Origin: a virus
Taxonomy: Duplodnaviria; Heunggongvirae; Uroviricota; Caudoviricetes
Reading direction: 5' to 3' (one strand)
Length of the DNA: 42,302 bases
IMG/VR virus record: IMGVR_UViG_2713896905_000008
In this document: in pieces, positions 1 to 42,302 of the stretch
How positions within the stretch are numbered: the first letter of the stretch is position 1
Layout of the letters: every line of letters begins with the position of its first letter
Program-made: the position numbers and the translations under genes
The notes under the pieces: generated by a model
Seen by the model: the letters and a program-made list of their open reading frames with translations, nothing else
The model's database searches: none
What the model was told of the DNA's origin: nothing

Positions 1-759
1 TTAAATTCTGGTCCTTACAATATCAACCTGAAGATTCTTATCTTGTGCAGATTGATAAATGACAAATCTCTTATTTCCTGCATTAAAAGAAGTAGACAAA
101 ACCAGACAATTATCATAACGGGCAAGGACATAATACCAACCATCATTATAATTAATCATTTCATATTCTTTCTTAAACTGTGGTTTGTAATATCCTGTCA
201 GAAATGAAAAAAGCCAAAAGTATGCCACAAAAGAGACCATCACAATCTCAAAAAAATGTTTTTTTATAAATGGCTTATCATAAAAGCATGATACCGATAA
301 AAATCGCCCGTAAAATCTTATCGCAATTGTAACACCCAGTGCAATAGCAGCTGACAGTAGCAAAAGAGGTACCTGAATCTTCTGTCTCAATATAGAAAAC
401 TCAATAATAGCCGGTACAAACAATAATTCCACAGCAAAATAAAGGCGAAATACATTTAGCTCCTGCATAGAGTGTTTTCTTTTCACTGCGAAAAAAAATA
501 CAACGCCAACACCCCAGCCGATAAGAAATATAGCTATGACAATAACTGCAAAAAATAAACTTCTGGCAACATCATCAACACCAGCACCTACAATCCACCA
601 TGGAAAGCCGTAGTAAAAAGAAGTGCCCCAGCCATAGAAATAAGCACTCCCCCACCCAAGGCATCCCATGTAGGCAATAAAAAGTGAAGAACTCCTGAGC
701 AGCGCACCATCCTTCATAACCACCTCAAAACAAGATGATAACATTGATTTACAATTCAT
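1..759 (-). CDS. polytopic membrane protein of unknown function (accessory gene in prophage remnant)
   Basis: Complete 252-aa ORF with stop at 1-3. Translation is dominated by hydrophobic helices (FFAVIVIAIFLIGWGVGVVFFFAV, LLLLSAAIALGVTIAI, IVMVSFVAYFWLFSFL). A+T-rich by eye. No family recognised. Confidence 0.45.
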   Translation of the reverse strand: MNCKSMLSSCFEVVMKDGALLRSSSLFIAYMGCLGWGSAYFYGWGTSFYYGFPWWIVGAGVDDVARSLFFAVIVIAIFLIGWGVGVVFFFAVKRKHSMQELNVFRLYFAVELLFVPAIIEFSILRQKIQVPLLLLSAAIALGVTIAIRFYGRFLSVSCFYDKPFIKKHFFEIVMVSFVAYFWLFSFLTGYYKPQFKKEYEMINYNDGWYYVLARYDNCLVLSTSFNAGNKRFVIYQSAQDKNLQVDIVRTRI

Positions 760-1003
760 AACAAAAGCAATTCAATGCCGTCAAGAGGCTATAGGCTAAA
801 AAACTCTATTACATTGTAGTCAGCATGTTTACTGCACAAGTACAATTCAGAGCATAAAAAAAACCACTCGGCGGCGGGTTTATACATTTCTTATAACATA
901 TCAAATTTGCACAAAATACATGGCTTTCAATCCAGTTTTACAATATAAAACGTGCTTCATTACACCCCTGCATTCAGTAAATGTCTCAGACCTGTTTTTG
1001 ATG

Positions 1004-1246
1004 TCACTCCCACCAGTGATACCAGCTCCTGGTATTCATAGGTCTTACGTCCGCCAGTTCGTTCTTCACACCCTGTGCCGCCAGCCAGATTAACTTCTTC
1101 AGCCGCTCCAGTGTTTTACCTGCAATTTTTCGTGAGCCTGACAGAGCCTTAAACTCGCTCCATGTCCACTGCGTTATGGCAACCTGATGCTCCCAGCGAA
1201 CATTTTCACTGTAACTCCAAAAGAAGTTCTGCCATATAAGACTCAA
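1004..1246 (-). CDS. hypothetical protein (prophage remnant)
   Basis: 80-aa ORF downstream of rusA on the same strand. No motif recognised; may be a gene fragment. Confidence 0.2.
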   Translation of the reverse strand: MSLIWQNFFWSYSENVRWEHQVAITQWTWSEFKALSGSRKIAGKTLERLKKLIWLAAQGVKNELADVRPMNTRSWYHWWE

Positions 1247-1249
1247 ACA

Positions 1250-1675
1250 TCATTCATTCCCCAGTTCGGTGATGGTCAGTTCCAGCTTCCCATCTTTGGT
1301 AACAGGCATATTCACAACACGGTAATCAACGACCTGAGTATCATCCAGCCAGAAACCTGCTTTGGTGAGTGCATCAAAAGCGGCTTTTTGCAGATTATCC
1401 AGGTCACGGCGACGACGATCCGGCATATGGCACTCGATGCAGATTTTCACAGGAGTAACCAAACCCGATATCCAGCATTGAGTCTTTGATGATTCGGGCA
1501 ACGTTATCGCGGTATGCCTGCCCTTTTGCACTGATGTGCGTGCGCCCGCAATTATGCGATAGTAGCGATTATTGATCGACGGCCAGGGTAGTGTGATGTT
1601 GTAAGTATCCACACCTTGATTACCTCCTCTTTCAGCCAGATAACCAACTTTCTCGCCATACCTTCCTGTGCGCAC
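1250..1675 (-). CDS. rusA: RusA-family Holliday-junction resolvase, probably disrupted
   Basis: N-terminal [17 protein letters not shown] and C-terminal [38 protein letters not shown]...ELGNE match RusA as I recall it. The central ~31 codons match RusA only when read in another frame ([31 protein letters not shown]), implying two compensating frameshifts. True start is probably internal to the ORF-track span. Confidence 0.65.
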
Positions 1676-1857
1676 TCTTTTGCATACCCAGCGTCAACAA
1701 AGTGTGTGCGGTGATCGATGCTACATTTCACGTCTGAGTGCTGACTACTAACCAGTTCCACAATCTCAACACTGGTCATGGATGCCTTGTCGTTAAAAAT
1801 TTCTGTACTCACTCTTCCTCCTTTGGGATAAATTCTTTTGATAACGTGCGCATCCAC
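1552..1857 (-). CDS. YbcO-like (DUF1364-type) prophage protein, N-terminus atypical
   Basis: C-terminal [30 protein letters not shown] resembles the nin-region protein that precedes rusA in DLP12-type prophages. Overlaps rusA start as in that arrangement. Confidence 0.45.
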
Positions 1858-1930
1858 ACCTATTGGTGCCGAACCCGTCTTAAGTTATCCTTATGATTTA
1901 TATAAATAAAATAATCAAAGAAGGTTCGAC

Positions 1931-2182
1931 ATGGATTTTGCAACAATTACAAGTAGTGTTGTGTTGAGTGCATGTGTCGCAGGCCTGGCTTCGCTGATTA
2001 ATAGTGCCTGGCAGCGCAAATCAGAACGAAAAATTGAAGTAGAGCATCGGGCTGCAGAAACTCGGGCAAAAATCAGAGAAATGGCTCTTACCCTTGCATT
2101 GAAGGAATGGGAATCTCACCAGGCCGTATCGAAAGCTAAAGGCGGGACGGTCAGCGGCCCGGAAGTTTACGTATTTCGATAA
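1931..2182 (+). CDS. small membrane-anchored protein, unknown function
   Basis: 83-aa ORF with an N-terminal hydrophobic helix (ITSSVVLSACVAGLASLINSAW) followed by a charged helical region. Preceded by AAAGAAGG SD-like sequence. Confidence 0.3.
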   Translation: MDFATITSSVVLSACVAGLASLINSAWQRKSERKIEVEHRAAETRAKIREMALTLALKEWESHQAVSKAKGGTVSGPEVYVFR

Positions 2183-2633
2183 CTTCGTATGCTCAACTCG
2201 ATAGATTCATGATTGAGAATCTCAGACAGACTCAATACGACGCGATGTGCGCAGTCGCAGTGATTCAGGCAGAGATCGAGCGATATCGTGAGAAAAATGG
2301 GCTACTAATGCCATAACCACAGTCAGCGCTTGTCATCTTTCCAAATTCTCATATCAGACTTGCGCCCGATAAACCGACGAAAACTATTTAAAACCCATCG
2401 AGTGAAATAATCTCTAAAACCAAAGAGATACCAGGTGAAAATATTCACGATAAAATGCCCGGTCAGAGCCCCCGATACCGCATGCAAGAACAGTAAAAAA
2501 ATCATATGTGTTCATAAATATCAGCCCTCATCGTTTTGCCTGGCATATCCTTTACCGGCAATCTTCTGTATGCGCTAAGCCTGGATACCACATCACACTT
2601 GATTTAGATCTGTCACGGCGAACTGCCGTTCAA

Positions 2634-3134
2634 GATAAATGCGGGATGCTACTTGCTCTTGTTACTGGACAACGTTTAGGCGATATCTGCAATTTGAAAT
2701 TCTCTGATATCTGGGACGACATGTTGCACATTACTCAGGAAAAAACCGGTTCAAAACTTGCTATTCCGCTTAACCTGAAATGCGATGCTCTGAATATTAC
2801 CCTTCGTGAAGTTATATCTCAGTGCAGGGATGCTGTTGTTAGTAAATATCTGGTCCATTACCGTCACACAACCTCTCAAGCAAACAGAGGGGACCAGGTT
2901 TCTGCAAATACTCTGACAACGGCTTTTAAAAAGGCCAGGGAAAAATGTGGCATAAAATGGGAGCAAGGAACTGCGCCCACATTTCATGAGCAGCGATCTC
3001 TGTCAGAACGGTTATATCGGGAACAGGGTCTGGATACGCAAAAGTTGTTAGGTCATAAATCCAGAAAAATGACCGACCGATACAATGATGATCGTGGTAA
3101 AGACTGGGTTATCGTAGATATGAAAACAGCATAG
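2634..3134 (+). pseudogene. 5'-truncated tyrosine integrase (paralogue of the int at 41175-42302)
   Basis: Translation LLALVTGQRLGDICNLKFSDIWDD...HEQRSLSERLYREQGLDTQKLLGHKS...DRYNDDRGKDW aligns with the C-terminal ~165 aa of the full integrase at the window end. The N-terminal two-thirds are absent; the upstream ORF sequence is unrelated. Confidence 0.8.
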
Positions 3135-3144
3135 AAAATAGCCA

Positions 3145-3180
3145 GTTTTGGGGAAGGGTTTTGGGGAAAGTTTTGGGGAA
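3145..3180. repeat. three tandem copies of GTTTTGGGGAA between the truncated integrase and the icd terminator
   Basis: cagTTTTGGGGAAGGGTTTTGGGGAAAGTTTTGGGGAAga read directly. Confidence 0.7.
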
Positions 3181-3190
3181 GATTTTACAT

Positions 3191-3224
3191 CATCATAAAA
3201 CAACGGGCGTGTTATACGCCCGTT
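3191..3224 (-). terminator. intrinsic terminator following the icd 3' end
   Basis: Perfect stem AACGGGCG/CGCCCGTT with loop, followed on the minus strand by GTTTTAT. Lies about 20 nt past the icd-like stop. Confidence 0.6.
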
Positions 3225-3240
3225 TCAATATTTAACACAT

Positions 3241-3414
3241 GTAGTGATTACATATTCTTGATGATCGCGTCACCAAACTCTGAACATTTCAGCAGCTTAG
3301 CGCCTTCCATCAGACGTTCGAAGTCATAGGTTACGGTCTTCGCATTGATTGCGCCTTCCATACCTTTAACAATCAGGTCTGCGGCTTCAGTCCAGCCCAT
3401 ATGGCGCAGCATTA
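3241..3414 (-). pseudogene. icd: duplicated 3' end of isocitrate dehydrogenase gene (icdC-like att-site duplication)
   Basis: Minus-strand translation [54 protein letters not shown] is the Icd C-terminus. Homology stops abruptly at about 3414, where A+T-rich phage DNA begins. Confidence 0.85.
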
Positions 3415-3471
3415 GTTAGATAACTAAATCGTAACTATTTGACATAGCAGCATAATTTTACTAATTTGCAT

Positions 3472-3506
3472 ATAACTCATTAGCTCTTAGCATTTCCATA
3501 ACTCAT
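3472..3506. repeat. two direct copies of ATAACTCATT next to the att junction (candidate integrase arm-type sites)
   Basis: cATAACTCATTag at 3472 and cATAACTCATTga at 3497, within 100 bp of the icd/phage boundary. Confidence 0.35.
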
Positions 3507-3645
3507 TGATTATCAACATGTGTTTTTGAGTTTTGATAACCATTTTTAGCATAAAAATAGCAGTTAACATTTGCAGAAGTTAAGATCAGAGAAAATTTTT
3601 ACCCTGTAGGGTATTACGTCTTAAATGTGACTTTAATAAACAATT

Positions 3646-4479
3646 TTATTTCTGTAATCGATTTATATTAACGTAAAGCATCTCGATTAGTTCTTTTGCA
3701 TTTTTACTATAGTGCAATTCTCTATGGCAATTCGGACAAAGGGCAACACAGTTATCTGTTGTATCAGCACCACCTGAAGACAGGGGAATTACATGATGCA
3801 CTTCCAAGTATGGGCTTCCATCATTTAAATAAAACGGAGCATTTTTACCACAGTTTTCACATATACCTTTACTTTGCTGTAAAATCCAAGCTTTTACCAT
3901 CGGATCTCGGACATAAACTTTTTGTAGTCTTTCTACCTCAACTGGTTTCCTGGAGCCCTCGGGCTGACTCAACGTTTTCTTAATTAATTTACTAACCCTC
4001 ATATTCAGAAGCGATTCATCATCTGTAGGCTGAGAAAGCTCTGATAGTTCTCCACGTATTATAGACACCCAAAAACTGTCACTATAAATACCTGGAACAT
4101 TTATCAATATTCGTTTCGTTCTATTGCCGGAAGGAATTTCCTTTCTCCCCGTACGACTAAAATAAGCCTGATAACCACACATCTTCAAGCGTATATCGCG
4201 GGGGCTATTACCAATCAAAGTAAAATATTCACCAGGATGGATTTTTCTTTCATCCAAAGAATGCATATGTTTTCTGACTGATGATGACGCCAGATATACT
4301 ACGACTTGGGATACACCAGAATCAACCAACCGTTCAATGATATAATCAAGAGCGATATTGTAATCTTTGTTTCTGTCACCCGGCCCCCACGACTCAAGGA
4401 TTAGACCATAAACACCATCCTCTTCACCTATCAAACACTCAGCTTTCAGTTCAATTCCATTATTATCAAAAACATGCAT
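3646..4479 (-). CDS. mcrA: McrA, type IV 5-methylcytosine-specific restriction endonuclease (HNH)
   Basis: 277-aa translation matches E. coli McrA essentially end to end as I recall it (MHVFDNNGIELKAEC...CENCGKNAPFYLNDG...HHVIPLSSGGADTTDNCVALCPNCHRELH). Same position as in e14, next to pin. Confidence 0.9.
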   Translation of the reverse strand: MHVFDNNGIELKAECLIGEEDGVYGLILESWGPGDRNKDYNIALDYIIERLVDSGVSQVVVYLASSSVRKHMHSLDERKIHPGEYFTLIGNSPRDIRLKMCGYQAYFSRTGRKEIPSGNRTKRILINVPGIYSDSFWVSIIRGELSELSQPTDDESLLNMRVSKLIKKTLSQPEGSRKPVEVERLQKVYVRDPMVKAWILQQSKGICENCGKNAPFYLNDGSPYLEVHHVIPLSSGGADTTDNCVALCPNCHRELHYSKNAKELIEMLYVNINRLQK

Positions 4480-4585
4480 AATATTAATCTTTAATCAATT
4501 TTTTACGACAATACTACTTTTATTGATAAAATTGCAACAAGTTGCTGTTGTTTTATTTTCTTTTGTACACAAAGTGACTTTAACT

Positions 4586-5147
4586 TTATTTATCCCCTGC
4601 AGGAAACATCTTATACAAAGTTGACACACCAACATCATAGATGATCGCCACCTTCTGGCGAGGAACTCCTGATGCAATTAATCGTCCGGCCTGTTCCCAT
4701 TGTTCTGGTGTAAGTTTGGGACGACGTCCACCAATTCGTCCCTGTGCGCGAGCAGCTTCCAGTCCAGCTTTTGTTCGTTCAACAATCAGTTCACGCTCCA
4801 TTTCAGCCAGGGCACCCATCACATGAAAAAAAAAAGCGCCCCATTGGGGTACTGGTATCAATTGAATCCGTCAGACTACGAAAGTTAATGCCTCGTTCGC
4901 GCAACTCCTCCACCAGCACGACAAGATGCCGCATACTGCGCCCCAGTCGGTCCAGTTTCCAGACCACCAGCGTGTCACCTGCCAATAATGTCCTGAGCAG
5001 TTTTTTCAGTCCTGGTCTGTCGGACTTAGTTCCACTGATTTTATCCTCAAAAATCCGCTCACATCCCGCGCAGTTCAGTGCATTACGTTGCAAATCGGTG
5101 TTCTGGTCATTTGTTGACACGCGTACATAGCCAATAAGCATGATCAT
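4586..5147 (-). pseudogene. pin: Pin/Gin/Hin-family serine DNA invertase, interrupted by a +1 frameshift
   Basis: N-terminal ORF 4803-5147 (MLIGYVRVSTNDQNTDLQRNAL...SIDTSTPMGRFFF) and C-terminal ORF 4586-4861 (FFFHVMGALAEMEREL...) are consecutive parts of Pin. The frames diverge in an A10 run at 4826-4835; with nine A's the reading is continuous. Confidence 0.85.
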
Positions 5148-5168
5148 CCCTCTGAATAAAAACCAGAG

Positions 5169-5702
5169 ATGATGCCAGTTAGCCGTTATTTCTGCATTTT
5201 CATAAACGTTGGTTTGGGAGAAGGTTCGGCATTACCCGTTGGAGTGCCTGTTCCGTGGCCTTCTGCCACTCCGCCAACAGGCTGGCTGAAATGCAACGGT
5301 GCGGCATTTTCTGCTGAAGAATACCCGGAACTGGCAAAGGCTTATCCGGCAAATAAATTACCTGATTTACGCGGTGAGTTTATTCGTGGCTGGGATGACG
5401 GGCGTGGAGCTGACAGTGGTCGGGGATTATTAAGCTTTCAAAAAGCCACTCTGGTTGAAAGTTTTGGTCTGGTCAGATCACCAACCACTGGCTCTTATCG
5501 TCTGGTTACCAGACCGACAGAAACTGTTTCTGATAATACGTCTAACTATATGACGACTGATTATGATTCCCGTGAAGGTTTATATTCCCCTGCAACAGCA
5601 TACCCCTCTATCGAATTGCCACCAACTGGAGCAGGCGCAGGGGCTGGTTTTAGGGTTCGACCAAGGAATATTGCATTTAACTATATTGTGAGGGCTGCAT
5701 AA
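5169..5702 (+). CDS. alternative tail-fibre C-terminal domain (S'v-like), not joined to the constant region in this orientation
   Basis: Reads in frame through the hix-like site (INVGLGEGSA versus [10 protein letters not shown] in the expressed fibre). Followed by a Tfa-type gene. Confidence 0.7.
   Translation: MMPVSRYFCIFINVGLGEGSALPVGVPVPWPSATPPTGWLKCNGAAFSAEEYPELAKAYPANKLPDLRGEFIRGWDDGRGADSGRGLLSFQKATLVESFGLVRSPTTGSYRLVTRPTETVSDNTSNYMTTDYDSREGLYSPATAYPSIELPPTGAGAGAGFRVRPRNIAFNYIVRAA
5197..5222. promoter_or_regulatory. left recombination site of invertible segment (hix/gix-like, inverted relative to 7057-7082)
   Basis: Reverse complement TTCTCCCAAACCAACGTTTATGAAAA shares the half-site TTCTCCCAAACCAA with the site at 7057-7082. 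Presumed crossover dinucleotide at 5209-5210. Confidence 0.7.
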
Positions 5703-6304
5703 TGGATAACGCCATATTAAATAGCGAGATTATCGCCACCAAAGCAGGGAATATTACAGTATATAACTATGATAGTGAAACCCGGGAATATATTTCCACT
5801 TCAAATGAATATCTTGCTGTGGGTGTCGGTATTCCTGCATGTTCCTGTTTAGATGCACCAGGCACATATAAGGCTGGTTATGCTATCTGCCGTTCGATGG
5901 ATTTAAACTCATGGGAATATGTGCCAGACCATCGCGGTGAAATCGTCTATAACACCGAAACGGGAGACGCCAAAGAAATCACAACTCCGGGTGATTACCC
6001 CGAAAAAACAACCACTATCGCCCCGTTAACGCCATACGATAAATGGGATGGTGAGAAATGGGTGACGGATACCGAGGCACAGCATAGCGCCGCAGTAGAC
6101 GCGGCAGAAGCACAACGTCAGTCACTGATTGATACTGCAATGGCTTCCATTAGTCTGATTCAACTGAAATTGCAGGCCGGACGGAAGTTGACGCAGGCAG
6201 AAACAACCCGACTTAACGCCGTGCTGGATTACATTGACGCGGTGACGGTAACAGATACCAGCACCGCGCCGGATGTCATCTGGCCTGAACTGCCGGAGGC
6301 GTAG
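5702..6304 (+). CDS. tail fibre assembly protein (alternative copy, U'-like)
   Basis: 200 aa. C-terminal region (LQAGRKLTQAETTRLNAVLDYIDAVTVTDTSTAPDVIWPELPEA) is typical of the Tfa family and parallels the ORF at 6276-6719. Confidence 0.8.
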   Translation: MDNAILNSEIIATKAGNITVYNYDSETREYISTSNEYLAVGVGIPACSCLDAPGTYKAGYAICRSMDLNSWEYVPDHRGEIVYNTETGDAKEITTPGDYPEKTTTIAPLTPYDKWDGEKWVTDTEAQHSAAVDAAEAQRQSLIDTAMASISLIQLKLQAGRKLTQAETTRLNAVLDYIDAVTVTDTSTAPDVIWPELPEA

Positions 6305-6719
6305 GCCATTCAATATCTGGAGCACTGGAAGTATCGACCAGTTCCAGTGCGTCCAGATAATCCAGCCACAAATTATATTGCGCCAGTTCCTCACCTTTCA
6401 GACGACCAATAGCGGCTTTACCGGGCCATTGCTTACTGTTCATGTGTTCGTTGGCCTGATTAAGCAATAATTTTCTTTCTGATTCTGCCTGTTGAATAAG
6501 TTCTTCATGTGATGGTTGAGGTATTTCAGCCCATGTGGGAAAACCATTTACCCCTGCAACTCGGATTTTCCCTTGTGGCGGTTCCGCTATATATTTTACA
6601 GAAATGTTATCAGGAATATCTAATGCATCAGCGGGCCATGTTCCATTTACTTCATAAGTATTTTTTAAATTAACAGCATAAAATGCATTTTCCGAAGGGG
6701 AATAAATATATTGATTCAT
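6276..6719 (-). CDS. tail fibre assembly protein (U-like, in expressed orientation)
   Basis: 147 aa. C-terminus AIGRLKGEELAQYNLWLDYLDALELVDTSSAPDIEWPTPP is Tfa-like. Directly follows the tail-fibre gene. Confidence 0.8.
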   Translation of the reverse strand: MNQYIYSPSENAFYAVNLKNTYEVNGTWPADALDIPDNISVKYIAEPPQGKIRVAGVNGFPTWAEIPQPSHEELIQQAESERKLLLNQANEHMNSKQWPGKAAIGRLKGEELAQYNLWLDYLDALELVDTSSAPDIEWPTPPAVQAR

Positions 6720-6720
6720 A

Positions 6721-7359
6721 TTATCTTCCTATTGCGATAATCATAGTTCCATACAAACCATTTCCGGTTGATACTTTTAAGGTTACTGATGTCCTTGTTG
6801 TCGTGTACCCCATAAGTTTAAAGGTCGGAGCAGCCGTTAATGTGCCATCAGACCATAAGGCACTAACAGCCAGTGCACCTGAAGGAAATGCAATAGGGAA
6901 ATTACCAGTAGTTCCGTTAGTGTCCGCCCCATAAACATTCATCGAAAACATTTGAACAATATGACCACTTGGTAACTGAAACCAGTTTTTGCCAGATGGA
7001 AATGCAGACATATCTGGTATCTGATTTTCTCCTGTTCCCACATTCCGTTTTGCCGCTTCTCCCAAACCAAGGTTTTCGAGAGCCGTTTTCACCGTGCCAT
7101 CCGATTTGATATCGCCAAACGGATTATTGCGGCTTAACAGCAGCGCGCGAAGTGCGGTAAGCAACTGATCGTGCCGCCCCTTCTCCAGGCTGGCACCGGA
7201 TGCCTCCACCACGCTGCAAAGCTCCTCCTGCAACATGTCAAAGTAGTCATCATCCAGATCGGTGGCAGGCGTGCCGGTCTGGGGGTTACCACGGGTAAAA
7301 CCGTTCTTACCCGCGCCGAACTTATCCTTCTGCGCGGTTTTCGTGTCTATACGATGCAT
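6721..7359 (-). CDS. tail fibre protein (constant N-terminus joined to currently expressed variable C-terminus; stfP-like)
   Basis: 212 aa. The hix-like site lies in frame at ALENLGLGE. Sits between the gp48-like gene and tfa, as in e14 and Mu S. Confidence 0.8.
7057..7082. promoter_or_regulatory. right recombination site of invertible segment (hix/gix-like)
   Basis: TTCTCCCAAACCAAGGTTTTCGAGAG; imperfect dyad around a central AA, reminiscent of 26-bp hix/gix sites. Located inside the tail-fibre coding region. Confidence 0.7.
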
Positions 7360-7362
7360 GGA

Positions 7363-7947
7363 TTACTCCGGATATTTAAAAATTACGTAGGTATGCGACG
7401 GGCAGAGTTTGTTAAGCACACACTCGACAACGGTGTCACCCCAGATACGCAGTGCGGAATCACAGGGATCGCCACATGTCATCCAGGTGGTGTTGGCGGC
7501 GGCTGGCATGTTGACCTGCCAGTAATACCGCCATTCCGGCGCATTCACAGCGTCAGTACAGGCCGATGAGCAGGTGAACGTGCTTTTGTCGTATCGCGTG
7601 ATGGTGGCATCCGGTCTGCCCAGGGCAGCAAGCTGTGCAAGATAAAAATCCTCGTTGATGCCGCCCGCCAGGTTAACCTTCGCATCCAGCCGTTGCTGAC
7701 GCTGGCGAAGGGTCTGTGTCCCTGCGGGAATACATTCATCCGGCAGACCGCACAGACGCTCCCAGCGGTTTATCAGTTCATTGGTGGTGCGCGGATCCAG
7801 CTCCCGCATCAGGGCATCCGCACGCTGATGAACGCGGGTTAATGACGGTGCCGCACCGGCAATCGCCGGATCGCTGGCTGACCACGCCGGACCGGGGGGC
7901 AACAGTGCCGACAACAGACGGATGTAATCATCGTTTGTCACGTCCAT
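7363..7947 (-). CDS. Mu gp48-like tail protein (YmfQ-like, DUF2313-type)
   Basis: 194 aa, between the baseplate J-like gene and the tail fibre; this length and position match e14 ymfQ. Confidence 0.7.
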
Positions 7948-8996
7948 GAAATCGTCCCCAGTACCGCCAGTTCATTTTTTGCAATGGAGATATTGTCTGC
8001 CGGTGCAAGCAACTGATGGCTGTATTCCCCGTTCGCACCGGAAATCGCCTCACTGATACGCGATACCTTCAGTTCTCCCTGCGGATAACCATCACGCAGC
8101 AGGAACGAACGCAACTCCGCGGTAATGGCAGCCCGTATTTCCGGTGTGTCCGGCGTCACACGGATATGAAAATCCACCGTATGTGCCACCGGCCTGAATA
8201 CATACAAATCAGAGCCTGCCACCGGGGCCAGTGGCCCGATATGTTGTCTTGCTGCCGTTTCCGTTGATTCTTCCGGAATGGGATTAATCAGGTCACTGCT
8301 GGCAATCATCACACCGACAGTTCCCGTTCCCATCCAGTGACGGTATGTCCATGCGCGGGTAATGCCGGGCACTTCTTTAGCCCAGACGACATAGTCCCCG
8401 TCAGCCCCGCCCTGAGGCGTCCAGTAATACCGCTCAATGACGCGGGCGCGCCACGTTTCCAGCTCTTCAGTATCAAATCCACCTGTCAGGGTATCTGCCA
8501 CGCCGGAAGACGGCAGACCATTAACCGGCGTGACCAGGATTAATGCCGTACCGTCGTCAGCGTTACCGACCGCGCCTGCACTTGAGCAGGCGATCGGCAC
8601 GCGCAGGACACCACCGGAGCTGGTTGCATCGGCAGTTGCCGTGTACTGAACCAGGTCATCGCGCTGAATAACACTCCCGGCGGTCACCTTCAGGCCATCG
8701 CTGACACCTTCCCAGCGCATATACCCGCTGGCAGCCGTGGCCCCCTTGCGCGGACACCGTTTCATCGCAGCATGTCGCGCCAGCCAGGACTCATCGCACA
8801 GGTCAGGCAGCATGTTCATTGCCAGATAATCGATGTATCCGTAAACCGTATGCAGCGCCGCCGCATACACCTTTGCCCGCACGTCTTCATCCATGCGCCG
8901 GAGCGTGTCGCTGACGTCCAGCCTGGCGAATAAATCGTTACGGAGCATACTGATATTTTCTGCCAGCGTCGGGCGCTGAAATTCACTGTCCGCCAT
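7938..8996 (-). CDS. baseplate J-like protein (Mu gp47-like)
   Basis: 352 aa; position in the Mu-like baseplate gene order. Confidence 0.75.
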
Positions 8997-9411
8997 GCGT
9001 TATCGCACTCCACAGATCATCAAAAGAAATCATTACCGGTCCGTCACGACGCCAGAGAGTGATACTGTTACCCAGTTCATTAATCCCGGTGCGGCGGATA
9101 TCCAGATCAATACGGGACACCACGCCGTCATCAATCATCCATTGCAGGCATTCGCGGATATACCCCCTTACCGTCAGCACCAGCTGATTGGTCAGTTTGC
9201 TGCGCTGAAGCAGCCACAGCCGGGAGCCGTAACGGTCATTCTGTACCGCAGGCCAAGTATCCCCCCACCATCCCATCGGGACGTCGGCGTTGTCATCAGG
9301 CTCCGCCCGCCGCCAGGTAAACAGGGAAATCACCACGGCGCGGGTCAGCGGATCCAGCGGTGCGCTGGCGCAGGTGCGTTTACCGTTCACCGTCAGCCAC
9401 AGTTCCATCAT
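8983..9411 (-). CDS. baseplate protein, Mu gp46-like
   Basis: 142 aa between the gp45-like and gp47-like genes with overlapping stops and starts. Confidence 0.6.
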   Translation of the reverse strand: MMELWLTVNGKRTCASAPLDPLTRAVVISLFTWRRAEPDDNADVPMGWWGDTWPAVQNDRYGSRLWLLQRSKLTNQLVLTVRGYIRECLQWMIDDGVVSRIDLDIRRTGINELGNSITLWRRDGPVMISFDDLWSAITHGGQ

Positions 9412-9956
9412 GCCTCCATCGCTTTATCCGGTTTGTCGGTGTTACTGCCCTGACCGTTCTCTCTGTGACGATGCCCGTTATAGGCAAGCCGCATCGCTGA
9501 CATGGTGGTGCCGCCGGAGTCGCACAGGTCTTTCACCTGTCCTGTCACTTCCAGGTCCATTTCAAAACGTGCTTTAGGTGAATTGCGAAACGTGATCGTT
9601 TTACCTGCACCGTCCACCACGATCCCCTCCCGGGTCAGCGTCACGGACTGCCCCTGATCGTCATAGACCGCCACCTCACCCGTCTGCAGCCCTTTCAGGC
9701 GGTAGCGCCGGTCCGACACCGTAACAACCACCGCATGAGAACGGTCGCCATCCGGAAACAACACCACCGCTTCCGCACCGCTGTTTGCCCTTGCGGTAAA
9801 ACCGTAGGGTTCAAGATGTTCAACCCCGGCTTTGGGTTCACCGGCAATCAGGGACACATCCACGGTCTGACATTTCGTGGCGGCACTGATGCTTTTCACC
9901 ACTGCCCGCCCAATCAGGCCGAGAAGTTGTCGCTGCATGGCTTCAATCGTCCTCAT
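9408..9956 (-). CDS. baseplate assembly protein V / spike (Mu gp45-like)
   Basis: 182 aa; position after the hub-like gene; translationally coupled. Confidence 0.65.
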   Translation of the reverse strand: MRTIEAMQRQLLGLIGRAVVKSISAATKCQTVDVSLIAGEPKAGVEHLEPYGFTARANSGAEAVVLFPDGDRSHAVVVTVSDRRYRLKGLQTGEVAVYDDQGQSVTLTREGIVVDGAGKTITFRNSPKARFEMDLEVTGQVKDLCDSGGTTMSAMRLAYNGHRHRENGQGSNTDKPDKAMEA

Positions 9957-11035
9957 CAGAACGGGTCCTCCTGTACTCTGGCTTTTTTCTTTTTCCGCGC
10001 GCCGGGGTCTTCAGGTTCAGGCAGATAAGCATCAGGCGGGCCGACACGGATTTCCGTCAGGGTGCCGTTCTGGTCCTGAGTAAACGTGACTTCCGAAACA
10101 AGCAGTTCGGTATTGTCAAAACCACAGACCGGATCAAAGACAATCACCCGCTGGTTGGGTTGCCACAGCGTACCGTTACCCTGTCGCCAGCCCTGCACCA
10201 CATAGGTGGTTTCATCCGTCCGCGCCGCCCGTTGCCGGGCTTCAAAGTCAGCACGCGCAATACAGCCTGCCCCCGTAGCCTGCCCTGTCTGCCTGATATA
10301 CATCGGACGGTAACGGGCAATAAATGCGTCCTCTGTGCGGGCCCGCAGCGCGGTGGTGGTGGCCTCACCGAAATCATCGTCGTTTCCGGCACGCTGCCCC
10401 GCCACCTGGTAAACAGAAAACCGCTCCCGGATACTCTTCTCCGTATCGCAGGAAAGGATGTTTTCCCCAAGTACCAGCGCGGTATGTGCCCGCGTTGAGC
10501 CAATACCACCAATCACCAGCCTGCCGTGCGGGTCGTCGTAAGCCAGCGCCTGCTGCTGACCGAGTATTTTGTTGATCACCTCAATCACCGTTTCACCGTG
10601 ATCAGGCTGGACATCAGGAATAACACCCGACGGCGCACCGCTGTTCACCACCTCAATGCCGAAAGGCGCAGCAAGCGCCTGCGCAATCTGTACCAGCGAT
10701 CGTCCGTTAAACTGTGTCGGTTCGGCTGCACAGTCAATCAGGTCAGCGGTCAGACTACGTCCGGCAATACCGGTGCTGACCGAACGGGCATCGTAACGAA
10801 CGGGCGTCGCCTCCACCCAGCCGGTGATCACCAGCTCATCACCAATCAGCACCTCCACTTTTGAACCGTTTTTAATGCGCGACTGAAGCGTGGTAATACC
10901 CTCATCTCCCGGCCACTGGCGGGTGATCTCCACACTGAAATCCCGCGCCAGTCGTTCAACACCGGCACCGATGCGCACCGATGTCCAGCCATTCCACTCC
11001 CGGCCATTTACCCGTAGCGTGACGTTATCGTTCAT
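9956..11035 (-). CDS. baseplate hub / late-control D-like protein (Mu P, gp44-like)
   Basis: 359 aa with N-terminal TLRVNGREW motif and C-terminal lysine-rich tail; position after the DNA-circulation gene. Confidence 0.7.
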   Translation of the reverse strand: MNDNVTLRVNGREWNGWTSVRIGAGVERLARDFSVEITRQWPGDEGITTLQSRIKNGSKVEVLIGDELVITGWVEATPVRYDARSVSTGIAGRSLTADLIDCAAEPTQFNGRSLVQIAQALAAPFGIEVVNSGAPSGVIPDVQPDHGETVIEVINKILGQQQALAYDDPHGRLVIGGIGSTRAHTALVLGENILSCDTEKSIRERFSVYQVAGQRAGNDDDFGEATTTALRARTEDAFIARYRPMYIRQTGQATGAGCIARADFEARQRAARTDETTYVVQGWRQGNGTLWQPNQRVIVFDPVCGFDNTELLVSEVTFTQDQNGTLTEIRVGPPDAYLPEPEDPGARKKKKARVQEDPF

Positions 11036-11057
11036 TGCACTGGCACCTTCAGAGGGA

Positions 11058-12329
11058 TCACCGGCACAAAGCCGGGATGCGTAATGGCATTACGCCGGAT
11101 AATGTCCGCGTCACGCGCCGCGTTATCAAACCAGGTCGCCGCCAGCACCAGCGCGGGTAAAACCTCACCCGGCGCAGCGCCAGAAACAGCGCATCACTGG
11201 TTGTACGGGACAACTCCTTATCAATTGCCGTATTCAGTGTGTCGCGAATGTCGGTCAGTTCTTCCCACGTTGGCAGGTCAACCGTGTTTTTCACCGCCGG
11301 TGCATTGTTCAGTGCCGGATGCGTGACAGAAGGCCAGCCGGTGCTCTGCGCGGGTGTTGTTGACTGCCCCACTGTGGCATTCTGCATCACCGCGGAAGTT
11401 GTGGGCGCAGGCAATCGTGTGACGGCATACGCCGCTTCGCTGATTGCGGTCGTACGAAGGGTGCTGGCAACCACGTTACGCTGCTGCGTCGCCGTGGCGG
11501 TGGTTTTACTGTCCGTTTTCCAGACGCCGCGCGGTTGCAGATCGCTGCCGAGGCTGACACCGGAAAGCGTTTTGATCATGGTGACCAGGTCGCTGGCGTT
11601 ACCATAAAGGCGTTTCCCGGTACGCCACATTTTCTGCACCTGCTCAACGAAATTTTTGCCTGACGATGGCGGCGGCAGAAGTACCGAGATATCCCCCTGC
11701 AACAGCCTGGCGGCATCCGATACGGCAGAATCCACCACTTTCATCGCATCAGAAACATACCCAAGCATTGTGCTGGCATTACCGACGACGTCGTTCTGCA
11801 CAAAATCTGCCACGCCATCGATACTGAAACCACTGAAGCTGTCACTGATGCAGTCATCCAGTGCAGAACAGGATGACATCAGCGTCTGCGCCGTCGCCGC
11901 ACCTGAAGTGGGGTAAGAGAGTTCTCCCGCTTCGACAAACTTCAGGTCAAAGCGGACAATACGCCCTTCACTCTTCGATGTGCTGACCCGAACTTCCCCG
12001 TCAACACAGACTTTCAGCTCACCGTAAGTCGGATGGACAAGCGTGCCGGGACCGGGTTTATTCAGCGCGTCAATCAGGCGATCGCGCTGGTCAAAGCAGT
12101 CATCTCCCACCACATAAGCTGTGATGGACGGGCGGAAAGTGATTTTCCCCAGGTCTTCGGTATAGGGTTTGTCGCGGTTCGGATATTCGTGTGTTTCCAC
12201 ACGACGGCCGGTTCCCGCACTTTCTTCTTCAACCTTAAACGGCACACCGCGAAATGACGCGTCCTGAAGTCTGTCTTTCCACGTCATATAAACTCCGTAC
12301 ATAAAAAATCCCACCGGAGTGGGACTCAT
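11058..12329 (-). CDS. DNA circulation protein (Mu N, gp43-like)
   Basis: About 410 aa downstream of the tape measure gene. N-terminal WKDRLQDASFRGVPFKVEEES is characteristic. Start is probably an internal Met. Confidence 0.65.
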   Translation of the reverse strand: MSPTPVGFFMYGVYMTWKDRLQDASFRGVPFKVEEESAGTGRRVETHEYPNRDKPYTEDLGKITFRPSITAYVVGDDCFDQRDRLIDALNKPGPGTLVHPTYGELKVCVDGEVRVSTSKSEGRIVRFDLKFVEAGELSYPTSGAATAQTLMSSCSALDDCISDSFSGFSIDGVADFVQNDVVGNASTMLGYVSDAMKVVDSAVSDAARLLQGDISVLLPPPSSGKNFVEQVQKMWRTGKRLYGNASDLVTMIKTLSGVSLGSDLQPRGVWKTDSKTTATATQQRNVVASTLRTTAISEAAYAVTRLPAPTTSAVMQNATVGQSTTPAQSTGWPSVTHPALNNAPAVKNTVDLPTWEELTDIRDTLNTAIDKELSRTTSDALFLALRRVRFYPRWCWRRPGLITRRVTRTLSGVMPLRIPALCR

Positions 12330-12347
12330 TAACAGATTAATTTTTCA

Positions 12348-14183
12348 TTACCTGCCAAAGCGCGTATAGCCAACATCATGGCTGACATCAAAACCGCTGG
12401 ATCGCGTTTCCATAACCCGCATCCCCGGAGGCGAATTCACAAAAGAGACCTTGATCTCACCATCAACTTTTGGCGCAGAAGCTTTGTTAATCATGAAGGG
12501 ATTCGAGCCTGTGGCATCGGAGGCGTTGTTTGACTGAGCCGGATCCACCGCCGGATAAGGTGTGTATCCCCGCGCCGGTATTCCCGTCCCATAAGCATCA
12601 TAAGCACCCGCGCCCCACTGCGCAGAGTTAATGGCATCGACCGTGTCACCGGAACTGTCGGTAAACCACTCAATAATTGGCTTCAGCTTGTCCCACATAT
12701 CCTGAAACCACTTAACAACCGGTCCCCAGTTATTGATCACCATCCCCAGCGGCGACCAGGCAAAAACCTTCTTAAGAAGTTCCCAGCCAGTCTCAAAATA
12801 AGGACCAATGGTTTCCCAGAGTTTCTTAAAATAAGGTCCGACAACATCCCAGTTAGTGATAATTAATCCCGCAGCCAGGGCTATCGCCGTCGCAATCATG
12901 CCAATCGGCGTCATCGACATGATCCTGCTGACAATACTGATGGCACTGCCCACGCCCATCAATCCCAGTTTCAGAATCGCAAGACCGGCAGCAAGCCCGA
13001 CGACGCCGCGAATAACCCGGGGATTTTCATCCGCAAACTTCATGAATTTTTCCCCCAACTCCCCCAGCCATTGCGTGATATTTTTAGCGTCACCAGAAAA
13101 TGCGCCGCCAATAGCTGCAAGACCGTTAGTTGCGGTCCCCGTCATTGCCTCCCACAGGTTGGACAGCGTACCAAGCTGTGCCTGAACACGTTTATTCAGG
13201 CTGGCCTGTTTATTCATCTTCTGCTGGATCTGATCGTAACCATCCTTTCCTTTATCGATCAGGGCATTGACCACCTGAAGGGTTTCGGCATCATCACCAA
13301 ATATTGCCTTAAGTACACCTGTTCGCTTAACGTCGGTCAGTTTTCGCAGCTTTGCCAGTTGCTTAAACATGTTATCAAGACCGCCAAAACTCCCTTTGCT
13401 GTCAGTAAAATCGAGCTGCACCCCGAGTTTCTGGCGGGCCATGACTTTATTGACGTCCCTGATTTTCTTAACGCTTAATCCGGACTGGATAACTTTTCGC
13501 AGGGCATTACCTGCCGACTCCCCATTCATCCCCATCTGATCCATCATGACGCTGATAGGGGCAAGGCTCTGTGCAGCCTGAAGACCGTCCTTATTCACCA
13601 TCTTCAGAACAGAACTGGTTTTAGTGAAGAAGGACAACATGTTGGTATCGTCAACGCCCAGATAAAACGCCTTCTGGATAGTGTCGAACAGCCCCATCAT
13701 GTCTTCTGACGCCGTTCCGGTAGCATCCTGCATCTTTGCAGCAAACTCAGCAGCCGCTTCCGGTGTTTTTTTCAGTTGTACCGCAAGATAAGCTGTCGCT
13801 TTACCCACACCACCCAGAATGTTTTCTGCCGGGATCCCCTGACGCACCAGCATCTGCATCATGTTCTGGAAATCAGCCGTTGTACCGGGTAGCTGGTTAC
13901 CCAGACCAATAGCCAGTTTATTGATGTCCTGAAAGCTCTTTCCAACCTCGCCGTTCGCATCCATCATGGCGACTTTCAGCCCGGTGGCGGCGTTTTCCTG
14001 ATCGGCATAAGATTTCAGGGAAAGCGTCAGACCCGCTGCCAGTCCGCCACCAAGCGCCAGCCCACCCTGTGACGCTTCTTCCGCCTGGCGTTTAAATCCC
14101 CGGATTTTCTTTTGCATTTTCGACAGCGCGGGAGAAAGCCTGTCGACACCGGTGATCAACGCCTTAAGCTCAAATTCAGCCAT
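12348..14183 (-). CDS. tail tape measure protein
   Basis: 611 aa, Ala/Gly-rich helical with C-terminal hydrophobic segments. Follows the frameshifted chaperone. Confidence 0.8.
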   Translation of the reverse strand: MAEFELKALITGVDRLSPALSKMQKKIRGFKRQAEEASQGGLALGGGLAAGLTLSLKSYADQENAATGLKVAMMDANGEVGKSFQDINKLAIGLGNQLPGTTADFQNMMQMLVRQGIPAENILGGVGKATAYLAVQLKKTPEAAAEFAAKMQDATGTASEDMMGLFDTIQKAFYLGVDDTNMLSFFTKTSSVLKMVNKDGLQAAQSLAPISVMMDQMGMNGESAGNALRKVIQSGLSVKKIRDVNKVMARQKLGVQLDFTDSKGSFGGLDNMFKQLAKLRKLTDVKRTGVLKAIFGDDAETLQVVNALIDKGKDGYDQIQQKMNKQASLNKRVQAQLGTLSNLWEAMTGTATNGLAAIGGAFSGDAKNITQWLGELGEKFMKFADENPRVIRGVVGLAAGLAILKLGLMGVGSAISIVSRIMSMTPIGMIATAIALAAGLIITNWDVVGPYFKKLWETIGPYFETGWELLKKVFAWSPLGMVINNWGPVVKWFQDMWDKLKPIIEWFTDSSGDTVDAINSAQWGAGAYDAYGTGIPARGYTPYPAVDPAQSNNASDATGSNPFMINKASAPKVDGEIKVSFVNSPPGMRVMETRSSGFDVSHDVGYTRFGR

Positions 14184-14324
14184 GTGTGCGTTTCTCCTGC
14201 TCTATCCTGTTTGCCTGACTGACCAGCAAGGGAATTTCACTGATCGGCATATTCAGCAATTCGAAGGGATTAATGCGCCAGTAGCTGGCGCAGTCAAAGA
14301 AGCGATCAGTGAGGTATTCAGCCG

Positions 14325-14594
14325 TCAGGCCTGGAGGAAAAAACCGGCCACAAGCCACGCCGCTGCATTCAGGTCTGCCGGAGACATCTGGTCGACAGAG
14401 CTTTGCGGCACTTTCGCCAGCCGCACAATGTATTTCGACACCACATGCGCCAGAAGTCTGACGGACTCATCCTGATTCATCTGGTAGGGATACCCCAGCT
14501 CGCGGACATCCTTCCCGGTGGGTTCATCAAACTCCAGTACGGAGAGTGTCTCGCCATGAGCAATAATCGGTTTCTTTAACTCAAGCTCTTTCAT
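14325..14594 (-). CDS. tail assembly chaperone (upstream frame of a -1 frameshift pair)
   Basis: 89-aa ORF between tube and tape measure. The overlapping -1-frame ORF 14176-14358 continues to the tape measure start. Confidence 0.7.
   Translation of the reverse strand: MKELELKKPIIAHGETLSVLEFDEPTGKDVRELGYPYQMNQDESVRLLAHVVSKYIVRLAKVPQSSVDQMSPADLNAAAWLVAGFFLQA
14335..14341 (-). promoter_or_regulatory. slippery heptamer T TTT TTC for programmed -1 ribosomal frameshift
   Basis: Minus-strand GCC GGT TTT TTC CTC in the chaperone frame; the -1 frame is open downstream to 14176. Confidence 0.6.
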
Positions 14595-14950
14595 TACTGG
14601 TAATCCCCTTCTTCACCGTGGAACTCAAGATCAACCGTGCCTTCTTCGGCATTATGGTTCGCTTCGCCGTGCAGCCAGGCAGACGACAGTACATAGACCT
14701 GACCGTTCGCCAGCTCGGCAGTGATTGTCATCTCATCAGACGAGGTGATTTTGCTCACCGGAAAATTCTTCGGCACCTTGAAGGTCCCTTTGACATAAGG
14801 CGCACGGTGAGTTTCCTTGCGGTCCACTGAACCGTCCAGGCCGATGATGTCATCATTGACCGTCCTGTTCATGGGCACCTCAATGCCGCCGGTCAGCGAT
14901 AGCTGCTGACCGTCAATTTTGAAATAACAGGTTCCCCCGATACGGGCCAT
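14594..14950 (-). CDS. tail tube protein
   Basis: 118 aa immediately after the sheath gene; overlapping stop and start. Confidence 0.8.
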   Translation of the reverse strand: MARIGGTCYFKIDGQQLSLTGGIEVPMNRTVNDDIIGLDGSVDRKETHRAPYVKGTFKVPKNFPVSKITSSDEMTITAELANGQVYVLSSAWLHGEANHNAEEGTVDLEFHGEEGDYQ

Positions 14951-16446
14951 TATGCGGACTCCTCTGAATACTGAAGACGGAACTGGTTAACCACGGCAAA
15001 GACACGCAACTGGTTAACATAGTCAGGCGGGAACAGCGTGTTCAGGCGGTTCGGATCGCTGGCATCACGCTCCACAACCAGGTACTGCTTAAAAAGTTCG
15101 TAGTTTTCCACGATCCCCGCACGCTCAAGCTGACGGTAGGTTGCCAGCAGTTCCCCTTTGATCACCGCCGGGGTGACAATCGCCTGACCGGGACCAAAGC
15201 GGGTACCGTCGCTGGCAAGCTTGTGACGCCCGTACTTACTGGTAATGACGGATTTCAGTTTGCGCAGTACATACGCACTGGTATGCAGCGTCTCGCTGTC
15301 GAGGTAGCTGTTATCCGCAACCCCGTAAGCATTTTCCCTGTACGTGGTGACATCACGCTGAATGCGCAGCACCCCGCTTTCGACATACGCCGTTGCCACG
15401 CCATGAGACAGCAGGGTCTGCTGCTCGGTCATCGTGAACCGTTTCCCCTTCGGCGCAGGCAGCATACCCACCAGCTCACCGGTCTGCGTGGGACGTGCCG
15501 GATCGTTGCGGATAAACACCGCTGCGCGGGCGGTACGGCTTGCCGCCAGCTCGTCGGCAGGCGTCTGGGTCTCTTTTTCGTACCCCGCCAGGGTGATGTG
15601 CTGCTGGTTAAACTGGTCACCTGCGGTCACCAGTTCTGACAGCGTGCCGATCTTTGCCGTATACACATGACCATACAGCTGACGCGCATAGCTCCAGCGA
15701 CCGCTGGTATCGTTCATCTCGGTCACCAGCGTGTTAACGGAGGCCGTGTCGTTGAACGGCAGACCGATATAATCAAACGGCTCATCCGCCATTGCAGCCA
15801 CCGCACCGGTGAGAACCGGAGCGCCCGTTCCGGCGGTCCCCGTCGCCACGGCAATCTGTACGCCCGCTGGCAGCACTTCGCCCCCACCAAAGCCGTAGTA
15901 ATTGAGGCTGACAGGAATTTCATTCCCGCAAAGCCCCTTATGACGCGCGGTCAGTGTGACCACGCCTGCCGAAGATGAGGCCGTAAACGGCAGGGCCGGA
16001 ACGGCATTGATGGCATCCTGGATACTGCTGGCAATCGTCGTGACGTTATCGCCGTTGGTCACCGGTGCCTGCACGCGGGTACGTCCCACATAAACATTCA
16101 CCGTGCCGGTTTCGGTTGCTGCTCCGGTCACCGTCAGCGTAACCGTTGCCGCCGCGCCTGTGGCTTCCGGAACGGCAATCACATACAGCTCGCCAAACGG
16201 GTCGGTCTGGCGATAAGCCTCGACCATACGCGCCAGCTGACTTCCCGCACCACAAATCTGGCGTGCATAGTCTGCCGACGGCATCAGCACCAGACTGTTG
16301 GCAACAATCTCTGCACCGTTATTGGCGTGACCAATCAGCAGCGATGCTCCGCTGTCCTGTGCAGTATTCGCCGCCTGGTTATCCATTTCCGCATAAAACA
16401 GCGGAACCAGCGTATTCGACGGAATGGTGTTAAAGCTTATCGTCAT
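14950..16446 (-). CDS. contractile tail sheath protein
   Basis: 498 aa; largest protein upstream of the tube gene in the myovirus-type order. Confidence 0.85.
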   Translation of the reverse strand: MTISFNTIPSNTLVPLFYAEMDNQAANTAQDSGASLLIGHANNGAEIVANSLVLMPSADYARQICGAGSQLARMVEAYRQTDPFGELYVIAVPEATGAAATVTLTVTGAATETGTVNVYVGRTRVQAPVTNGDNVTTIASSIQDAINAVPALPFTASSSAGVVTLTARHKGLCGNEIPVSLNYYGFGGGEVLPAGVQIAVATGTAGTGAPVLTGAVAAMADEPFDYIGLPFNDTASVNTLVTEMNDTSGRWSYARQLYGHVYTAKIGTLSELVTAGDQFNQQHITLAGYEKETQTPADELAASRTARAAVFIRNDPARPTQTGELVGMLPAPKGKRFTMTEQQTLLSHGVATAYVESGVLRIQRDVTTYRENAYGVADNSYLDSETLHTSAYVLRKLKSVITSKYGRHKLASDGTRFGPGQAIVTPAVIKGELLATYRQLERAGIVENYELFKQYLVVERDASDPNRLNTLFPPDYVNQLRVFAVVNQFRLQYSEESA

Positions 16447-16600
16447 CGGTGTTCACCTTTTTATTCACGCGCCGGATATCACCCGCGGCTTCACGGCGCA
16501 GCCAGTAGTTGTTCTCATCAACATTTCGCCCCTCGGCGGGCAAAAGGTCGCCGCGGGCAGGGTCAGGAACTGACCGCCCTTTAACAGGTTTCACAAACAT
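16430..16600 (-). CDS. small tail-associated protein (not in the ORF track; about 56 aa)
   Basis: Minus-strand ATG at 16600 gives MFVKPVKGRSVPDPARGDLLPAEGRNVDENNYWLRREAAGDIRRVNKKVNTDDDKL*, overlapping the sheath start. Confidence 0.35.
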   Translation of the reverse strand: MFVKPVKGRSVPDPARGDLLPAEGRNVDENNYWLRREAAGDIRRVNKKVNTDDDKL

Positions 16601-16608
16601 GAAGATTC

Positions 16609-17169
16609 TCAGGAAGGAAGGGTTATTTCGGTGTGATGTTCGATATCGCCGTCAGGCCCGTTACCGGGCTCGAGATAATCAACATCAATCGCCAGCGTTT
16701 GCAGTTCATCCAGACTGTTCAGATCATCCTGCTGGCGGGTATCGTCTTCAGTCAGCTCGCTGATGACCGAAAAATCGAACTGATAAATCAGCTCATGACG
16801 ATTCAGATCCAGCAGCGTGCCGCCGTCATAGGTAATCGGGTTACCGCACGCCTCCGGGTTCCAGCCCAGCAGAGCCTTAAAGAGCATCTGCCGGACATCG
16901 TCCACCACATCATACGAGGCAAACTGACCGCGCTCATCACGCCCGTTACTCAGTATGACAACCACGGAGAAACCCTCTTTCAGCTCCTGCCAGTAGTCGG
17001 TCTGGCTTTTGTTTTCTCCCGGAGAATCATCACCCGGTACAACATATGCCGCCGGGAGTTTCAGCTTTCCGACCTCCGGCAGATTTTTGAACTGGGCCGC
17101 GCCTGCAACCCGGTTTTCAAAATACGGACAGCGGGCACGCAGTGCAGCAATAACAGGCGTCAGTTTCAT
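16609..17169 (-). CDS. tail-associated protein (Mu gp37-like)
   Basis: 186 aa between the morphogenesis gene and the sheath gene. Confidence 0.45.
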   Translation of the reverse strand: MKLTPVIAALRARCPYFENRVAGAAQFKNLPEVGKLKLPAAYVVPGDDSPGENKSQTDYWQELKEGFSVVVILSNGRDERGQFASYDVVDDVRQMLFKALLGWNPEACGNPITYDGGTLLDLNRHELIYQFDFSVISELTEDDTRQQDDLNSLDELQTLAIDVDYLEPGNGPDGDIEHHTEITLPS

Positions 17170-17672
17170 CTGTGTCGTCGCTCCGGCTTCAGTGATTTAC
17201 GCAATTCCCGCGCCAGAAAATAGCGTGTCCAGCTGCGGTTCTTTTCAAGCGTTTCCACCATGAAGTTATTACGTGGAGCCAGTCGCCAGCCGCTGCCACC
17301 GGATGCACCACGATGATGGCTGCGACGACGCTTTGCCCCTCGCCTCACGCCATAGAACAAAAAAGCCGGATAAAAATCACCGGTGATACGGCGGTTTCCC
17401 TCACCATTACGCTGGTTAGGGGCTATACGTGCCATAAAACCAGGGCGATGTTTACTGGCTCTGGGTACCATGTAACCAATCGAACGAGCCAGGCGTCCGG
17501 TCTGATAACCGGGGTTTTCACCCGGTGCCGACCGCGCACGGCGCATCACCAGCCGACGGGCATCACGCATATGACGCTGACCAATCGTGACAAACGCCCG
17601 CCGGACACGGGCGCGGTTAAAGCGCATCTCCGCGGGCTGCTGAAAATCAACGTGCGAAAAGGAAGTCGTCAT
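17166..17672 (-). CDS. virion morphogenesis protein (Mu G-like)
   Basis: 168 aa, very basic; position between head-completion and tail genes. Confidence 0.55.
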   Translation of the reverse strand: MTTSFSHVDFQQPAEMRFNRARVRRAFVTIGQRHMRDARRLVMRRARSAPGENPGYQTGRLARSIGYMVPRASKHRPGFMARIAPNQRNGEGNRRITGDFYPAFLFYGVRRGAKRRRSHHRGASGGSGWRLAPRNNFMVETLEKNRSWTRYFLARELRKSLKPERRHR

Positions 17673-18057
17673 TGTTGCCTCCGTGACTCTGCCTACATTC
17701 GCCCAGCTCCGTACACTCCAGCAGCAGAAAGCGCCGCGCCCCGTTCAGATCGCGCTGACGTTTCACCCGGTACACACTGTCACCGCAGACCACCTCATAA
17801 TCAGCGGTGATCCCCCGGCGATAACGAATGGTGATGTAATGGGTGATGGCGTCCCCTGTCTGCGCGGTTTCCTGCCAGGTGGTGGCACTGGTCTGGATAA
17901 CCTTCGCCCATGTCCGGAACGTAACCGGGTATTGAGGCTCCACGCCAAAGTTATCCGCGGGCATATCCACCCGCAGGCGGATCAGGACGCGTTTATTCAG
18001 TTCACCGGGGTCCGGCAGAATGTAGGTTGCGCTGGTCTGCGCCTGACGAATTTTCAT
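17647..18057 (-). CDS. head-tail joining / head closure protein
   Basis: 136 aa, between the connector-like gene and the morphogenesis gene. Confidence 0.45.
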   Translation of the reverse strand: MKIRQAQTSATYILPDPGELNKRVLIRLRVDMPADNFGVEPQYPVTFRTWAKVIQTSATTWQETAQTGDAITHYITIRYRRGITADYEVVCGDSVYRVKRQRDLNGARRFLLLECTELGECRQSHGGNNDDFLFAR

Positions 18058-18377
18058 TGCGGAAAGTACCTGTACGGGCCGACAAGCCAGCCAAAACTCT
18101 GCGGCATGTCGAGTTTCTCCACTTCCGTAACCGACGAGCGGTTTTCGTAAAAATGGCTGATAAGCATCAGCATCCCCAGACGAATATCATCCGGCAGGTG
18201 CAGCCCGTCCGGATCGCTGTCCGGAATGGATTCATCCGGTGCATAGAGCTTCCGGTTCAGATACGTTTCCGTCCGCTTTTGCGCCGCACAGGCCAGCAGT
18301 TGCAGATGGCGGTCATCAGCATCGAAATCCTCATCCAGCCGGAGTTGGGCTTTAATCTCTTCCATTGTCAGAAGCAT
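18054..18377 (-). CDS. head-tail connector protein (gp6-like)
   Basis: 107 aa, acidic; downstream of the major capsid gene. Confidence 0.5.
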   Translation of the reverse strand: MLLTMEEIKAQLRLDEDFDADDRHLQLLACAAQKRTETYLNRKLYAPDESIPDSDPDGLHLPDDIRLGMLMLISHFYENRSSVTEVEKLDMPQSFGWLVGPYRYFPQ

Positions 18378-18379
18378 AC

Positions 18380-18580
18380 TCAGCTCTCTTTACTGGTCGT
18401 GGCTTTTTTCTCTTTTGCCGCTTTACTGCTTTTTGCACTGGTTCCGCGCTCAGCTAACCCGGCCTGAAGTGCAATCTCCTGCACCCGGGCAGGAAGCGCC
18501 CCGTCGTCATACTCACCGGCCCGAATGACCTCAACACGCATACCGTCCGGTGACCATTTCAGATCTTGTTTCAGGATCAT
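18380..18580 (-). CDS. small head-associated protein, unknown
   Basis: 66 aa with Lys/Ala-rich C-terminus, directly after the capsid gene. Confidence 0.3.
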   Translation of the reverse strand: MILKQDLKWSPDGMRVEVIRAGEYDDGALPARVQEIALQAGLAERGTSAKSSKAAKEKKATTSKES

Positions 18581-18629
18581 GATTCTTCACCCGTCAGGAC
18601 AGGGGGCGCGGTTCCGCGCCCCTGAATGA

Positions 18630-19835
18630 TTACGCCGCTGCAATCTTCAGCAGTTTGATGGCCTGCGAATCGACCAGCATCCCGCCGGTGCGCTTGGTGG
18701 TATAAAAACCGACAAACGGTTTATTGGTGTACGGATCACGCAGAATGCGGGTGCCGATACGGTCAACGATGGTGTAACCCCGTTTGAAGTTACCAAATGC
18801 AATGGCTTTCGCATCAGCGGCGATATCCGGCATCTGTTCGTTTTCAGCGATACCGTAACCCGCCAGAGAGGACGGCTGCCCCAGTTCCAGCCCCGGACGC
18901 CACAGATAATTACCCTCGGTGTCTTTCAGCAGACGGATGGCAAACAGGCTGTTGTTGTTCATCATGAACTTCGCGCCAGTGCGGTGTGCCTTTCGCAGCG
19001 TGTAAATCAGTTTGATAATGGCGTCTGCGGTCACCGCAGTCGCGTCGCCGGATACAATATGCTGAAGTTTGCCGAACGCCCGGACCTTATCGGTTTCATC
19101 AGTGGATTCATACGCCAGGAACCCTTTTGGCTTCTTGGTACCATCGCCGGTGGTAAAGGCAATTTCTTCCTGTTCGGCAAATTCGGTTGCCAGCTCGCTG
19201 TTGATCCAGGCCTCCACGTTGAAAAAGGCATCATCCAGCATTTTCTGGGTGGCCTGCGGGTTACCGTAGATTTCCCCCATGAAAGGTTCAATCAGCCCCA
19301 GTTTTGAGGTGGCAGTCTGGGAGCGCGCGTCAGTCTCGCCAACCCATCCGGAAGCCGTGCCGCCCAGATTCACCAGTTTTTTGTAGTCGGAACCACCAAC
19401 GGTGATCACCGTGGCTTCCTGACGCATCACCACTTCATCTTTCAGCAAGGTCAGAATGTTGCGATCCAGCGCTTCCGGCACGGCATAGCCACCGTCTTCA
19501 TCGGTGCCCACCTGTAATGCCTTGCGCTCCAGATCGCGCAGACCATCTTCACGGCCTTTACGCAGGAAGCCCACAAACGCTTCTTTATGCTCGGTGGCCA
19601 GTTTATTTTGCGCACCACCTGCCGGACGTTTCAGCTCAAGCAGCTCTTTTTCAAGGTCGCTTTTGAGATTTTCCAGCTCGCTGAGTTTTCCGTTCAGGGT
19701 TTCCACCTGCCCGGCAAGTTTGCCTTTTTCCTGCTCAATCGCCTCAACGCGCTTGTCGTTCTTTGCTTTGAAGTCGTCAAACTTCTGCTGCAGCTCCTGC
19801 GCGACCTGTTCGACATCTTTAATATCAACCGCCAT
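18630..19835 (-). CDS. major capsid protein, HK97 family
   Basis: 401 aa with an N-terminal coiled-coil delta-like domain (KLAGQVETLNGKLSELENLKSDLEKELLELK). Follows the prohead protease. Confidence 0.85.
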   Translation of the reverse strand: MAVDIKDVEQVAQELQQKFDDFKAKNDKRVEAIEQEKGKLAGQVETLNGKLSELENLKSDLEKELLELKRPAGGAQNKLATEHKEAFVGFLRKGREDGLRDLERKALQVGTDEDGGYAVPEALDRNILTLLKDEVVMRQEATVITVGGSDYKKLVNLGGTASGWVGETDARSQTATSKLGLIEPFMGEIYGNPQATQKMLDDAFFNVEAWINSELATEFAEQEEIAFTTGDGTKKPKGFLAYESTDETDKVRAFGKLQHIVSGDATAVTADAIIKLIYTLRKAHRTGAKFMMNNNSLFAIRLLKDTEGNYLWRPGLELGQPSSLAGYGIAENEQMPDIAADAKAIAFGNFKRGYTIVDRIGTRILRDPYTNKPFVGFYTTKRTGGMLVDSQAIKLLKIAAA

Positions 19836-19849
19836 CGTATTTCTCCTGA

Positions 19850-20536
19850 TTAGAAGTTCAGATTTTTCAGTGCATTCAGTGCAGAGCCCACATCCTCAGC
19901 GTCGCGCAGGGACAGTGCGCCATAGCCCCCGGCCATGAATGCTTTGGCCTGGGTACGGGAGAGTCCGACATCACGCAGGACTCTTTCGATTTTTTTCTGT
20001 TCGGGGATTTCCCCGCGGGCCAGTGCGTTCTTGACGTCGCTGATCCGCGCCTCGTCGTTAGACGGGAATGTCACCAGACTGACTTCCCAGAGGTCGATTT
20101 CTTTCAGCAGAAAGGCTTCTTTCGTCCGGTCGTATTCCCAGTCCTTCAGGACGTACCCAATAGAAAGGCCGGTTAACGAACCGGCCTTCATGTGTGCATG
20201 TGCGCGTTTTGCGAGGGGATCATCATCAATGAGCAACCGCCCCCTGACGTAAAGCCCGACATCGTCTTCCTTCATTTCGGTGTAAACACCGATGGGCTCA
20301 TCCATGCGGTGCTGCCAGAGCAGCGCAGGTAACGCTTTTCTGTCACTCCACACCCGCAGGGAAGCAGCAAATGCCCCGGACATCACCACATCATCGTGGC
20401 TGTCCTTTACACCAAAGACGGAGCCATACCCTTCAAACTCACCGGAGTCACTGACAGATTTCAGACTCAGCGGTACATCAAGACGTTGTTTCGTCTGCAT
20501 TGGCGTTATCCTTCTGCTTACCGGCTTTACTGCCAT
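19850..20536 (-). CDS. prohead protease, HK97 family
   Basis: About 215 aa between portal and capsid. Start probably at an internal Met. Confidence 0.75.
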   Translation of the reverse strand: MAVKPVSRRITPMQTKQRLDVPLSLKSVSDSGEFEGYGSVFGVKDSHDDVVMSGAFAASLRVWSDRKALPALLWQHRMDEPIGVYTEMKEDDVGLYVRGRLLIDDDPLAKRAHAHMKAGSLTGLSIGYVLKDWEYDRTKEAFLLKEIDLWEVSLVTFPSNDEARISDVKNALARGEIPEQKKIERVLRDVGLSRTQAKAFMAGGYGALSLRDAEDVGSALNALKNLNF

Positions 20537-21719
20537 CGGAGGGTTTCGTGGTCATGTTCATCGGTGTGAGATAGACATCACCACCGGGACGCGGATTCAT
20601 ATCTTCCAGGTCGCGGCAGTCATTGGGAGAGTAAATTCCCCAGTTGATCCCGGTGGCGTAGGCTTCAAAACGGGACTTCATATCCCCGCGCAGTAACGCC
20701 CCGGCGTTAAATTTGGCGTAATAAACGCCCTGCTTACTTTTTCGTACCAGTCCGGTGTTGATCCGCTGTTCGATGCGGGTCAGATACGGCACCAGTGAAT
20801 AGTTGATAAATCCCAGCCCCAGCTCTTCGATATTGTTGAAGGTGGCTCGATCGGTGTTCTGCACCATGTGCAACGGCACCCGGAACAGACGACAGATTTC
20901 TTCAAGCTGAAACTTGCGGGTTTCCAGGAACTGGCTGTCCTCGGCGTTCAGCGCCATCGACTTCCAGTCCAGCCCCATCTCAAGGATCATCGGGCGGTGA
21001 GCATTGCCAAGCCCGGTGTGACGCTCCTCAAAATCTTTCTTCAGGCGCTCATAAGCCTGATCTGACAGCGTCTGCTCTGTACGCAACACACCCGACGTCA
21101 CCGCGCCATTGCTGAACAGTCTGGCCCCGTGCTCTTCGGTCGCTGCCGCCAGCGATATTGCCTCGCGGGCATAGGCGACGGGATTCAGTCCCACCAGACC
21201 GTCCAGCGTCAGCGTGCGCACATGCCAGATATCCTCCTGGCTCAGTACATCCGTGGAGCCGTCCGGGAATGTGACCTGATAGACCGGCTCCCAGCTACTG
21301 TTAAGCTTCGGTACCACACAGCCGGGATCGACGGGCAGCAGTTCAGCCACTTCGCCAAATGCTTTCACTTTGTAGGCGTAAAAGTTTCCCCGCAGGCACA
21401 GACAGGTGACCACCAGCTCCCAGAACTCCTGCGGCGTCATATAGCCATTGGGATGCGTGGAGATCAGCTTATGCAGACGCTCGCCGGTGGCTCTCTGTTT
21501 CAGGCTGCCGTTCAGGTGATACAGATTGCAGGGCAACATCCCGACCGACTCTGCCAGCACCCTGACGCAGGAAAAAACCGCCGTCAGTCGCATGGCCCGC
21601 TGGCTGCTGATCTGCTTTCCGGTATAGGTGTCGTAGGACAACCCGATAGCATCCGCCAGCTCTGCTGGCGTGGTCACCGGTGCGTCACTTTTTCGTTGAA
21701 ATAATCCCGAAAAGAACAC
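20478..21719 (-). CDS. portal protein
   Basis: 413 aa between terminase and protease, with an acidic C-terminus. Confidence 0.85.
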   Translation of the reverse strand: MFFSGLFQRKSDAPVTTPAELADAIGLSYDTYTGKQISSQRAMRLTAVFSCVRVLAESVGMLPCNLYHLNGSLKQRATGERLHKLISTHPNGYMTPQEFWELVVTCLCLRGNFYAYKVKAFGEVAELLPVDPGCVVPKLNSSWEPVYQVTFPDGSTDVLSQEDIWHVRTLTLDGLVGLNPVAYAREAISLAAATEEHGARLFSNGAVTSGVLRTEQTLSDQAYERLKKDFEERHTGLGNAHRPMILEMGLDWKSMALNAEDSQFLETRKFQLEEICRLFRVPLHMVQNTDRATFNNIEELGLGFINYSLVPYLTRIEQRINTGLVRKSKQGVYYAKFNAGALLRGDMKSRFEAYATGINWGIYSPNDCRDLEDMNPRPGGDVYLTPMNMTTKPSDGSKAGKQKDNANADETTS

Positions 21720-21901
21720 TATTTACCTCCGCCGACAGACGACTGTGTACGGTCGAGATATCGCGCCACCAGCCACGACCAGAACAGGCACAACGCCCCG
21801 GCAACAACAAACCCCGCCGGGGGATAAATCAGCCAGGCACCATACGCCAGCAAAAGCGCCCCCAGCACGCCCACCAGAGGCGCGAGAATCAGCATGATCA
21901 T
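21719..21901 (-). CDS. small membrane protein
   Basis: 60 aa with two hydrophobic helices; between terminase large subunit and portal. Confidence 0.35.
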
Positions 21902-21912
21902 AATTACCTCAG

Positions 21913-23646
21913 TTAAAGCGAGCGGATCCCATAGGACTCAATGTGGTCAGACAGCGTGTCTTCTTTCTCGTACAGCATGGCTCTGCCAACCGCCATAATC
22001 AGCGCAACTGCACCATCGATTTTGTTTTCCGCCTGCTCTTTGACGGGCTTCACCACATCATCGTTACCCGGAATGGTTTTGCCGACCACGTTGCCGATAC
22101 ACCAGGTCATGATGGGATTGCCATCATGATGAAAGCGCCCCGATTCAATTGCCGCTTCCAGCTCTTTCATCGGGTCGGACATGTTGGTGTAGTTCTGAAT
22201 GATAGTGATGGGGTTCAGGTCTTCATCAGCAAGGTCATGTGACAGCCCGGTCGCCCCGAAGGGGTCGATGGGTGACTCACTGACCGGGCTGATTTTGTTC
22301 GCCGCTTTGGCCTCCTCGAGGATGTAGCGATAATCCACTTCCGCACCATCGGTAACGGTCAGAACGCCCATTTCCACCCATTTCTGAAAGCGTTCGGCTG
22401 TCCGTCGATCTTCATTTTTCTCGACGCTGTACACCGTGTCATACGGTACCCAGAAACGCGGGGCCACACTGTAGTAATGCGTTTTACCGTCAATCTCGCG
22501 GGTATAAAGTCGCGCCATGCTGTTCATATCCAGCTTACGCGCCAGGTCAAAGGCCAGAATGCACGGCTGCCCCTCGAACTGCTCAAGGGTCAGTGATTTA
22601 TCCTCGCAGCTCTGCCAGCTCACCAGGTTGAAATAAGCCGAACGCGCCGACACCCAGATATTGAGGTGTTTTGTTTTAAAGACGTTTGCCAGACGGGCGT
22701 TATTTTTCGCACGCTGCTGCTGACTTAACAAAAATTCGCGATAAACCGACACGCCAATATTTGGATTGGCTTTTTCCAGCACCTGCGGGTCGGTCCAGTC
22801 GTCACCTTCATCAACGGTATAGATGATCCCGAACAGTTCATCGTTAGGCACCGAGCCGTTGAGCATCTCGATGACTTCCCGCCGTTTGTCGTAGCACGGC
22901 CCCTCAATGTTGTACCCGGCGGTAGTGATAGCCCACATCAGTGGCTGACGTCGCGCCCCCATCCCGGTAAGCATCGTGGTGTAAAGCGCATCGGTGGCGT
23001 GCTCGTGATATTCATCCACCACCGCACAGTGGGGTGATGATCCATCACCGGGGTTACCGATCAGCGGTTCAAACCGCGCGCCATCCTCCGGACGGTTCAT
23101 GTTTGAGGCGTTAACCTCAATCCCGAACGCTTCCGTCAGCATGGGTGTGCGTTTACACATCAGTCGCGCCGGGCGAAAGACTTCCCACGCCTGTTTCTCT
23201 GTCGTGGCACCGGAATACACTTCCGCGCCAAACTCGTTATCACAGGCAAAACAATACAGGGCGACACCGGCAGAGATTGCCGATTTGCCGTTCTTACGGG
23301 GGATTTCGGTATACACCTCACGGAAGCGGCGCAGCCGGGAGCCTTTATTGACCCAGCCAAACGCGCAGCAGATCACAAAGAGCTGCCACGGCTCCAGCGT
23401 GATGGGCATCCTCTTAAATGCCCACTCACCCTTGGTGTGCGGCAACAGCTGAATAAATTTGGCGGCCCGTTCAGCCAGGTCCTTGTCGAAGCGGTAACGA
23501 AACGACTTACTTTTTTCCGCCATCAGGTCATCAAGATGGCGCTGGCAGGCCTGAATCACAAACTGGCAGGCCACAATCTTTCCGCGCACGACATCACGGG
23601 CATACTGATTGGCAGCATTTACGTTGGGGTAAGATTTCCGGCTCAT
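21913..23646 (-). CDS. terminase large subunit
   Basis: 577 aa; ATPase-type N-terminal region and nuclease-type C-terminal region; overlaps the small subunit stop. Confidence 0.9.
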
Positions 23647-24146
23647 GACTCGATGATTTTCAGAAACGGGTTAGTTGCTTTTTTCTGCCCCGCCAGGCCA
23701 ATCAGACGCTGGCGGCTGCTGGGGTCGAGTCCGAGCATTGCCCCCGTGCTGCTCATTTCGGACTCCTGTTCTTTTTTGGCGGTCAGCTCCGGATTTTTGA
23801 CCATGCCGCCCATTGCACCGGTGATGGTGTTGCCCTGTCTGGCAATATTTTTCACGGCACGTCGCCAGAACTCATAGGCCACGCACCACCGCTCAAGTAC
23901 CGCCAGGTCAGTCACGCACAGCAGGCCCTGACCGCAGAGTTCTTTGGTTGTCAGTTGCCACATGATCGTGGCGAGAGGGAGATCTTCTTCTGCGAACCAC
24001 TCCGGTGGCTCAACACCTTTGATGGGCGTAAAAACAGGTTCATCTTTGTTCAGGGCTCGCTTGCCGGGGTTTCCGGCCAGCGCCTTGCGCGCCGTTGGCT
24101 TGGGGCGACGCCCGGAACGCCCCGCCGTTCCAGCCATATGCGGCAC
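23643..24146 (-). CDS. terminase small subunit
   Basis: 167 aa with basic N-terminus; immediately upstream of the large subunit. Confidence 0.8.
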
Positions 24147-24186
24147 TCCTGGTTAAATTTCATTTTTCGCGGGTATAAAAAAACGA

Positions 24187-24235
24187 TGGGGCGGGCAGTC
24201 CGGAAGACGTCAGGCCGCAGGGATTTGACCCGCCC
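24187..24235. other. GC-rich inverted repeat between HNH and terminase genes (candidate cos / packaging-site structure)
   Basis: GGGGCGGG ... CCCGCCCC flanking about 33 bp that include a GACGTC palindrome. Confidence 0.3.
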
Positions 24236-24262
24236 CTCCCCTCAGGCAGTTGAGAATTATTA

Positions 24263-24676
24263 TCACTTCAACCGTTCACGGGCCGTCTTCGCCTTATGAC
24301 ACGGCCAGCACAGACTCTGCAGATTACAGTCGGCATCAGTGCCGCCATGCGCTTTAGGGATGATGTGGTCAACGGTTTTCGCCTCGCGCACCACACCAGC
24401 ACGCAGGCACAACTGGCACAGGCCTTTGTCACGCTTGAGCACACGTTCACGGATAACATCCCATTTCGAACCATAACCGCGCTGGTGTCGGGACTGGCCT
24501 GGCTTGTATTGCTTCCAGCCTTCGCTTTTGTGGCTTTCGCAGTAGCCTGACGGGTCAGTAGTGGTATGGCGGCAGCCGCGAACACGGCAGGCTTTTGGGG
24601 TTCGTAGGGGCATTGCATAATCCTCTTGGATGGTTCGCGTACGATACGTGGCATCCTTCTCAGAATCGAATCGCAC
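24263..24676 (-). CDS. HNH homing-type endonuclease (terminase-associated)
   Basis: Cys/His motifs CRVRGCRHTT...GYCESH and DHIIPKAHGGTDADCNLQSLCWPCH. Start probably at MPLRTPKAC. Confidence 0.8.
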   Translation of the reverse strand: MRFDSEKDATYRTRTIQEDYAMPLRTPKACRVRGCRHTTTDPSGYCESHKSEGWKQYKPGQSRHQRGYGSKWDVIRERVLKRDKGLCQLCLRAGVVREAKTVDHIIPKAHGGTDADCNLQSLCWPCHKAKTARERLK

Positions 24677-24745
24677 TCCATTCCGGTTTTGCCATAAACG
24701 ATCTTTTATGCTTCGCTGGATGTAGTTGATAGTTGTTGAAACTCA

Positions 24746-25099
24746 ATGAACAGGAGTTCACAAATGAATAGTTATGAATGGGAATGGCTTTTGAACAAAG
24801 ATGACACCCTATACTTTTTCCCCGTAGGCCATTCTGTAGAAGGTAATTACAAAATTCACTTTGAGTTGAGCGGTAGTTGTAACCTTAGAGTCTCAGATGC
24901 TGAATGGCATGGTAAACCTGTACTGCTGTTCGAATACTTCGATGAAGATGATGACCGCCCTGCAATAATCGAAATATTAGAAACAACCACTACAACTGTG
25001 GAGGCGATGATCGCACATCTGAATAGTATCGATAGTATTTACCATGAACCGATTTACAAAGCTGTTTACGAGTGGGCTGTAAAGTTTTTCTATCGATGA
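24746..25099 (+). CDS. hypothetical acidic protein (opposite-strand cargo)
   Basis: 117 aa, A+T-rich, on the strand opposite the late operon; contains DEDDDRPAIIEILETTTTTVEA. Confidence 0.5.
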   Translation: MNRSSQMNSYEWEWLLNKDDTLYFFPVGHSVEGNYKIHFELSGSCNLRVSDAEWHGKPVLLFEYFDEDDDRPAIIEILETTTTTVEAMIAHLNSIDSIYHEPIYKAVYEWAVKFFYR

Positions 25100-25142
25100 T
25101 ACTTCGTTATCTTTCTGGTATTCACAATACCTTTACATATTA

Positions 25143-25769
25143 ATGACATGCCAGCACAATACTGTCACTTACAACCGTTCGGATTACCTAGAGAAAAGTA
25201 TGATTCAGGATTTACTGATCGAAGCAATTAGTCACGATAGGATGCATAAAAAGTTAAATGAACTGAATGGCTACTTCTACAATCGCAAACATGAAACACA
25301 AATACGTGATGAGTTAGTTGTTATACTCAATCAAATCAGCACACTAACTGCTTTAAGTGAGCATCCAAAACTCGGTATCGGCGCTGTTGACATATCACTT
25401 TATAACCAGTCGATATTAACGTCTGAACATAATGGCAATGTTGCAACCATCGAGATAAAACACCATTACCCAAAGGATTTACTTTATCGGCAAGTTCAAG
25501 AAGACATCATTTCCGATATTTCAAGAGTAATAGTTTCACCAACTACACATTTTATCCATATAATCCAGCAAAGAACCAGGATTAATACTCCTTCTTTTGG
25601 CCAAGTGAAATTCCTTGAACGTGATGCAAGTGATATCAGCACTTATGTGCAATACCTTGAAGAGCTAAGTTCATTTCCCAGTAATTTTCATAAAAAAAGT
25701 ATATGTATTGAGGTACTTGGTGAAATTATGTCGACATATACCTTTAACGTATATTCATTTGACAACTGA
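25143..25769 (+). CDS. hypothetical protein (opposite-strand cargo, co-oriented with 24746-25099)
   Basis: 208 aa, A+T-rich, no family recognised. Start may be at an internal Met. Confidence 0.5.
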   Translation: MTCQHNTVTYNRSDYLEKSMIQDLLIEAISHDRMHKKLNELNGYFYNRKHETQIRDELVVILNQISTLTALSEHPKLGIGAVDISLYNQSILTSEHNGNVATIEIKHHYPKDLLYRQVQEDIISDISRVIVSPTTHFIHIIQQRTRINTPSFGQVKFLERDASDISTYVQYLEELSSFPSNFHKKSICIEVLGEIMSTYTFNVYSFDN

Positions 25770-25790
25770 TCAATTTGACAATTTTATTGC

Positions 25791-26048
25791 TTAATGGTTA
25801 GTTCTCTCTGCATCTATTTTACGAATATCAGCTTTATCCCGATTGCAGTTAGCCAGTGCAGACAACAGACTCACATTCAGCTCCAGGCTGGCACCATACG
25901 TCAGAGGATTTGGTATGAACGGTACAGGTGTTTCAGAAGTCAGACTAGTCGGTAATGTTGTAGCCGGAGTGCTCACGTAAACTGTCCGCGTACTTCCGCA
26001 ACCGCTCAGCAGCGGCAGCAGGCACAAGGCGTGCAGCACAATCATCAT
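25791..26048 (-). CDS. Rz1-like outer-membrane spanin lipoprotein (overlapping Rz in another frame)
   Basis: Lipobox LLPLLSGCGS after a signal-like MMIVLHALCLLP; Pro/Thr-rich mature part. Confidence 0.55.
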   Translation of the reverse strand: MMIVLHALCLLPLLSGCGSTRTVYVSTPATTLPTSLTSETPVPFIPNPLTYGASLELNVSLLSALANCNRDKADIRKIDAERTNH

Positions 26049-26325
26049 CCGCAACAGCCACTTTGATATCTTTCTGGGTTCTCTGTGACTCCAGTGCGAT
26101 CTGCTGTTTTGCATGCTGGTTAACCTCTATAACTGTATTGACGATTTGCAGTGATTGCAGGACGTTACGGGTAATGGCTGTTGCAGATTCAGCATTTTGT
26201 ACAGCCTCATCAGCACGTTTCTTTTCGTGCTGATATTTGCTGTAGTAGTGGTTGGCAGACCAGATGAAAGAACCGATGACAGTAAAGATGAATGCAGAGA
26301 TAGCCAGCTTATAGCTCAACTTCAT
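25945..26325 (-). CDS. Rz-like inner-membrane spanin
   Basis: 126 aa with N-terminal transmembrane helix then coiled coil; immediately after the endolysin. Confidence 0.6.
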   Translation of the reverse strand: MKLSYKLAISAFIFTVIGSFIWSANHYYSKYQHEKKRADEAVQNAESATAITRNVLQSLQIVNTVIEVNQHAKQQIALESQRTQKDIKVAVADDDCAARLVPAAAAERLRKYADSLREHSGYNITD

Positions 26326-26785
26326 TTACCACCCCACCAGCCTCTTTAAACCGGGAAATCAGGTCACCGATTTTATGTTCATACTGACCGTAACCTGCAC
26401 CAGGTAACGACGCCCAGATATTGCTGCAACGATCGATAGCCTGACGAATATCGCCGCGATCAATCATCGGTAAAGCGCCACGCTCTTTAATCTGCTGTAA
26501 TGCAACAGCATCCTGGCTTTTAGGAGAGAAGTCTGTCAGCCCTAACTGCTTGCGGTAAGCATCCCACCAGCGCGAAAGAAGTTGATAACGGCCTGCAGCT
26601 GTTGATTTGAGTTTCGGGTTTAGCGTGACAAGCTTGCGAGGGTGATCGGAGTAATCAGTGAAGAGTTCTCCACCGACAATAACATCATAACCGTGGTTAC
26701 GTGTCGGTTGTCGCCCGTTATCCGTTCCTTCTGACCATGCCACCATATCGAGGAAAGCTTTACGCTGGGAATTTAGTACCTGCAT
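26309..26785 (-). CDS. endolysin, lambda R-type lytic transglycosylase
   Basis: 158 aa closely matching lambda R as I recall it (NSQRKAFLDM.AWSEGTDNGRQ.TRNHGYDVIVGGELFTDYSDHPRKLVTLNPKLKST.AGRYQLLSRWWDAYRKQLGL). Confidence 0.9.
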   Translation of the reverse strand: MQVLNSQRKAFLDMVAWSEGTDNGRQPTRNHGYDVIVGGELFTDYSDHPRKLVTLNPKLKSTAAGRYQLLSRWWDAYRKQLGLTDFSPKSQDAVALQQIKERGALPMIDRGDIRQAIDRCSNIWASLPGAGYGQYEHKIGDLISRFKEAGGVVNEVEL

Positions 26786-26788
26786 AAA

Positions 26789-27115
26789 TTACTCCTTAGA
26801 GCCACCAAACTTATTACCGATTACTCTCATTGCAGCCCCACGAATAGCATCGACCCCGATCAGCCCAACGCCGCCACCAATGGCAACAGAAAGAGATTTA
26901 GGCCATCCGACATACTCAAGAGCGGATGCAAAAGTCAGCGTCAGAGCACCACAGAGCAAAATCTCGAGCGTTTTTCGTTTCCAGCCACCACCACCGCCAA
27001 AATAGGCAATGCGCAAGCCAGCCATAACGATCGACATAATCACTGCGCCCAGCGGTGTGTCTCCACGCCACCAGCTCTGGACCAACTCCAGCCAGGTATT
27101 TGGGTTATGAGGCAT
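26789..27115 (-). CDS. holin
   Basis: 108 aa with three hydrophobic segments and a charged C-terminus, immediately upstream of the endolysin. Confidence 0.6.
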   Translation of the reverse strand: MPHNPNTWLELVQSWWRGDTPLGAVIMSIVMAGLRIAYFGGGGGWKRKTLEILLCGALTLTFASALEYVGWPKSLSVAIGGGVGLIGVDAIRGAAMRVIGNKFGGSKE

Positions 27116-27266
27116 TTGTAGTTATCTCTCACCTCGCTGATACAGCAGGTGCAAATTGAGGAAACATCATGTACCGCAAATCAGATGCGGAAACGTCAAA
27201 GAAGCCGAGTCAATGGATAACTGCGGGATAGGCTAGGACCAAGGAATCCCCAGACCCAGAAACGAC

Positions 27267-27290
27267 AAAACCCGCTCGATGGCGGGTTTA
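27267..27290. terminator. GC-stem hairpin between holin and the cargo operon (candidate tR'-like terminator on the minus strand)
   Basis: AAACCCGC-tcgatg-GCGGGTTT; on the minus strand the stem is followed by TTTTGTCGTTTCT. Confidence 0.4.
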
Positions 27291-27406
27291 AGCTGTGTGG
27301 CGAAGTGAGCACACTTAACAGATTACGATATTTTTTGCGTACGCGTTAGTGTTTTGATAGAATTTTCAGCCACATAAAAATTCATTCTTATAATTCGGGA
27401 TATATA

Positions 27407-28582
27407 ATGGATATAACTTGTTTAGAATGTGGCAATGTTCTTGACGACCCAACTGTAGCTTGCGATAAATGCGGCGCCACGCCTCATGTTGTAGTGCTGG
27501 GCAAACAATCGTACTTTCCTATTGGTGCTGTAACAGCAAATCTTGAAAAAAATGATTCAAGAGCATTTGATTATCGATTAGGTGAAGTTTGGGATCTAAA
27601 AAATGAAGTCACATCTGAATTCATAACCAGAATTGAGAAAAAATTTAGCCGAAAAAACAAATTTCATAACTTCCTAGACTCAGATCACAACCCTTCATCC
27701 ATTCCTACGATCCTAAAAAAATACATTAATAAAAATAATGAATTCATTGATTTATCTAGAGCTATAATAGAGAAGCTTAAACATAATGCTAATAACGAAT
27801 CGAGAGTTGCCCAACTTCAGGGGGGGAGCGTTGTTTTCATCCACTATAAGTCTACCGAACCAGAGGATTTGGGAAAACTTCTAATCGTAATGGTTGATAA
27901 ACAAAGCGCCTATGACTTTGATTCGGATAAGTTGACCCCAACAAGATTAAATCCAATTAATACCGATGCCTTACGGCAGGCTGCGATGTTCGATTTAACT
28001 TTATTCGAAGCCAGTTATCCAGAAAACAAGGGTGACTCATATGTACATTTCTTGCAAGGTAAATCTAAAAGCGATTTTTTCAAAGACTCATTAGGTTGCC
28101 GACATGATTCGGACAATAAAAGAAGCATTCAGCAATTATTCAGTGCTATAGATATTTTTGCTAGTAAAAACTCACTCGGTCGTGTACTGCGTGATACTAT
28201 TGACAATGAAGTTAAATCCTTACTGGAAAAAAAATCAAAAGATAAATACGGAAATAAGTCCGTTAAGATAGAGGATATTTCAAAAATAATTGACTCATGC
28301 CTGACTGATTCACACAAATGTAAGGGAACGTTTGTCGATTTTGTTAATCTTAATGGTTTCCAGATTGATCCTCAATTTGAACCAACTCCTAAAGCAGCTG
28401 AAAGCGCGCTTACAATTGAAGTGGCAGATAACGACAATAATTTTAAGTTGAAAATAATGCGTGGAGCTATTGGAGACGAAAAGTCAAATAAGCCTGTAAT
28501 TCTCACTGACAACAAATGCGAAATTGTGATAAAATTGAGTCAGGCAAATTATGATGAACTCAAAAGATATAGAGACAGCTAA
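27407..28582 (+). CDS. zinc-ribbon protein with NdpA/YejK-like (NA37-type) region; first gene of a cargo pair
   Basis: 391 aa. N-terminal CLECGN...CDKCG four-Cys ribbon. Central region aligns by eye with YejK: GGSVVFIHY / GGFVLFCHY and YVHFLQGKSKSDFFKDSLG / [22 protein letters not shown]. A+T-rich. Confidence 0.6.
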   Translation: MDITCLECGNVLDDPTVACDKCGATPHVVVLGKQSYFPIGAVTANLEKNDSRAFDYRLGEVWDLKNEVTSEFITRIEKKFSRKNKFHNFLDSDHNPSSIPTILKKYINKNNEFIDLSRAIIEKLKHNANNESRVAQLQGGSVVFIHYKSTEPEDLGKLLIVMVDKQSAYDFDSDKLTPTRLNPINTDALRQAAMFDLTLFEASYPENKGDSYVHFLQGKSKSDFFKDSLGCRHDSDNKRSIQQLFSAIDIFASKNSLGRVLRDTIDNEVKSLLEKKSKDKYGNKSVKIEDISKIIDSCLTDSHKCKGTFVDFVNLNGFQIDPQFEPTPKAAESALTIEVADNDNNFKLKIMRGAIGDEKSNKPVILTDNKCEIVIKLSQANYDELKRYRDS

Positions 28583-28584
28583 TA

Positions 28585-29799
28585 ATGACAATTGCTGATG
28601 ACTTATCAAGATTAGCGCAGATTATTAACGGAGCCTCAAGCAGAGTTGAGGGCTACTACACTGTCATAAGTCTTGAAGAAAGCATTGTTATTGTAAATAG
28701 TTCTGAAATAATTAGACTGTTACAATCTATAGGTTATAAAAAGGCAACAAACTGCATCGAAAATAATGAAATTTGGCTAGATCGCCAAGCTTCATCTTGG
28801 GATGACGCTATAATTTATGAGAATGTTGAGTCTTTTTGGTCTAGAGTAAACACCCAAAACGCTCTTCCGAAAAATTATATCATCGGAACGCCGTTAATAC
28901 TCCCTACTTCTAAGAATGAAAGCATCGAAAAAATCCATATTTTCTTTATGTGGAAAGATATCCTTTCATTAATTGCTGATCATCATAACAGTGACTGCTC
29001 TGTCTTATTTTTCACCAATGAAGACAAAAGTTATACAGTCGAACTCACGCATTTTTTACAATATAGCGAGATTAATCGCTTATCGAACTCGTCTCTTAAA
29101 TATGAAATTATAAAGGAGCTTCTCGACACAATAAAAATCAATGATTTACACAAAAGCGAGCGCAAGCTCGTTATACGTTCAGCCATAAACGAAGTATTTA
29201 AAGCAAATGGTACATTCAATTTCTTTGACTTGCTTAACTCTACTGAACTCGTCAGAAAAAAATATGATGAACTATATGAGATTTACACAAAGAGGTTTTC
29301 TGTAAATAAAATTCTTAACGAACTCGATGAGAAAAATCTTGAGTTCACGAGTAAAATTAACGAATTCATATCATCTAATCAGACAAAAGCATTGACTATT
29401 CCCGGTGCATTAATAGCAGCTGGTGGCTTAGTGAAGGCTAATGAAACAACCGAAGCAATATTGATTATCGCAGGACTTTGGATGATAAAAAAAGTCAATT
29501 ACATTTCTATTGAGATATTCAATGAAACATTCGACAACTTACGTTCTCGAGTGGAGTCCGCTTTCGATAAGTATTTAAAGTTTGAAGAAAATAAAGAAAT
29601 CAAAGATAATGCAGATAGTATTAAGAGTAGCATTACAGGTTTGATTGATAAAGCTAAAAAAAGGATGAGAACTGTTAAATATCTCGCATCAGCCATGTTT
29701 TATGGAGGCCTTATTTACGTTGGATATAAACAGTTCCCAGTCTTTTTTGAAAAATCGGCAGTAAATCTATTTTATTTTTTATGCCATACTATAAGCTAA
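28585..29799 (+). CDS. protein with C-terminal two-helix membrane anchor; second gene of the cargo pair
   Basis: 404 aa, starts 2 nt after the upstream stop. Hydrophobic helices ALTIPGALIAAGGLV...AILIIAGLWMI and YLASAMFYGGLIYVGY. No enzymatic motif recognised. 3' end overlaps the Q gene stop convergently. Confidence 0.6.
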   Translation: MTIADDLSRLAQIINGASSRVEGYYTVISLEESIVIVNSSEIIRLLQSIGYKKATNCIENNEIWLDRQASSWDDAIIYENVESFWSRVNTQNALPKNYIIGTPLILPTSKNESIEKIHIFFMWKDILSLIADHHNSDCSVLFFTNEDKSYTVELTHFLQYSEINRLSNSSLKYEIIKELLDTIKINDLHKSERKLVIRSAINEVFKANGTFNFFDLLNSTELVRKKYDELYEIYTKRFSVNKILNELDEKNLEFTSKINEFISSNQTKALTIPGALIAAGGLVKANETTEAILIIAGLWMIKKVNYISIEIFNETFDNLRSRVESAFDKYLKFEENKEIKDNADSIKSSITGLIDKAKKRMRTVKYLASAMFYGGLIYVGYKQFPVFFEKSAVNLFYFLCHTIS

Positions 29800-30150
29800 C
29801 ATTGCTAAACAGCCGTCAACAAACCCCATGGCAGTCTGCAATTCCTTCCTAATTGTGCCATCTGAACATCTTCTCTTCTTGGCAATAGTGCGTAATGAGA
29901 TACCAATAACAAAGTGAGCTATGAGCAGCTCATATTCCTCTGGTTTATACTTTCGCAACCGAGCCACACAACCGTCTATCATGATGCCTTCATCATCATC
30001 ACACTGGAGACGTGACTTTTTACCGTGTGGTAAAAGTCCCTTGAAACCAGCCGCTATCGGCTGCCAGTCCACACCACTATTTTCTGCTGCAGCCCATGCT
30101 CCCCAGCGGTCCAATACTTCATACATATCACGCATCAACTTTCTCCACAA
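29779..30150 (-). CDS. late-gene antiterminator Q (QuuD / phage-82 type)
   Basis: 123 aa matching the QuuD family as I recall it (LDRWGAWAA...SIAAGFKGL...CDDD...CSDG). Confidence 0.8.
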   Translation of the reverse strand: MWRKLMRDMYEVLDRWGAWAAAENSGVDWQPIAAGFKGLLPHGKKSRLQCDDDEGIMIDGCVARLRKYKPEEYELLIAHFVIGISLRTIAKKRRCSDGTIRKELQTAMGFVDGCLAMLAYSMA

Positions 30151-30152
30151 AA

Positions 30153-31148
30153 TCAGGCCAGCACGCCAATTGCCAGCGCACGATCGATAAAACGAAATAT
30201 CAGCTCCAGCTGGGAGCCATACTTCTCTTCAAATGCCACGGTATCCGCATGCAGCTCGTCGTGATGCTTTCTGCACAAAGGCAACACAAAAAGGTCATGC
30301 GCTTTTGTTCCCATTCCACCCTGACCGTAACCTATCAGGTGATGGGGATCATCAGCGGGCCTTCCACAACATGCACACGGCTGTGTCTTAACCCAGCGCG
30401 TGTACTTTTCATTAACCCAGCGGCGACGTTTGGGGCGTAACATAAAAGACTCCGGCGACTCCGGATCCACTTTCAGCGCCAGCACCTTTTTCGCCTTATC
30501 CAGGATGATGCTGGTGGCAGGAACCGAAGGCACAAGGTCACTTTCCCGGGTGACAGACGGCACAACAGGCTTCGGTAATCTCAGTGCCTTACGGGCTGCA
30601 CTTTCCGGTAAGGCATCCGCCAGATCATTACGAATCAGCCACCAGCACAGTTCCGGCATTGTCACAACGTGACTGTCATCAAAACCGAGATCCCGACGCA
30701 CAACAGACAACACCCAGCGGGCACAGTTATCCGTTGCCATTGTTTCCAGCCGTTCCGTGAACTGATCGCGCAGCTGGTTATCGCAGTGCCAGCACAGACG
30801 GATTGCGCCCGGAGCGTGCCGCATTGTGGTCATGTTCTCGCTGTGCCAGTCGGAATGAGGCCACTGACAGCCCTTTTCACGAAGTAACCAGCTTTCAAGA
30901 CATTCCACGCCACCAGCACGACGGATCACTGCCTCATAGCGGAACACGGCCCGAACGGCAGGATCATCCGCCAGCGGTTGTGATGCCGCCGGAACGGCAC
31001 CACTGGCGAAAGATGAATAACGTTCTGGCTCAGGCTCCAGCAGGACACGCCCCTGCATAAACAGGGGCATCAGCTCTGTACCTGGTCTGAACAATACGAT
31101 CCCCATACGCGGGGCAATTTCAGGGGTCAGTAGTGCTCTCACGGTCAC
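30153..31148 (-). CDS. DUF968-like protein with C-terminal HNH-type Cys/His motif
   Basis: 331 aa; C-terminus CACCGRPADDPHHL...LCRKHHDELH; nin-region position. Confidence 0.5.
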   Translation of the reverse strand: MTVRALLTPEIAPRMGIVLFRPGTELMPLFMQGRVLLEPEPERYSSFASGAVPAASQPLADDPAVRAVFRYEAVIRRAGGVECLESWLLREKGCQWPHSDWHSENMTTMRHAPGAIRLCWHCDNQLRDQFTERLETMATDNCARWVLSVVRRDLGFDDSHVVTMPELCWWLIRNDLADALPESAARKALRLPKPVVPSVTRESDLVPSVPATSIILDKAKKVLALKVDPESPESFMLRPKRRRWVNEKYTRWVKTQPCACCGRPADDPHHLIGYGQGGMGTKAHDLFVLPLCRKHHDELHADTVAFEEKYGSQLELIFRFIDRALAIGVLA

Positions 31149-31149
31149 C

Positions 31150-31947
31150 TCAATGAACGGTATCGAGCAGCTTTAACAGCTCAGGGAATCGGGATTCGAA
31201 GAAATGCGGCTGCGTCTCGCGTGGATTTGCAGGACTGGTGATGTTCTTGCCGAACATGCAGCCTTTCGCTGTCAGCGACCAGAATTTTTTGATGTTGTTA
31301 ATCGCGGTACGGCTGTATCGTTCGCGCTGCTCGACGATCCCCAGCTTCGCCATCTGGTGATATGCCTGATTAGCCGTCAGGCAGATACCATACTGTTTCA
31401 GCAGTGCACTCAGTGACAGTGTCGGGCGACTTGAGCCATCGTGTGCATCAGCAGGAGCATCAATGGCATAGCGCGGTGCCAGATTCGGTAAGCCAACAGC
31501 CTCCTGGAGTTTCTGACAGGCACCAAGCACTGAAGAGTTAGACAGGTTTAACTCCCGGCGCATAAAGTCCAGCAGGATCACGCCAGCCTGCATCTTGTCA
31601 GCAGCCTGCCCGGATAATTTTTCCGGTGCGCTGGTTACCATGTCGAAAGTACGGATCACCTTCAGATGGAATGACGGGCTGATCCACATTGCATAGGCAT
31701 ACACCAGTTCTTTGCAGACATACGTCCCCTGGTTATTTCCGCCACGAATAACGTTAACTGGCTCTATATTGACCGAGTTGCAAATCTGCAACTCGCTTAT
31801 TAAACGCTCAGTTTGCTCATTGCGGAGCCAGAATGCAGGCTTATGCTTATCCAGAGAACCAGCAGCCCTGTGCAGATCGTTCAGGCTGTAACGCCCATAA
31901 GCATCACGACGAACTTCAATACCATCAATAACCATCAGATTATTCAT
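31150..31947 (-). CDS. KilA-N domain protein (putative)
   Basis: N-terminal MVIDGIEVRRDAYGRYSLNDLHRAAG...PAFWL resembles KilA-N; 265 aa. Confidence 0.5.
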   Translation of the reverse strand: MNNLMVIDGIEVRRDAYGRYSLNDLHRAAGSLDKHKPAFWLRNEQTERLISELQICNSVNIEPVNVIRGGNNQGTYVCKELVYAYAMWISPSFHLKVIRTFDMVTSAPEKLSGQAADKMQAGVILLDFMRRELNLSNSSVLGACQKLQEAVGLPNLAPRYAIDAPADAHDGSSRPTLSLSALLKQYGICLTANQAYHQMAKLGIVEQRERYSRTAINNIKKFWSLTAKGCMFGKNITSPANPRETQPHFFESRFPELLKLLDTVH

Positions 31948-31966
31948 ACTTCGTTTCTCCTCTTAA

Positions 31967-32356
31967 TCAGGCGGCTGCACCCGCCGGTTTCTCATACTTA
32001 CTGATAGTGATCTCGACCTTCCCTTCCGGGATAACCGGTCCCCACTCCACCAGCATTCTTTTCACCTGACTGTCGTCTTCCCACCCCCCCGCGTGGGTCA
32101 GGGCGTCAAACAGCGCCTTGTTATAGTTGTCCAGATCGCGGATCCTGTTATCCGGAGGAAACAACACGATCTCCACTGAAGCAGGTGCCGACGTTGGTTT
32201 CGGCAGACGACGTAACTGTTCAACTATTGCTGCGCACGCCGCGCTCTGGAATTTTCGCCCCGCCGCGCTTATCAGGCTCTTACCTGCAAACGCCCCTTTG
32301 TTGGGGTGTCGCCAGTACGTGTTCACGCTGGGCGGAAACGGCAGAATCAGCTTCAT
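31967..32356 (-). CDS. rusA: RusA-family Holliday-junction resolvase (intact copy)
   Basis: 129 aa with PPSVNTYWR and DLDNYNKALFDALTHAGGWEDDSQV, parallel to the RusA catalytic region. Confidence 0.75.
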   Translation of the reverse strand: MKLILPFPPSVNTYWRHPNKGAFAGKSLISAAGRKFQSAACAAIVEQLRRLPKPTSAPASVEIVLFPPDNRIRDLDNYNKALFDALTHAGGWEDDSQVKRMLVEWGPVIPEGKVEITISKYEKPAGAAA

Positions 32357-32679
32357 ACTTTCAGGCCCCTCTCATGTAACCAGTGGGCTGCACGCAGCCT
32401 GGCGTTTTCCTCACCGGCAAGCAGTGAGCGGATAATCCCGGCCGCCTCGCTGTCGTCGTCCTTCACCGCGGTATGAAGAGTGATACCCCGGGCCACGCCA
32501 CGCTTTATCGTGATGACGCCTTTTTTCTCCAGTGCGCGAAGATGCTCCACCGCTGCATTCACTGAACGGTATCCCAGCATGGTTGCCACCTCCTGATTGG
32601 TTGGCGGAAAGCCACGCTCTTTCTGGTAAGAAATCAGCATATCCAGCACCTGCTGCTGGCATTGAGTTAACGTCGTCAT
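32353..32679 (-). CDS. LexA-like winged-helix DNA-binding protein (no peptidase domain)
   Basis: 108 aa; QQQVLDMLISYQKERGFPPTNQEVATMLGYRSVNAAVEHLRALEKKGVI parallels the LexA N-terminal domain. Confidence 0.55.
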   Translation of the reverse strand: MTTLTQCQQQVLDMLISYQKERGFPPTNQEVATMLGYRSVNAAVEHLRALEKKGVITIKRGVARGITLHTAVKDDDSEAAGIIRSLLAGEENARLRAAHWLHERGLKV

Positions 32680-33362
32680 GCCGCCATCTCCCTGACCAGT
32701 TTTTCTGCCTGCTGGCGAACCTGCGCCAGAAAGGCCTCACCACATGCCTCAAGTTCATCGCGCCCGATGTAGCTGATTGCCGCTCCCTTCCAGGTCTTAT
32801 CGAAAACAGCAATAGCACCAGCGAAGAACGCTCCTGTCGGCACCTGCTTCTCATCCTTCGGGATAAACCAGACAGGCAGTTCAAAACCAATACGCCCGCG
32901 AATAAAAGCAATATGGTCCGCATCTTCCGGCCACCACACTTCGCTGGTGGCAGCTTTGATCAGGAAAACATAGCGCCCGCCCTTATCACGCATGGAACTG
33001 GCATGTTTCATGATGTAACGCATGCCGGTGATGTATTGCCCCTCATGCTGACTGGCGCGGCTGTATGGGGGATTACCAAAGGCAGCACCTTTAAGCTCCG
33101 CAAGACGTTCTGACCAGTCATGCGCCAGCGCGTTATCTTCCGCCGTGTAATACGCGGCACATTTGGCGTTATCACCGTCAGTAAACAGATCCAGAACAAA
33201 CGGGCCAAACAGGGTGTTAATTCCCCAGAAAATGTTGTCCGGCGTGCGCCACTGATCGCCCACTTCCTTCAGTTCATGGGCTGGTTTGTTCCGCAGTTCC
33301 ACCAGCGCCTGGCAATATTTATTACTCATTAAGCCCCCACGTAATTCCCTGACAGATACCAC
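32676..33362 (-). CDS. phage DNA N6-adenine methyltransferase
   Basis: 228 aa with NPPY catalytic motif (AAFGNPPYSRA). Confidence 0.7.
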   Translation of the reverse strand: MVSVRELRGGLMSNKYCQALVELRNKPAHELKEVGDQWRTPDNIFWGINTLFGPFVLDLFTDGDNAKCAAYYTAEDNALAHDWSERLAELKGAAFGNPPYSRASQHEGQYITGMRYIMKHASSMRDKGGRYVFLIKAATSEVWWPEDADHIAFIRGRIGFELPVWFIPKDEKQVPTGAFFAGAIAVFDKTWKGAAISYIGRDELEACGEAFLAQVRQQAEKLVREMAA

Positions 33363-33823
33363 TCTTCACCCGATGCAGCGCGCTTGCTGCTTTTCCGTAA
33401 GCACCGCTCACGACGCGTCAGAAAATTGTTTCGTTCTGGCTGGGAGTGGCTTTCACGGAATGCCGCCATCCACACGGTTGCAGCACGACGGTATAAGCCC
33501 CTTGACTCCAGTTCTTCAGCCTGGCGGGTCAGGCACAAAATCACCCGGGGATCGTTAGTGCCGACATAGAAATTGCGCACAGGTCTGGTTTCTCGAACTG
33601 GTTGTGGTTCCGGTTCCTGCGCTCTCTCAGTCAGGCGCGGGAAATGTCTGCGTGTATCTCCTTCACAACGGTGAGCCACACGCCCACTCTGACGTAACTT
33701 GCTTGCTGACTGCAGAACGCGCTGCCGTGAGTAACCAGCAAAAGCATCCGCAATGTCTCCGGAAGTGCACCCCGGATGGGCTTCAATGAATTTCTGAACG
33801 TCATTTAACAGACTCATGATCAC
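33329..33823 (-). CDS. hypothetical phage protein
   Basis: 164-aa ORF between the replication and methyltransferase genes; Arg-rich. Confidence 0.35.
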   Translation of the reverse strand: MIMSLLNDVQKFIEAHPGCTSGDIADAFAGYSRQRVLQSASKLRQSGRVAHRCEGDTRRHFPRLTERAQEPEPQPVRETRPVRNFYVGTNDPRVILCLTRQAEELESRGLYRRAATVWMAAFRESHSQPERNNFLTRRERCLRKSSKRAASGEEWYLSGNYVGA

Positions 33824-34761
33824 CCCCTAAATCCTGCCGGGATCTGGCTGTAGTCCACGTTGTCGTAACTGGCTTTGAAGTACGGGTCTTCACGTTTTTC
33901 TGTGTGCGTGCTGACGGACGGCGATAAGCGCAGGGAAAGCTCATCCCATTTTTCCCGCAACTTCGACGGGCTGAGCACGTTACGGCACCAGAACGGATCG
34001 CGGCTGACGCGGCTGTACATCTCGCAGATTTGTTTGTGAGTACGACCATCCTGCACACACATCAGGCGAATTTCGTTTGCCCAGGCTGTCCAGTTAGGTT
34101 CTTTGGGACGAACCACCTCGCCGTCACATTCGGCGGCCTGCTCGTACAGGGCGATGATTTTTTTCCAGAGCCACTGTGCGCAGGTCAAATCATCCTGCGT
34201 CCCCCACTGGCGCTTTTTAGGGCTGAATACAACCGCATCAGGATGGCGAGTTAAAAAATCCTGTTCATCCGTCTGCGTGTCCGGTTGCGAAGCGTCCGGA
34301 CGAGAAGGTTTTTTATCTGACGGATCATGTTTTGATTTTACTGACGGATCCCCGCCAGATTCTGACGGGTGAAAACCCGCTTTTTTGCCAGATTTCGACG
34401 CATCAAATTTTGACGGGTCAGATTTTGATGCGTCAGATTTTGACGGGTCAGAATCTGACAGTTGAGAAAATGCCGCTGCCTGAAGCTTCGCAACGTTAAG
34501 CTGATAAACATTCGACGCATTGCGGTTACCCTGGCGACGCGCCTTACGCGTTAACCAGCCTTCTGCTTCCAGCCGTGCGATAGCCGTCCTGACGGTACTC
34601 ATCCCCGCGCCAATCTGACGGGCAATAGTTTCAATTGATGGCCAGCACACACCTTCGTCATTACTGAAATCAGCCAGGCGGGCCATAATTGCCACGCTGG
34701 ATAATTTCATGCCTGACGCTGCGCAACCATCCCATACATAGCCGGTTAATTTAGTGCTCAT
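33820..34761 (-). CDS. replication initiation protein (O-like) containing iterons
   Basis: 313 aa; N-terminal winged-helix-like region; central low-complexity SDSDPSKSDASKSDPSKFDASKS encoded by tandem DNA repeats. Confidence 0.6.
   Translation of the reverse strand: MSTKLTGYVWDGCAASGMKLSSVAIMARLADFSNDEGVCWPSIETIARQIGAGMSTVRTAIARLEAEGWLTRKARRQGNRNASNVYQLNVAKLQAAAFSQLSDSDPSKSDASKSDPSKFDASKSGKKAGFHPSESGGDPSVKSKHDPSDKKPSRPDASQPDTQTDEQDFLTRHPDAVVFSPKKRQWGTQDDLTCAQWLWKKIIALYEQAAECDGEVVRPKEPNWTAWANEIRLMCVQDGRTHKQICEMYSRVSRDPFWCRNVLSPSKLREKWDELSLRLSPSVSTHTEKREDPYFKASYDNVDYSQIPAGFRG
34356..34463. repeat. iteron array (candidate replication origin) inside the replication gene
   Basis: Six or more roughly 15-bp units of CAGATTTTGACGGGT type (CAGATTCTGACGGGT, CAGATTTCGACGCAT, CAAATTTTGACGGGT, CAGATTTTGATGCGT, CAGATTTTGACGGGT, CAGAATCTGACAGTT). 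Confidence 0.6.
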
Positions 34762-34770
34762 GACCGACCT

Positions 34771-35109
34771 CTATTTCCCTGAATTTACGACGAAACTGTT
34801 CGAGCGGGCTGAAGCACTCATGCTCATAGCCTTCACGGAGGTAGATAACCCGTTGTGTTTCCGGCTCCCAACGAATGACTCTGACGGGCACTCCGTAGTG
34901 ATCTTTGAACCAGCGGTTAACTTGTCGCAAAGGACTGTCTCCTTCTGCCGGTTGAAATCACCCACAGCCCACTCAGCAAAGCTGTGGGTTACAATTTCCC
35001 TGTCACCTGGTACATTCACTGCATAGCAATACTCCACCTTCGCTTTTCCACCCGGTACAGGAAGCGCAATCAGTTGCGAGCGACGGTAGTGTGTTGTTAA
35101 ACTGTTCAT
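34771..35109 (-). CDS. hypothetical early protein (YmfM-like by size and position)
   Basis: 112-aa ORF between the CII-like and replication genes. Its C-terminal third also reads plausibly in another frame, so the boundary is uncertain. Confidence 0.4.
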
Positions 35110-35696
35110 GCGTTAGTTTCTCCACAACCAGAAGCAATCGACGCCACGACGCCCGGAGCTGCACACTCGCGGGCGTCATTACTTTCTGAAATGCAAAAAA
35201 TTTTGTAGACAAGTGCTGCATGCTCCTGCAGCTTCGAAATTGAGAGGTACAGCTCGTCGTTAATTGCTGTCTTCTCATGCGGTTCCACTACACCGTCTTC
35301 GATTGCTGAACGAATCTGTTTTGAATAACTGCCGATCTGTTCAATGACTTCCAGCAGACGCTGGTTAATATCGGCGTTGTCCACATCCTCGACGTCAGGA
35401 AGAGACACAAAGACGCCATTTGCAGACTGCGCCACAGCGTCAGCAATGAAGTGAGTGCCACCAGCACGTTGTAAAATCATTGCCCATCCCAGCGGGAAAA
35501 TTTGATCGCCATCGGCACGAAGGCGATTAAATAATGCGTTCTCTGTTACATCCAGCCAGTCAGCTGCTTCAGCGTAACCCCCCGGCAACGCTGCGATAGT
35601 TTTTCTGACAGCTTTCACGTACCACTTAGGCTGTTTTTCTACTTTCCAGTGATGCTTACCCACGGCTATCTCCTTAAAACTGTGGTTACTTTTCAT
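35106..35696 (-). CDS. early regulatory protein (YmfL/CII-like, putative)
   Basis: ORF-track span 35106-35768; likely start at MKSNHSFKE. Second gene of the rightward early operon after cro. Confidence 0.45.
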
Positions 35697-35934
35697 CTGA
35701 TGAATCTTTAATCTTTTGAAAAATATCTGGACGTAATTTTTCTTTTGATATGCCAGTGGTCTTTTCAATGAATATCGAGAGCTTTGCAGGGGGACGCTTT
35801 TCTCTGTTCAACCAGTTCCAGACATGTTGTTGCTTTACTAAATGACCGCTGCTGGCTGTGAGCTTCCGAGCCAATTCTGATTGACCACCAGCCAGAGCGA
35901 TTGCCTCCGATAAGGCTAATTGCTCAGGTGTCAT
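35686..35934 (-). CDS. Cro-like repressor (YdaS-type HTH)
   Basis: 82 aa; helix-turn-helix LSEAIALAGGQSELARKLTASSGHLVKQ; divergent from the CI-like gene across the operator region. Confidence 0.7.
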   Translation of the reverse strand: MTPEQLALSEAIALAGGQSELARKLTASSGHLVKQQHVWNWLNREKRPPAKLSIFIEKTTGISKEKLRPDIFQKIKDSSDEK

Positions 35935-36069
35935 AGCTTTCTCCTTTTTAGGTAGTTAAGTTGTTACGAGTTGCAAGAATACAACATTAACAACTTTTAT
36001 CACAACTTTTAGGTGTTGGAAAGCTAAAACATAAAGTTGTAACCTCATCAAAAAAGAGAGGGATATGTT
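35935..36069. promoter_or_regulatory. OR-like divergent promoter/operator region between cro and cI
   Basis: Multiple copies of the half-site ACAACTT / AAGTTGT (AAGTTGTtacg..., ACAACAttaACAACTTttatcACAACTTtt..., ataAAGTTGTaac) in the 135-bp intergenic region. Confidence 0.6.
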
Positions 36070-36756
36070 GTGAAAACACTGGCAGAACGATTAAAGATAG
36101 GTAGAGAGAAAGCTGGCATGAGCCAAGCTCAACTAGCTGAAAAAATTGGACTTTCACAACAATCTGTAGCCAAAATAGAGAATGGCGAAACTCTACAACC
36201 GCGCAAAATTAAAGAAATTGCAAAAGTTTTAGGTGTATCACAAAAGTGGTTACAACTTGGTATTGAAGACAACGCATCCATACCTGATCTTGTTGTAAAA
36301 GAAGCAGAAAGCACCGCATTAGACCCCGATATTTTCGTAAACATTCCTGTTTTAGATGTCGAGTTATCGGCAGGTAACGGATGTCTGGCTGAAATAGTTG
36401 AATCAGCTATTGACTGGTTTCCGTTAAGAAGAGCAGATTTGAGAAAATCTGGCGTATGTGCATCTAATGCCAAGATCGTAAAAATATGGGGGAACAGTTT
36501 ATTACCGGTTCTCAATAATGGAGATCTTGTTGCCGTTGATATTTCTCAAACCATTCCTATTCGTGATGGCGATCTTTATGCCGTACGAGATGGTGTATTG
36601 CTAAGGGTTAAAATACTTATCAACTTACCTGACGGTGGCTTGATTCTTAGAAGCTTCAACAAAGATGAGTACCCAGATGAAATACTCACCTTTGAAGATA
36701 GACGAGCCAGAATTCATGTTATAGGTAGGGTATTCTGGTCATCGCGAACTTGGTAA
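36070..36756 (+). CDS. CI-like prophage repressor (HTH plus LexA/S24 peptidase-like domain)
   Basis: 228 aa; N-terminal HTH MSQAQLAEKIGLSQQSVAKIENG; C-terminal S24-like region (IWGNSLLPVLNNGDLVAVD). Probable GTG start. Confidence 0.8.
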   Translation: MKTLAERLKIGREKAGMSQAQLAEKIGLSQQSVAKIENGETLQPRKIKEIAKVLGVSQKWLQLGIEDNASIPDLVVKEAESTALDPDIFVNIPVLDVELSAGNGCLAEIVESAIDWFPLRRADLRKSGVCASNAKIVKIWGNSLLPVLNNGDLVAVDISQTIPIRDGDLYAVRDGVLLRVKILINLPDGGLILRSFNKDEYPDEILTFEDRRARIHVIGRVFWSSRTW

Positions 36757-37659
36757 TGCATCGAAAAGCATTTCTTCAGAAATAATTTTAAGTTTTGCAC
36801 CATTATCATCCCTATAAGATATAGCTTTTTCGATCTTCCTTCCGTGACTTGAGAATTTCCAATCACGGGAGGAAAGCGTCCCAATTACTAAAAAATCCAA
36901 CTTTTGAGTAATTCCACTACTGATGTTCCCACCAGCATTTTTAATCAAATTTTCAACTACGGCTCTCTTTCCTGCAACAAAAGTGCCTGTAAGACAATAG
37001 GTTTTACCCTCTAACTCTATCGAAGCCCCTACATCAATAGGCAGCCTGGTCGCCAAACCATCCACCACCCCACTTTCCAAGTCACATCCTGTGAAGTCTA
37101 CTAATGCCTTATGTAGAGTTAAACTCTCATCTTCAGTAATAACCCCATCTTTAAGAATTTCCTTTACAAGTGCATAAAGTTTTTTTCCTGGGTAGTTGTT
37201 CTTCAAAGCTCCATTTTGCTCAAGCCACCAATTAAGATATCTTATTTCTTCTTGAGTTAAGTTCCGATCAGCAATTAATCCTTTACATAGTCCATTAAGT
37301 AAATGGACATCTACATCCTTGGAGTAAAAATCAATTTCAGGGATATCAAGAATTTCCCTCTGTATTTGGAGAAGGCTATTTTTAAGGTCATCACGTTCTT
37401 CTGATGTGATTATTCCATCCGCAAGAATATCCGACACCCGTGCTGATAGACTTTTTATAACTCCATTATTGATAATCTGCTTTGCTTCAAGTAACCATGT
37501 ATCTAAGTAAAGAACCTCCTCTTCACGGACAACTCCATCTGCAATGATTCCATCAATGATGCTAATCAAGTTAGCAAATAACTTGTCCCGGTTCTGTGTG
37601 TAATTAAAAGCGTAAAGCGCGTCTTCCATACAACCTCCTTTTTTTGATAATCCTTGCAC
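36739..37659 (-). CDS. BRCT-domain protein with four N-terminal ~35-aa repeats, unknown function (cargo at rexAB-equivalent position)
   Basis: C-terminus LEGKTYCLTGTFVAGKRAVVENLIKNAGGNISSGITQKLDFLVIG...KLKIISEEMLFDAL parallels the LigA-type BRCT fold. N-terminal repeats each contain ..ADG.IT.EE...L.. A+T-rich; convergent with cI. Confidence 0.55.
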   Translation of the reverse strand: MQGLSKKGGCMEDALYAFNYTQNRDKLFANLISIIDGIIADGVVREEEVLYLDTWLLEAKQIINNGVIKSLSARVSDILADGIITSEERDDLKNSLLQIQREILDIPEIDFYSKDVDVHLLNGLCKGLIADRNLTQEEIRYLNWWLEQNGALKNNYPGKKLYALVKEILKDGVITEDESLTLHKALVDFTGCDLESGVVDGLATRLPIDVGASIELEGKTYCLTGTFVAGKRAVVENLIKNAGGNISSGITQKLDFLVIGTLSSRDWKFSSHGRKIEKAISYRDDNGAKLKIISEEMLFDALPSSR

Positions 37660-37692
37660 TCCTTGACTACACGTTCAAACCACATAAAGTTG

Positions 37693-37721
37693 TTGACAAT
37701 GTTCAAAATCACAACTAAATT
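37693..37721 (+). promoter_or_regulatory. pL-like promoter candidate with flanking operator half-sites
   Basis: TTGACA (37693-37698), 17-bp spacer, TAAATT (37716-37721). Flanked by AAAGTTGT, ACAACT and ACAACTT motifs shared with the OR-like region. Confidence 0.5.
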
Positions 37722-37880
37722 ACAACTTAAAGATGTTAAAAACAACAAACAGGCAGGACGCCCACGAAGTAGCCGCCTGGGGCATATGAAGTCCAGGATG
37801 ATTCGTTAGCAACAAAAAAGCGCCCTACAGGACGCTTAGCTCTTTAACAATCTGGTCCCCATCAACAAGTAACTGATAAC

Positions 37881-38102
37881 TTGAGGAGGTGTGAAATGCA
37901 CAAAACAGAACCAAAAATCGTCGCGCCCGGATACACAAATGAGGAAATTTACGAGTGGATGGCAAAGAAGCTGGCAGCTATAAACCAGCTTCGTGAAGTG
38001 CTGTCTTATCGACAGAAAACAATAGACTCCTTAAAAAAACTGGATCAGGAAATCACGGTTTTATCACAGGATGTTACTTTAGATATTGTGCAGACAAATT
38101 AG
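37881..38102 (+). CDS. small hypothetical early protein
   Basis: About 68 aa from MHKTEPK; first ORF downstream of the pL-like promoter. Not Arg-rich, so not N-like. Confidence 0.35.
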   Translation: MRRCEMHKTEPKIVAPGYTNEEIYEWMAKKLAAINQLREVLSYRQKTIDSLKKLDQEITVLSQDVTLDIVQTN

Positions 38103-38508
38103 GATCCCATTCATTTTCGTCAAAATCATCAAAGTGATGAATTTGTGATCTCCAGTCTCGATAATCTAAAAATTTCTGGGCGGTTACGCTTATTTTATCA
38201 AGTGTGAGTTCATCCTGAATTGAAAGAAGAAGTTCATCAAATTTCATCTCATTAATCTGTTTTGGCATCCAGTGATGCTTCATCAGAATAAGGTGAACCA
38301 GAGCCTTTTTCCCATTCAACTGATTATAGGGAGTGCCGAATTTCTTCCGGTGCTCATGTAAGACAAGGTCCAGAAGAGTAAGTAATGTTGCCCTTGATTC
38401 AACTTTGCTTATTTCGACTGATGACACTACCCCACTGATTTCAATGCCCCGATACTTTCCAACATTTTCACAGTGGGATTTGTACAGCGTATAGATATTA
38501 CCGGACAT
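38074..38508 (-). CDS. hypothetical protein with Rx6H motif (possible HEPN-like)
   Basis: 144 aa, A+T-rich, opposite strand to the surrounding early genes; C-terminal RDWRSQIHH. Confidence 0.4.
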   Translation of the reverse strand: MSGNIYTLYKSHCENVGKYRGIEISGVVSSVEISKVESRATLLTLLDLVLHEHRKKFGTPYNQLNGKKALVHLILMKHHWMPKQINEMKFDELLLSIQDELTLDKISVTAQKFLDYRDWRSQIHHFDDFDENEWDPNLSAQYLK

Positions 38509-38639
38509 TTCTTTTCCTTTTGCGTTGTTGGGGATAACCAGATTAACCGAATCCTTGTTGTTGGGGAATAACCAGGTCCACCTCGCCTGATGTGGCTAAA
38601 AGCAGGCACATAACAGCTAAGTATTTTCAACCAGAGAGA

Positions 38640-38930
38640 ATCCTTAGCGTTGTGGTGAATGCGGCTCAGCGCACGCGGGTAAAGGTTGAGGCTGACAGTC
38701 GACCTTCTGTGGATACCCACCCGCCTGGTGTGCAACCTTCGCTAGGCACCGGGAGGCGCCCGGCACCACAACTTTATGCTGTGTGTAGTCTTGGCGGTAC
38801 CAGCTTGTACCCTTGCTTCCGGCTGGTACCGTCCTTTTTACAAAACAGAGAAGAGCATCACCGGACGACGGGCTCATAACCCAATCCATCCGGGCGGCTG
38901 CCACCGCAGGTGTTCTTCTCTGTTTTGTGG
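38640..38930 (+). ncRNA. candidate structured non-coding RNA / RNA regulatory element (strand uncertain)
   Basis: GC-rich region with no protein-like frame. Nested complementarity GTTGTGGTG (38650)/CACCACAAC (38765) and GCACGCGGGT/ACCCGC..GTGTGC; hairpin GGTACCAGC-16nt-GCTGGTACC followed by GTCCTTTTTAC; stem ACAGAGAAGA/TCTTCTCTGT around a 58-nt insert. Confidence 0.35.
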
Positions 38931-38976
38931 AGAAACCAACCGGCCTTGCAGGGTCGATATGATGAGGAGCAGCAAA

Positions 38977-39339
38977 ATGGCTAGCGAACGCAGTACTGAT
39001 GTGCAGGCATTTATCGGGGAGCTGGACGGCGGCGTATTTGAAACCAAAATCGGTGCAGTTCTCAGTGAAGTCGCTTCCGGTGTGATGAACACGAAAACCA
39101 AAGGTAAGGTCTCACTCAACCTGGAAATCGAACCATTTGATGAGAACCGTGTGAAAATCAAACACAAACTCTCATATGTTCGCCCGACTAACCGCGGGAA
39201 AATTTCCGAAGAAGACACCACCGAAACGCCGATGTATGTCAATCGCGGTGGTCGCCTGACTATTCTGCAGGAAGACCAGGGACAATTACTGACTCTTGCC
39301 GGTGAACCTGACGGAAAACTCCGCGCAGCAGGTTATTAA
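38977..39339 (+). CDS. YfdP-like early protein
   Basis: 120 aa from MASERSTDV with GAGGAG SD 7 nt upstream; precedes a YfdQ-like gene. Confidence 0.5.
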   Translation: MASERSTDVQAFIGELDGGVFETKIGAVLSEVASGVMNTKTKGKVSLNLEIEPFDENRVKIKHKLSYVRPTNRGKISEEDTTETPMYVNRGGRLTILQEDQGQLLTLAGEPDGKLRAAGY

Positions 39340-39404
39340 TATCGTTCTTAATTAACTGATTATTTACCTCATCACTGAATATCTTTATATAGTGAGGACT
39401 TATT

Positions 39405-40229
39405 ATGTCTCAGAACTTAGACGCAACCGCAATTAATCAAATCCATGCCCTTATTTCTGCTCAGGGTGTTAATGAAATTATCAGTAAGATTGGTGCCGAC
39501 GCAGTGGCATTACCTGAAAATTTCCGCATTCATGATCTGGAAAAATTTAATTTAAATCGCTTCCGTTTCCGTGGTGCGCTTTCCACTGCCAGCATCGATG
39601 ACTTTACCCGTTATTCTAAAGATCTTGCAGATGAAGGCACCCGCTGCTTTATCGATGCCGATAATATGCGAGCCGTCAGTGTGCTTAACCTAGGCACTAT
39701 TGATGAACCTGGTCATGCAGATAACACCGCCACTCTCAAACTGAAAAAGACAGCACCGTTCTCTGCTCTGTTGTCTGTTAATGGCGAGCGTAACTCCCAG
39801 AAGTCACTGGCAGAATGGATTGAAGACTGGGCCGACTACCTTGTAGGCTTTGATGCTAATGGTGACGCTATTCAGGCAACAAAAGCGGCTGCGGCTGTCC
39901 GTAAAATCACGATTGAAGCAAACCAGACCGCTGATTTTGAAGATAATGACTTCAGCGGAAAACGCTCCCTGATGGAGTCTGTCGAAGCGAAGACCAAAGA
40001 TATTATGCCAGTGGCATTTGAATTTAAATGCGTTCCGTTTGAAGGTCTGAAAGAACGTCCGTTTAAATTACGCCTCAGCATTATCACTGGCGATCGTCCT
40101 GTACTGGTTCTGCGCATTATTCAGTTGGAAGCAGTCCAGGAAGAAATGGCTAACGAATTTCGTGATCTGCTTGTTGAGAAATTCAAAGACAGCAAAGTAG
40201 AAACCTTTATTGGTACTTTCACCGCCTGA
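39405..40229 (+). CDS. yfdQ: YfdQ-like protein (DUF2303-type)
   Basis: 274 aa; size and position as in the yfdP-yfdQ-yfdR arrangement of the CPS-53 prophage; assignment by family from memory. Confidence 0.5.
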
Positions 40230-40241
40230 TTTCATTACTGC

Positions 40242-40263
40242 AAATGCCCCTGCGGGGGCATTT
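40242..40263 (+). terminator. stem-loop after the yfdQ-like gene (possible intrinsic terminator or attenuator)
   Basis: AAATGCCCC-tgc-GGGGGCATTT perfect hairpin 13 nt after the stop; weak U-tract. Confidence 0.35.
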
Positions 40264-40329
40264 ATGGAAACGTAATTTACTCAATAATCGCCGGATGGTA
40301 AGGGATTCTTTTTACCAGAATTCAGCGCG

Positions 40330-40893
40330 GTGCAGGGCATATACGTGGAGAACAAAATGTCATTTATTAAAACTTTTTCCGGGAAGCATTTTTATTATGA
40401 CAAGATAAATAAAGATGACATCGTTATTAACGATATCGCGGTTTCCCTTTCAAATATCTGTCGTTTTGCAGGACATCTTTCACACTTCTACAGCGTCGCC
40501 CAACATGCGGTGCTTTGCAGCCAGCTGGTACCGCAGGAATTTGCTTTTGAAGCGTTAATGCATGATGCAACAGAAGCATATTGCCAGGACATCCCCGCAC
40601 CACTGAAACACCTTCTTCCTGACTATAAACGGATGGAAGAAAAAATAGACGCCGTAATCCGTGAGAAATACGGGTTACCCCCAGTTATGAGTACGCCCGT
40701 GAAATATGCCGATCTCATCATGCTGGCAACCGAACGCCGCGATCTCGGACTTGATGATGGCTCTTTCTGGCCTGTACTGGAAGGTATCCCGGCAACAGAG
40801 ATGTTCAAAGTGATTCCACTGGCACCGGGTCATGCCTACGGAATGTTTATGGAACGATTTAAAGAGCTGCATAAGATACATAAACAATCCTGA
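40330..40893 (+). CDS. yfdR: HD-domain phosphohydrolase (YfdR-like 5'-deoxynucleotidase)
   Basis: HD motifs SVAQHAVLC and LMHDATEAY; likely start at MSFIKTF. Confidence 0.65.
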   Translation: MQGIYVENKMSFIKTFSGKHFYYDKINKDDIVINDIAVSLSNICRFAGHLSHFYSVAQHAVLCSQLVPQEFAFEALMHDATEAYCQDIPAPLKHLLPDYKRMEEKIDAVIREKYGLPPVMSTPVKYADLIMLATERRDLGLDDGSFWPVLEGIPATEMFKVIPLAPGHAYGMFMERFKELHKIHKQS

Positions 40894-40933
40894 CAGCGAA
40901 ATTAACTAGTGAAATAGTTTTGTAGCAAAAGAA

Positions 40934-41194
40934 ATGAGGTTATCAAAAATGCTTCAAATGCTGACACTTGAGGAATGGGCTGCGGAAAAATTTAGGAGTA
41001 ATCCTCCAAGTGTGTCCACATTGCGTCGTTATGCTAAGCAGAATTTATTTTGTCCACCAGCAATGAAACAAGGTCGACTCTGGCGAGTACGTGAGGACGC
41101 AGAGTTAGTTGGGGAATTAGTTACTCCTGTCATCAAGAAAAGTGATTCTATTATTCTACAAAGGATTTTAAGTAATGGCAGCCAGACCACGTAA
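40934..41194 (+). CDS. xis: excisionase (lambda Xis-like)
   Basis: 86 aa; LTLEEWAAEKF...STLRRYAKQNLFCPPAMKQGRLWRVREDAEL parallels lambda Xis; overlaps the int start. Confidence 0.75.
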   Translation: MRLSKMLQMLTLEEWAAEKFRSNPPSVSTLRRYAKQNLFCPPAMKQGRLWRVREDAELVGELVTPVIKKSDSIILQRILSNGSQTT

Positions 41195-42302
41195 AAATAA
41201 TGTCTCAGTCCCGAACTTGTATCCGCTCTATAGCAGAAAAGTAAATAAAGTCTATTGGCGATATAAGCATCCAGTGACCGGGAAGTTTCATTCTTTGGGC
41301 GCAAACGAAGCTGAAGCCATTGCTATTGCCACTGAGGCCAATACACGCCTGGCTGAGCAAAGAACCCGGCAGATTCTGGCTATCAGTGACAGGATCGCAA
41401 CCAGCAAAGGAAAAGCAATCACAACGTCAACCTGGTTAGATCGCTATCAAGCAATCCAGGATGACAGACTGAAAAGTGGCGATATAAAGCTCAACACCTA
41501 TAAACAGAAAGCCAAACCAGTATCCTTGCTCAGGGAACGAGCAGGAATGAAGTTAATTTCATCCGTTGATGTAAGGGATATAGCACAATTGCTTGACGAG
41601 TATATCACTGCTGGGCAACCGAGGATGGCGCAAGTAGTCCGCTCCGTTCTAATTGATGTATTCAAGGAGGCACAACACTATGGGGAGGTCCCTCCTGGCT
41701 ATAATCCAGCATTAGCGACCAAACAGCCCAGAAGAAAAATTACCCGACAACGGTTAAGCCTTGAAGAATGGCAAAAAATCTTTGATATCGCAGATGCCAG
41801 TCATCGTTATATGGGGAATGCCATGCTGTTAGCACTGGTTACCGGTCAGAGGTTAGGTGATATCTCGCGTATGAAATTTAGCGATATTTGGGATGATCAT
41901 CTCCATATCATTCAGGAAAAGACCGGGAGCAAAATCGCAATTCCTCTTTCTCTTCGTCTCAACGCGATTAACTGGAGTTTACGCGATGTAGTCGCTCGCT
42001 GCCGTGACTATGCAGTCAGCCCATACCTTGTACATTTTTTCCGTACTACTTCACAGGCTGAACGTGGCGCGCAGGTTAAATCCAATACATTGACCATGAA
42101 TTTCAGTAAAGCAAGGGATTTGGCAGGAATCGACTGGGGGGATGGATCGCCCGCAACATTCCATGAACAAAGATCTTTATCTGAACGTCTTTACAAACAA
42201 CAGGGGTTAGACACACAAAAACTACTTGGTCATAAATCACAACAACAAACCGATCGTTATCATGATGATCGAGGTAAAGGATGGAGCAAAGTAGCATTGT
42301 GA
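41175..42302 (+). CDS. int: tyrosine integrase (lambda Int family, e14 IntE-like)
   Basis: 375 aa, complete, with stop at the last three bases of the window. C-terminal catalytic region (HEQRSLSERLY, LLGHKS, DRYHDD). 3' end faces the window edge, where the att site is expected. Confidence 0.9.
   Translation: MAARPRKNNVSVPNLYPLYSRKVNKVYWRYKHPVTGKFHSLGANEAEAIAIATEANTRLAEQRTRQILAISDRIATSKGKAITTSTWLDRYQAIQDDRLKSGDIKLNTYKQKAKPVSLLRERAGMKLISSVDVRDIAQLLDEYITAGQPRMAQVVRSVLIDVFKEAQHYGEVPPGYNPALATKQPRRKITRQRLSLEEWQKIFDIADASHRYMGNAMLLALVTGQRLGDISRMKFSDIWDDHLHIIQEKTGSKIAIPLSLRLNAINWSLRDVVARCRDYAVSPYLVHFFRTTSQAERGAQVKSNTLTMNFSKARDLAGIDWGDGSPATFHEQRSLSERLYKQQGLDTQKLLGHKSQQQTDRYHDDRGKGWSKVAL

Follow-up and report, generated by a model that had tools for sequence, protein, structure and literature searches.

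Organization of the left end of the window

The DNA analyzed here (hereafter the window, i.e., the whole stretch of 42,302 nucleotides of IMG/VR record IMGVR_UViG_2713896905_000008) carries two groups of phage genes separated by a fragment of icd, the isocitrate dehydrogenase gene (Table 1). The right-hand group is an e14-like prophage whose gene calls, with their Pfam families, were taken from relatives and which also holds Mu-like tail and baseplate genes. The left-hand group occupies about 3.4 kb and ends with a truncated integrase gene (int′) followed by the icd fragment (icd′).

Table 1. Features of the window, with strand and supporting evidence
Feature	Position	Strand	Evidence
Intact 252-aa membrane-protein gene, lambdoid "moron" downstream of Q; leftmost visible part of the remnant	1-759	-	phrog_1521, E = 2.7e-150
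Antiterminator Q, internal fragment (pseudogene)	947-1246	-	PF06323, model 102-164/220 only
rusA pseudogene (ORF open)	1250-1675	-	Pfam RusA, model 49-123/124 only
ybcO-like fragment, nin region	1552-1857	-	PF07102 (YbcO), E = 0.0078, model 54-91/92 only
Scraps of lambdoid early and nin regions, up to the deletion junction with int′	1860-2636		DNA matches to lambdoid prophages
int′, C-terminal 166 codons of a phage-21-type tyrosine integrase	2637-3134	+	97-98.6% DNA identity to int of phages 21, ev017, 4A7, 3W and 1W, from 2637 exactly
Three arm-type integrase-binding repeats TTTTGGGGAAR (P′ arm of phage 21 attP)	3146-3181	+	Exact matches
icd transcription terminator and downstream sequence, phage-carried copy	3195-3247	-	Terminator annotated there in the phage 21 record
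icd′, last 54 codons and stop of isocitrate dehydrogenase (165 bp)	3248-3412	-	PF00180, model 301-348/348
e14-like prophage	3413-42302, then ~1.3 kb beyond the window to functional icd		e14 junction and E. coli identities
mcrA	3646-4479	-	e14-like prophage
pin, frameshifted	4586-5147	-	e14-like prophage
xis	40934-41194	+	e14-like prophage
intE, intact	41175-42302	+	Arm-DNA-bind_1 and PF00589

The order of the left-hand features (int′, nin-region pieces, ybcO′, rusA′, Q′ and moron) is collinear with that of a lambdoid prophage, int′ being on the + strand and the ybcO′, rusA′, Q′ and membrane-protein genes on the - strand. This region is phage-derived; it is not the ordinary chromosome that, according to the original prediction, would have been fatal to its reading. 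The content that it had listed (a nin region with ybcO-like and rusA genes, and a membrane-protein gene) is real and the membrane-protein ORF is intact, but the decay is worse than it had described. The Q fragment shows 88% identity to the full-length Q of Escherichia coli O157:H7 PV15-279 and 77% to a partial Q pseudogene of E. coli A10. In rusA, whose positions 1285-1645 share 89.5% DNA identity with rusA of A10, about 35 central codons are out of frame through two compensating frameshifts: three-frame translation finds the RusA-like middle in a frame other than that of both ends. The YbcO match is weak (16.6 bits, under the Pfam cut-off of 29.9). Further right, a phage ORF of 131 aa has been truncated to 83 aa (1931-2182, + strand; phrog_36733, positions 1-83/131); in L013, a strain carrying the remnant alone, it still has 131 aa. 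Positions 1913-2505 are 83% identical to a prophage ORF of E. coli M8, and positions 2329-2587 are 92% identical to sequence adjoining ninE in many E. coli lambdoid prophages. No immunity, replication, lysis or structural module was found in positions 1-2636. At the other end, positions 1-946 share 93.5% DNA identity with phage 434, and the record of this phage has a putative membrane protein at the same place; the membrane-protein gene differs from that of phage 434 by 41 nucleotides and 11 amino acids, and from that of L013 by three nucleotides and no amino acid.

The remnant extends about 650 bp to the left of the window, and sequence shared with the type strain of Escherichia albertii resumes 651 bp left of position 1. 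A search of 8 kb to the left detected neither icd-like sequence nor a distal attR of the old prophage. Since no further icd fragment lies within this distance, the distal end of the old prophage has probably been lost; its far boundary is a putative one, drawn from strain comparison only.

A phage-21-type integrase and attachment module

The original prediction had proposed that the integrase fragment, which it started at 2634, is related to but diverged from the intact integrase encoded at the right end. The start was right within 3 nt, as DNA homology to full-length integrase genes begins at 2637, and the relationship is clear: in BLASTP, the product of ORF 2508-3134 aligns with residues 216-375 of the 375-aa intact protein with 109/160 identities (68%, E = 5e-80). 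At the DNA level, int′ matches full-length int of E. coli A10 and O157 with 97.9% identity. Its homology starts at codon ~215 of 380, so the N-terminal arm-binding and core-binding parts are deleted. Accordingly, it retains the PF00589 catalytic domain alone (model 20-168/172) and lacks the Arm-DNA-bind_1 domain that precedes PF00589 in the intact integrase. A functional phage-21-type module has an integrase with arm-binding, core-binding and catalytic domains; with its catalytic domain alone, int′ is a remnant of this family and not a working member. The 208-aa ORF that uses the GTG start at 2508 had no match in an exact-protein look-up, and the 162-aa version starting at an ATG (2646-3134) had one. 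A 24-mer spanning the truncation junction of int′ was absent from species-representative genomes in a contig scan. The zero differences in int′ between several strains could suggest selection; this was rejected, since zero differences in 776 bp fits the 0.3% divergence of the core flank and since int′ of contig L019 bears an additional indel of 11 columns and its ORF is shorter.

The sequence that follows int′ is that of a phage 21 attachment module. Over positions 2637-3414, DNA identity reaches 97.0% with phage 21 (OL657228), 97.9% with AF017626 and 98.6% with ev017. The arm-type repeat occurs three times as an exact match compared to 0.10 expected by chance, a count reached by none of 100 shuffles, and the phage 21 record states at the same place that "attP consists of 3 subsites P1P2P3; consensus YYTTCCCCAAAA". 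This record also annotates an icd pseudogene in the matching region. The last 165 bp of icd and its terminator are element-borne at 3195-3412, and the stretch 3195-3247 also occurs past icdC in e14 lysogens of E. coli. icd′ begins 113 bp past the stop codon of int′, a spacing that is the same in lysogens carrying full-length int.

The original prediction would have failed if the fragment belonged to a family with a different target. Its full-length relatives adjoin icd: the 380-aa int gene and icd are immediate neighbours in E. coli A10 and O157:H7 PV15-279 and likewise in four other contigs (L009, L012, L015 and L016), and the same int with a phage-borne icd 3′ end is found in the free phages 21, ev017, 4A7 and others.

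Homology to phage 21 attP, to the 21-type attL of E. coli and to icd of L013 stops in all three cases at 3412 (within 2 nt), and e14 attR DNA begins at 3413. This junction (...GGCGCAGCAT|TAGTTAGAT at 3412/3413) coincides to the nucleotide with that of the e14 attR in E. coli EC05. The last codon of the window is the stop codon of the intact integrase gene. icd′ is 100% identical to the 3′ end of intact icd in L013, and the 219 bp at 3194-3412 share 90.4% identity with the 3′ end that e14 supplied to functional icd in contig L029. We conclude that icd′ is a 21-type 3′ end displaced by the e14-like insertion and is now the bacterial-side arm of the e14-like attR. Its 21-type origin is deduced from its contiguity with int′ and the arm sites, since SNPs assign it to no type: the 216 bp of icd′ and terminator differ by four changes from one E. 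coli icdC, by 7-13 from 21-type copies and by 13-26 from e14-type copies. Typing icd′ as 21-type, e14-type or chromosomal by these 4-26 differences was rejected as not diagnostic, no clean grouping being obtained.

Two probable successive integrations at one site

The same tandem structure is present in independent assemblies from NCBI, ENA and Logan (L010, L011/L017, L014, L018, L019 and L020). The whole order can be read from a 508-kb contig, which matches both ends of the window with 99.98% identity: ymg genes, omptin gene, remnant, icd′, e14-like prophage, intE, a gene encoding a 256-aa protein, intact icd and rluE. The second icd copy whose existence had been predicted beyond the window is thus found in this contig as an intact 416-codon gene, about 1.3 kb downstream of the intact integrase gene and after the 256-aa gene. 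In contig L029, whose sequence matches the final 4.3 kb of the window at 99.98% identity, intE precedes the 256-aa gene and then intact icd encoding 416 aa. Both integrase genes had been said to read towards a copy of the icd 3′ end; this is right for the fragment within the window and for the intact gene as well, but the copy facing the latter lies outside the window. In strain L013, the remnant alone stands against an intact icd, with 98.9% identity to the window over 1-3412 and 100% over 2637-3412.

The host flank was assigned to E. albertii by a contig scan with a conserved ymgD 26-mer, and this species is probably the host. The junction joining the 21-type int′, icd′ and mcrA is present in none of 5426 complete E. 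coli genomes, and no account of such an arrangement in E. albertii came up in literature searches.

Taken together, these data are best explained by two integrations in succession at one icd attachment site, the older element having later decayed: the left 3.4 kb (1-3414) would be the stump of a phage-21-type lambdoid prophage that predates the e14-like insertion. We put the probability of this reading at about 0.9. The proposal of two related icd-targeting phages in tandem is supported by the icd specificity of the int′ family, the phage origin of the left region and the precise e14 attR junction between the two parts. The proposal that the older one had decayed is supported by the remnant-only state of L013 and by the order int′-icd′-[mcrA...intE]-icd. 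This order also indicates that the 21-like phage came first and the e14-like one second, since the only route to it is the entry of the e14-like element into an icd already bearing the 21-type 3′ end.

The following sequence of events can be proposed. A lambdoid phage with a phage-21-type int-attP module would have entered icd, as suggested by the topology and supported by the remnant-only strain; its own 165-bp icd 3′ end and terminator would have replaced those of the host, leaving icd intact with int immediately downstream. The sequence shows that an internal deletion then joined int codon ~215 to nin-region DNA; with it went xis, together with the genes for recombination, immunity and replication. 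Of the remaining genes, Q, rusA and ybcO were reduced to fragments or frameshifted, the lysis and structural genes and probably the distal attR were lost, and a single intact membrane-protein gene was left. Finally, the junction sequences show that the same position of functional icd was entered by an e14-like phage with an IntE-type integrase of 68% identity, acting on the same core; this phage brought a third version of the icd 3′ end and pushed the 21-type 3′ end with int′ to the far (mcrA) side.

It is highly improbable that the remnant and the e14-like prophage came together, as one mosaic element or within an imported chromosomal block. Such a common arrival would agree with their co-occurrence in most of the assemblies found and with the fact that both parts come nearer to E. 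coli, at 93-98% to its phage DNA, than the host core genes, which reach 93.4% at most. However, it accounts neither for L013, where the remnant is alone beside intact icd, nor for the internal att-derived icd fragment whose precise e14 attR junction divides the two parts. Furthermore, the 5′ part of icd and the flanks are of host type in the tandem strain: this part of icd shows two differences in 1086 bp compared to L013, without amino-acid change, and the core flank is 99.7% identical to that of L013 over 6.5 kb. An e14-like element integrated before a 21-like phage is extremely unlikely. All that speaks for this order is the core shared by the two integrases, which in principle allows either succession. 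It would place int21 beside functional icd, and the displaced fragment would be expected at the intE/cargo end of e14. The opposite is observed, int′ abutting the displaced fragment at the mcrA end and intE with the cargo gene abutting functional icd, and this gene order excludes it. As for a false join at the repeated icd 3′ sequence, its probability is close to nil: a 219-bp repeat could in principle mislead short-read assemblers, but the two copies have only 90.4% identity, the junction recurs in six or more independent assemblies drawn from three sources, and the int′-arm sites-icd′ block is contiguous in free phage genomes.

Mobility and comparison with known elements

Having neither N-terminal integrase domains, xis nor a second att site, the remnant cannot move. 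The e14-like element may still excise, as it has intact xis and int genes and flanking 219-bp direct repeats, and its excision would restore the remnant-only configuration. L013 could derive from a tandem strain by such an excision and not be an ancestor, which leaves the order implied by the topology unchanged. The shared junction had also been predicted to support recombination between the elements. This claim is weak: homologous recombination between int′ and intE was rejected, the two genes being ~61% identical at the nucleotide level and nowhere identical over more than 11 nt, and the only plausible substrates are the icd repeats flanking the e14-like element, which would serve its own excision. 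It is very unlikely that the hybrid attR, with its three phage-21 arm-type sites and an open 162-aa ORF (2646-3134) encoding only a catalytic domain, alters integrase behaviour at icd. If it did, it could hinder excision of the e14-like element, or block or redirect the integration of incoming 21-like phages. Separately, and with as little probability, the intact membrane-protein gene (1-759) could be a domesticated gene whose retention explains the persistence of the stump in E. albertii.

The remnant shares with the phage 21 module (OL657228; phages ev017, 4A7, 3W and 1W; prophages of A10 and O157:H7) the succession of int 3′ end, three arm-type repeats, terminator and 165-bp icd copy. It differs from it by keeping only 166 of 380 integrase codons and by the deletion of xis and of everything between int and the nin region; furthermore, its icd fragment is the outer arm of the attR of another prophage and does not lie beside functional icd. 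The e14-like element has the same attR junction as e14 of E. coli K-12 and full-length e14-like prophages, with 98% identity at its mcrA-pin end (3195-4600, to mcrA/icdC/pinE) and 96% DNA identity at its other end (39300-42302, to the yfdP-yfdQ-yfdR-xisE-intE loci). The e14-like prophages of E. coli likewise have a variable cargo slot between intE and icd; the cargo here is the 256-aa protein, which has no assigned family, and the host is probably E. albertii instead of E. coli. Beyond attR lie the displaced icd fragment and then the 21-type int′ and arm sites, whereas in E. coli this side is host chromosome (iraM). The element is also larger, with ~40 kb and a full tail module compared to 15 kb for e14 of K-12 (PMC13626634).

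Like tandem arrays at a shared attB, the locus holds two elements that have related integrases, use one core site and are separated by an internal att-derived repeat. Unlike in a full array, one member is a non-mobile stump whose distal att is apparently missing, and two of the three expected att-derived sites were found: the internal one (3195-3412) and the int-proximal one (seen in L029), the third being absent from the 8 kb searched to the left. The use of one attB by both phage 21 and e14 has been known since 1997, according to the citation of Wang et al. (1997, J Bacteriol 179:5705) in PMC12803456. icd is one of the prophage hotspots most often occupied, and its 3′ end is duplicated on integration (PMC3603311; PMC6379469). 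The arrangement is ordinary, being the expected outcome where two phages use one site, and its significance beyond annotation is small. It nevertheless offers a natural clean case of one intragenic attachment site used in turn by two related integrases, in which the order of events can be read from the topology. For annotation, positions 947-3134 should be marked as prophage pseudogenes, and no second functional integrase should be called there. Finally, icd is an MLST locus and each integration swaps its last 165 bp; therefore, in E. albertii as in E. coli, the icd 3′ end can carry phage-derived polymorphisms.

Two icd-targeting prophages in tandem

The gene layout of the window, taken from the ORF listing and from direct reading of the sequence, is summarized in the following table.

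Features of the window relevant to the arrangement at icd
Feature	Position	Strand	Basis or remark
Membrane-protein ORF, 252 aa	1-759	minus	ORF listing
Short decayed ORFs	between membrane-protein ORF and int'		ORF listing
int', integrase-like ORF, resemblance in the C-terminal 160 residues	ends 3134	plus	ORF listing
Spacer, 113 bp	between int' stop and icd'		ORF listing
icd', last 54 codons of isocitrate dehydrogenase	3248-3412	minus	PF00180 C-terminus match (Pfam)
mcrA, then pin	3646-4479 (mcrA)		e14-like end; ORF listing
xis and 375-aa integrase closing the long prophage	41175-42302 (integrase)		the window closes with its stop codon

The original prediction proposed that two related icd-targeting phages were integrated in tandem and that the older one decayed. 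The observation is confirmed, and this interpretation is supported, with refinements, by the junctions, the gene order and a strain carrying the remnant alone (L013). The integrase fragment is related to, but diverged from, the intact integrase, as had been claimed (68% identity over 160 residues, E=5e-80); Pfam recognizes only the catalytic domain in int' and both arm-binding and catalytic domains in the intact protein. Both integrases were also said to face a copy of icd: this holds within the window for int', and the icd faced by the intact one lies beyond the window.

Window 2637-3414 shares 97.0-98.6% identity with the free phages 21, ev017, 4A7, 3W, 1W and Perceval (megablast, phage genomes), in which the region is annotated as integrase and isocitrate dehydrogenase fragment. 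In the curated record of phage 21, int and a 165-bp icd pseudogene are separated by a terminator and three arm subsites of attP (consensus YYTTCCCCAAAA), and TTTTGGGGAAR is found in three exact copies at 3146-3181 of the window (chance expectation 0.1). Nothing points to a different target site for this integrase family: in E. coli A10 and O157:H7 PV15-279, a full-length 380-aa homologue of int' adjoins icd, likewise with a spacing of 113 bp, and each locus is 97.9% identical to window 2637-3412. The identity to phage 21, the arm repeats and these homologues show that int' belongs to the phage-21 integration module, which targets icd. In two E. coli-type contigs carrying a full 21-like prophage at icd (L009 and L012), gene calling splits the integrase into ORFs of 200 aa and 162 aa within the normal 1143 nt, and the 162-aa protein is identical to int' of the window. 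Disrupted 21-type integrases are therefore also present in otherwise complete prophages.

Order of integration and recombination

In an alignment of six att-type sequences, the junction of the window reads CATATGGCGCAGCAT on its left side and TAGTTAGATAAC on its right side. On the right, the sequence is e14 DNA shared with attR of E. coli EC05; on the left, it runs on as icd both in lysogens of the 21 and e14 types and in L013. The homology to phage 21 attP ends at most 2 nt from the junction point. Such a pattern is the sequence-level signature of two elements sharing one core.

Related contigs were retrieved by exact-protein look-up from independent NCBI, ENA and Logan assemblies. GCA_001514905.1 (L018) is 100% identical to window 1-12182. 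A single 508-kb contig of GCA_032538145.1, 99.98% identical to both window ends, carries successively an autotransporter gene, ymgI/ymgD/ymgF, an omptin gene, the remnant, icd', the e14-like prophage, intE, a gene encoding 256 aa, an intact 416-aa icd and rluE-nudJ-mnmA-hflD-purB-phoPQ; the second icd copy sought beyond the window is present in this contig. The last 219 bp of the functional icd are 90.4% identical to window 3194-3412, with six differences in the 165 coding bases that leave the amino acids unchanged, and its remaining 1086 bp differ from L013 at two positions. Comparison with the icd region of other strains revealed that in L013 (Logan SRR23495214), the remnant alone lies directly against an intact icd (98.9% identity over window 1-3412, 100% over 2637-3412).

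Had the 21-type phage integrated first, int would have come to lie beside the functional icd, which would then owe its 3' end to the phage. A second element entering at this core would have pushed the 21-type 3' end, together with the adjoining int, to the far end of the incoming element. The arrangement of the window is exactly the one expected for this order. Were the e14-like element the first and the 21-like one the second, int21 should lie beside the functional icd and the displaced fragment at the intE/cargo end; neither is seen, making this reverse order highly improbable. The 21-type-first order is consistent with L013, whether this strain is ancestral or an excisant.

The proposal that the shared junction could support recombination between the elements has little in its favour. 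Minimal processing segments for RecA-dependent exchange measure roughly 20-30 bp. The integrase genes share about 61% nucleotide identity and, since their longest identical run is 11 nt, are unfit for efficient exchange of this type. The 219-bp icd repeats flank the e14-like element only and would be substrates for its own Int/Xis excision; e14 of K-12 is excised by Int/Xis at icd repeats (PMC13626634; PMC6379469). Insertion of 21 and e14 at the same attB is the finding announced in the title of Wang et al. (1997, J Bacteriol 179:5705, cited in PMC12803456), and icd is among the most occupied prophage hotspots, its 3' end being duplicated by integration (PMC3603311). Since the shared attB and the icd hotspot are published and our literature search found no description of this tandem arrangement in E. 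albertii, the arrangement is a new instance of a well-understood situation.

Decay of the older prophage and host

The left part, predicted to be a nin-region remnant (ybcO-like, rusA) plus a membrane-protein gene, is indeed made of collinear lambdoid pieces rather than ordinary chromosome. Nearest the att site lies int', followed leftward by nin-region scraps, ybcO', rusA', Q' and the membrane-protein moron, as on the lambdoid map, with int and Q on opposite strands. Q' is an internal piece (model positions 102-164 of 220, Pfam), the Pfam match of RusA is limited to its C-terminal half and ybcO' is a fragment below the Pfam threshold. The rusA frame (1250-1675) is open, with about 35 central codons out of frame between two compensating frameshifts (three-frame translation); gene callers disagree on its length (58 or 120 aa, depending on the assembly). 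Window 2329-2587 is 92% identical to DNA adjoining ninE in E. coli prophages, and 1913-2505 is 83% identical to a prophage ORF. The membrane-protein gene is intact and 93.5% identical to phage 434 (41 nt and only 11 aa differences), with three synonymous changes relative to L013.

The left flank of L018 and a contig of the E. albertii type strain are 99.0% identical as far as L018:7419, where they part. This point lies 651 bp to the left of window position 1; therefore, the remnant reaches slightly past the left end of the window. A sensitive blastn search found no second icd-like sequence in 8 kb further left, and the distal attR and late genes of the old prophage appear to be lost. Decay is still under way: the ORF at 1931-2182 encodes 83 aa in the window versus 131 aa in L013 and one contig (L019) has an additional indel in int'. 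Compared with L013, L010 and L024, window 760-2636 shows 18-36 differences per 1877 bp, concentrated in the decayed Q-rusA-nin stretch and partly clustered (e.g. 1646-1649 and 1132-1140), whereas the membrane-protein ORF has 0-3 and int'-icd' has none. This excess could result from relaxed constraint or from gene conversion by other lambdoid prophages.

The window carries no core gene, and its host, assigned via identical or near-identical contigs, is probably Escherichia albertii. Among 5426 complete E. coli genomes, none exceeds 93.4% identity to the L013 core flank (from icd to purB) and none carries the int21'-icd'-mcrA junction; the left flank of L018 is 99.0% identical to E. albertii NBRC 107761. 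In this lineage (L018:1-8070), the next genes after the remnant are an omptin (OmpT-like) gene and, beyond it, ymgF-ymgD-ymgI. The iraM-ycgX-bluR-bluF segment, located downstream of icdC in E. coli EC05 and extending to ycgG on the K-12 map, is absent from this flank. Some 170-230 bp before window position 1 (L018:7840-7900), a 7-bp tandem repeat (CCTCCAG) accounts for a 35 bp length difference between the otherwise identical L017 and L018.

The e14-like prophage

The mcrA-icdC-pinE end of e14-type elements in many E. coli matches window 3195-4600 at 98% identity, and their yfdP-yfdQ-yfdR-xisE-intE end matches 39300-42302 at 96%. In these E. coli elements, variable cargo separates intE from icd (a DUF262 pair in RM7190, Dam and an AAA ATPase in GF131). 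In L029, a contig that continues past intE to icd, this slot encodes a 256-aa protein (L029:9339-10109, about 0.2-1.0 kb right of the window end) for which no Pfam family was found. The slot looks like a variable site for accessory or defence genes.

In pin (4586-5147), a run at about 4817-4826 holds ten A's, one too many, which breaks the gene into ORFs of 91 and 114 aa; with nine A's at this place, pin of the near-identical contig L017 is intact (184 aa). The break may be a genuine loss of function, the mark of a slippage-prone tract or a sequencing error in the homopolymer. Beside pin, window 5204-6000 (tail-fibre and tail-fibre-assembly genes) is in reverse orientation in L010, L019 and L020 (blast) and corresponds to the expected Pin-invertible host-range segment, which would be locked in the window if the pin frameshift is real.

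Follow-up and report, generated by a model that had tools for sequence, protein, structure and literature searches.

The gene at the start of the window (the whole stretch of 42,302 nucleotides that was analyzed) belongs, as judged by profile match and alignment, to the already catalogued STM1630/TfpB family and corresponds to phage 434 gene 68. The window derives from an E. albertii-like genome, where the gene lies in a dead lambdoid prophage remnant beside icd; comparison between strains indicates that it is under purifying selection there and has been domesticated as a host gene. It illustrates cleanly how an accessory gene of a prophage can, through purifying selection, survive the phage that carried it. 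The finding in itself is of small importance and its value modest; the gene is ordinary, already deposited, present in Pfam and PHROGs and near-identical to an annotated phage 434 gene. Overall, we read it as a domesticated moron for a non-enzymatic, periplasm-facing membrane protein. With topology, promoter and benefit being the parts that we infer, this reading may equally well prove right or wrong.

Coding sequence, family and predicted structure

The following features define the gene:

1–759, minus strand: open reading frame of 252 codons, with ATG start and TAA stop (1–3)
1–717, minus strand: probable coding sequence of an STM1630/TfpB family inner-membrane protein (238 aa), from ATG 715–717 to TAA 1–3
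718–759, minus strand: in-frame 5' extension of the 252-codon frame, with the ATGs M1 and M6 and the sequence GAGGTGG

The original prediction, made from the DNA letters, described a complete, A+T-rich orphan gene for a 252-aa multi-pass membrane protein. Completeness and composition were confirmed: the frame runs for 252 codons from ATG to TAA, a stop-free length with a chance of ~3e-8 at the given composition, and its GC content is 36.1% (GC3 31%), against 49.1% in the entire window. The length of 252 aa did not hold. Translation probably starts at M15, giving a product of 238 aa, because the full-length homologues begin there and a GAGGTGG Shine-Dalgarno sequence (720–726) lies just ahead. 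In the alignment, ~60 full-length homologues of 236–238 aa start at the M15 equivalent, and the more distant ETEC homologue has a GTG start behind GAGGT at the equivalent place. The phage 434 record gives a 247-aa product from an upstream ATG, a start that the wider family does not support. Positions 718–759 are thus most likely an untranslated leader.

Nor is the gene an orphan, since the family comprises >100 clusters at 90% identity. The product matched the PHROG 1521 profile with E = 2.7e-150 (residues 31–252), and the PF27470 'TfpB' tag is precomputed for the exact product and nearly all homologues. One E. coli homologue is labelled 'STM1630 family protein' in RefSeq, and the copy of E. 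albertii KF1 has been deposited as 'membrane protein' (AHE58203.1). Amino acid identity over all 238 residues was 97.1% with phage 434 gene 68 (CPT_434_68, UMO75332.1, 'putative membrane protein') and 95.8% with phage 2B8 gp58; E. coli WP_001302581.1 likewise ranks among the closest known counterparts. The motif AY.G..GWGSAYFYGWG.S.YYGFPWW, followed by D[DN][IV]ARSL, was invariant or nearly so in 31 enterobacterial sequences, and the N-terminal aromatic/glycine motif was still recognisable in members from Pasteurellaceae and Neisseriaceae. Across the alignments of the whole family, only Y26 and G175 were invariant, and no charged residue (His, Asp, Glu, Arg, Lys) was conserved. The protein matched local Pfam-A, NCBIfam and PADLOC models at noise level only, as did the 68 aligned family members when all were scanned against Pfam, and a profile search of PDB sequences returned nothing under E = 2.

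The multi-pass character was borne out by four strong Kyte-Doolittle peaks and one weaker N-terminal segment. A first AlphaFold model, for which 31 close sequences were used, was of low quality (pLDDT 61.5), and its fold search was meaningless. A second model (pLDDT 79.5, pTM 0.74) contained five long helices and five strands, with a C-terminal beta domain of ~55 aa. The protein shares the architecture of its family, in which five helices precede a C-terminal beta domain (YY.L ... IL ... F motif) within ~238 aa. The K+R count per loop fits an N-in/C-out topology, an assignment based on charge count and not on a dedicated predictor, and these loop charges suggest that the C-terminal beta domain is periplasmic. 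Foldseek searches of PDB and BFVD with the second model gave no significant match, the best being an MscS-like protein (E = 0.43) and an 89-aa phage protein (E = 0.026). SH3-like resemblances of the C-terminal domain to those of HIV integrase and KorB were weak, and we did not build on them.

We considered a surface-modifying enzyme of the Gtr or Oac/acyltransferase type and rejected it, as there was no family match and there were no conserved catalytic residues; the family-wide lack of conserved charged residues argues against any modifying enzyme. A housekeeping transporter or enzyme that merely adjoins the remnant would likewise be a multi-pass membrane protein, and the homologues in Pasteurellaceae and Neisseriaceae do lie among housekeeping genes. 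However, no Pfam or NCBIfam transporter or enzyme match rose above noise, neither sequence nor fold matched in PDB, and no charged residue is conserved. As to homology with a housekeeping transporter conserved in remnant-free strains, which the original prediction had named as the contrary outcome, we found no transporter matches, and the gene was detectable in 1198 of 5426 complete E. coli genomes (22%), at 1–4 places per genome and, where inspected, beside phage Q or on plasmids. The family also has only 73 representative clusters among 1.84 billion proteins. The housekeeping explanation is effectively refuted and is very improbable.

Late-region position and decay of the remnant

The gene is surrounded by the following features of the remnant and its boundary:

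735–764, minus strand: promoter-like site A (TTGTTA, 18 nt, TG-n-TATCAT extended -10), a consensus match only
755–784, minus strand: promoter-like site B (-35 TTGACG at 779–784, 18 nt, TG-n-TATGAA), a consensus match read by eye
855–880, minus strand: remnant of the late terminator tR', with a hairpin (863–875) followed by a U run, from alignment with phage 434
915–943, minus strand: putative remnant of the late promoter pR' (TTGTAA, 17 nt, TGTATT)
927–1246, minus strand: fragment of a Q82-type antiterminator, 5' truncated and with an 81-bp internal deletion
1250–1675, minus strand: rusA-like Holliday-junction resolvase ORF of the same lambdoid remnant
2508–3134, plus strand: C-terminal fragment of a tyrosine integrase, matching PHROG 1 and PHROG 216
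3258–3412, minus strand: duplicated 3' end of icd, inside which the alignment of the window with KF1 ends

A polytopic membrane protein in a decayed prophage had been predicted, and this proved correct, the remnant being lambdoid. The Q fragment matched PHROG 304 (E = 1.1e-23) over profile positions 106–163 of 224, and its KF1 counterpart is called as a 69-aa Phage_antiter_Q fragment. In several other E. albertii strains, only a 58-aa fragment of rusA is left, and sister strains carry integrase fragments of 137–175 aa. The integrase fragment marks the inner end of the remnant by the icd attachment site. The icd duplicate separates the lambdoid remnant (1–3257) from a prophage with mcrA (3646–4479) and Mu-type tail genes, which is e14-like as judged by the features of E. 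coli e14.

The gene had also been taken for the last recognisable one, at the outer edge of the element. This is an artefact of the window, which stops at the gene's stop codon. The KF1 genome of E. albertii stays homologous to phage 434 for 167 bp beyond the stop and then for another 384 bp, covering a DUF3927/TciB gene and a gene for a small membrane protein; an omptin gene comes next. The adjacency to TciB/DUF3927 was considered as a clue to colicin resistance and dropped, the name being an annotation by similarity.

The upstream region (760–1003) had been described as the gene's own. Instead, it aligned with annotated phage 434 sequence and represents a degenerate lambdoid late-promoter leader with remnants of pR' and tR' and the 3' end of Q. 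Compared to phage 434, the tR' remnant carries a 1-nt deletion and one substitution, and its folding energy is weakened from -13.3 to -9.1 kcal/mol. We assigned pR' from our reading of the sequence that directly precedes the annotated terminator in phage 434 (TTGCAA, 17 nt, TATACT); in the putative remnant, the -10 hexamer no longer has its key A at position 2. An Rfam scan of positions 1–3600 detected no family near the gene.

Two promoter-like sites lie closer to the gene. Site A would initiate transcription just upstream of the ribosome-binding site, and phages 434 and 2B8 as well as E. coli 95-3192 carry its sequence too. The frame of site B, CCTCTTGACG ... TTTGTTATG, is kept even in the 59%-identical homologue of an ETEC plasmid. 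Note that 5 promoter-like sites were counted in the region, against 3.4 expected by chance.

In phage 434, gene 68 is the first gene of the late operon after Q, pR' and tR' and is followed by DUF3927/TciB, esterase and holin genes; phage 2B8 and an E. coli prophage show the same order. The class II holin gene lies 2.8 kb downstream of gene 68. In the viable derivative 434B, ~5.5 kb comprising Q, the late promoter and the lysis region are replaced by DLP12 DNA (PMC9119081), and the region of 434B non-homology marked in the phage 434 record includes gene 68. Based on this position after Q and tR' and on the lack of the region in viable 434B, the gene is to be classed as a lambdoid late-region moron, a dispensable accessory cargo gene between Q/pR'/tR' and the holin gene. 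A holin or lysis-cassette protein was ruled out by the size of 238 aa, the five helices, the distance from the holin gene and the dispensability of the region.

The gene could still serve the phage in a late function, such as membrane preparation, lysis timing or progeny release, with the remnant copy merely not yet decayed. It is the first gene of the Q-dependent late transcript and on the same strand, and in phage 434 it is followed by genes for two small membrane proteins and for an esterase and by the lysis cassette, an order repeated in phage 2B8 and the E. coli prophage. However, 434B is viable without the region, the protein is unchanged in a remnant that lacks Q, a working pR' and lysis genes, and homologues occur on plasmids and in chromosomes without surrounding phage genes. 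Moreover, a -10 box has been mapped for the Salmonella copy itself, which is induced in macrophages (PMC6785131 S1 Text). We consider a phage-side function distinctly unlikely.

Retention of the gene in E. albertii

The original prediction held that the gene might be selected cargo, and this was supported: its neighbours are decayed, while an identical 238-aa protein is encoded on 92 E. albertii contigs. The architecture icd, int', rusA', gene, omptin, ymgD recurred in 10 further E. albertii loci with variably decayed neighbours; these loci were retrieved by exact protein identity, so that their lack of amino acid variation is partly by construction. Around the intact gene, truncations or mutations affect the Q, pR', tR', int and PD-Lambda-6 sequences.

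Between the window and KF1, 2 of 717 sites differed in the gene, both synonymously, compared to 45 of 2695 in the flanks (Fisher p = 0.002), an about six-fold lower divergence. Nucleotide diversity was 0.0011 in the gene and 0.004–0.03 in the flanks. Relative to the phage 434 copy, dN/dS was 0.06. The ORF, start codon and ribosome-binding site were intact in 12/12 sequences compared. A non-functional ORF drifting neutrally in a pseudogenised remnant would fit the damage to every neighbouring phage gene and the mutated late promoter, but the low dN/dS, the reduced divergence between the two strains and the intact ORF, start and ribosome-binding site argue against it. We regard neutral drift as unlikely in the extreme. 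The gene appears instead to be domesticated, because its Q-dependent route of expression is broken and yet it has stayed intact under purifying selection.

The expression of the gene may have changed as follows. In live lambdoid phages it comes first behind Q, pR' and tR' and hence would be read with the late operon. In the E. albertii remnant, truncation of Q, mutation of the pR' -10 hexamer and weakening of tR' would have broken Q-dependent expression, and transcription presumably starts from one of the two putative sigma-70-like sites just upstream. The product would have its N-terminus inside and five helices and be non-enzymatic. Its GWGSAYFYGWG.S.YYGFPWW motif and small SH3-like beta domain are predicted to face the periplasm, and the proposed interaction is with a partner in the envelope or periplasm.

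Possible function and relation to known systems

Experimental data for the family are limited to STM1630 and point to host infection, not phage exclusion. The Salmonella homologue P0074 is STM1630, which sits between sseJ and a 133-aa ORF of the size of steB; the published STM1630 deletion primer encodes NSSMLLAYLGGLGWG. STM1630 is bound by H-NS, and its expression was seen in SPI-2-inducing medium and within macrophages (PMC6785131 S1 Text; PMC2639726), and the -10 box of its promoter has been mapped (PMC6785131 S1 Text). Signature-tagged mutants were reported to be attenuated in calves and chicks, and deletion in strain 4/74 altered intramacrophage replication, which was increased (PMC6785131 S1 Text; PMC2639726). 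These phenotypes are modest and partly inconsistent, and one motility phenotype comes from a single screen.

Other locations of family members also point toward a role in the host. On ETEC plasmids they lie 0.9 kb from eltAB. Shigella plasmids with a family member number 106; the S. flexneri record that we inspected places the gene ~5 kb from spa40, and one Shigella record names the product 'TfpB protein'. One member in Glaesserella adjoins the cdt genes, and the Salmonella gene occupies the sseJ-steB islet. Note that closeness to toxin and effector genes could be due only to a common Q-S insertion hot spot and to the general A+T-richness of acquired DNA. Members in Pasteurellaceae and Neisseriaceae are solitary single-gene insertions at differing chromosomal sites, with 2–3 copies in some genomes, and all named taxa of the family are animal-associated Gram-negatives. 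Our best guess, a tentative one, is that the benefit lies in an envelope function during colonisation of the animal host. It is possible, though doubtful, that STM1630/TfpB proteins are an unrecognised, widespread single-gene envelope cargo, non-enzymatic, periplasm-facing and toxin/effector-linked, that confers a colonisation advantage. If this is true, the advantage in animal-associated Gram-negatives would be strong enough to preserve the gene in a dead E. albertii prophage.

Superinfection exclusion, which the original prediction had suggested, or membrane defence, with the protein blocking phage injection or colicin entry at the inner membrane, would account for an accessory gene at the classic lambdoid moron position that selection has maintained in a dead prophage. 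The protein's conserved surfaces are predicted to lie in the periplasm, on the route of incoming phage DNA, and the solitary insertions at different sites in Pasteurellaceae and Neisseriaceae, with more than one copy in some genomes, would fit as well. However, the protein had 0 matches to 5027 PADLOC defence models, PHROG 1521 carries no function label, and there was no significant fold match in PDB or BFVD. The restriction of the named taxa to animal-associated Gram-negatives is unlike the usual broad range of defence genes, and the family's only experimental phenotypes concern host infection. Exclusion, which we rank second to our best guess, is unlikely. P22 SieA, T4 Imm, HK97 gp15 and lambda RexB are superinfection-exclusion membrane proteins. 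Like the E. albertii protein, they are accessory proteins of phages or prophages in the inner membrane, dispensable for phage growth; they share no sequence or profile similarity with it, and it is larger, with five helices and a beta domain.

An envelope-directed function of use to the host remains our preferred guess. The phage 434 system and Salmonella mutants make the family experimentally approachable. One family now links several proteins labelled as hypothetical, namely those of phage 434 gene 68, prophage genes of many E. coli including O157:H7 strains, ORFs of ETEC LT-plasmids and Shigella plasmids, and STM1630. The Pfam name presumably stems from Moraxella TfpB, an ORF in the pilin-inversion region. 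The likeness to it is in the family name alone, by way of the PF27470 tag and the one Shigella record; a single genome-collection scan matched Pasteurellaceae and Neisseria but no Moraxella, and the literature on TfpB, TciA/TciB and DUF3927 contained nothing relevant to the protein that we could find.

The ORFs on the ETEC and Shigella virulence plasmids are 56–59% identical to the E. albertii protein over the full length and keep the start and ribosome-binding site, and the ETEC copy also retains the upstream frame TTGACG ... TTTGTTATG. They differ in being plasmid-borne and IS-flanked, with no Q or terminator upstream. STM1630 likewise has 717 bp and 238 aa, the same motif and architecture and 47% identity, and lies in A+T-rich acquired DNA, alone without phage genes. 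In contrast to the E. albertii gene, it is placed between the effector genes sseJ and steB, and its upstream region is unrelated. A mapped -10 box, SPI-2-type expression, H-NS binding and infection phenotypes are on record for STM1630 (PMC6785131 S1 Text). The closest systems are phages 434 and 2B8, which share the upstream leader, the terminator and the 3' end of Q with the E. albertii remnant; the downstream DUF3927 gene is common to the phages and the sister E. albertii genomes. Both phages have intact Q, pR' and tR', and the gene forms part of a working late operon there, whereas here these elements are decayed and the gene alone survives.

Gene model and family membership

As the original prediction had described, positions 1-759 contain a complete open reading frame of 252 codons. 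It is on the minus strand and runs from ATG to a TAA at 1-3; given the base composition of the ORF, a stop-free run of this length has a chance of ~3e-8. Its GC content of 36% (GC3 31%), compared to 49% for the window, bears out the reported A+T-richness. The product is most likely shorter than the 252 aa first assigned. A GAGGTGG motif (720-726) lies just 5' of the third in-frame ATG (M15, 715-717), and ~60 full-length homologues (236-238 aa) begin at the equivalent of M15 in the alignment, which argues for a protein of 238 aa encoded at 1-717. The hydropathy profile shows four strongly hydrophobic stretches plus a weaker one at the N-terminus. Since the ORF, the hydropathy and a five-helix structural model agree, the assignment as a multi-pass membrane protein stands.

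The protein, initially regarded as an orphan, belongs to the STM1630/TfpB family. The HMM search suggested with the original prediction matched PHROG 1521 (E = 2.7e-150), and the protein carries the Pfam tag PF27470 'TfpB' in the protein collection; scans with NCBIfam, PADLOC and a Pfam copy older than PF27470 returned no matches for it. Homologues are named 'STM1630 family protein' in one RefSeq E. coli record and 'TfpB protein' in one Shigella record. The family is small, as an exhaustive profile search of 1.84 billion proteins recovered 73 representative clusters at E <= 0.001. Its nearest relatives come from sequenced phages, namely CPT_434_68 (gene 68, 'putative membrane protein') of phage 434, with 97.1% identity across all 238 residues, and gp58 of phage 2B8, with 95.8% identity, so the orphan label does not apply. 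E. albertii strain KF1 (CP007025) encodes a protein identical to the 252-aa product. As a sequence, the gene is already known, being deposited, catalogued and near-identical to an annotated phage 434 gene.

Late-operon position and decay of Q-dependent expression

The gene order in phage 434 is a Q82-type antiterminator, an annotated terminator, gene 68, DUF3927 'TciB' (an assignment confirmed by a separate check), a small membrane protein, a SASA esterase, a class II holin and an endolysin. An identical order was found in one E. coli prophage. In 434B, a viable clear-plaque derivative of phage 434, ~5.5 kb including Q (the late antiterminator), the late promoter and the lysis region has been swapped for DLP12 DNA (PMC9119081, genome announcement), and the stretch marked in the phage 434 record as non-homologous in 434B takes in gene 68. 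Because the viable derivative has replaced the region containing gene 68, the gene is an accessory member ('moron') of the late operon and dispensable.

Positions 760-1246 align with the Q-to-gene-68 region of phage 434, and what was originally taken for the gene's own upstream region represents a degraded late leader of this type. Relative to phage 434, the Q remnant lacks its 5' end and has an 81-bp deletion, and the hairpin of the late terminator tR' is weaker (folding energy -9.1 versus -13.3 kcal/mol). The Q-dependent route of expression has decayed. Two sigma-70-like sites are present between the terminator and the start codon, and transcription may start from one of them.

Features upstream of the gene
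915-943, minus strand: putative late promoter pR' (TTGTAA, 17 nt, TGTATT; phage 434, TTGCAA, 17 nt, TATACT), assigned by our own reading of the phage 434 sequence
855-943, minus strand: degraded unit of the short pR'-tR' late leader transcript, from the phage 434 alignment
779-784: near-consensus TTGACG of sigma-70-like site 2, a consensus match only; frame kept in the 59%-identical ETEC homologue
735-764: sigma-70-like site 1, a consensus match only

In Shiga-toxin phages, the equivalent short pR'-tR' transcript is described as a regulatory small RNA.

The remnant at icd and selection on the gene

The remnant adjoins icd, at the e14 attachment site, and positions 1-3412 align with KF1 at 98.3% identity.

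Features of the remnant, from the icd side, and of the neighbouring prophage
3258-3412: icd 3' duplicate
2508-3134: integrase fragment
1931-2182, plus strand: N-terminal fragment of PD-Lambda-6, 83 of 131 aa (PADLOC E = 1.1e-48)
1250-1675: rusA
between rusA and the gene: Q fragment
1-717, minus strand: gene under study
3646-4479: mcrA of the e14-like prophage, 277 aa (PADLOC E = 1.9e-200)

Q, pR', tR' and the integrase are all degraded or fragmentary, in agreement with the description of a decayed element. In contrast, the placement of the gene as the last recognizable one at the outer edge is an artefact: the window ends at its stop codon, so nothing past the gene is visible, and in KF1 phage 434 homology runs 167 bp beyond the stop into a DUF3927 gene and resumes for 384 bp after a repeat insertion. 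This insertion is a tandem repeat encoding GLWDCGIV units (KF1 locus L002, ~10927-11063) inside the DUF3927/TciB homology. In all E. albertii loci examined, an omptin gene (~1.3 kb downstream; DNA ~75% identical to E. coli ompT) is followed by ymgD.

The icd site is doubly occupied, by the old lambdoid remnant and, to the right of the duplicated icd 3' end, by a separate e14-like prophage, which extends to ~12300 and carries a pin-type invertase, invertible tail-fibre genes and Mu-type baseplate/tail genes. Of the anti-phage gene PD-Lambda-6, KF1 (L002 8434-8829) and two further E. albertii loci have the complete 131-aa version and one more locus has a version of 123 aa; the window and several additional strains carry truncated copies. 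A 10-bp indel near 2198 distinguishes the window from KF1.

The gene is under purifying selection. Compared to the phage 434 copy, it has 29 synonymous and 7 non-synonymous differences (dN/dS 0.06). Between the window and KF1, the 717 bp of the gene carry 2 substitutions, neither of which alters the protein, versus 45 in 2695 bp for the rest of the aligned stretch (Fisher p = 0.002). Both results support the proposal of selected cargo. The exact 238-aa sequence occurs on 92 contigs labelled E. albertii. Among 10 further E. albertii loci, the remnant layout is unchanged and the neighbours are variable, with rusA of 58 or 141 aa, PD-Lambda-6 of 83, 123 or 131 aa, an integrase fragment of 137-175 aa, and an icd site that is empty or contains a GmrSD gene (L039) or an e14-like element. 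Nucleotide diversity is 0.0011 in the gene versus 0.004-0.03 in flanking segments. Note that these loci were retrieved by exact protein identity, so part of their amino-acid uniformity follows from how they were chosen; the comparisons with KF1 and phage 434 are unaffected. We conclude that the gene is kept by selection inside a dead element. A purely phage-side late function, which the late-operon position favours and the decayed Q-dependent route disfavours, appears quite improbable.

Topology, distribution and possible benefit

With 31 close sequences as input, the structural model was poor (pLDDT 61.5), whereas 68 family-wide sequences gave one with pLDDT 79.5 and pTM 0.74. The latter contains long helices at 3-36, 47-79, 84-111, 116-137 and 155-181, two short helices between 142 and 153, and five strands between 184 and 235. 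A fold search in PDB and BFVD gave no significant match; the C-terminal domain had weak SH3-like matches. In the alignment, the K+R count is 1.4 at the N-terminus, 2.4 in loop 2 and 3.1 in loop 4, versus 0.25 in loop 1 (with 1.6 acidic residues). Read with the positive-inside rule, these values would place the N-terminus inside and put the C-terminal domain in the periplasm, together with loop 1 and the invariant aromatic motif. Only Y26 and G175 are invariant family-wide and no charged residue is conserved across the alignment, which argues against an enzyme or ion-coupled transporter. A protein oriented N-in/C-out would then work by binding a partner through conserved periplasmic surfaces rather than by catalysis. 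Exclusion of phage or colicin entry would be one possible benefit; we consider it unlikely.

A copy is detectable in 1198 of 5426 complete E. coli genomes, at 1-4 places per genome, the best matches adjoining Q. On ETEC plasmids (L033-L036, 5001-5714), a 59%-identical member lies 0.9 kb from eltAB (heat-labile enterotoxin), in divergent orientation. All four distinct ETEC contexts that were retrieved show this adjacency, with the STb gene at a distance of 3 kb; the arrangement could derive from a phage late region that once surrounded the toxin genes. A 56%-identical copy is present on 106 Shigella plasmids. In the one S. flexneri record inspected (L037 6001-6717), it lies ~5 kb from spa40, where the type III secretion region ends, and an IS91 transposase is close by; the gene table for these plasmids is incomplete. 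A Klebsiella member adjoins umuDC. Pasteurellaceae and Neisseriaceae have solitary members among housekeeping genes, and in Glaesserella parasuis (L016 6001-9044) the member is directly beside a three-gene cluster with cdt genes. Both outer genes of the cluster score against the CdtA/C domain (E = 3.7e-14 and 5.5e-43); the one between them is CdtB-sized (277 aa), with zero matches in a Pfam search. Mannheimia and Aggregatibacter carry two or three diverged copies per genome at unrelated chromosomal sites, amid dnaK, lldD and ABC transporters and without phage genes nearby (L005, L007, L008, L009, L013, L014, L017, L018, L025).

The Salmonella homologue, between sseJ and a 133-aa steB-sized ORF, is STM1630, since its N-terminal motif is encoded in the primer that was published for deleting that gene. 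STM1630 is bound by H-NS, is expressed in SPI-2-inducing medium and macrophages, and in ST313 strains has an inactivated -10 box; attenuation of signature-tagged mutants was seen in both calves and chicks, the deletion caused no growth defect, and strain 4/74 lacking STM1630 showed increased intramacrophage replication (PMC6785131 S1 Text). It belongs to a set of SPI-2 co-regulated genes (PMC2639726). Hypermotility was reported in a single screen, and a later unmarked-deletion study warns that screen effects could be polar.

An envelope function used in animal-host colonization is the benefit that we tentatively favour, given the Salmonella data, the confinement of named members to animal-associated Gram-negatives and the recurrent toxin/effector neighbourhoods. 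The toxin neighbourhoods may reflect only a common Q-S insertion hot spot. The remaining probability falls to some other benefit. What is of interest is that one uncharacterized family unites phage 434 gene 68, many E. coli prophage genes, ETEC and Shigella plasmid ORFs and Salmonella STM1630.

What the first reader, a model, noticed from the sequence alone, without database searches (positions are those of the whole stretch)
1440..1530. rusA in the remnant carries a compensating double frameshift
The ORF is open end to end, but its central ~31 codons match RusA only in a different frame ([31 protein letters not shown]), while the flanks match in the ORF frame. This is a decay signature supporting the left region being a degenerating prophage; the intact RusA at 31967-32356 would be the functional copy.
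Basis: partly seen in the sequence, partly recalled or inferred. Interest (0 to 1): 0.3.

Follow-up and report, generated by a model that had tools for sequence, protein, structure and literature searches.

The report
Double-frameshifted rusA pseudogene in prophage remnant
A phage-derived DNA-repair gene (rusA) in an old prophage scrap next to icd carries a one-base deletion and a one-base insertion 90 bases apart, so the reading frame stays open but 30 essential codons are scrambled; it is a dead gene shared by Escherichia albertii strains, which is ordinary.

Summary
On the minus strand, the rusA-type ORF (1250-1612, 120 codons from the canonical GTG) differs from intact rusA by a 1-bp deletion (CC->C at 1556) and a 1-bp insertion (GG->GGG at 1464-1466). 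Codons 20-49 (window 1555-1466) are therefore read out of frame. This is about 25 nt right of the reported 1440-1530.

It is not a sequencing error. All 20 sequences I recovered (9 distinct alleles, from E. albertii genomes including the type strain and from gut metagenomes) carry both indels. No single-indel intermediate was found.

The gene looks dead:
- The shift removes the junction-inserting loop and helix alpha1.
- P12S and S13I hit residues invariant in 51 intact homologues.
- Polymorphism within E. albertii is 10 non-synonymous to 2 synonymous and includes D91V at a catalytic aspartate.
- The neighbours are fragments: the ybcO 3' end, the ylcG 5' end, an internal Q fragment and a truncated integrase.

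An open frame after two random 1-bp indels is expected 8-13% of the time, so selection for "compensation" is not shown.

The second RusA (31967-32356) is full length with its catalytic motifs, inside a later-arrived prophage. Interest is low.

The parts
1250..1612 (-). rusA pseudogene: 363-nt ORF (GTG start aligned with the canonical rusA start; TGA stop at 1252-1250), open but internally frameshifted
   Evidence: Pfam RusA match limited to residues 53-114
1556..1556 (-). site of the 1-bp deletion (ancestral CGC CAT -> CGC AT; one of two C lost), at the codon 19/20 boundary
   Evidence: alignments A1 and A2; present in all 20 E. albertii-type sequences
1466..1555 (-). codons 20-49 read out of frame ([30 protein letters not shown]); the ancestral frame encodes [30 protein letters not shown]
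   Evidence: AlphaFold pLDDT below 50 over residues 14-47
1464..1466 (-). G run holding the 1-bp insertion (ancestral GG -> GGG) that restores the frame at Gly50
   Evidence: alignments A1 and A2; present in all 20 sequences
1609..1719 (-). 3' fragment of ybcO (last ~36 codons). Its TGA stop is mutated to TGG, and its 5' side is fused to unrelated sequence.
   Evidence: homology to DLP12-type loci ends at 1719; weak Pfam YbcO match to profile 54-91 of 92 only; alignment A1 column 72
1221..1253 (-). 5' stub of ylcG (about 10 codons), where the DLP12-type homology stops
   Evidence: ylcG position taken from annotated loci
760..1221 (-). 3' part of a Q antiterminator gene plus downstream DNA; no 5' half
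   Evidence: Pfam Phage_antiter_Q profile 102-164 of 220; ~86% DNA match to annotated Q genes
2508..3134 (+). integrase fragment of the remnant; the ORF matches only the Pfam Phage_integrase domain
   Evidence: Pfam Phage_integrase on residues 39-195 of the 208-aa ORF; gene callers give 136-180 aa products in other strains
3248..3412 (-). duplicated 3' end of icd separating the old remnant from the later prophage (E. coli matches begin at 3195; ORF 3248-3412). In the E. albertii type strain the remnant abuts the intact icd here.
31967..32356 (-). second, intact RusA-family gene (129 aa) in the large prophage
   Evidence: Pfam RusA 52.7 bits over profile 1-123 of 124; 39% identity to K-12 RusA with RDLDN..K..DD conserved

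Best explanation
This is a dead copy of a phage-82/DLP12-type rusA (Holliday-junction resolvase) gene. It lies in a small, old prophage remnant at the 3' side of icd that is shared by Escherichia albertii strains.

Two single-base slips occurred in short homopolymers: CC->C at codon 19/20 and GG->GGG at codon 49/50. Because they cancel, the ORF still runs to the native stop, but codons 20-49 encode unrelated peptide.

In the intact enzyme that stretch forms most of the flexible loop that enters the junction centre (R24 and T25 among the proposed base-recognition residues) and all of helix alpha1. The product should therefore neither fold nor bind junctions properly, even though the catalytic D70/D72/K76/D91 block is still encoded in frame.

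Shown here: the two indels, their presence in every sampled allele, the loss of family signal, neutral polymorphism and fragmentary neighbours. Inferred: loss of resolvase activity, and the open frame being a by-product of chance rather than of selection.
For: Indels and frames.

Not an artefact:
- The exact 120-aa product lies on 6 independent metagenome or SRA contigs.
- All 20 sequences (9 alleles), including E. albertii NBRC 107761 and several NCBI assemblies, carry both indels.
- Named cluster members come from E. albertii KF1 and NBRC 107761.

Loss of family signal: Pfam RusA gives 46.1 bits over residues 53-114, against 67.1 bits over 14-114 after in-silico repair. The PDB 1q8r alignment loses identity at residues 20-50.

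Structure: intact RusA is modelled at pLDDT 89.4 with a hairpin at 18-27 and a helix at 29-44. The shifted protein scores 67.2, is below 50 over residues 14-47, and lacks those elements.

Role of the lost residues, from Macmaster et al. 2006, PMC1636454: the flexible loop (residues 15-28) inserts into the junction centre; N15, R16, R19, R24 and T25 are proposed to recognise sequence; the residues around S13 align the DNA.

Conservation: P12, S13, H20, G23, T25, H26, S28 and G31 are invariant in 51 intact homologues. The window has S12 and I13, and the shifted stretch replaces H20, T25, H26 and S28 (G23 and G31 happen to read Gly in the shifted frame).

Relaxed constraint:
- Substitutions specific to the albertii branch are 11 non-synonymous to 6 synonymous (omega about 0.55). 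Intact-to-intact pairs give 0.07-0.37.
- Within-albertii polymorphism is 10N:2S, including W10R, R19C, D65N/E, L71M and D91V.
- P = 0.0004 under omega 0.14 and P = 0.46 under omega 1.

Context of decay.

Chance of an open frame after two random 1-bp indels: 8-13%.
Against: - The ORF is still open in all 9 alleles and keeps a good Shine-Dalgarno sequence (GAGGAGG, 8 nt before the GTG). The catalytic C-terminal half is in frame in all 9 alleles, and D70, D72, K76 and D91 are unchanged in 8 of them.
- The albertii-branch omega of about 0.55 is below 1, so part of that branch was under constraint, and I cannot date the indels within it.
- Counts are small: 12 polymorphic sites and 17 branch changes.
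- The AlphaFold result for the shifted protein partly reflects the mismatch between that segment and the alignment rows.
- No expression or activity data exist.
Confidence: 0.88

Rival explanations
1. Selected compensation. A first frameshift truncated RusA, and a second indel was then favoured because it restored the catalytic C-terminal two thirds. The result is a functional or partly functional RusA variant with a novel 30-residue segment, i.e. a true pair of compensatory frameshifting mutations contributing to protein evolution.
For: - The ORF is open in all 9 alleles, and both indels are fixed across sampled E. albertii.
- With the deletion alone the frame would stop 8 codons past the insertion site (stop at nt 163 of the repaired CDS), so the insertion fell in a narrow permissive window.
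- The catalytic block 65-91 is intact in most alleles.
- The phenomenon is documented in other taxa (Biba et al. 2022, PMC8935012).
Against: - Within-species polymorphism is 10N:2S and includes D91V at a catalytic aspartate. This is incompatible with omega about 0.14 (P = 0.0004) and fits omega = 1.
- Invariant P12 and S13 are also replaced.
- The lost stretch holds the junction-entering loop and helix alpha1.
- Neighbouring genes are fragments, and no promoter-like site was found upstream.
- An open frame arises by chance in 8-13% of random indel pairs.
Confidence: 0.06
2. Sequencing or assembly artefact: two homopolymer miscalls in this one assembly, with the real gene in frame.
For: Both indels lie in short homopolymers (CC and GG), which is the typical site of such errors.
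Against: Identical indels occur in 19 other sequences from independent projects and platforms: NCBI assemblies, ENA metagenomes and Logan assemblies of SRA runs. These include the type strain, whose flanks are only 97.3% identical to the window.
Confidence: 0.01
3. A divergent but in-frame RusA variant whose central segment simply evolved fast, with no frameshift.
For: None beyond the open frame.
Against: - By my count from alignment A1, nucleotide identity to EC96 in the central 90 nt is about 93%, as high as in the flanks, while the protein match is lost.
- The alternative frame gives 26/31 identities to RusA residues 20-50, E = 1e-18.
- The alignment needs exactly one -1 gap and one +1 gap.
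Confidence: 0.01
4. Recoding: the ribosome shifts frame twice (programmed frameshifting), so that an authentic RusA is made from the interrupted gene.
For: None specific. Such 'savior' frameshifting is known for some indel-bearing genes (review PMC5009743, listed).
Against: - It would need two separate efficient shifts of opposite sign.
- Neither site (TAT CGC ATA; ATC GGG TTT) is a slippery heptamer of the X XXY YYZ type, by inspection of the sequence.
- The ancestral-frame sequence itself carries replacements at invariant residues, and the polymorphism is neutral.
Confidence: 0.01

Closest known systems
RusA / Rus Holliday-junction resolvase of prophage DLP12 (E. coli K-12) and phage 82 (Pfam PF05866; PDB 1Q8R, 2H8C)
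   Same: - The 499-nt segment containing the gene (window 1221-1719) is 89-91% identical at DNA level to the corresponding E. coli and phage 82 segments.
- Same position after ybcO and before ylcG, with overlapping start and stop signals.
- Residues 1-19 and 50-120 are collinear, and D70, D72, K76 and D91 are encoded.
   Different: - Codons 20-49 are out of frame.
- P12S and S13I hit invariant positions, and R22C, R58C, K101N and G107D also differ.
- The repaired protein is at most 88% identical to any intact RusA among 5.8 billion proteins.
- It sits in a gene-fragment remnant rather than in a nin region.
[quoted passage not shown]
   Same: There are two indels not divisible by 3 whose sum is 0. 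The frame is restored, the intervening peptide is unrelated to the ancestral one, and the state is shared by many related genomes.
   Different: Described pCFMs of evolutionary interest lie in genes that remain under selection. Here the gene shows neutral polymorphism and sits among gene fragments, so it is a compensated-looking pseudogene and not a source of new functional protein.
Cryptic prophage remnants at icd in E. coli (e14 and its icd 3'-end duplication)
   Same: - Integration at the 3' end of icd with a duplicated icd tail.
- An integrase gene lies next to icd.
- The adjacent large prophage in the window carries e14-type mcrA, pinE and intE.
   Different: - The remnant is not found as a block in any of 5,426 complete E. 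coli genomes.
- It is found in E. albertii, where it abuts the intact icd in the type strain.
- It retains only fragments of lambdoid nin-region and Q genes.

Membership tests
RusA family (PF05866) - as a gene lineage | Significant sequence match to the RusA profile and to solved RusA structures | tested here: met
   Pfam 46.1 bits against a cut-off of 22.8; PDB 1q8r E = 1e-47; DNA 89-91% identical to annotated rusA/rus
RusA family (PF05866) - as a functional enzyme | Full-length domain: the profile is matched from the N-terminal PPSxN motif to the C-terminal strands | tested here: not met
   Only residues 53-114 (profile 49-123) match.
RusA family (PF05866) - as a functional enzyme | Catalytic residues D70, D72, K76 and D91 | tested here: met
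   Present in the window allele. D91V occurs in another E. albertii allele, L018/L019.
RusA family (PF05866) - as a functional enzyme | Flexible loop (residues 15-28, with R24 and T25) and helix alpha1 (about 29-44); S13 region contacting DNA | tested here: not met
   Residues 20-49 are replaced by out-of-frame peptide. S13 is replaced by I and P12 by S, although both are invariant in 51 homologues. These elements are absent from the model and present in the intact model. Their roles are from PMC1636454.
RusA family (PF05866) - as a functional enzyme | Holliday-junction cleavage / suppression of ruv mutants | not testable with these tools
   Needs biochemistry or genetics.
Pair of compensatory frameshifting mutations (functional pCFM) | Two indels whose lengths sum to a multiple of 3, frame open between them, seen in independent genomes | tested here: met
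   -1 and +1, 90 nt apart, in 20 of 20 sequences
Pair of compensatory frameshifting mutations (functional pCFM) | The gene remains under purifying selection after the pair | tested here: not met
   10N:2S polymorphism, P = 0.0004 under omega 0.14, consistent with omega 1
Pseudogene in a cryptic prophage remnant | Disrupted reading frame relative to intact homologues, plus neutral substitution pattern | tested here: met
Pseudogene in a cryptic prophage remnant | Neighbouring phage genes truncated; no complete phage modules | tested here: met
   ybcO 3' end only, ylcG 5' stub, Q 3' part, integrase fragment; only about 3.2 kb between the icd tail and the non-phage ORF at 1-759
Pseudogene in a cryptic prophage remnant | No expression | tested here: inconclusive
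   The consensus scan found no sigma-70-like site upstream of the gene, but that scan is weak evidence. No transcript data are available.

The most novel reading that the evidence does not exclude
The 120-aa chimeric product is made in E. albertii. With its intact arginine-rich and catalytic C-terminal half but a new 30-residue segment replacing the loop and helix alpha1, it has acquired some altered role, for example DNA binding without junction resolution or interference with the incoming prophage's RusA. The second indel would then have been selected.
Probability: 0.04. Interest if true: 0.4.

Novelty: new member of a known kind. Interest (0 to 1): 0.12.

Why it matters
The importance is mostly practical.
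- The ORF is open and passes the Pfam RusA threshold. It is deposited as "endodeoxyribonuclease RUS" in E. albertii KF1 and as a 58-aa hypothetical protein elsewhere. It is a clean example of an ORF that annotation by domain match would wrongly count as a functional resolvase.
- The double indel was present in every allele sampled here and was not seen in 5,426 complete E. coli genomes. It could therefore serve as a lineage marker.
- It shows that the icd-adjacent remnant predates the large prophage now lying between it and icd.

Nothing here changes what is known about RusA or about frameshift compensation.

Tried and rejected
- Intermediate alleles with only one indel, or with none, on the albertii-type background. 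I ran exact-pattern scans of genome contigs, metagenome contigs (twice) and viral contigs (twice). They returned only the E. albertii type strain, which carries both indels, or nothing.
- A close intact relative of the repaired protein among 5.8 billion proteins. The best hit is 88% identical. The order and date of the two indels therefore cannot be inferred.
- Pairwise dN/dS of the repaired allele against intact alleles (0.17-0.32) overlaps the intact-to-intact range (0.07-0.37) and is uninformative alone. The branch-specific and within-species counts were the informative ones.
- The promoter/terminator consensus scan gave nothing usable.
- A literature search for E. albertii rusA found nothing relevant.
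- The 58-aa cluster members briefly looked like deletion-only truncations, whose predicted length is also 58 aa. Their sequences show they are calls from Met63 of the same double-indel allele.
- Programmed frameshifting and an in-frame divergent variant were considered and rejected on sequence grounds.

Full report
**The observation.** The minus strand of the window has an ORF at 1250..1675 (141 aa from a distal GTG). The GTG at 1612-1610 aligns with the start codon of annotated rusA genes and gives 363 nt, i.e. 120 codons plus a stop.

Six-frame translation shows that residues 1-19 and 50-120 of RusA are in the ORF frame. That peptide matches K-12 RusA residues 20-50 at 26/31 identities (E = 1e-18). 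The in-frame peptide [30 protein letters not shown] matches almost nothing (PDB 1q8r alignment).

DNA alignment with intact rusA of E. coli EC96 and K-12 DH10B needs exactly two gaps:
- a 1-bp deletion, CGC CAT -> CGC AT, with the remaining C at window 1556;
- a 1-bp insertion, ATC GGT -> ATC GGG T, in the G run at 1466-1464.

Codons 20-49 (window 1555-1466) are out of frame. By my count from alignment A1, the DNA of this stretch is about 93% identical to EC96, the same level as the flanks. The reported coordinates (1440-1530) are about 25 nt too far left, and the shifted stretch is 30 codons.

**Is it real?** Yes.
- The exact 120-aa product is encoded on six independent metagenome or SRA-assembly contigs in the same gene context. 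These match window 1-4106 at 99-100%.
- A 32-mer from the shifted stretch occurs in only one of 185,579 species-representative genomes: Escherichia albertii NBRC 107761, the type strain.
- That locus matches window 1-3412 at 97.3% and has both indels.
- The protein cluster holds 17 members. The two that carry names are from E. albertii KF1 (141 aa, deposited as "endodeoxyribonuclease RUS") and from NBRC 107761. Most other members are 58-aa calls that start at Met63 of the same allele.
- I fetched DNA for these variants. All 20 sequences, 9 distinct alleles, are gap-free relative to the window, so they carry both indels.
- No E. coli among 5,426 complete genomes has this allele; the best match is 91% identical.
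- Scans for alleles with only one or neither indel found nothing.

**Context.**
- Homology to DLP12/phage-82-type DNA is limited to window 1221-1719. This covers the last ~36 codons of ybcO (its TGA stop is mutated to TGG), rusA, and about 10 codons of ylcG.
- Leftward comes the 3' part of a Q antiterminator gene (Pfam profile 102-164 of 220; 86% DNA match to Q genes).
- Rightward lie an unrelated stretch, then an integrase fragment that matches only the Pfam Phage_integrase domain (2508-3134), then a duplicated icd tail (ORF 3248-3412; E. coli matches from 3195).
- In the E. albertii type strain the remnant directly abuts the intact icd, followed by two further ORFs that I take, from recall and without testing, to be rluE and nudJ as in E. 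coli.
- In the window, a roughly 39-kb prophage lies between the remnant and where icd should be. It runs from mcrA/pinE at about 3.6 kb to intE at 41175-42302. The remnant is therefore older, and the big prophage arrived later.

**What the shift destroys.**
- AlphaFold2 with 51 intact homologues models intact RusA at pLDDT 89.4, with strand 3-9, turn 14-17, hairpin 18-21/24-27, helix 29-44, strand 55-62, helix 71-85 and strands 94-102 and 109-116.
- The window protein with the same alignment scores 67.2. It is below 50 over residues 14-47 and lacks the hairpin and the first helix. This partly reflects the mismatch between that segment and the alignment rows.
- According to the RusA-DNA complex paper (PMC1636454), residues 15-28 form the flexible loop that enters the opened junction centre. 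N15, R16, R19, R24 and T25 are the candidates for sequence recognition. The residues around S13 align the DNA. D70, D72, K76 and D91 are catalytic.
- In 51 intact homologues P12, S13, H20, G23, T25, H26, S28 and G31 are invariant. The window has S12 and I13, and the shifted stretch replaces H20, T25, H26 and S28.
- The Pfam score drops from 67.1 bits (repaired, residues 14-114) to 46.1 bits (actual, residues 53-114).
- Loss of resolvase function is thus a strong inference, but it has not been measured.

**Selection.**
- Pairwise dN/dS of the repaired allele against intact alleles (0.17-0.32) overlaps the intact-to-intact range (0.07-0.37) and decides nothing.
- Changes specific to the albertii lineage are 11 non-synonymous to 6 synonymous, omega about 0.55.
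- Within E. albertii I excluded the C-terminal tract of one allele (L025) that looks recombinant. The remaining 12 segregating sites are 10 non-synonymous and 2 synonymous in the present frame, or 9:3 in the ancestral frame. They include W10R, R19C, D65N, D65E, L71M, A81V, A92T and D91V at a catalytic aspartate.
- The probability of this split is 0.0004 under omega 0.14 and 0.46 under omega 1.
- The gene is therefore drifting now.

**Was the "compensation" selected?** It cannot be shown.
- With the deletion alone the frame would end at a TGA 8 codons past the insertion site. The insertion therefore fell in a permissive window of about 100 nt.
- This is compatible with selection, but also with modest luck.
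- Given the neutral polymorphism and the fragmentary neighbours, chance is the better reading.

**The other RusA.** The ORF at 31967-32356 (129 aa) matches the whole Pfam profile (1-123 of 124, 52.7 bits). It is 39% identical to K-12 RusA with PPSxN and RDLDNxxK...DD conserved. It lies between genes for a LexA-DNA-binding-domain protein and a KilA-N protein, downstream of a Dam methylase gene, in a prophage with a CI-type repressor. It is the only rusA in the window that looks functional by sequence.

**Comparison and verdict.**
- The closest known genes are rus of phage 82 (X92588.1, 90.6% DNA identity) and rusA of DLP12.
- The pattern is a pair of mutually compensating frameshifts, as catalogued by Biba et al. 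2022 (PMC8935012). It fails the criterion of continued purifying selection.
- It is an ordinary pseudogene in a cryptic prophage remnant that happens to keep an open frame.
- Its value is as an annotation caveat and as a marker of this E. albertii lineage.

Noticed in passing
window 3400-42302: A large prophage (~39 kb) sits between the old remnant and the expected position of icd. Its ends are e14-type (mcrA 3646-4479, pinE, intE 41175-42302). It also has a CI-type repressor (36070-36756), a BRCT-domain protein (36739-37659), Dam methylase (32676-33362), a DUF968/HNH protein (30153-31148) and a DUF2303 protein (39405-40229). E. coli matches to its right end are 95.7-98.4% identical.
   Followed up: partly
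window 27407-29799 (+): Two adjacent plus-strand genes lie inside the otherwise minus-strand prophage block: a 391-aa protein with a 37-kDa nucleoid-associated protein (NA37, PF04245) match, and a 404-aa protein with no Pfam match. This looks like a cargo or moron pair. I did not test it against defence-system libraries.
   Followed up: no
L025 1771-2418 (ENA metagenome scaffold): One allele has both indels, but from codon ~101 on it is E. coli-like (KMPVTKGGRLELTITEMGNG) and continues into an intact ylcG and a Q gene. It is either a recombinant between the remnant and a DLP12-type prophage or a chimeric metagenome assembly.
   Followed up: no
window 1609-1611 and 1552-1857 (-): The ybcO stop codon is mutated (TGA -> TGG; the same base change makes rusA N2D). 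A chimeric ORF (86-101 aa) therefore runs from unrelated upstream sequence through the ybcO tail and 20 codons into rusA, ending at a TAA beside the deletion site. From memory, its N-terminal part ([21 protein letters not shown]) resembles the start of Rha-type phage regulators. This was not tested.
   Followed up: no
L020 3153-3847 (CP030787.2): In one complete genome (organism name not given by the tools) an IS1 copy is inserted between the Q fragment and the membrane-protein gene of the remnant. This is further decay of the same locus.
   Followed up: no
window 1-759 (-): A 252-aa hydrophobic ORF lies left of the remnant. Precomputed annotations of its homologues give PF27470 (TfpB), but the Pfam copy used here found no family. 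Its relation to the remnant is unknown.
   Followed up: no
window 1250-1438 (-); cluster members P0123, P0125, P0127, P0128, P0130, P0133, P0134: Deposited annotations of the same allele disagree. It is 141 aa and called 'endodeoxyribonuclease RUS' in E. albertii KF1, a 58-aa hypothetical protein (from Met63) in many NCBI assemblies, and 120 aa in metagenome gene calls.
   Followed up: yes

Follow-up and report, generated by a model that had tools for sequence, protein, structure and literature searches.

The attP of phage lambda carries the arm-type sites P′1-P′3 and P1 together with the IHF sites H1 and H2, and the lambda Xis sites X1/X2 lie in the interval between the two IHF sites. Over its full length, the integrase of phage 21 (Int21) is homologous to lambda Int (1z1b), the alignment starting at residue 5 (E 2e-55). 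Attachment sites of the phage-21 and e14 types resemble that of lambda in having three tandem sites past the 3′ end of int and a same-orientation copy in the distal P arm, and the e14-type P arm, with one predicted IHF site adjoining the distal arm site and another near the core, further matches the lambda layout. The arm motif itself differs, being (C/A)AGTCACTAT in lambda versus TTTTGGGGAA or TTTTGATAAC here, the P′ array lies ~220-265 bp from the core, and neither a P2-like inverted site nor an H′-like consensus was found.

The closest described counterpart of the locus studied here is the attP of phage 21 (OL657228.1; M61865; AF017626), for which the genome record OL657228.1 bears the label 'integration site attP consists of 3 subsites P1P2P3; consensus YYTTCCCCAAAA'. 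A fourth exact TTTTGGGGAA in the same orientation stands 119 bp beyond the icd-homology boundary of phage 21, so that the outermost copies span ~395 bp; copies in both attP arms are likewise found in L062, L111, and L192. In a 1997 study in the Journal of Bacteriology, Wang and colleagues reportedly found the minimal attP of phage 21 to measure between 366 and 418 bp, with 'repeated dodecamers' at its outer limits for which a role as arm recognition sites was suggested. The genome announcement for phage 21 is silent on attP, and a full-text literature search returned no paper that describes these sites.

The window analysed here, namely the whole 42,302-nucleotide stretch of virus record IMGVR_UViG_2713896905_000008, represents the icd attachment locus of an Escherichia-like genome in reverse reading. 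Comparison with phage 21 and with the e14 prophage of E. coli K-12 indicates that positions 3145-3541 are very probably a hybrid attachment-site junction, generated by two successive integrations at one icd point, in which a triplet of GTTTTGGGGAA units constitutes the P′ arm sites of a phage-21-type element.

The GTTTTGGGGAA triplet and the icd junction

The left side of the junction contains the following features:

2637-3134 (+), last 166 codons of a phage-21-type tyrosine integrase
3145-3155 (+), proposed P′ arm-type unit 1 of the phage-21 class, exact GTTTTGGGGAA
3158-3168 (+), proposed P′ arm-type unit 2, exact GTTTTGGGGAA
3170-3180 (+), proposed P′ arm-type unit 3, exact GTTTTGGGGAA
3202-3224 (-), intrinsic terminator of the phage-supplied icd 3′ end, a strong stem-loop; a terminator is also annotated in the phage 21 record
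3248-3412 (-), icd 3′ coding fragment of 165 bp (last 54 codons and stop), brought by the phage-21-type element
3398-3412 (no strand assigned), end of icd homology (CATATGGCGCAGCAT), junction of the old 21-type element with the e14-type prophage

The integrase gene is a remnant. The open reading frame as called spans 2508-3134 (+), of which 2508-2636 is unrelated sequence, and homology to full-length integrases of 380 aa begins at 2637. The first ~214 codons have been lost, and with them the N-terminal arm-binding and core-binding parts; Pfam recognizes PF00589 (the catalytic domain) alone and no PF09003. Eleven bp past the int stop, and ahead of the icd terminator on the opposite strand, starts the triplet, which Tandem Repeats Finder (TRF) reports as a period-13 array at 3144-3186. 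The three units that had been placed between the truncated integrase and the icd terminator at 3145-3180 were confirmed as exact copies starting at 3145, 3158, and 3170, a repetition far above chance, and the 42-kb window holds no further match to GTTTTGGGGAA at up to one mismatch. The array is located 220-265 bp from the icd boundary because the icd 3′ end, together with its terminator, is part of this arm. No H′-like IHF consensus (up to one mismatch) was detected between array and core in 3135-3412, and an Rfam scan of 2400-4000 produced sub-threshold chance matches only.

Phage 21 possesses the same array, spacer, terminator stem, and 165-bp icd pseudogene. Array and terminator are base-for-base identical in the two sequences (37 bp of array at 27563-27599 of OL657228.1), the array follows the int stop by 11 bp in both, and a phage-record search gave 97-98.6% identity over int, array, terminator, and icd fragment to phage 21 and a family of lambda-like coliphages. 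The window differs in that its int is cut to the last 166 codons and in that the 21-type P arm with the fourth motif copy is replaced by an e14-type P arm. The comparison supports the assignment of the triplet as the P′ arm-type integrase-site array of a phage-21-type attP, one that has already been annotated. Since the cognate arm-binding domain is deleted and the window lacks both the cognate P arm and any further copy of the motif, this array would be the orphaned relic of an older prophage.

A single icd fragment with its boundary (3248-3412) is present in the 42 kb. The icd att duplication of the preliminary description is visible in one half; the other copy is situated past the right end of the window, which terminates exactly at the stop codon of the e14-type integrase. 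The crossover must lie at or just inside the boundary at 3398-3412, its exact position being deduced from the end of homology. From 3413 rightward the DNA is almost identical to the mcrA side of K-12 e14, and the rest of the window belongs to the e14-type prophage. Where K-12 has host DNA (iraM) after icdC, the window has the 21-type P′ array and int remnant. The tandem arrangement of icd, 21-type array, and int remnant also occurs in strain 82.0311.

Left of the truncated integrase, 1-2636 consists of decayed lambdoid late-region remnants. Bases 1-946 are ~93% identical to the surroundings of the Q antiterminator gene in many E. coli, and an open reading frame at 1250-1675 (-) is putatively RusA-like. 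The junction of these remnants was found in none of the complete E. coli genomes searched.

Arm-motif classes and integrase N-terminal signatures

A scan for icd/att boundaries, with one genome per species, yielded 23 true junctions from Escherichia, Shigella, Citrobacter, Klebsiella, Kosakonia, Proteus, Morganella, Providencia, Xenorhabdus, and Arsenophonus. Many of them carry, just ahead of the icd terminator, two to three tandem units of either TTTTGGGGAA or a second motif, TTTTGATAA(C); neither motif occurs at junctions where host DNA follows icd. The triplet is kept while its flanks diverge in the Citrobacter, Morganella, and Proteus junctions, and in L077, whose integrase is 83% identical, three TTTTGGGGAAG units persist with changed spacers, terminator sequence, and int 3′ end. 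The GTTTTGGGGAA array is accordingly present in related att regions across genera. Among viral contigs, 57 of 76 distinct arrays have exactly three units at 11-13 bp spacing, and the order of int stop followed by array recurs in ~90 contigs. Both array scans demanded two matching units, so the unit consensus itself is circular; the third unit and the association with the integrase are free of this circularity, and the compared sequences are related rather than phylogenetically independent.

The two motifs are accompanied by two types of integrase N-terminus. All 28 distinct signatures beside TTTTGGGGAA arrays read NLY.K(L/T)DKR..K.Y(W/F)(Q/T)Y and are 21-like, including those of integrases 39-52% identical to Int21 that have no icd fragment downstream; phages that integrate outside icd thus retain the TTTTGGGGAA motif after the int stop. 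Beside TTTTGATAA arrays, 11 of 12 signatures read NLYPL(Y/F/L)SRK..K.YWRY, as in the e14-type integrase of the window (NLYPLYSRKVNKVYWRY). The lone discordant case, L114/L312 from Providencia alcalifaciens, combines a 21-like N-terminus with an e14-class array. Its integrase gene is a mosaic pseudogene: a stop codon interrupts the reading frame, histidine replaces the arginine of the catalytic HxxR, and over residues ~280-360 the sequence shares 82-95% identity with an e14-class integrase. This mixture, beside an e14-class array, points to recombination of one class with the other where icd prophages of both stood in tandem. Judged from these sequences, the data fit a motif class that tracks the N-terminal (arm-binding) domain of the integrase and not the core or the integration site. 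Identity to the annotated phage 21 subsites, conservation of position, and covariation with the integrase domain are all directly observed.

The e14-class P′ arms of K-12, RM7190, and Klebsiella phage Kp4865-4 each contain three TTTTGATAA(C/A) units at 13/11 bp spacing; the same motif, as GTTTTGATAACC, was also found in the P arm of the Kp4865-4 record. The phage vB_EcoM-689R6 was considered as an excised e14-type circle and rejected, being a prophage extract that includes host icd. Among the IMG/VR integrase neighbours, downstream DNA could be seen in 8 of 80 loci only, because most prophage contigs end exactly at the int stop.

Several further observations were made in the course of this survey. 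In L142 (Xenorhabdus) and L132 (Providencia), TTTTGCAGAAG occupies the P′ array position before the icd terminator and is possibly a third arm-motif class. The circular genome of Providencia phage PSTCR8lys (L158/L159, MW057859.1) encodes a 21-like N-terminus and has a three-unit 21-class array past the int stop, but over the following ~1.1 kb neither an icd fragment nor a P-arm copy appears; this phage may integrate at a different site, or its attP may be deleted. The P arm of L113, from an Arsenophonus endosymbiont, is replaced by a long tandem array of TTATTGTTT directly past the icd boundary. In e14-type elements of E. coli (L006, L008, L009, L155), the cargo between intE and the P′ array varies by strain, comprising ymfD/ymfE/lit in K-12, a DUF262 gene plus a hypothetical gene in RM7190 and vB_EcoM-689R6, and an HNH endonuclease plus an AAA ATPase in FDAARGOS_536. 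Variable genes, possibly with roles in defence, seem to have a hot spot in this interval, immediately inside the att arm.

The e14-type P arm and the ATAACTCATT pair

To the right of the icd boundary, and at the far end of the window, the e14-type prophage provides the following features:

3432-3444 (-), core-proximal IHF-like site TGTCAAATAGTTA, one mismatch to WATCAANNNNTTR, comparable to lambda H2
3472-3481 (+), first ATAACTCATT unit, in a stretch unconserved outside the K-12-e14 lineage and possibly without function
3498-3507, second ATAACTCATT unit, exact, overlapping the IHF consensus
3499-3511 (-), predicted IHF site, consensus AATCAATGAGTTA, no mismatches to WATCAANNNNTTR, comparable to lambda H1
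3530-3540 (+), proposed arm-type site of the e14 class, GTTTTGATAAC, in the e14-type P arm, a counterpart of lambda P1
40934-41194 (+), e14-type excisionase (PF07825, E 1.8e-12)
41175-42302 (+), full-length e14-type integrase with arm-DNA-binding domain (PF09003, Arm-DNA-bind_1, E 4e-37, plus PF00589), its stop codon ending on the last base of the window

The P arm at 3413-3645 is almost identical to the mcrA-icdC DNA of K-12, both ATAACTCATT units and GTTTTGATAAC included. The ATAACTCATT pair lies 60-95 bp to the phage side of the icd-homology boundary at 3412. Both units are exact, as had been described, and the second ends at 3507, one base beyond the 3506 given earlier. Markov simulations predict ~1 place in the window where an exact 10-mer is repeated within 10-40 bp, versus ~9 observed, so the pair is probably non-random, though not striking alone.

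When 19 non-redundant P arms (46% median pairwise identity) were aligned, only three islands proved to be conserved: TAaC...tTGAtt at 3432-3444, TAAC...tTGATT at 3499-3511, and GTTTTG(ATAAC or GGGAA) at 3530-3540. An exact arm 10-mer of either class is found at offset 112-120 from the boundary in all 20 non-redundant P arms, and a perfect IHF consensus (the reverse complement of WATCAANNNNTTR) at offset 86/87 in 12 of 20; a near-consensus is kept in most of the others (L092, L101, L116, L131, L142, L149), with L077/L134 diverging most. In 3135-3660 of the window, the two IHF sites listed above are the only matches with up to one mismatch. Inspection by eye of the printed P arms showed no conserved P2-like inverted arm site; phage 21 has an inverted copy with two mismatches at offset ~65, which is confined to close relatives.

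These comparisons separate the two repeat sets, both of which had been proposed as arm-type sites. Annotation in phage 21, the fourth copy in the opposite arm of the phage 21 attP, cross-genus conservation, and covariation uphold the proposal for the triplet. For the ATAACTCATT pair it is rejected, because the P′ arms of the e14 class in K-12, RM7190, and Kp4865-4 contain three copies of the GTTTTGATAAC motif and no ATAACTCATT, and because the first unit is unconserved, being lost even in the closest cross-genus relatives (Citrobacter L101, and L047). Nowhere among related P arms is ATAACTCATT conserved as a pair; what is kept is the TAAC...TTGATT core overlapping the second unit. Given the perfect consensus at 3499-3511, the second unit makes up most of the predicted IHF site and, on the P-arm alignment, is part of a conserved IHF-consensus site beside the distal arm-type site. 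By the same alignment, the first unit is a lineage-specific near-duplicate without a conserved role.

The role of arm site would fall to GTTTTGATAAC at 3530-3540, which the preliminary description had overlooked and which is the presumed cognate of the e14-type integrase at 41175-42302. At up to one mismatch GTTTTGATAAC occurs six times in the window versus 0.9 expected. One such near-match, at 40939-40949 (-) on the xis ribosome-binding site, was considered as an autoregulatory site; it is found in RM7190 and not upstream of K-12 xisE, and the idea was dropped for this lack of conservation. The near-match is probably coincidental.

The related TTGGGGA motif that had been noted at 38525-38575 proved to be a real direct pair, TTGTTGGGGA(A)TAACCAG at 38525-38541 and 38557-38574 (17/18 bp), but its likeness to the arm unit is within chance. 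One copy matches GTTTTGGGGAA at 9/11 positions and the other at 8/11 (a count by eye, below the search threshold), and matches with up to two mismatches number 12 in the window against 15.6 expected, so 9/11 is unexceptional. The pair belongs to the prophage early region, 15-65 bp upstream of an ECs1072-family accessory open reading frame (38074-38508, -), at a mosaic junction relative to K-12 e14, with which homology restarts at 38578. No att boundary adjoins it within the window, and with this early-region position it was rejected as an att-related motif. Strain MB165 has a similar pair upstream of a different minus-strand accessory gene, and the repeat appears to be a regulatory or junction element common to the accessory genes that occupy this spot.

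Two other features of the e14-type prophage were recorded. At 34389-34452, ~4.3 tandem copies of CAGATTTTGACGGGT with a period of 15 (also scored at period 30) could form an operator or iteron array. The pin invertase at 4586-5147 (-) is split into two overlapping open reading frames, 4803-5147 and 4586-4861, by a frame shift at the conserved GRFFF|HVMGAL, which indicates a pseudogene or a homopolymer sequencing error.

Competing readings and significance

On the main reading of the preliminary description, one integrase would use the triplet and the pair alike as arm-type sites around one att core. Both do lie within ~270 bp of the icd boundary, on opposite sides, like the P and P′ sites of lambda. 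However, the two sides derive from different elements, the left carrying what is left of a 21-type int and the right belonging to an e14-type prophage, the GTTTTGGGGAA and ATAACTCATT motifs are unrelated, and the distribution of ATAACTCATT described above leaves the arm-site role to GTTTTGATAAC, making a single-integrase site very unlikely. It is unlikely, to a lesser degree, that the ATAACTCATT pair represents sites for XisE or another accessory protein specific to the K-12-type e14 lineage. As a direct repeat in the P arm, the pair occupies the interval where lambda Xis sites lie, its first unit between the two IHF-like sites and its second overlapping the distal one; close 10-mer repeats of this kind are rare by chance, and the e14 copies of K-12, other E. 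coli, and Shigella all have the pair in identical form. That identity says little, because these copies are near-identical overall, and the IHF consensus fully accounts for the second unit, whose IHF core is all that remains of the pair in Citrobacter L101 and L047. A lineage-specific Xis site at the first ATAACTCATT unit is possible.

The suggestion that one or both repeats are promoter or operator elements is highly improbable. Operators can take the form of short direct repeats in AT-rich intergenic DNA, yet no sigma-70-like match overlaps either repeat; the triplet is enclosed by the convergent 3′ ends of int and icd, the pair stands between the 3′ ends of two minus-strand features, mcrA and the icd fragment, and the triplet follows the int stop even in phages that integrate elsewhere. 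It is hardly credible that the G-rich triplet acts through DNA or RNA structure, as a G-quadruplex or as part of the int 3′ UTR, and not through protein binding. Four G-runs (GGGG/GGG) do fall within 3149-3177 on the plus strand, but related arrays often have three G-runs only (as in L077), the sister class TTTTGATAAC stands at the same positions with none, and in RNA folding of the region the icd terminator is the sole stable element.

Under the preferred reading of a hybrid junction, we infer protein binding and the order of the two integrations as follows. In the intact 21-type element, the N-terminal arm-binding domain of the integrase would bind the three GTTTTGGGGAA units and the fourth copy in the P arm, its C-terminal domains would bind the core at the icd boundary, and IHF bends would help fold the ~400-bp site into an intasome. 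An e14-type phage would later have integrated at the same core, setting its own P arm, with the IHF-like site at 3432-3444, the predicted IHF site at 3499-3511, and the arm site GTTTTGATAAC at 3530-3540, beside the old icd fragment. The full-length e14-type integrase is expected to read GTTTTGATAAC at that position. It is also conceivable, if quite unlikely, that the hybrid P(e14)-core-P′(21) site is still active and that the first ATAACTCATT unit is an added accessory-protein site tuning directionality. With an active hybrid site, the array could serve as a target for a 21-type integrase, incoming or co-resident, and e14-type excision might be altered or new 21-type phages captured at a secondary site.

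Both repeat features are ordinary for a lambda-type attachment site, the biology is already known, and there is no departure from the lambda model. The value of the comparison is mainly that of correct annotation. A decayed element of the phage-21 type has its left boundary at the triplet, and GTTTTGATAAC with the two IHF-like sites would mark the functional e14-type P arm, which helps to delimit the two tandem prophages and to predict whether the e14-type one is still able to excise. Modular arm-site specificity is already established for lambda-family integrases, and the cross-genus survey illustrates it with two motif classes that accompany two arm-binding-domain signatures, independently of the integration site.

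Follow-up and report, generated by a model that had tools for sequence, protein, structure and literature searches.

An intact copy of the McrA restriction gene between pin and the icd duplicate of an e14-type prophage

The stretch of DNA analysed here (the window, 42,302 nucleotides) carries at 3646..4479 an ordinary, intact copy of the gene for the well-studied restriction enzyme McrA. McrA has been known on e14 since the 1980s and its structure has been solved; an identical protein is annotated in public databases, so the finding of the gene is not itself new. Its identity, motifs, position and context can be read directly from the DNA. On these sequence grounds we consider it very probable that the gene is a functional EcoKMcrA allele, a "moron", or accessory gene, which a full-length e14-type prophage integrated in icd carries at its pin-proximal end (Table 1).

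The ORF list of the window gives mcrA as a single frame of 277 codons which begins with ATG and whose stop codon lies within the coordinates. BLASTP alignment of the product with K-12 McrA, translated from the annotated MG1655 mcrA, showed 274/277 identities and no gaps, and PDB entry 6GHC matched residues 1-277, the full length of the protein (E = 3.6e-188). The PADLOC mREase_IV profile, which describes type IV methyl-directed restriction enzymes, was matched at positions 1-277 of 277 (E = 1.9e-200), and the Pfam HNH domain PF01844 was found at residues 207-256 (E = 2.2e-15). Similarity to the EcoKMcrA family thus covers the whole protein and reaches beyond the HNH domain. A reading of the DNA made earlier without database searches (the sequence-only reading) had called a full-length mcrA here, and the alignment with E. 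coli McrA that it proposed bears this out: the HNH motif is intact and, at 99% identity, there is no substantial divergence. A 95-aa ORF at 3696..3983 on the plus strand overlaps the gene, and its existence is the sole support for the reading that 3646..4479 is a chance frame or a mis-called strand and that the plus-strand ORF is the real feature. That ORF is antisense and lies inside mcrA, and the full-length matches to 6GHC and the PADLOC profile (E = 1e-188 to 1e-200), together with that to K-12 McrA, rule the reading out.

At the nucleotide level the gene differs from K-12 mcrA at 9 positions: 6 changes are synonymous and 3 replace an amino acid (S16L, A138V and N222S). Contigs bearing the exact protein were found in 92 blocks of a public assembly collection, and the sources of this protein label it as 5-methylcytosine-specific endonuclease McrA of Escherichia albertii. 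Among 5426 complete E. coli genomes, mcrA is annotated in 331; the best DNA identity to the window gene is 99.0%, and no identical copy was found in the set. The window DNA is therefore likely to stem from E. albertii or a near relative. Relatives in the narrow sense were found in Escherichia/Shigella, Salmonella and Buttiauxella only. NCBIfam gave no match to an McrA-specific model, and only sub-threshold matches to HNH-containing families (IscB, PT-DNA restriction, HlpB), a result that adds nothing to the assignment but does not speak against it.

Table 1 Features of the mcrA end of the window.
Feature	Position	Strand	Basis or note
Membrane ORF next to Q-antiterminator region fragment, lambdoid remnant	1..946		
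RusA-like ORF in lambdoid remnant	1250..1675	-	
Second integrase, C-terminal fragment (208-aa ORF) of lambdoid remnant	2508..3134	+	PF00589 on equivalent genes in relative loci L007, L008, L011
icd 3'-end duplicate, icdC-like, 165 nt (last 54 codons + stop); marks att junction	3248..3412	-	homology
AT-rich prophage arm between mcrA and att junction	3413..3645	.	~97% identical to K-12 mcrA-icdC spacer
Terminator-like hairpin followed by T-run, 33 nt downstream of mcrA stop	3600..3613	-	consensus match only
mcrA	3646..4479	-	ORF list; alignments in text
HNH (beta-beta-alpha-Me) nuclease core of McrA, residues 207-256	3712..3861	-	Pfam PF01844
NEco domain of McrA (residues 1-143), modified-cytosine reader	4051..4479	-	limits from PMC7145662
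AT-rich intergenic region, pin stop codon to mcrA start; presumed mcrA promoter and ribosome-binding site	4480..4585	-	inferred
pin (pinE-type serine DNA invertase), frameshifted	4586..5147	-	A10 run at 4826..4835
Pin-invertible tail-fibre segment	5204..7075	.	20-nt inverted repeats 5204-5223 and 7056-7075, 95% complementary

By its gene order and alignment, the element that carries the gene is related to e14 and, at about 39 kb, full-length. The K-12 e14 remnant is collinear with the window in six blocks (3195-5224, 7056-8725, 21312-23049, 34528-35664, 38578-38966 and 40930-42302), the correspondence including intE/xisE; the window does not extend to the functional icd beyond the integrase. 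The order icdC-mcrA-pin is that of K-12 e14 (pinE-mcrA-icdC), with the icd 3' duplicate at the junction and mcrA and pin terminal. This duplicate is homologous to K-12 icdC and 85-86% identical to the icd 3' end, the homology ends at 3412, and its equivalent in related loci bears the annotation of a partial isocitrate dehydrogenase. Over the structural region (7056-24627), identity to the 43-kb prophage record ON470584, which has a Mu-like tail, is 97.6-98%. Prophages of the e14/SfV-like type combine lambdoid early genes with a Mu-like tail.

The sequence-only reading had placed mcrA between the icd duplication and pin, as in e14, and this holds. It had also described the gene as next to the att junction: mcrA does stand beside the junction marked by the icd duplicate, but what lies beyond is a second, decayed icd-targeting prophage and not chromosome. 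Positions 1..3194 hold a decayed lambdoid remnant, not the iraM region of K-12, and an intact homologue of its integrase fragment directly abuts icd in E. coli A10. We read the arrangement as two icd-targeting elements in tandem, in which the junction on the mcrA side would be one of prophage with prophage and the remnant, by the insertion order that we infer, the older of the two. Within the remnant, an 83-aa ORF at 1931..2182 (+) matches positions 1-83 of the 131-position PADLOC PD-Lambda-6 profile (E = 1.1e-48) as well as phrog_36733, and may be a truncated defence gene.

Several further features of the prophage were recorded. A two-gene cassette at 27407..29799 (+) lies on the strand opposite to its neighbours, between a holin gene (26789..27115) and a DUF968 gene (30153..31148). 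Its products are a nucleoid-associated protein of 391 aa, NA37/YejK-like (Pfam, 1.4e-23; phrog_3767), and a protein of 404 aa (phrog_5023), neither of which has a PADLOC match, and the cassette looks like an accessory-gene insert. At 36739..37659 (-), the gene for a 306-aa BRCT-domain protein with a weak match to PADLOC PDC-S48 (2.7e-07) converges on that of a CI-like LexA-family repressor (36070..36756, +), a pair that is also annotated in a prophage of E. coli PCP06173. The structural relative ON470584.1 (vB_EcoM-689R6), deposited as a "partial genome", has at 19502..21783 mcrA followed by a tail-fibre gene and not by the att/icd arm; this join differs from that of the window and probably arose as an artefact, either of assembly or of how the prophage boundary was drawn. 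The sole paper that names vB_EcoM-689R6 appears to deal with phages found within clinical-isolate genomes, and for this reason we do not take the record to prove that viable virions package mcrA.

The neighbour on the other side of mcrA is pin, as had been read from the DNA, though a frameshift in it had been overlooked. A homopolymer run that is one base too long (A10 on the plus strand, read as T10 in the gene) breaks pin into ORFs of 114 and 91 aa. The relative locus L008, 99.989% identical to the window over 9 kb, has nine bases in this run and a normal Pin of 184 aa, and Pin is intact at this length in 8/8 related loci. The tenth A may stem from a sequencing error in the homopolymer, or the frameshift may be real, possibly at a slippage-prone site. 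In close relatives (L004-L011) the adjoining tail-fibre segment is seen in either orientation, which indicates that Pin-mediated inversion is active in the lineage.

The structures 6R64, 6T21 and 6T22 match residues 1-143 of the window McrA (E = 5.9e-93). Functional roles of residues were taken from the structural papers on the HNH (PMC6182155) and NEco (PMC7145662) domains. NEco contacts DNA through segments 29-37, 64-71 and 107-123: bases are contacted by G32-G34, R109, G118, N119 and T121, while S30, K122 and N119 make up the proximal methyl pocket and W31 the distal one (PMC7145662). The HNH domain contains two CxxC zinc motifs, with H228, H252 and H256 as metal ligands, H229 as general base and N243 in a structural role (PMC6182155); we assigned the zinc motifs to C207/C210 and C248/C251 by sequence position. 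All 19 of the 19 residues named for recognition, zinc binding or catalysis are intact in the window protein: S30, W31, G32, P33, G34, R109, G118, N119, T121 and K122 in NEco, and C207, C210, C248, C251, H228, H252, H256, H229 and N243 in HNH. The protein thus has both sequence hallmarks of the EcoKMcrA family, the NEco residues including loop 29-37 and the HNH core.

None of the three substitutions falls on a residue so named. S16L and A138V are in the NEco domain, outside the DNA-contact segments, and N222S is within the 215-224 loop, which contributes to the HNH dimer interface. The McrA of ON470584 and a Buttiauxella homologue of 75% identity likewise have serine at 222. Position 138 varies in the Buttiauxella homologue as well, and S16L is unique to the window protein among six aligned sequences.

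The signals around the gene resemble those in K-12. In the 106-nt region upstream of the mcrA start, which presumably drives its expression, 103/106 positions are identical to K-12, and the hairpin with T-run downstream is conserved there too. A promoter scan gave no more sites than shuffled sequence did (7 sites, against 5.5 expected), none of them convincingly placed upstream of mcrA, where no strong sigma-70 consensus was found; a TTGCAA-N18-TATTGT match in the intergenic region was noticed by eye only. The slot formed by mcrA and its flanks (3413..4585) has a GC content of 34.8%, against 50.2% elsewhere in the prophage, a difference that acquired cargo would be expected to show.

These observations bear on whether the window allele is silent or crippled, an intact-looking relic in which S16L, A138V, N222S or poor expression abolishes restriction. 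The position of N222S in a dimer-contact loop and the local decay evident in the frameshifted pin and the adjacent prophage could be taken in its favour; the uniqueness of S16L and the want of a strong sigma-70 consensus count, with N222S, against a functional allele. However, the ORF is full-length with every functional residue intact, synonymous changes outnumber replacements 6 to 3, and two further lineages have S222. The identical protein moreover recurs in many independent assemblies, and elsewhere the prophage looks complete, as the close match of its structural region to ON470584 illustrates. We therefore hold a crippled copy to be very improbable, and a functional EcoKMcrA allele remains our preferred reading.

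How such an allele would act can be drawn from EcoKMcrA, in which the HNH domains of a dimer join and form one DNA channel and the two NEco domains bind DNA separately. NEco recognises Y5mCGR and Y5hmCGR without base flipping, and fully modified sites are bound cooperatively (PMC7145662). [quoted passage not shown] In vivo, M.HpaII-methylated plasmid and T4gt are restricted; when expression is low or moderate, this requires H228/H229. Neither lambda nor glucosylated wild-type T4 is restricted (PMC6182155). The same paper indicates that Dcm methylation (CCWGG) is not an McrA target.

For the window allele, expression, activity and specificity are predictions. The protein would dimerise via its C-terminal HNH domains, and each NEco domain would bind fully or hemi-5-methylated or 5-hydroxymethylated Y-C-G-R without base flipping, with the methyl groups held in the S30/K122/N119 and W31 pockets; the HNH dimer would then use a divalent metal (Mn2+ in vitro) to cleave the DNA. 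A lysogen should restrict incoming DNA with 5mC in CpG context, such as plasmids or phages methylated by enzymes of the M.HpaII or M.SssI type, and also the non-glucosylated 5hmC DNA of T-even phages. Host Dcm methylation and the Dam-type adenine methylation of the prophage would be spared. The prophage encodes a Dam-type N6-adenine methyltransferase at 32676..33362 (-) (Pfam PF05869, 5.1e-45), and a scan that covered part of the prophage ORFs turned up no C5-cytosine methyltransferase. As the Dam-type enzyme is the only methyltransferase among the scanned ORFs, no self-conflict with McrA is expected.

The same enzyme and mechanism could bring a different selective benefit, namely a barrier to CpG-methylated foreign DNA (plasmids, other prophages, DNA of the vertebrate host) in place of an anti-phage function, so that the host of the prophage is protected from competing mobile elements. 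The Y5mCGR specificity fits CpG methylation, both lambda and glucosylated wild-type T4 escape McrA, and the close relatives are confined to the few genera listed above. Clear orthologues come mainly from vertebrate commensals and pathogens, according to two papers (PMC6182155; PMC7145662). Against this stand the efficient restriction of T4gt, which contains 5hmC, and the pressure from phages on this position that is implied by CMoRE/PD-T4-3, a dedicated anti-T-even nuclease which adjoins pin in 565 E. coli genomes. We regard the barrier as unlikely to be the main role, though far from negligible; it is compatible with an anti-phage role, and the two are not mutually exclusive.

The closest known system is EcoKMcrA itself, the product of K-12 mcrA/rglA on e14 (PDB 6GHC, 6R64, 6T21, 6T22). 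It shares with the window protein its length of 277 aa, 99% identity and the NEco and HNH domains, and its gene also lies between pinE and the icd 3' duplicate, with an upstream region 97% identical to that of the window. The two proteins are set apart by the three substitutions. The carriers differ more: the window prophage is full-length whereas K-12 e14 is a deleted remnant of 15 kb, the integrases are only 89% identical at the DNA level, and on the far side of the junction a prophage remnant takes the place of iraM. The McrA of Escherichia albertii (CTW52088.1; genome CP030781.2) is a 100% identical protein with the same pin and tail-fibre neighbours, and in loci of this type the flank beyond the icd duplicate varies between assemblies. 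A more distant comparison is ScoMcrA from Streptomyces coelicolor (PDB 5ZMM), which shares only the HNH domain with the window McrA (residues 183-275, E = 5.5e-11). Its N-terminal sensor lacks homology to NEco: it is an SRA domain and is directed at phosphorothioate as well, so that the two do not belong to the same family in the narrow sense.

CMoRE/PD-T4-3 is of interest as a functional counterpart. A recent study characterised PD-T4-3, under the name CMoRE, as a type IV endonuclease that targets DNA with 5hmC and glucosyl-5hmC (PMC12923530). Like mcrA, its gene directly follows the pin stop codon and encodes a single-gene, modification-dependent nuclease directed against modified cytosine. 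Its fold, however, is GIY-YIG and unrelated to the NEco-HNH architecture of McrA, the gene lies on the opposite strand relative to pin, and the carriers inspected are integrated elsewhere, for example at ssrA. CMoRE acts on glucosylated 5hmC (PMC12923530), which McrA does not restrict (PMC6182155).

The sequence-only reading had further asserted that mcrA confirms this att-proximal slot as a defence-gene locus. One gene cannot confirm this, but a comparison across prophages supports it. We searched 3195..5200 against E. coli genomes and inspected six sister prophages, a small sample. Many E. coli prophages match the window from 4585, the base before the pin stop codon, onward and not below, and alignment of the pin modules shows that homology among them stops right after the pin stop codon (4585/4586). 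The six sister prophages share the baseplate, tail-fibre and pin module, and in 6/6 other genes stand beyond the pin stop; in 5/6 this cargo includes a PADLOC-listed defence or candidate gene.

Four of the six (L017 at 4169..4942, L018, L019 and L021) have a GIY-YIG protein right after pin, which matches PADLOC PD-T4-3 (E = 2.4e-140). Two of these four carriers, integrated beside ssrA, also have a type II restriction-modification system adjoining it (type II REase in PADLOC, E = 1.5e-233). The remaining two sisters are L020, next to prfC, with an LPO_1073/Vpar_1526-family protein and an 84-aa partner (3452..4644), and L022, with an FRG-domain protein (candidate PDC-S15, E = 8.4e-99) and two hypothetical proteins of 350 and 271 aa (908..4764). 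PADLOC returned no match for 4 of the 7 slot cargo proteins scanned. The arrangement of PD-T4-3 with pin occurs in 565/5426 E. coli genomes, compared with 329-331 for that of mcrA with pin.

On this comparison, the exchange of defence genes in the pin-proximal slot holds, and two unrelated modified-cytosine nucleases are the commonest occupants in the sample. A fixed break in homology, differing cargo behind it and defence genes among that cargo, as found in the six loci sampled, are what one would look for in a hotspot. The wider proposal, that the site after the pin stop codon is a defence hotspot of e14/SfV-like prophages in which non-homologous single-gene type IV nucleases (McrA and CMoRE/PD-T4-3) interchange, we put forward tentatively, as somewhat short of probable. 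A limited literature search found no paper describing the slot.

For annotation, mcrA serves to mark one end of a complete e14-type prophage. A lysogen of this prophage probably restricts CpG-methylated and 5hmC DNA, which would be relevant when such strains are to be transformed or infected. The comparison made around mcrA could guide the search for new defence genes in the pin-proximal slot: if the hotspot is real, the LPO_1073/Vpar_1526 pair of L020 and the 350-aa and 271-aa proteins of L022 would be new anti-phage systems.

Follow-up and report, generated by a model that had tools for sequence, protein, structure and literature searches.

The locus described here raises the question of why the gene of a DNA invertase should be split by one extra base right beside the invertible segment that it is expected to serve. 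An earlier reading, made from the letters of the sequence only, had offered three answers: a genuine inactivating mutation that locks a tail-fibre switch, a slippage-prone tract that could toggle the expression of the invertase, or a homopolymer sequencing error. We analysed the locus within a stretch of 42,302 bp (hereafter the window) and concluded that the finding is most probably a real but ordinary homopolymer frameshift and not a new type of switch. The system itself is a known one, the e14 Pin/P segment, present here in a full-length Escherichia albertii prophage with a dead invertase.

The pin lesion and the prophage around it

The interrupted gene and its parts are as follows.

4586..5141, minus strand: pseudogene of pin, a pinE-type serine DNA invertase (556 nt, against 555 nt when intact)
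4803..5141, minus strand: N-terminal piece of pin, with 105 native residues including the catalytic Ser9 region, then 7 out-of-frame residues (SCDGCPG) and a stop
4826..4835, no strand assigned: A10 run (T10 in the coding sense), covering the codons of Phe103-105, one base too long; the corresponding stretch is T9 in relatives and TTTTTCTTT in E. coli pinE
4586..4825, minus strand: rest of pin, untranslated, with most of helix E and the HTH_7 DNA-binding domain

On the plus strand, positions 4820-4840 read CACATG-AAAAAAAAAA-GCGCC, with exactly ten A's at 4826-4835, and hence ten T's on the coding minus strand. No homopolymer in the 42,302-bp window is longer, and the base composition predicts about 0.07 A/T runs of at least 10. 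The sequence-only reading had placed the two halves of a Pin/Gin-type invertase in different frames that part at this run, and we observed that both the reading frames and the Pfam matches agree with it. The ORF of the N-terminal piece has 112 aa when started at 5141 and 114 aa when started at an upstream ATG at 5147; it begins MLIGYVRVST, reaches PMGRFFF and, as had been read, runs out through SCDGCPG (...PMGRFFFSCDGCPG*) to a stop at 4803. The proper continuation, HVMGALAEMERELIV...PAGDK, is read in the following frame and ends at a stop at 4586. Pfam matched Resolvase profile positions 2-115 of 145 on the N-terminal piece and gave no HTH_7 there, and it matched Resolvase positions 109-144 together with a complete HTH_7 on the C-terminal piece.

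When one T was deleted in silico, a 184-aa Pin ORF was obtained that is 100% identical to the intact Pin of the relatives, so the prediction that nine A's restore the frame held. The restored Pin aligned with the Mu Gin structures 3UJ3 and 4M6F over residues 1-181 without a gap (E = 2.7e-95), its VRVST motif, the conserved region of the catalytic serine, aligning with that of Gin. The resolvase catalytic domain PF00239 was matched at residues 3-135 (E = 1.9e-51), and HTH_7 (E = 1.1e-14), encoded but off-frame in the window, comes into frame only once one T is removed. The 5' part of the gene, where Din-family invertase genes have a Fis-dependent recombinational enhancer, is the same as in active T9 relatives. 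Judged from its sequence, the pin of the window is a member of the Din family by descent and a pseudogene by state. The 114-aa product of the upstream ATG is not on record in the protein collection, unlike the 112-aa product. We also considered a rescue by split protein, in which the N- and C-terminal pieces are made separately, and rejected it: helix E is cut, and the internal ATG at 4819 is without a ribosome-binding site.

The first 15,141 bp of the window are 100% identical to BBVV01000013.1 (GCA_001514905.1). BBVV01 belongs to E. albertii EC03-195, which was isolated from a human in Japan in 2003 and is available as an Illumina MiSeq draft of 52x assembled with Platanus (Ooka et al. 2015, Table S1, PMC4700944). 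The window holds a complete e14/SfV-like prophage integrated at icd of this strain. The prophage is full length (about 38 kb) and has all the head, tail, lysis, replication and immunity genes. Its one end carries an IntE-like integrase (375 aa, 41175-42302), and a CI-like repressor, a CII-like activator and O-like replication genes are also present; the structural and lysis set comprises endolysin, terminase, portal, capsid, sheath, tube and a Mu-like baseplate. At the other end lie, in order, the fibre switch, pin, mcrA and a 3' remnant of icd, the last two being as follows.

3646..4479, minus strand: mcrA, a type IV methyl-directed HNH endonuclease gene, intact, downstream of pin on the same strand
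3248..3412, minus strand: icd 3'-end remnant, the prophage end, from an e14-type attachment at icd

For annotation, the gene is therefore best labelled as a frameshifted pinE pseudogene in a complete e14/SfV-like prophage of EC03-195, and the finding has little import beyond this labelling. The mcrA product matches the type IV methyl-directed restriction model over its full length, and the gene lies 106 nt 3' of pin. If the two are co-transcribed, the premature stop in pin could lower the expression of mcrA by polarity.

A few other features of the surroundings were observed. Past the icd remnant lies a second phage integrase, truncated to 208 aa (window 2508-3134, plus strand; also region 1-2500), and on the longer contig L001, 12008-17401, RusA, TfpB-like and OmpT-like genes are followed by ymgF and ymgD. 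The integrase and the RusA-side genes are what remains of a second prophage, in tandem at icd. Among the relatives, at least four different neighbours are found at the junction with the icd remnant. At 27407-29799 (plus strand), between the lysis genes and the HNH/regulator genes, two genes run antisense to their neighbours and encode an NA37-like nucleoid-associated protein (391 aa, phrog_3767) and a 404-aa protein (phrog_5023). PADLOC matched nothing for either of these possible cargo (moron) genes. Next to the CI-like repressor is the gene of a 306-aa protein that ends in a BRCT domain (36739-37659, minus strand; phrog_3989) and weakly matches the candidate defence model PDC-S48 (E = 2.7e-7).

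The invertible segment and its known counterparts

The switch that pin adjoins consists of these elements.

5197..5222, minus strand: pin-side crossover site (pixL-like), TTCTCCCAAACC AA CGTTTATGAAAA as read on the minus strand
7057..7082, plus strand: distal crossover site (pixR-like), TTCTCCCAAACC AA GGTTTTCGAGAG, within the tail-fibre gene
5211..7068, no strand assigned: invertible segment of 1,858 bp, in the orientation that expresses the 212-aa fibre
6721..7359, minus strand: expressed tail-fibre gene, 212 aa, with a constant N part outside the segment and a Gp53-like C tip
6276..6719, minus strand: tail-fibre assembly chaperone, 147 aa, partner of the expressed tip, intact
5223..5702, plus strand: silent alternative fibre tip (Collar domain), intact
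5702..6304, plus strand: silent alternative tail-fibre assembly chaperone, 200 aa, intact

The two crossover sites are inverted repeats of 26 bp with identical inner 12-bp half-sites and an AA core in both. Inversion of 5211-7068 in silico placed the silent Collar-domain tip behind the constant part of the fibre and gave a fibre of 260 aa, identical to that of a flipped relative (L006). The segment had been called intact, and this is borne out by the two sites, the two tips with their chaperones and the known fibre that the inversion yields. The sequence-only reading had put the gene at 4586-5147, the run at 4826-4835 and the segment at 5210-7069, all of which are right to within a base or two.

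Among the T9 assemblies the segment lies as in the window in 5 and is flipped in 11, and all the T10 assemblies have the orientation of the window. Two T9 sister assemblies, GCA_037911045.1 (L100) and GCA_037911005.1 (L101), each carry the locus on a 302,071-bp contig with 100% identical flanks and the segment in opposite orientations. As they differ by orientation alone, the T9 allele of pin is active in nature.

In draft genomes of other Enterobacterales, about 25 of the 80 loci have a contig end 64-205 nt, mostly 64-131 nt, upstream of the start of the invertase (L019, L021, L022, L026, L027, L032, L038, L040, L042, L043 and some 15 others). The crossover core of the window is 68 nt upstream of this start. 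Such breaks are probably the assembly signature of mixed orientations. The exact McrA is found only on contigs shorter than 2 kb in 35 of 92 blocks. The T10 assemblies run unbroken through the crossover site, and because long T9 contigs do so too, assembly breaks are a weak sign of active inversion.

The same locus is known from e14 of E. coli K-12, where the Pin/P segment has the order ymfQ, stf, tfa, tfa', stf', pinE, mcrA and icd remnant, with two alternative fibre tips that each have a chaperone of their own. The annotation of E. coli RM10466 (ymfQ, tail fibre, pinE, mcrA, icd fragment, iraM) is the e14 locus in the order of the window. The pin DNA of e14 is 95% identical to that of the window, and the crossover sequence of the window matches the e14 sites. 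e14 in K-12 is only a short remnant, whereas the prophage of the window is full length (about 38 kb), has E. albertii as its host, and carries an uninterrupted T run in the Phe codons and the +1 frameshift. The G segment of Mu is the same kind of switch of tail-fibre tips, and the restored Pin is collinear with Gin, as described above. The phage backbone and the constant part of the fibre are different in Mu, and its Gin is intact. For a dead invertase beside its segment there is a precedent in a close relative of E. coli, as Tominaga and co-workers reportedly described, in J Bacteriol in 1991, a naturally defective pinF, an e14-type pin, in Shigella flexneri.

The extra base in assemblies and relatives

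The T10 tract is common to three assemblies, namely the NCBI Platanus/MiSeq assembly GCA_001514905.1 and the Logan assemblies of DRR017201 and DRR017202, made with two assemblers from two read sets. No other record has the exact 112-aa product, and a look-up of the 77-aa C-terminal piece as a separate call returned DRR017202 only. DRR017201 is 100% identical to the window across 11.8 kb. DRR017202 is the same as the window over 3351-6444; in the icd remnant beyond, it has 20 mismatches in about 155 nt, and the neighbour gene past the remnant differs from that of the window, which indicates a different chromosomal flank. As T10 occurs in independent assemblies, one of them with a different flank, an assembly artefact is unlikely. 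DRR017201 and DRR017202 are adjacent run accessions, and both T10 read sets probably come from one laboratory.

Relatives were gathered by look-ups with the exact McrA and the exact 200-aa chaperone, which yielded 17 distinct assemblies with the same prophage end. The comparison of the tract in related strains, proposed earlier as a check, gave a uniform result: all 17 have T9 and an intact 184-aa Pin, and apart from the indel their pin genes differ from that of the window by 0-1 nt. In GCA_032538145.1, compared with the window over 10,480 bp, the indel in the tract is the sole difference. The mutation must therefore be very recent. EC03-195 and the strain of GCA_032538145.1 thus form a near-isogenic pair, with a presumed natural knock-out of the invertase, in which the contribution of the invertase could be studied.

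In a collection of 15 billion proteins, 42 contigs encode the intact Pin, 2-3 encode the T10 product and none the exact T8 product. Tract lengths are T9 in 17 assemblies and T10 in 2 strains, and there was no T8 or T11 tract among the T9/T10 relatives compared.

Origin of the T run and competing explanations

The conservation of the run was followed in a homologue scan with one genome per species, which covered 80 loci, the GRFFFH motif being readable in 44. An uninterrupted T9 (TTTTTTTTT) was found in none of these 44 homologues from other species. The commonest form was TTTTTCTTT (17 of the 44); one locus had a run of 8, and the rest had runs of 3-6. E. coli pinE is also TTTTTCTTT, a single C separating it from the window-type T9 89-mer (98.9% identical), and the T9 89-mer was present in none of 5,426 complete E. 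coli genomes. From this distribution, the uninterrupted T9 is a derived state, reached via a synonymous TTC-to-TTT change. One more pin allele, 95% identical, shares T9: it is the IMG/VR contig L097, the single T9 contig that a gapped pattern scan for T8 to T11 returned there, while the JGI metagenomes gave none. That T9 is missing in the homologues of other species and in E. coli pinE speaks against a contingency tract under selection, and since the T9 alleles of E. albertii are only 0-1 nt apart, their sharing of T9 is uninformative about selection.

Rates of indels vary with the length of homopolymer runs, and a 9-bp A:T run was a hot spot in mutation-accumulation lines of E. coli (PMC8510543); such runs are generally avoided in coding regions (PMC1088944). 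The explanation that we regard as probable is a genuine and recent +1 replication slippage from T9 to T10, which would have killed pin as a by-product of the hot spot and left the switch wholly or nearly held. By the synonymous change from TTC to TTT, the T5 and the T3 of TTTTTCTTT have become one unbroken T9, a mutational hot spot at which slippage would have added one T. The ribosome then leaves the Pin frame after Phe105 and produces a stub of 112 aa that retains the catalytic-serine core, whereas nearly all of helix E and the entire helix-turn-helix domain are missing from it. For want of these two elements the stub should be unable to bind the crossover sites, and from what is established for serine recombinases it should not form the synaptic tetramer either. 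The cis elements and both cassettes of fibre tip and chaperone are untouched, and the orientation would stay, wholly or nearly, with the 212-aa fibre. EC03-195 would accordingly have lost invertase activity and have a locked switch, and the phage of this lysogen is expected to carry mainly one of the two fibre tips. Residual inversion is possible, by slippage of RNA polymerase, by reversion to T9 or by an invertase acting in trans. The locus offers a natural example of how a single synonymous change, TTC to TTT, can create a mutational hot spot.

How do the other explanations compare with this one? If the extra T were a sequencing or assembly error, the strain would truly be T9 with an intact pin. 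Ten-base homopolymers are a classic site of indel errors and the EC03-195 draft was built from PCR-based Nextera XT libraries, but a +1 error in an Illumina consensus at a 10-mer is rare, at 52x included, and De Bruijn assemblers are steered by the majority k-mers. The T9 of every related assembly from other laboratories, and the near-identical strain that differs at one base, this very indel, would both suit an error; they are opposed by the agreement on T10 of three assemblies from two assemblers and two read sets, one of the latter being from a genome with a different flank. A mixed T9/T10 population or a systematic artefact of the library could likewise give a T10 consensus. We consider an error very unlikely, and of the three original answers it is the genuine mutation, seen in the NCBI and two Logan assemblies, that is best supported. 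A different reading accepts the frameshift as real and lets another Din-family invertase of the genome invert the segment. In the literature of the 1980s and 1990s, Din-family invertases (Gin, Cin, Pin, Hin) are reported to act in trans and to complement each other. E. coli genomes with a pin-like gene carry up to 6 copies, but the median is one copy per genome having any, and a second Resolvase/HTH_7 gene is absent within the 42-kb window. The T10 assemblies also cross the crossover sites in a single orientation, which is weak evidence against inversion in trans. We judge such an invertase unlikely to be at work.

The remaining explanation is that the tract serves as a contingency site, where reversible T9/T10 slippage of the DNA, slippage of RNA polymerase on T10 (giving an in-frame U9), or both, set the dose of the invertase. 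Invertases are effective at very low doses, and the tract, the longest homopolymer of the window, has two lengths among near-identical prophages and recurs as T9 in the 95%-identical allele L097. Runs of 9-11 A/T support transcriptional slippage in E. coli, in Shigella mxiE, which has a T9 run (PMC1088944), and in Citrobacter rodentium tssM1, where an A11 run gives about 20% frame restoration (PMC4256274), and the slippage of E. coli RNA polymerase favours poly(T) (PMC6260861). The window pin resembles these Enterobacteriaceae genes in having an A/T run of 9-11 nt at the frame junction of an out-of-frame gene, and a run of at least 9, as programmed slippage demands, is indeed there (T10, on the sense strand). 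However, in mxiE and tssM1 the split state is conserved and functional, whereas in pin it is a rare variant of an in-frame gene (2-3 contigs against 42), the relatives being in frame and T8 not being on record. Nor is the tract kept across diverged homologues and alleles, as in a contingency locus: T9 is confined to the E. albertii allele and the one 95% allele, being missing in 44 of 44 homologues from other species and in E. coli pinE, and the near-identity of the E. albertii T9 alleles makes their retention of T9 no sign of selection. Use of the tract as a contingency site thus appears distinctly unlikely. The combined form of this idea, a two-level switch in which T9/T10 slippage toggles pin between lineages and RNA-polymerase slippage on T10 provides a low dose that tunes the change of tips, we regard as highly improbable. 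A tract that worked as a rheostat would add a little to the biology of phase variation; the evidence points the opposite way. Of the earlier suggestion of a slippage-prone tract, the mechanistic part is true, while a maintained toggle has left no sign in other species or in E. coli pinE. The frameshift is a by-product of the hot spot, with no designed switch behind it.

Lesions of related invertases were also met. A protein search with the truncated product matched many truncated invertases, which we rejected as recurrences of this mutation, as they are other alleles with lesions elsewhere; truncated invertases sit clustered under longer representatives, and the protein-database matches therefore give no count of recurrences. 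Another pin-like allele, GGCCGT TTC TTT TTT CAT GTC, has a -1 change in a T6 run (Logan SRR30949417, L094, and ERR10497989, L095), and its product of 117 aa (...FFFMSWGPWLKWSAN) belongs to a cluster of 46 member sequences. The Phe-Phe-Phe codons are a recurrent frameshift site of the family, or else a recurrent site of sequencing errors. In the IMG/VR record IMGVR_UViG_2778261420_000020 (L097, 2407-4507), pin is missing its initial ~49 codons and the invertible segment is partly gone, both through a deletion that fixes a fibre of 256 aa and is a different route to a locked switch.

Follow-up and report, generated by a model that had tools for sequence, protein, structure and literature searches.

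The tail-fibre locus of the 42,302-nucleotide viral stretch analysed here (42.3 kb; hereafter the window) raises two questions: what kind of inversion system it carries, and whether this copy can still act as the switch of host range that was read from its sequence. The original prediction described a complete, Mu G-segment-like invertible tail-fibre module. The comparative analysis leaves little doubt that the region belongs to a prophage of the e14 family and is its P segment, an inversion switch of the Gin/Hin/Cin/Pin type acting on a tail-fibre gene. The system is therefore already known, as the long-established Pin/P-segment switch of the Escherichia coli e14 prophage family, and this is an ordinary copy of it.

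The inverted 26-bp sites with a common half-site that had been claimed for the two ends of the module are real (Table 1). The invertase-side site reads TTCTCCCAAACCAACGTTTATGAAAA as its reverse complement and the fibre-side site reads TTCTCCCAAACCAAGGTTTTCGAGAG. The two agree at 21 of 26 positions, have the exact 14-mer TTCTCCCAAACCAA in common and, when read in the same sense, both carry a central AA. Internal dyad symmetry extends to 16/26 positions in the invertase-side site and to 18/26 in the fibre-side site. A separate repeat search recovered the site core as a 20-nt inverted repeat (5204-5223 and 7056-7075) with 95% complementarity. With up to two mismatches allowed, the 14-mer occurs exactly twice in the whole window, once on each strand, and both matches are exact and inverted; a shuffle control at two mismatches gave 0.33 expected matches, with at least two matches in 4 of 100 shuffles. 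A shufflon or other multiple-inversion arrangement (R64 Rci, Min or the four-variant P2-like loci) was rejected on the grounds that the 42.3 kb hold only these two core copies.

Between the crossover points lie two convergent cassettes, each comprising a fibre C-terminus and a Tfa chaperone gene. This content had been predicted, and is borne out by the ORFs and by Pfam matches, of which those to Caudo_TAP span the length of both tfa products. The convergent tfa genes overlap by 29 bp. In the expressed cassette the tfaP-like ATG is placed 1 nt past the stop codon of the variable part (Sv), and in the silent cassette the tfaE-like start overlaps the stop codon of the alternative variable part, Sv' (TAATG). 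Sv is 98% identical in DNA to the fibre of ET979, and the TfaP-like protein is 92% identical to its ET979 counterpart and 46% identical to K-12 TfaP; the TfaE-like protein is 90% identical to K-12 TfaE and 99% identical to that of APEC 102026. Sv' matches the tip of T4 gp37 (2xgf, E = 5.7e-16) and short tail fibres. Its residues 19-80 and its last 14 residues are conserved relative to K-12 and ET979, the middle is divergent and the distal region is hypervariable. Together with the stub that precedes the site, the silent ORF spans 5169-5702 on the + strand. A promoter and terminator scan of 4500-7500 gave no signal above shuffled background, and so does not bear on whether the silent cassette or the stub is transcribed independently.

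Table 1. Coordinates, in the window, of the recombination sites, the cassettes and the invertase gene.
Feature	Position	Strand	Remarks
Disrupted pin (DNA invertase) gene	4586-5147	-	N-terminal 114-aa ORF 4803-5147 and C-terminal 91-aa ORF 4586-4861, in different frames
T10 run (A10 on + strand)	4826-4835	-	+1 frameshift; intact alleles carry TTTTTCTTT
Candidate recombinational enhancer (Fis-site region)	5048-5127	-	5' end of pin, within coding sequence; homology only
Stub ORF start (MMPVSRYFCIFINV), 14 residues	5169-5209	+	Outside segment, between pin and site
Invertase-side 26-bp site	5197-5222		Inverted orientation; crossover TT (AA on other strand) at 5209-5210
Invertible segment	5210-7069		1,860 bp between crossover points
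Silent variable part (Sv'), 159 aa after GLGE	5210-5702	+	Phage Tail Collar PF07484, E = 1.2e-14
TfaE-like chaperone gene, silent cassette, 200 aa	5702-6304	+	Caudo_TAP, E = 1.4e-31
TfaP-like chaperone gene, expressed cassette, 147 aa	6276-6719	-	Caudo_TAP, E = 3.6e-33
Expressed variable part (Sv), 111 aa after GLGE	6721-7069	-	Gp53-like_C, PF21882, E = 2.7e-8
Expressed fibre ORF, 212 aa	6721-7359	-	Sc + Sv
Fibre-side 26-bp site (pix-type)	7057-7082		Constant/variable joint of fibre gene; crossover AA at 7069-7070
Fibre constant part (Sc)	7070-7359	-	Outside segment; with first segment bases encodes residues 1-101, ending ...ENLGLGE

As had been proposed, translation in the fibre frame gives G-L-G-E at both sites. 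When the exchange between the two central dinucleotides was carried out in silico, it produced an uninterrupted 260-aa ORF; the alternative C-terminus does not fall out of frame, and the 111-residue gp53-like tip is swapped for the 159-residue collar-type tip behind the same 101-residue constant part, which includes GLGE. Counted with GLGE, the exchanged ends are 115 and 163 aa long, in good agreement with the ~115 and ~165 residues first estimated, and the variable parts show no sequence relationship to each other (BLASTP E = 1.3). After the swap each tip keeps its own Caudo_TAP gene, with stop and start codons overlapping or adjacent. The same inversion fuses the stub and GLGE to Sv; the resulting StfE2-like ORF of 129 aa precedes the tfaP-like gene. 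Moreover, the fibres of the window, K-12 (StfP), ET979 and APEC 102026 are nearly invariant up to residue 101 and diverge immediately beyond it.

The closest known system is the e14 P segment of K-12 (stfP-tfaP-tfaE-stfE-pinE; Plasterk & van de Putte, 1985, as cited in PMC4272514; see also PMC12529663). Both 26-bp sites are identical to those of e14 at 26 of 26 positions, the invertase-side site corresponding to the pinE-proximal one. The gene order and orientation ymfQ-stfP-tfaP-tfaE-stfE-pinE-mcrA-icdC, the integration locus at icd and the duplicated icd 3' end are likewise the same, as are the fibre constant part ending in GLGE and the conserved collar-type N-terminal portion of Sv'. Across mcrA-icdC the identity to E. 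coli is 98%, which points to a source genome of Escherichia/Shigella type. The two copies nevertheless differ in several respects. The segment is 1,797 bp in K-12; the tip expressed here is another gp53-like allele that has diverged past residue 101, TfaP is only 46% identical and the distal Sv' is different; and pin, ~92-95% identical in DNA, is intact in K-12 and frameshifted here. In addition, K-12 e14 is a 15-kb remnant, whereas the prophage here is nearly full length and SfV/SfII-like. The combination of a gp53-like with a collar-type tip adds one further allele pairing to a highly mosaic family.

Similarity to the G segment and Gin of phage Mu (and to the C segment and Cin of P1) is one of design. 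It comprises a constant N-terminus encoded outside the segment, two convergent cassettes of the Sv-U type, inverted 26-bp sites, and an invertase gene directly outside the segment, on the same strand and 67-68 bp from the site (site centre to invertase ATG measures 68.5 bp here and 67.5 bp in Mu). Once repaired, Pin shares 79% identity with Gin (see below), and homologues of the Mu baseplate proteins gp43-48 are encoded upstream. However, the sites match Mu gix at only 18 of 26 positions, the Mu segment is longer (3,058 bp), the constant part of Mu S measures ~170 aa rather than ~101 aa, the fibres of 212 or 260 aa compare with 504 aa in Mu, and the phage is non-transposing, as judged from its HK97-like head genes, lambda-type integrase and CI repressor. 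The description as Mu G-segment-like thus holds for an in-frame tip and chaperone switch of the Gin/Pin type but not for a new module, since the locus is an orthologue of the known e14 P segment.

The third comparison is with the Shigella phages SfII, SfI and SfV, whose fibres are non-invertible and with which the prophage has 98% DNA identity across the terminase, head and tail genes and the same fibre constant part. The SfII fibre gene, encoding ~216 aa, contains an exact copy (26/26) of the fibre-side site at the GLGE joint. Over the 22 kb of SfII examined there are, in contrast, one site, one tip and one tfa gene, with neither a second cassette nor an annotated invertase, and O-antigen modification genes follow tfa.

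If the segment inverts, both orientations should be represented among relatives, and indeed they are; the source DNA here is a single assembled window. E. coli APEC 102026 and TW10828 carry the same cassette pair with the whole segment flipped and the breakpoints within the 20-bp core, and the 260-aa product predicted above is identical at 256 of 260 positions to the annotated fibre of both genomes. The alignment to APEC 102026 switches strand exactly at 5204-5223 and 7056-7075, inside the 20-bp core. Junction probes found the window-type junction of the pin side with Sv' in 943 of 5,426 genomes and the flipped-type junction, with Sc and Sv' contiguous, in 514, so that about 35% are flipped by this measure. 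Inversion of the e14 P segment has been detected by whole-genome sequencing and PCR (PMC4272514); the segment is inverted by PinE, PinQ and PinR, and 33% of 562 genomes had it inverted (PMC12529663). Assemblies of such loci may legitimately disagree in orientation. The segment of the window most likely sits in the gp53-like orientation. Its exact cassette combination was absent from complete E. coli genomes, where the best match reached 88% coverage at 93% identity. In vB_EcoM-689R6, the closest phage record, the prophage region is incomplete and rearranged and has a single site, so that it says nothing about orientation.

The completeness claimed for the module extends to the invertible segment itself but not to the adjacent invertase gene, which a frameshift interrupts. 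Both a Resolvase (E = 1.2e-37) and an HTH_7 domain (E = 1.1e-14) are present in pin, distributed over its two ORFs. Alignment with pinE of K-12 and ET979 places one extra T in the window gene, and the T10 run arose from TTTTTCTTT through a synonymous C>T substitution and the gain of one T. Removal of one T restores a protein of 184 aa with 97.3% identity to ET979 PinE and 79.3% to Mu Gin. As it stands, the frameshift deprives the N-terminal product of the end of the catalytic domain and of the whole HTH DNA-binding domain, and the intact reading frame needed for an autonomous system is lacking. The T10 run is the sole homopolymer of at least nine bases in the window. A 41-mer bearing the frameshift had no match among GTDB representative genomes, IMG/VR or JGI metagenomes, and the in-frame T9 40-mer matched only one locus (L007). 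That locus is itself decayed, with pin lacking its 5' third and one site kept. In a separate search, a probe for the 5' allele of pin matched a 716-bp contig of Escherichia sp. that carries a mosaic invertase gene and breaks off within the recombination site.

The 5' end of pin also contains the candidate recombinational enhancer. This 80-nt stretch is identical at 60 positions to Mu gin and at 71-72 to intact pinE genes, and 15-mers of the form G-N13-C are centred ~97 and ~146 bp from the site centre, at positions as in Mu. In the Hin system the proximal Fis site is ~100 bp from hixL (PMC3798978). A scan with a crude Fis consensus score and the G-N13-C pattern yielded no discriminating, correctly spaced pair, and the enhancer function is predicted from homology.

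Taken together, these data suggest how the P segment would operate. The fibre gene starts outside the segment, and residues 1-101 presumably join the Mu-like baseplate; the gene then crosses the fibre-side site, and whichever cassette faces it would supply the C-terminus, with its putative receptor-binding role, and the translationally coupled, matching Tfa. Pin, a small serine invertase, would bind the two inverted sites, presumably aided by the Fis-bound enhancer, cut at the central AA, rotate and religate, flipping 1,860 bp. The flip would trade the gp53-like tip and TfaP-like chaperone for the collar-type tip and TfaE-like chaperone.

The copy studied here retains an intact DNA substrate, with its two sites, its two cassettes and the stretch homologous to the enhancer. 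Because a one-base frameshift disrupts its own pin gene, however, this copy is probably locked. Flipping would then occur only through a paralogous invertase elsewhere in the genome (compare PinQ and PinR acting on K-12 e14) or through rare restoration of frame at T10, and the present activity state of the segment, which we infer from the condition of pin, is uncertain. The locus illustrates a common path of decay: the invertase is lost first, and the DNA substrate that survives it remains open to the invertases of other prophages. Beyond annotation the locus has little significance, and the best label for it is P segment of the e14 family, with an invertible tail-fibre cassette of the Pin type and a pinE pseudogene.

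A second lesion is found in the surrounding prophage, which retains integrase, CI-type repressor, terminase, portal, head and Mu-like tail genes. A 73-bp out-of-frame deletion in the Mu gp43-like tail gene replaces the last ~70 residues of the product. Both this deletion and the pin frameshift look real, because no other 1-bp indels separate the window from SfII in 17.2 kb. For the same reason a sequencing or assembly error was considered an unlikely source of the frameshift (the 17.2 kb align at 98% with zero gaps); the frameshift could still be such an error, resting as it does on a single homopolymer call. The two lesions make both autonomous switching and a working host-range role doubtful, and the statement that this is a host-range switch is consequently unsupported as a description of what the copy does now. 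e14 itself is not known to have a host-range role, and the sole inversion phenotype reported from experiment is the inhibition of T2 adsorption by a chimeric product (PMC12529663).

That phenotype is the starting point for a different reading, in which the host has exapted the segment as an anti-phage switch: an invertase acting in trans would fuse the 14-residue stub to the gp53-like tip, and the StfE2-like product would block phage adsorption. The 129-aa ORF obtained by in silico inversion has the required form, the stub is conserved in K-12 and ET979, and in K-12 StfE2 lowers T2 adsorption while PinQ, PinR and PinE all invert the segment (PMC12529663). A decayed cis invertase and tail gene beside an intact segment would also be consistent with selection acting on the segment and not on the phage. 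However, intact cassettes may merely reflect recent decay, and conservation of the stub is trivial given its overlap with the 26-bp site and the region upstream of pin. No promoter-like signal rises above background before the stub, and the K-12 mechanism is based on overexpression and docking. Moreover, the gp53-like tip has diverged strongly from K-12 StfP past residue 101 (63% identity overall), so the K-12 StfE2 phenotype is not transferable to this copy. An anti-phage role is unlikely. Two moron ORFs at 27407-29799 had no match in PADLOC.

The T10 run in pin might alternatively be leaky and prone to slippage instead of a dead lesion, with the frame restored in a minority of transcripts or cells. 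E. coli and Shigella both provide documented cases of RNA polymerase slipping on T/A runs of at least nine bases, mxiE being one example (PMC1088944). Such slippage, or T10/T9 slippage during replication, would yield a very low, stochastic level of invertase, adding a second stochastic layer over the inversion switch and throttling its rate. The idea is a long shot; if true, it would add a modestly interesting layer of control through regulated, low-level invertase. The T9 in-frame precursor allele does exist in nature, at the decayed L007 locus described above.

Returning to the P segment as such, it is very improbable that it still serves as an autonomous, functional host-range switch of a viable temperate phage, whose own invertase would flip it so that progeny carry either receptor specificity. 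In favour of this reading, the segment lacks nothing and keeps its frame, the nearly full-length prophage includes an integrase and a Mu-like tail, fibres of similar length with the same constant part are used by functional relatives, SfII among them, and the Sv' tip resembles known receptor-binding tips. Against this stand the loss of the catalytic-domain end and HTH from Pin, the deletion in the gp43-like gene and the apparent authenticity of both. Finally, a chance inverted repeat flanking a static mosaic of convergent cassettes is next to impossible despite the 25 pairs of short inverted repeats nearby, being refuted by the comparative data: the two 26-mers, the only such copies in the window, are identical to e14 sites inverted experimentally (PMC12529663), lie at the exact conservation break of the fibre and mark exactly the points at which the module is flipped in other genomes.

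Window positions 3248-9000 are collinear, in reversed order, with the right end of e14, the cryptic prophage of E. coli K-12, and both 26-bp recombination sites are those of K-12 e14 (26/26 positions each). Judged from this correspondence, the region is a P segment, carried by an e14-family prophage. In K-12, pinE inverts the adjoining segment, fusing stfE to ycfK/stfP, and clonal cultures hold both orientations, as seen by WGS and PCR (PMC4272514, citing Plasterk & van de Putte 1985 and Mehta et al. 2004). The K-12 segment is 1,797 bp long, with inverted repeats published as TTGGTTTGGGAGAAGG / CCTTCTCCCAAACCAA; PinE inverts it, as do PinQ and PinR acting in trans, and among 562 E. coli genome sequences 33% are reported to carry it inverted (PMC12529663). 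The system, its sites, enzyme, inversion and trans-activation are all already known from published work; the window copy is an orthologue that combines other alleles and whose invertase gene is a pseudogene.

Features of the window, with names from K-12 e14 collinearity where these apply
Feature	Position	Strand	K-12 e14 name or sequence
Membrane-like ORF, 252 aa	1-759	-	
RusA-like ORF (by eye from translation)	1250-1675	-	
Tyrosine integrase, C-terminal 208 aa, pointing at icdC	2508-3134	+	
icdC	3248-3412		icdC
mcrA	3646-4479		mcrA
Invertase gene	4586-5147		pinE
Silent fibre C-terminus, Phage Tail Collar domain	5169-5702	+	stfE'
Invertase-side site	5197-5222		TTTTCATAAACGTTGGTTTGGGAGAA
Tail-fibre-assembly gene, full-length Caudo_TAP match	5702-6304	+	tfaE
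Tail-fibre-assembly gene, full-length Caudo_TAP match	6276-6719	-	tfaP
Expressed fibre, 212 aa; C-terminal part (Gp53-like_C) inside segment	6721-7359	-	stfP
Fibre-side site	7057-7082		TTCTCCCAAACCAAGGTTTTCGAGAG
ymfQ	7363-7947		ymfQ
Baseplate J	7938-8996		baseplate J
ORF, 391 aa, NA37 nucleoid-associated-protein domain	within 27407-29799	+	
ORF, 404 aa, without Pfam match	within 27407-29799	+	
CI-type repressor	36070-36756		
Lambda-type integrase	41175-42302		

The inverted 26-bp sites with a common half-site, as first proposed, were borne out. Read in the same sense, they are equal at 21/26 positions and have an exact 14-mer in common, TTCTCCCAAACCAA, which occurs twice, once per strand, in all 42,302 bases with up to two mismatches permitted. 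An independent repeat search returned their core as a 20-nt inverted repeat, 95% complementary, at 5204-5223 / 7056-7075. The central dinucleotides are TT at 5209-5210 and AA at 7069-7070, and the crossover dinucleotide is common to both sites. A chance repeat was excluded as the explanation of the sites. A second, weaker inverted repeat (5176-5203 / 6996-7023; 28 nt, 79% complementary), in a register unlike that of the main sites, has one arm in the stub region, outside the segment, and the other in coding sequence of the expressed tip, inside it, and is possibly a chance match or the remnant of an older site.

ORFs and Pfam domains place between the sites, as predicted, a convergent pair of tail-fibre-assembly (tfa) genes, overlapping by 29 bp, and two fibre C-terminal regions, each tip being coupled to the gene for its cognate chaperone. 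Both sites encode G-L-G-E in the fibre frame, and simulated exchange at the central dinucleotides gave an unbroken fibre ORF of 260 aa, which agrees with the in-frame swap originally envisaged. The constant part of the fibre (Sc) comprises 101 residues; the variable parts, namely the expressed gp53-like tip and the silent collar-type tip (Sv'), comprise 111 and 159 residues (115 and 163 with GLGE, close to the ~115 and ~165 estimated earlier). Sequence comparison detected no similarity between the two variable parts, in keeping with the claim that they are unrelated, and the two Tfa proteins are alike only in their C-terminal ~80 residues (33% identity). An alignment of the fibres from the window, K-12 (StfP), ET979 and APEC 102026 barely varies over the first 101 residues (ending ...ENLGLGE), and divergence sets in directly after them, which indicates that the constant/variable boundary is exactly the crossover site. 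The solved structures matched by the collar-type tip include those of the T4 gp37 tip and of short tail fibres, and the gp53-like tip has a Pfam match only; we infer that both tips bind receptors.

The post-inversion fibre gene (Sc + Sv') was assembled in silico and searched against 5,426 complete E. coli genomes. In APEC 102026 and TW10828 it is one contiguous gene (100% coverage, 96% DNA identity), with 256/260 residues identical to the in-silico product, and the flanks are the same but the whole segment between them is inverted: ymfQ, Sc+Sv' and tfaE run in one direction, tfa and a gp53-like remnant in the other, and pinE follows. In base-level alignment to the flipped locus, the interior lies on the strand opposite to both flanks, and the alignments overlap within 5204-5223 and 7056-7075 only. 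At the sequence level, a strand change so confined is the signature of site-specific exchange. Orientation was counted with two 400-nt junction probes from conserved sequence. The flipped-type junction, Sc fused to a collar-type tip, was found in 514 genomes and the pin-side junction as in the window in 943; these counts, which are approximate and may take in related prophage systems and non-invertible fibres, correspond to ~35% flipped, consistent with the published 33%.

The invertase belongs to the Gin/Pin family. Its gene in the window has T10 where K-12 and ET979 have TTTTTCTTT, through a C>T substitution and the gain of a T. The first ORF of the broken gene holds most of the Resolvase domain and the second, in another frame, the remainder with HTH_7; in-silico loss of one T yields a 184-aa protein 97% identical to PinE. 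The frameshift looks genuine because 17.2 kb of the window align to phage SfII (98% identity) with zero gaps and because T10/A10 is the sole homopolymer of at least nine bases in the window. The T10 allele was absent from the GTDB species representatives, IMG/VR and JGI metagenomes searched, and the closest pinE alleles among the matches listed from complete E. coli genomes are ~95% identical and all annotated intact. In E. coli and Shigella, A/T runs of at least nine bases are prone to slippage (PMC1088944); slippage during transcription of the T10 tract might, though quite improbably, allow Pin to be made at a low level. In a decayed relative (IMGVR_UViG_2778261420_000020, 2380-4510), pin lacks its 5' third and carries T9, in frame, where the window has T10; one recombination site and one cassette are lost, leaving the fibre fixed as Sc+Sv' (256 aa) with tfaE. 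A 716-bp, high-coverage contig of Escherichia sp. MOD1-EC7003 begins exactly within the recombination site (AAACCAACGTTTAAG...), as expected of an assembler facing mixed orientations; the invertase gene on it is a mosaic that matches the window allele over the 5' ~200 nt and is diverged beyond.

Following the Hin/Gin family, from which these steps are taken (PMC3798978), an invertasome would assemble from Pin dimers bound to the two sites and an enhancer, occupied by Fis, ~100 bp from one of them; the catalytic serines would cut the central 2 bp, one subunit pair would turn 180 degrees and the strands would be religated. An enhancer-homologous stretch (~5048-5127) is present and conserved, but is coding sequence, and motif scans were non-discriminating. 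With an intact substrate and a broken cis enzyme, the segment most likely rests in the gp53-like orientation; the module is complete, as first described, in its DNA substrate but not in its frameshifted invertase gene. Only a paralogous invertase encoded at another place in the genome, of the kind shown to act in trans on K-12 e14 (PMC12529663), or a return to frame at T10 could make the segment flip.

The likeness to the Mu G segment held for the inversion logic, but the system is an e14-family P segment and its carrier is not Mu-like overall. The invertase lies on the fibre-operon strand in both, site centre and invertase start are 68.5 bp apart (67.5 bp in Mu), repaired Pin is 79% identical to Mu Gin, and the sites match gix at 18/26; in contrast, the segment is 1,860 bp rather than 3,058 bp and the fibre 212 or 260 aa rather than 504 aa.

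The segment may have an anti-phage role, exapted by the host. Its inversion would form a 129-aa ORF (stub-GLGE-gp53-like) analogous to K-12 StfE2, which lowers T2 adsorption (PMC12529663); however, this role stays speculative because the window tip is strongly diverged from that of K-12 and no signal stood out in a promoter scan. An autonomous, working host-range switch, the function originally assigned, is unlikely because of two lesions, the pin frameshift and a 73-bp deletion relative to SfII in a Mu gp43-like 'DNA circularization' tail gene (11058-12329, minus strand). The deletion junction lies near 11165-11174, between short GGGTGA/GGATGAGG repeats, and the resulting frameshift replaces the C-terminal ~70 residues, so that the otherwise near-complete prophage is probably tail-defective. 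Classified by sequence, the segment's carrier is an SfV/SfII-type temperate myovirus, with 98% DNA identity to SfII across terminase, head and tail genes. Short fibres are usual in this group (216 aa in SfII). Within the 22 kb of SfII examined there are a single fibre tip and a single tfa; a second cassette and an annotated invertase are absent. An exact copy of the 26-bp fibre-side site lies at the GLGE joint of the SfII fibre gene (17255-17280); the site may be conserved in this fibre family and a likely hotspot for cassette exchange.

Beyond the icd 3' duplicate, window 1-3134 is a second prophage remnant, to which no complete E. coli genome has a contiguous match; with icdC, the arrangement is that expected if two elements had integrated in tandem at icd. 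Between the integrase fragment and icdC, at 3144-3186, stand three tandem 12-13-bp copies of (A/G)GTTTTGGGGAA(G/A)..., which may be att-region or arm-type binding repeats. The two co-oriented ORFs at 27407-29799, on the strand opposite to the surrounding phage genes, resemble a moron or accessory cassette; PADLOC matched neither of them. Adjoining the CI-type repressor gene is an ORF of 306 aa (36739-37659, minus strand) whose C-terminal part carries a BRCT domain; PADLOC matches it weakly to the candidate defence family PDC-S48 (E = 2.7e-7).
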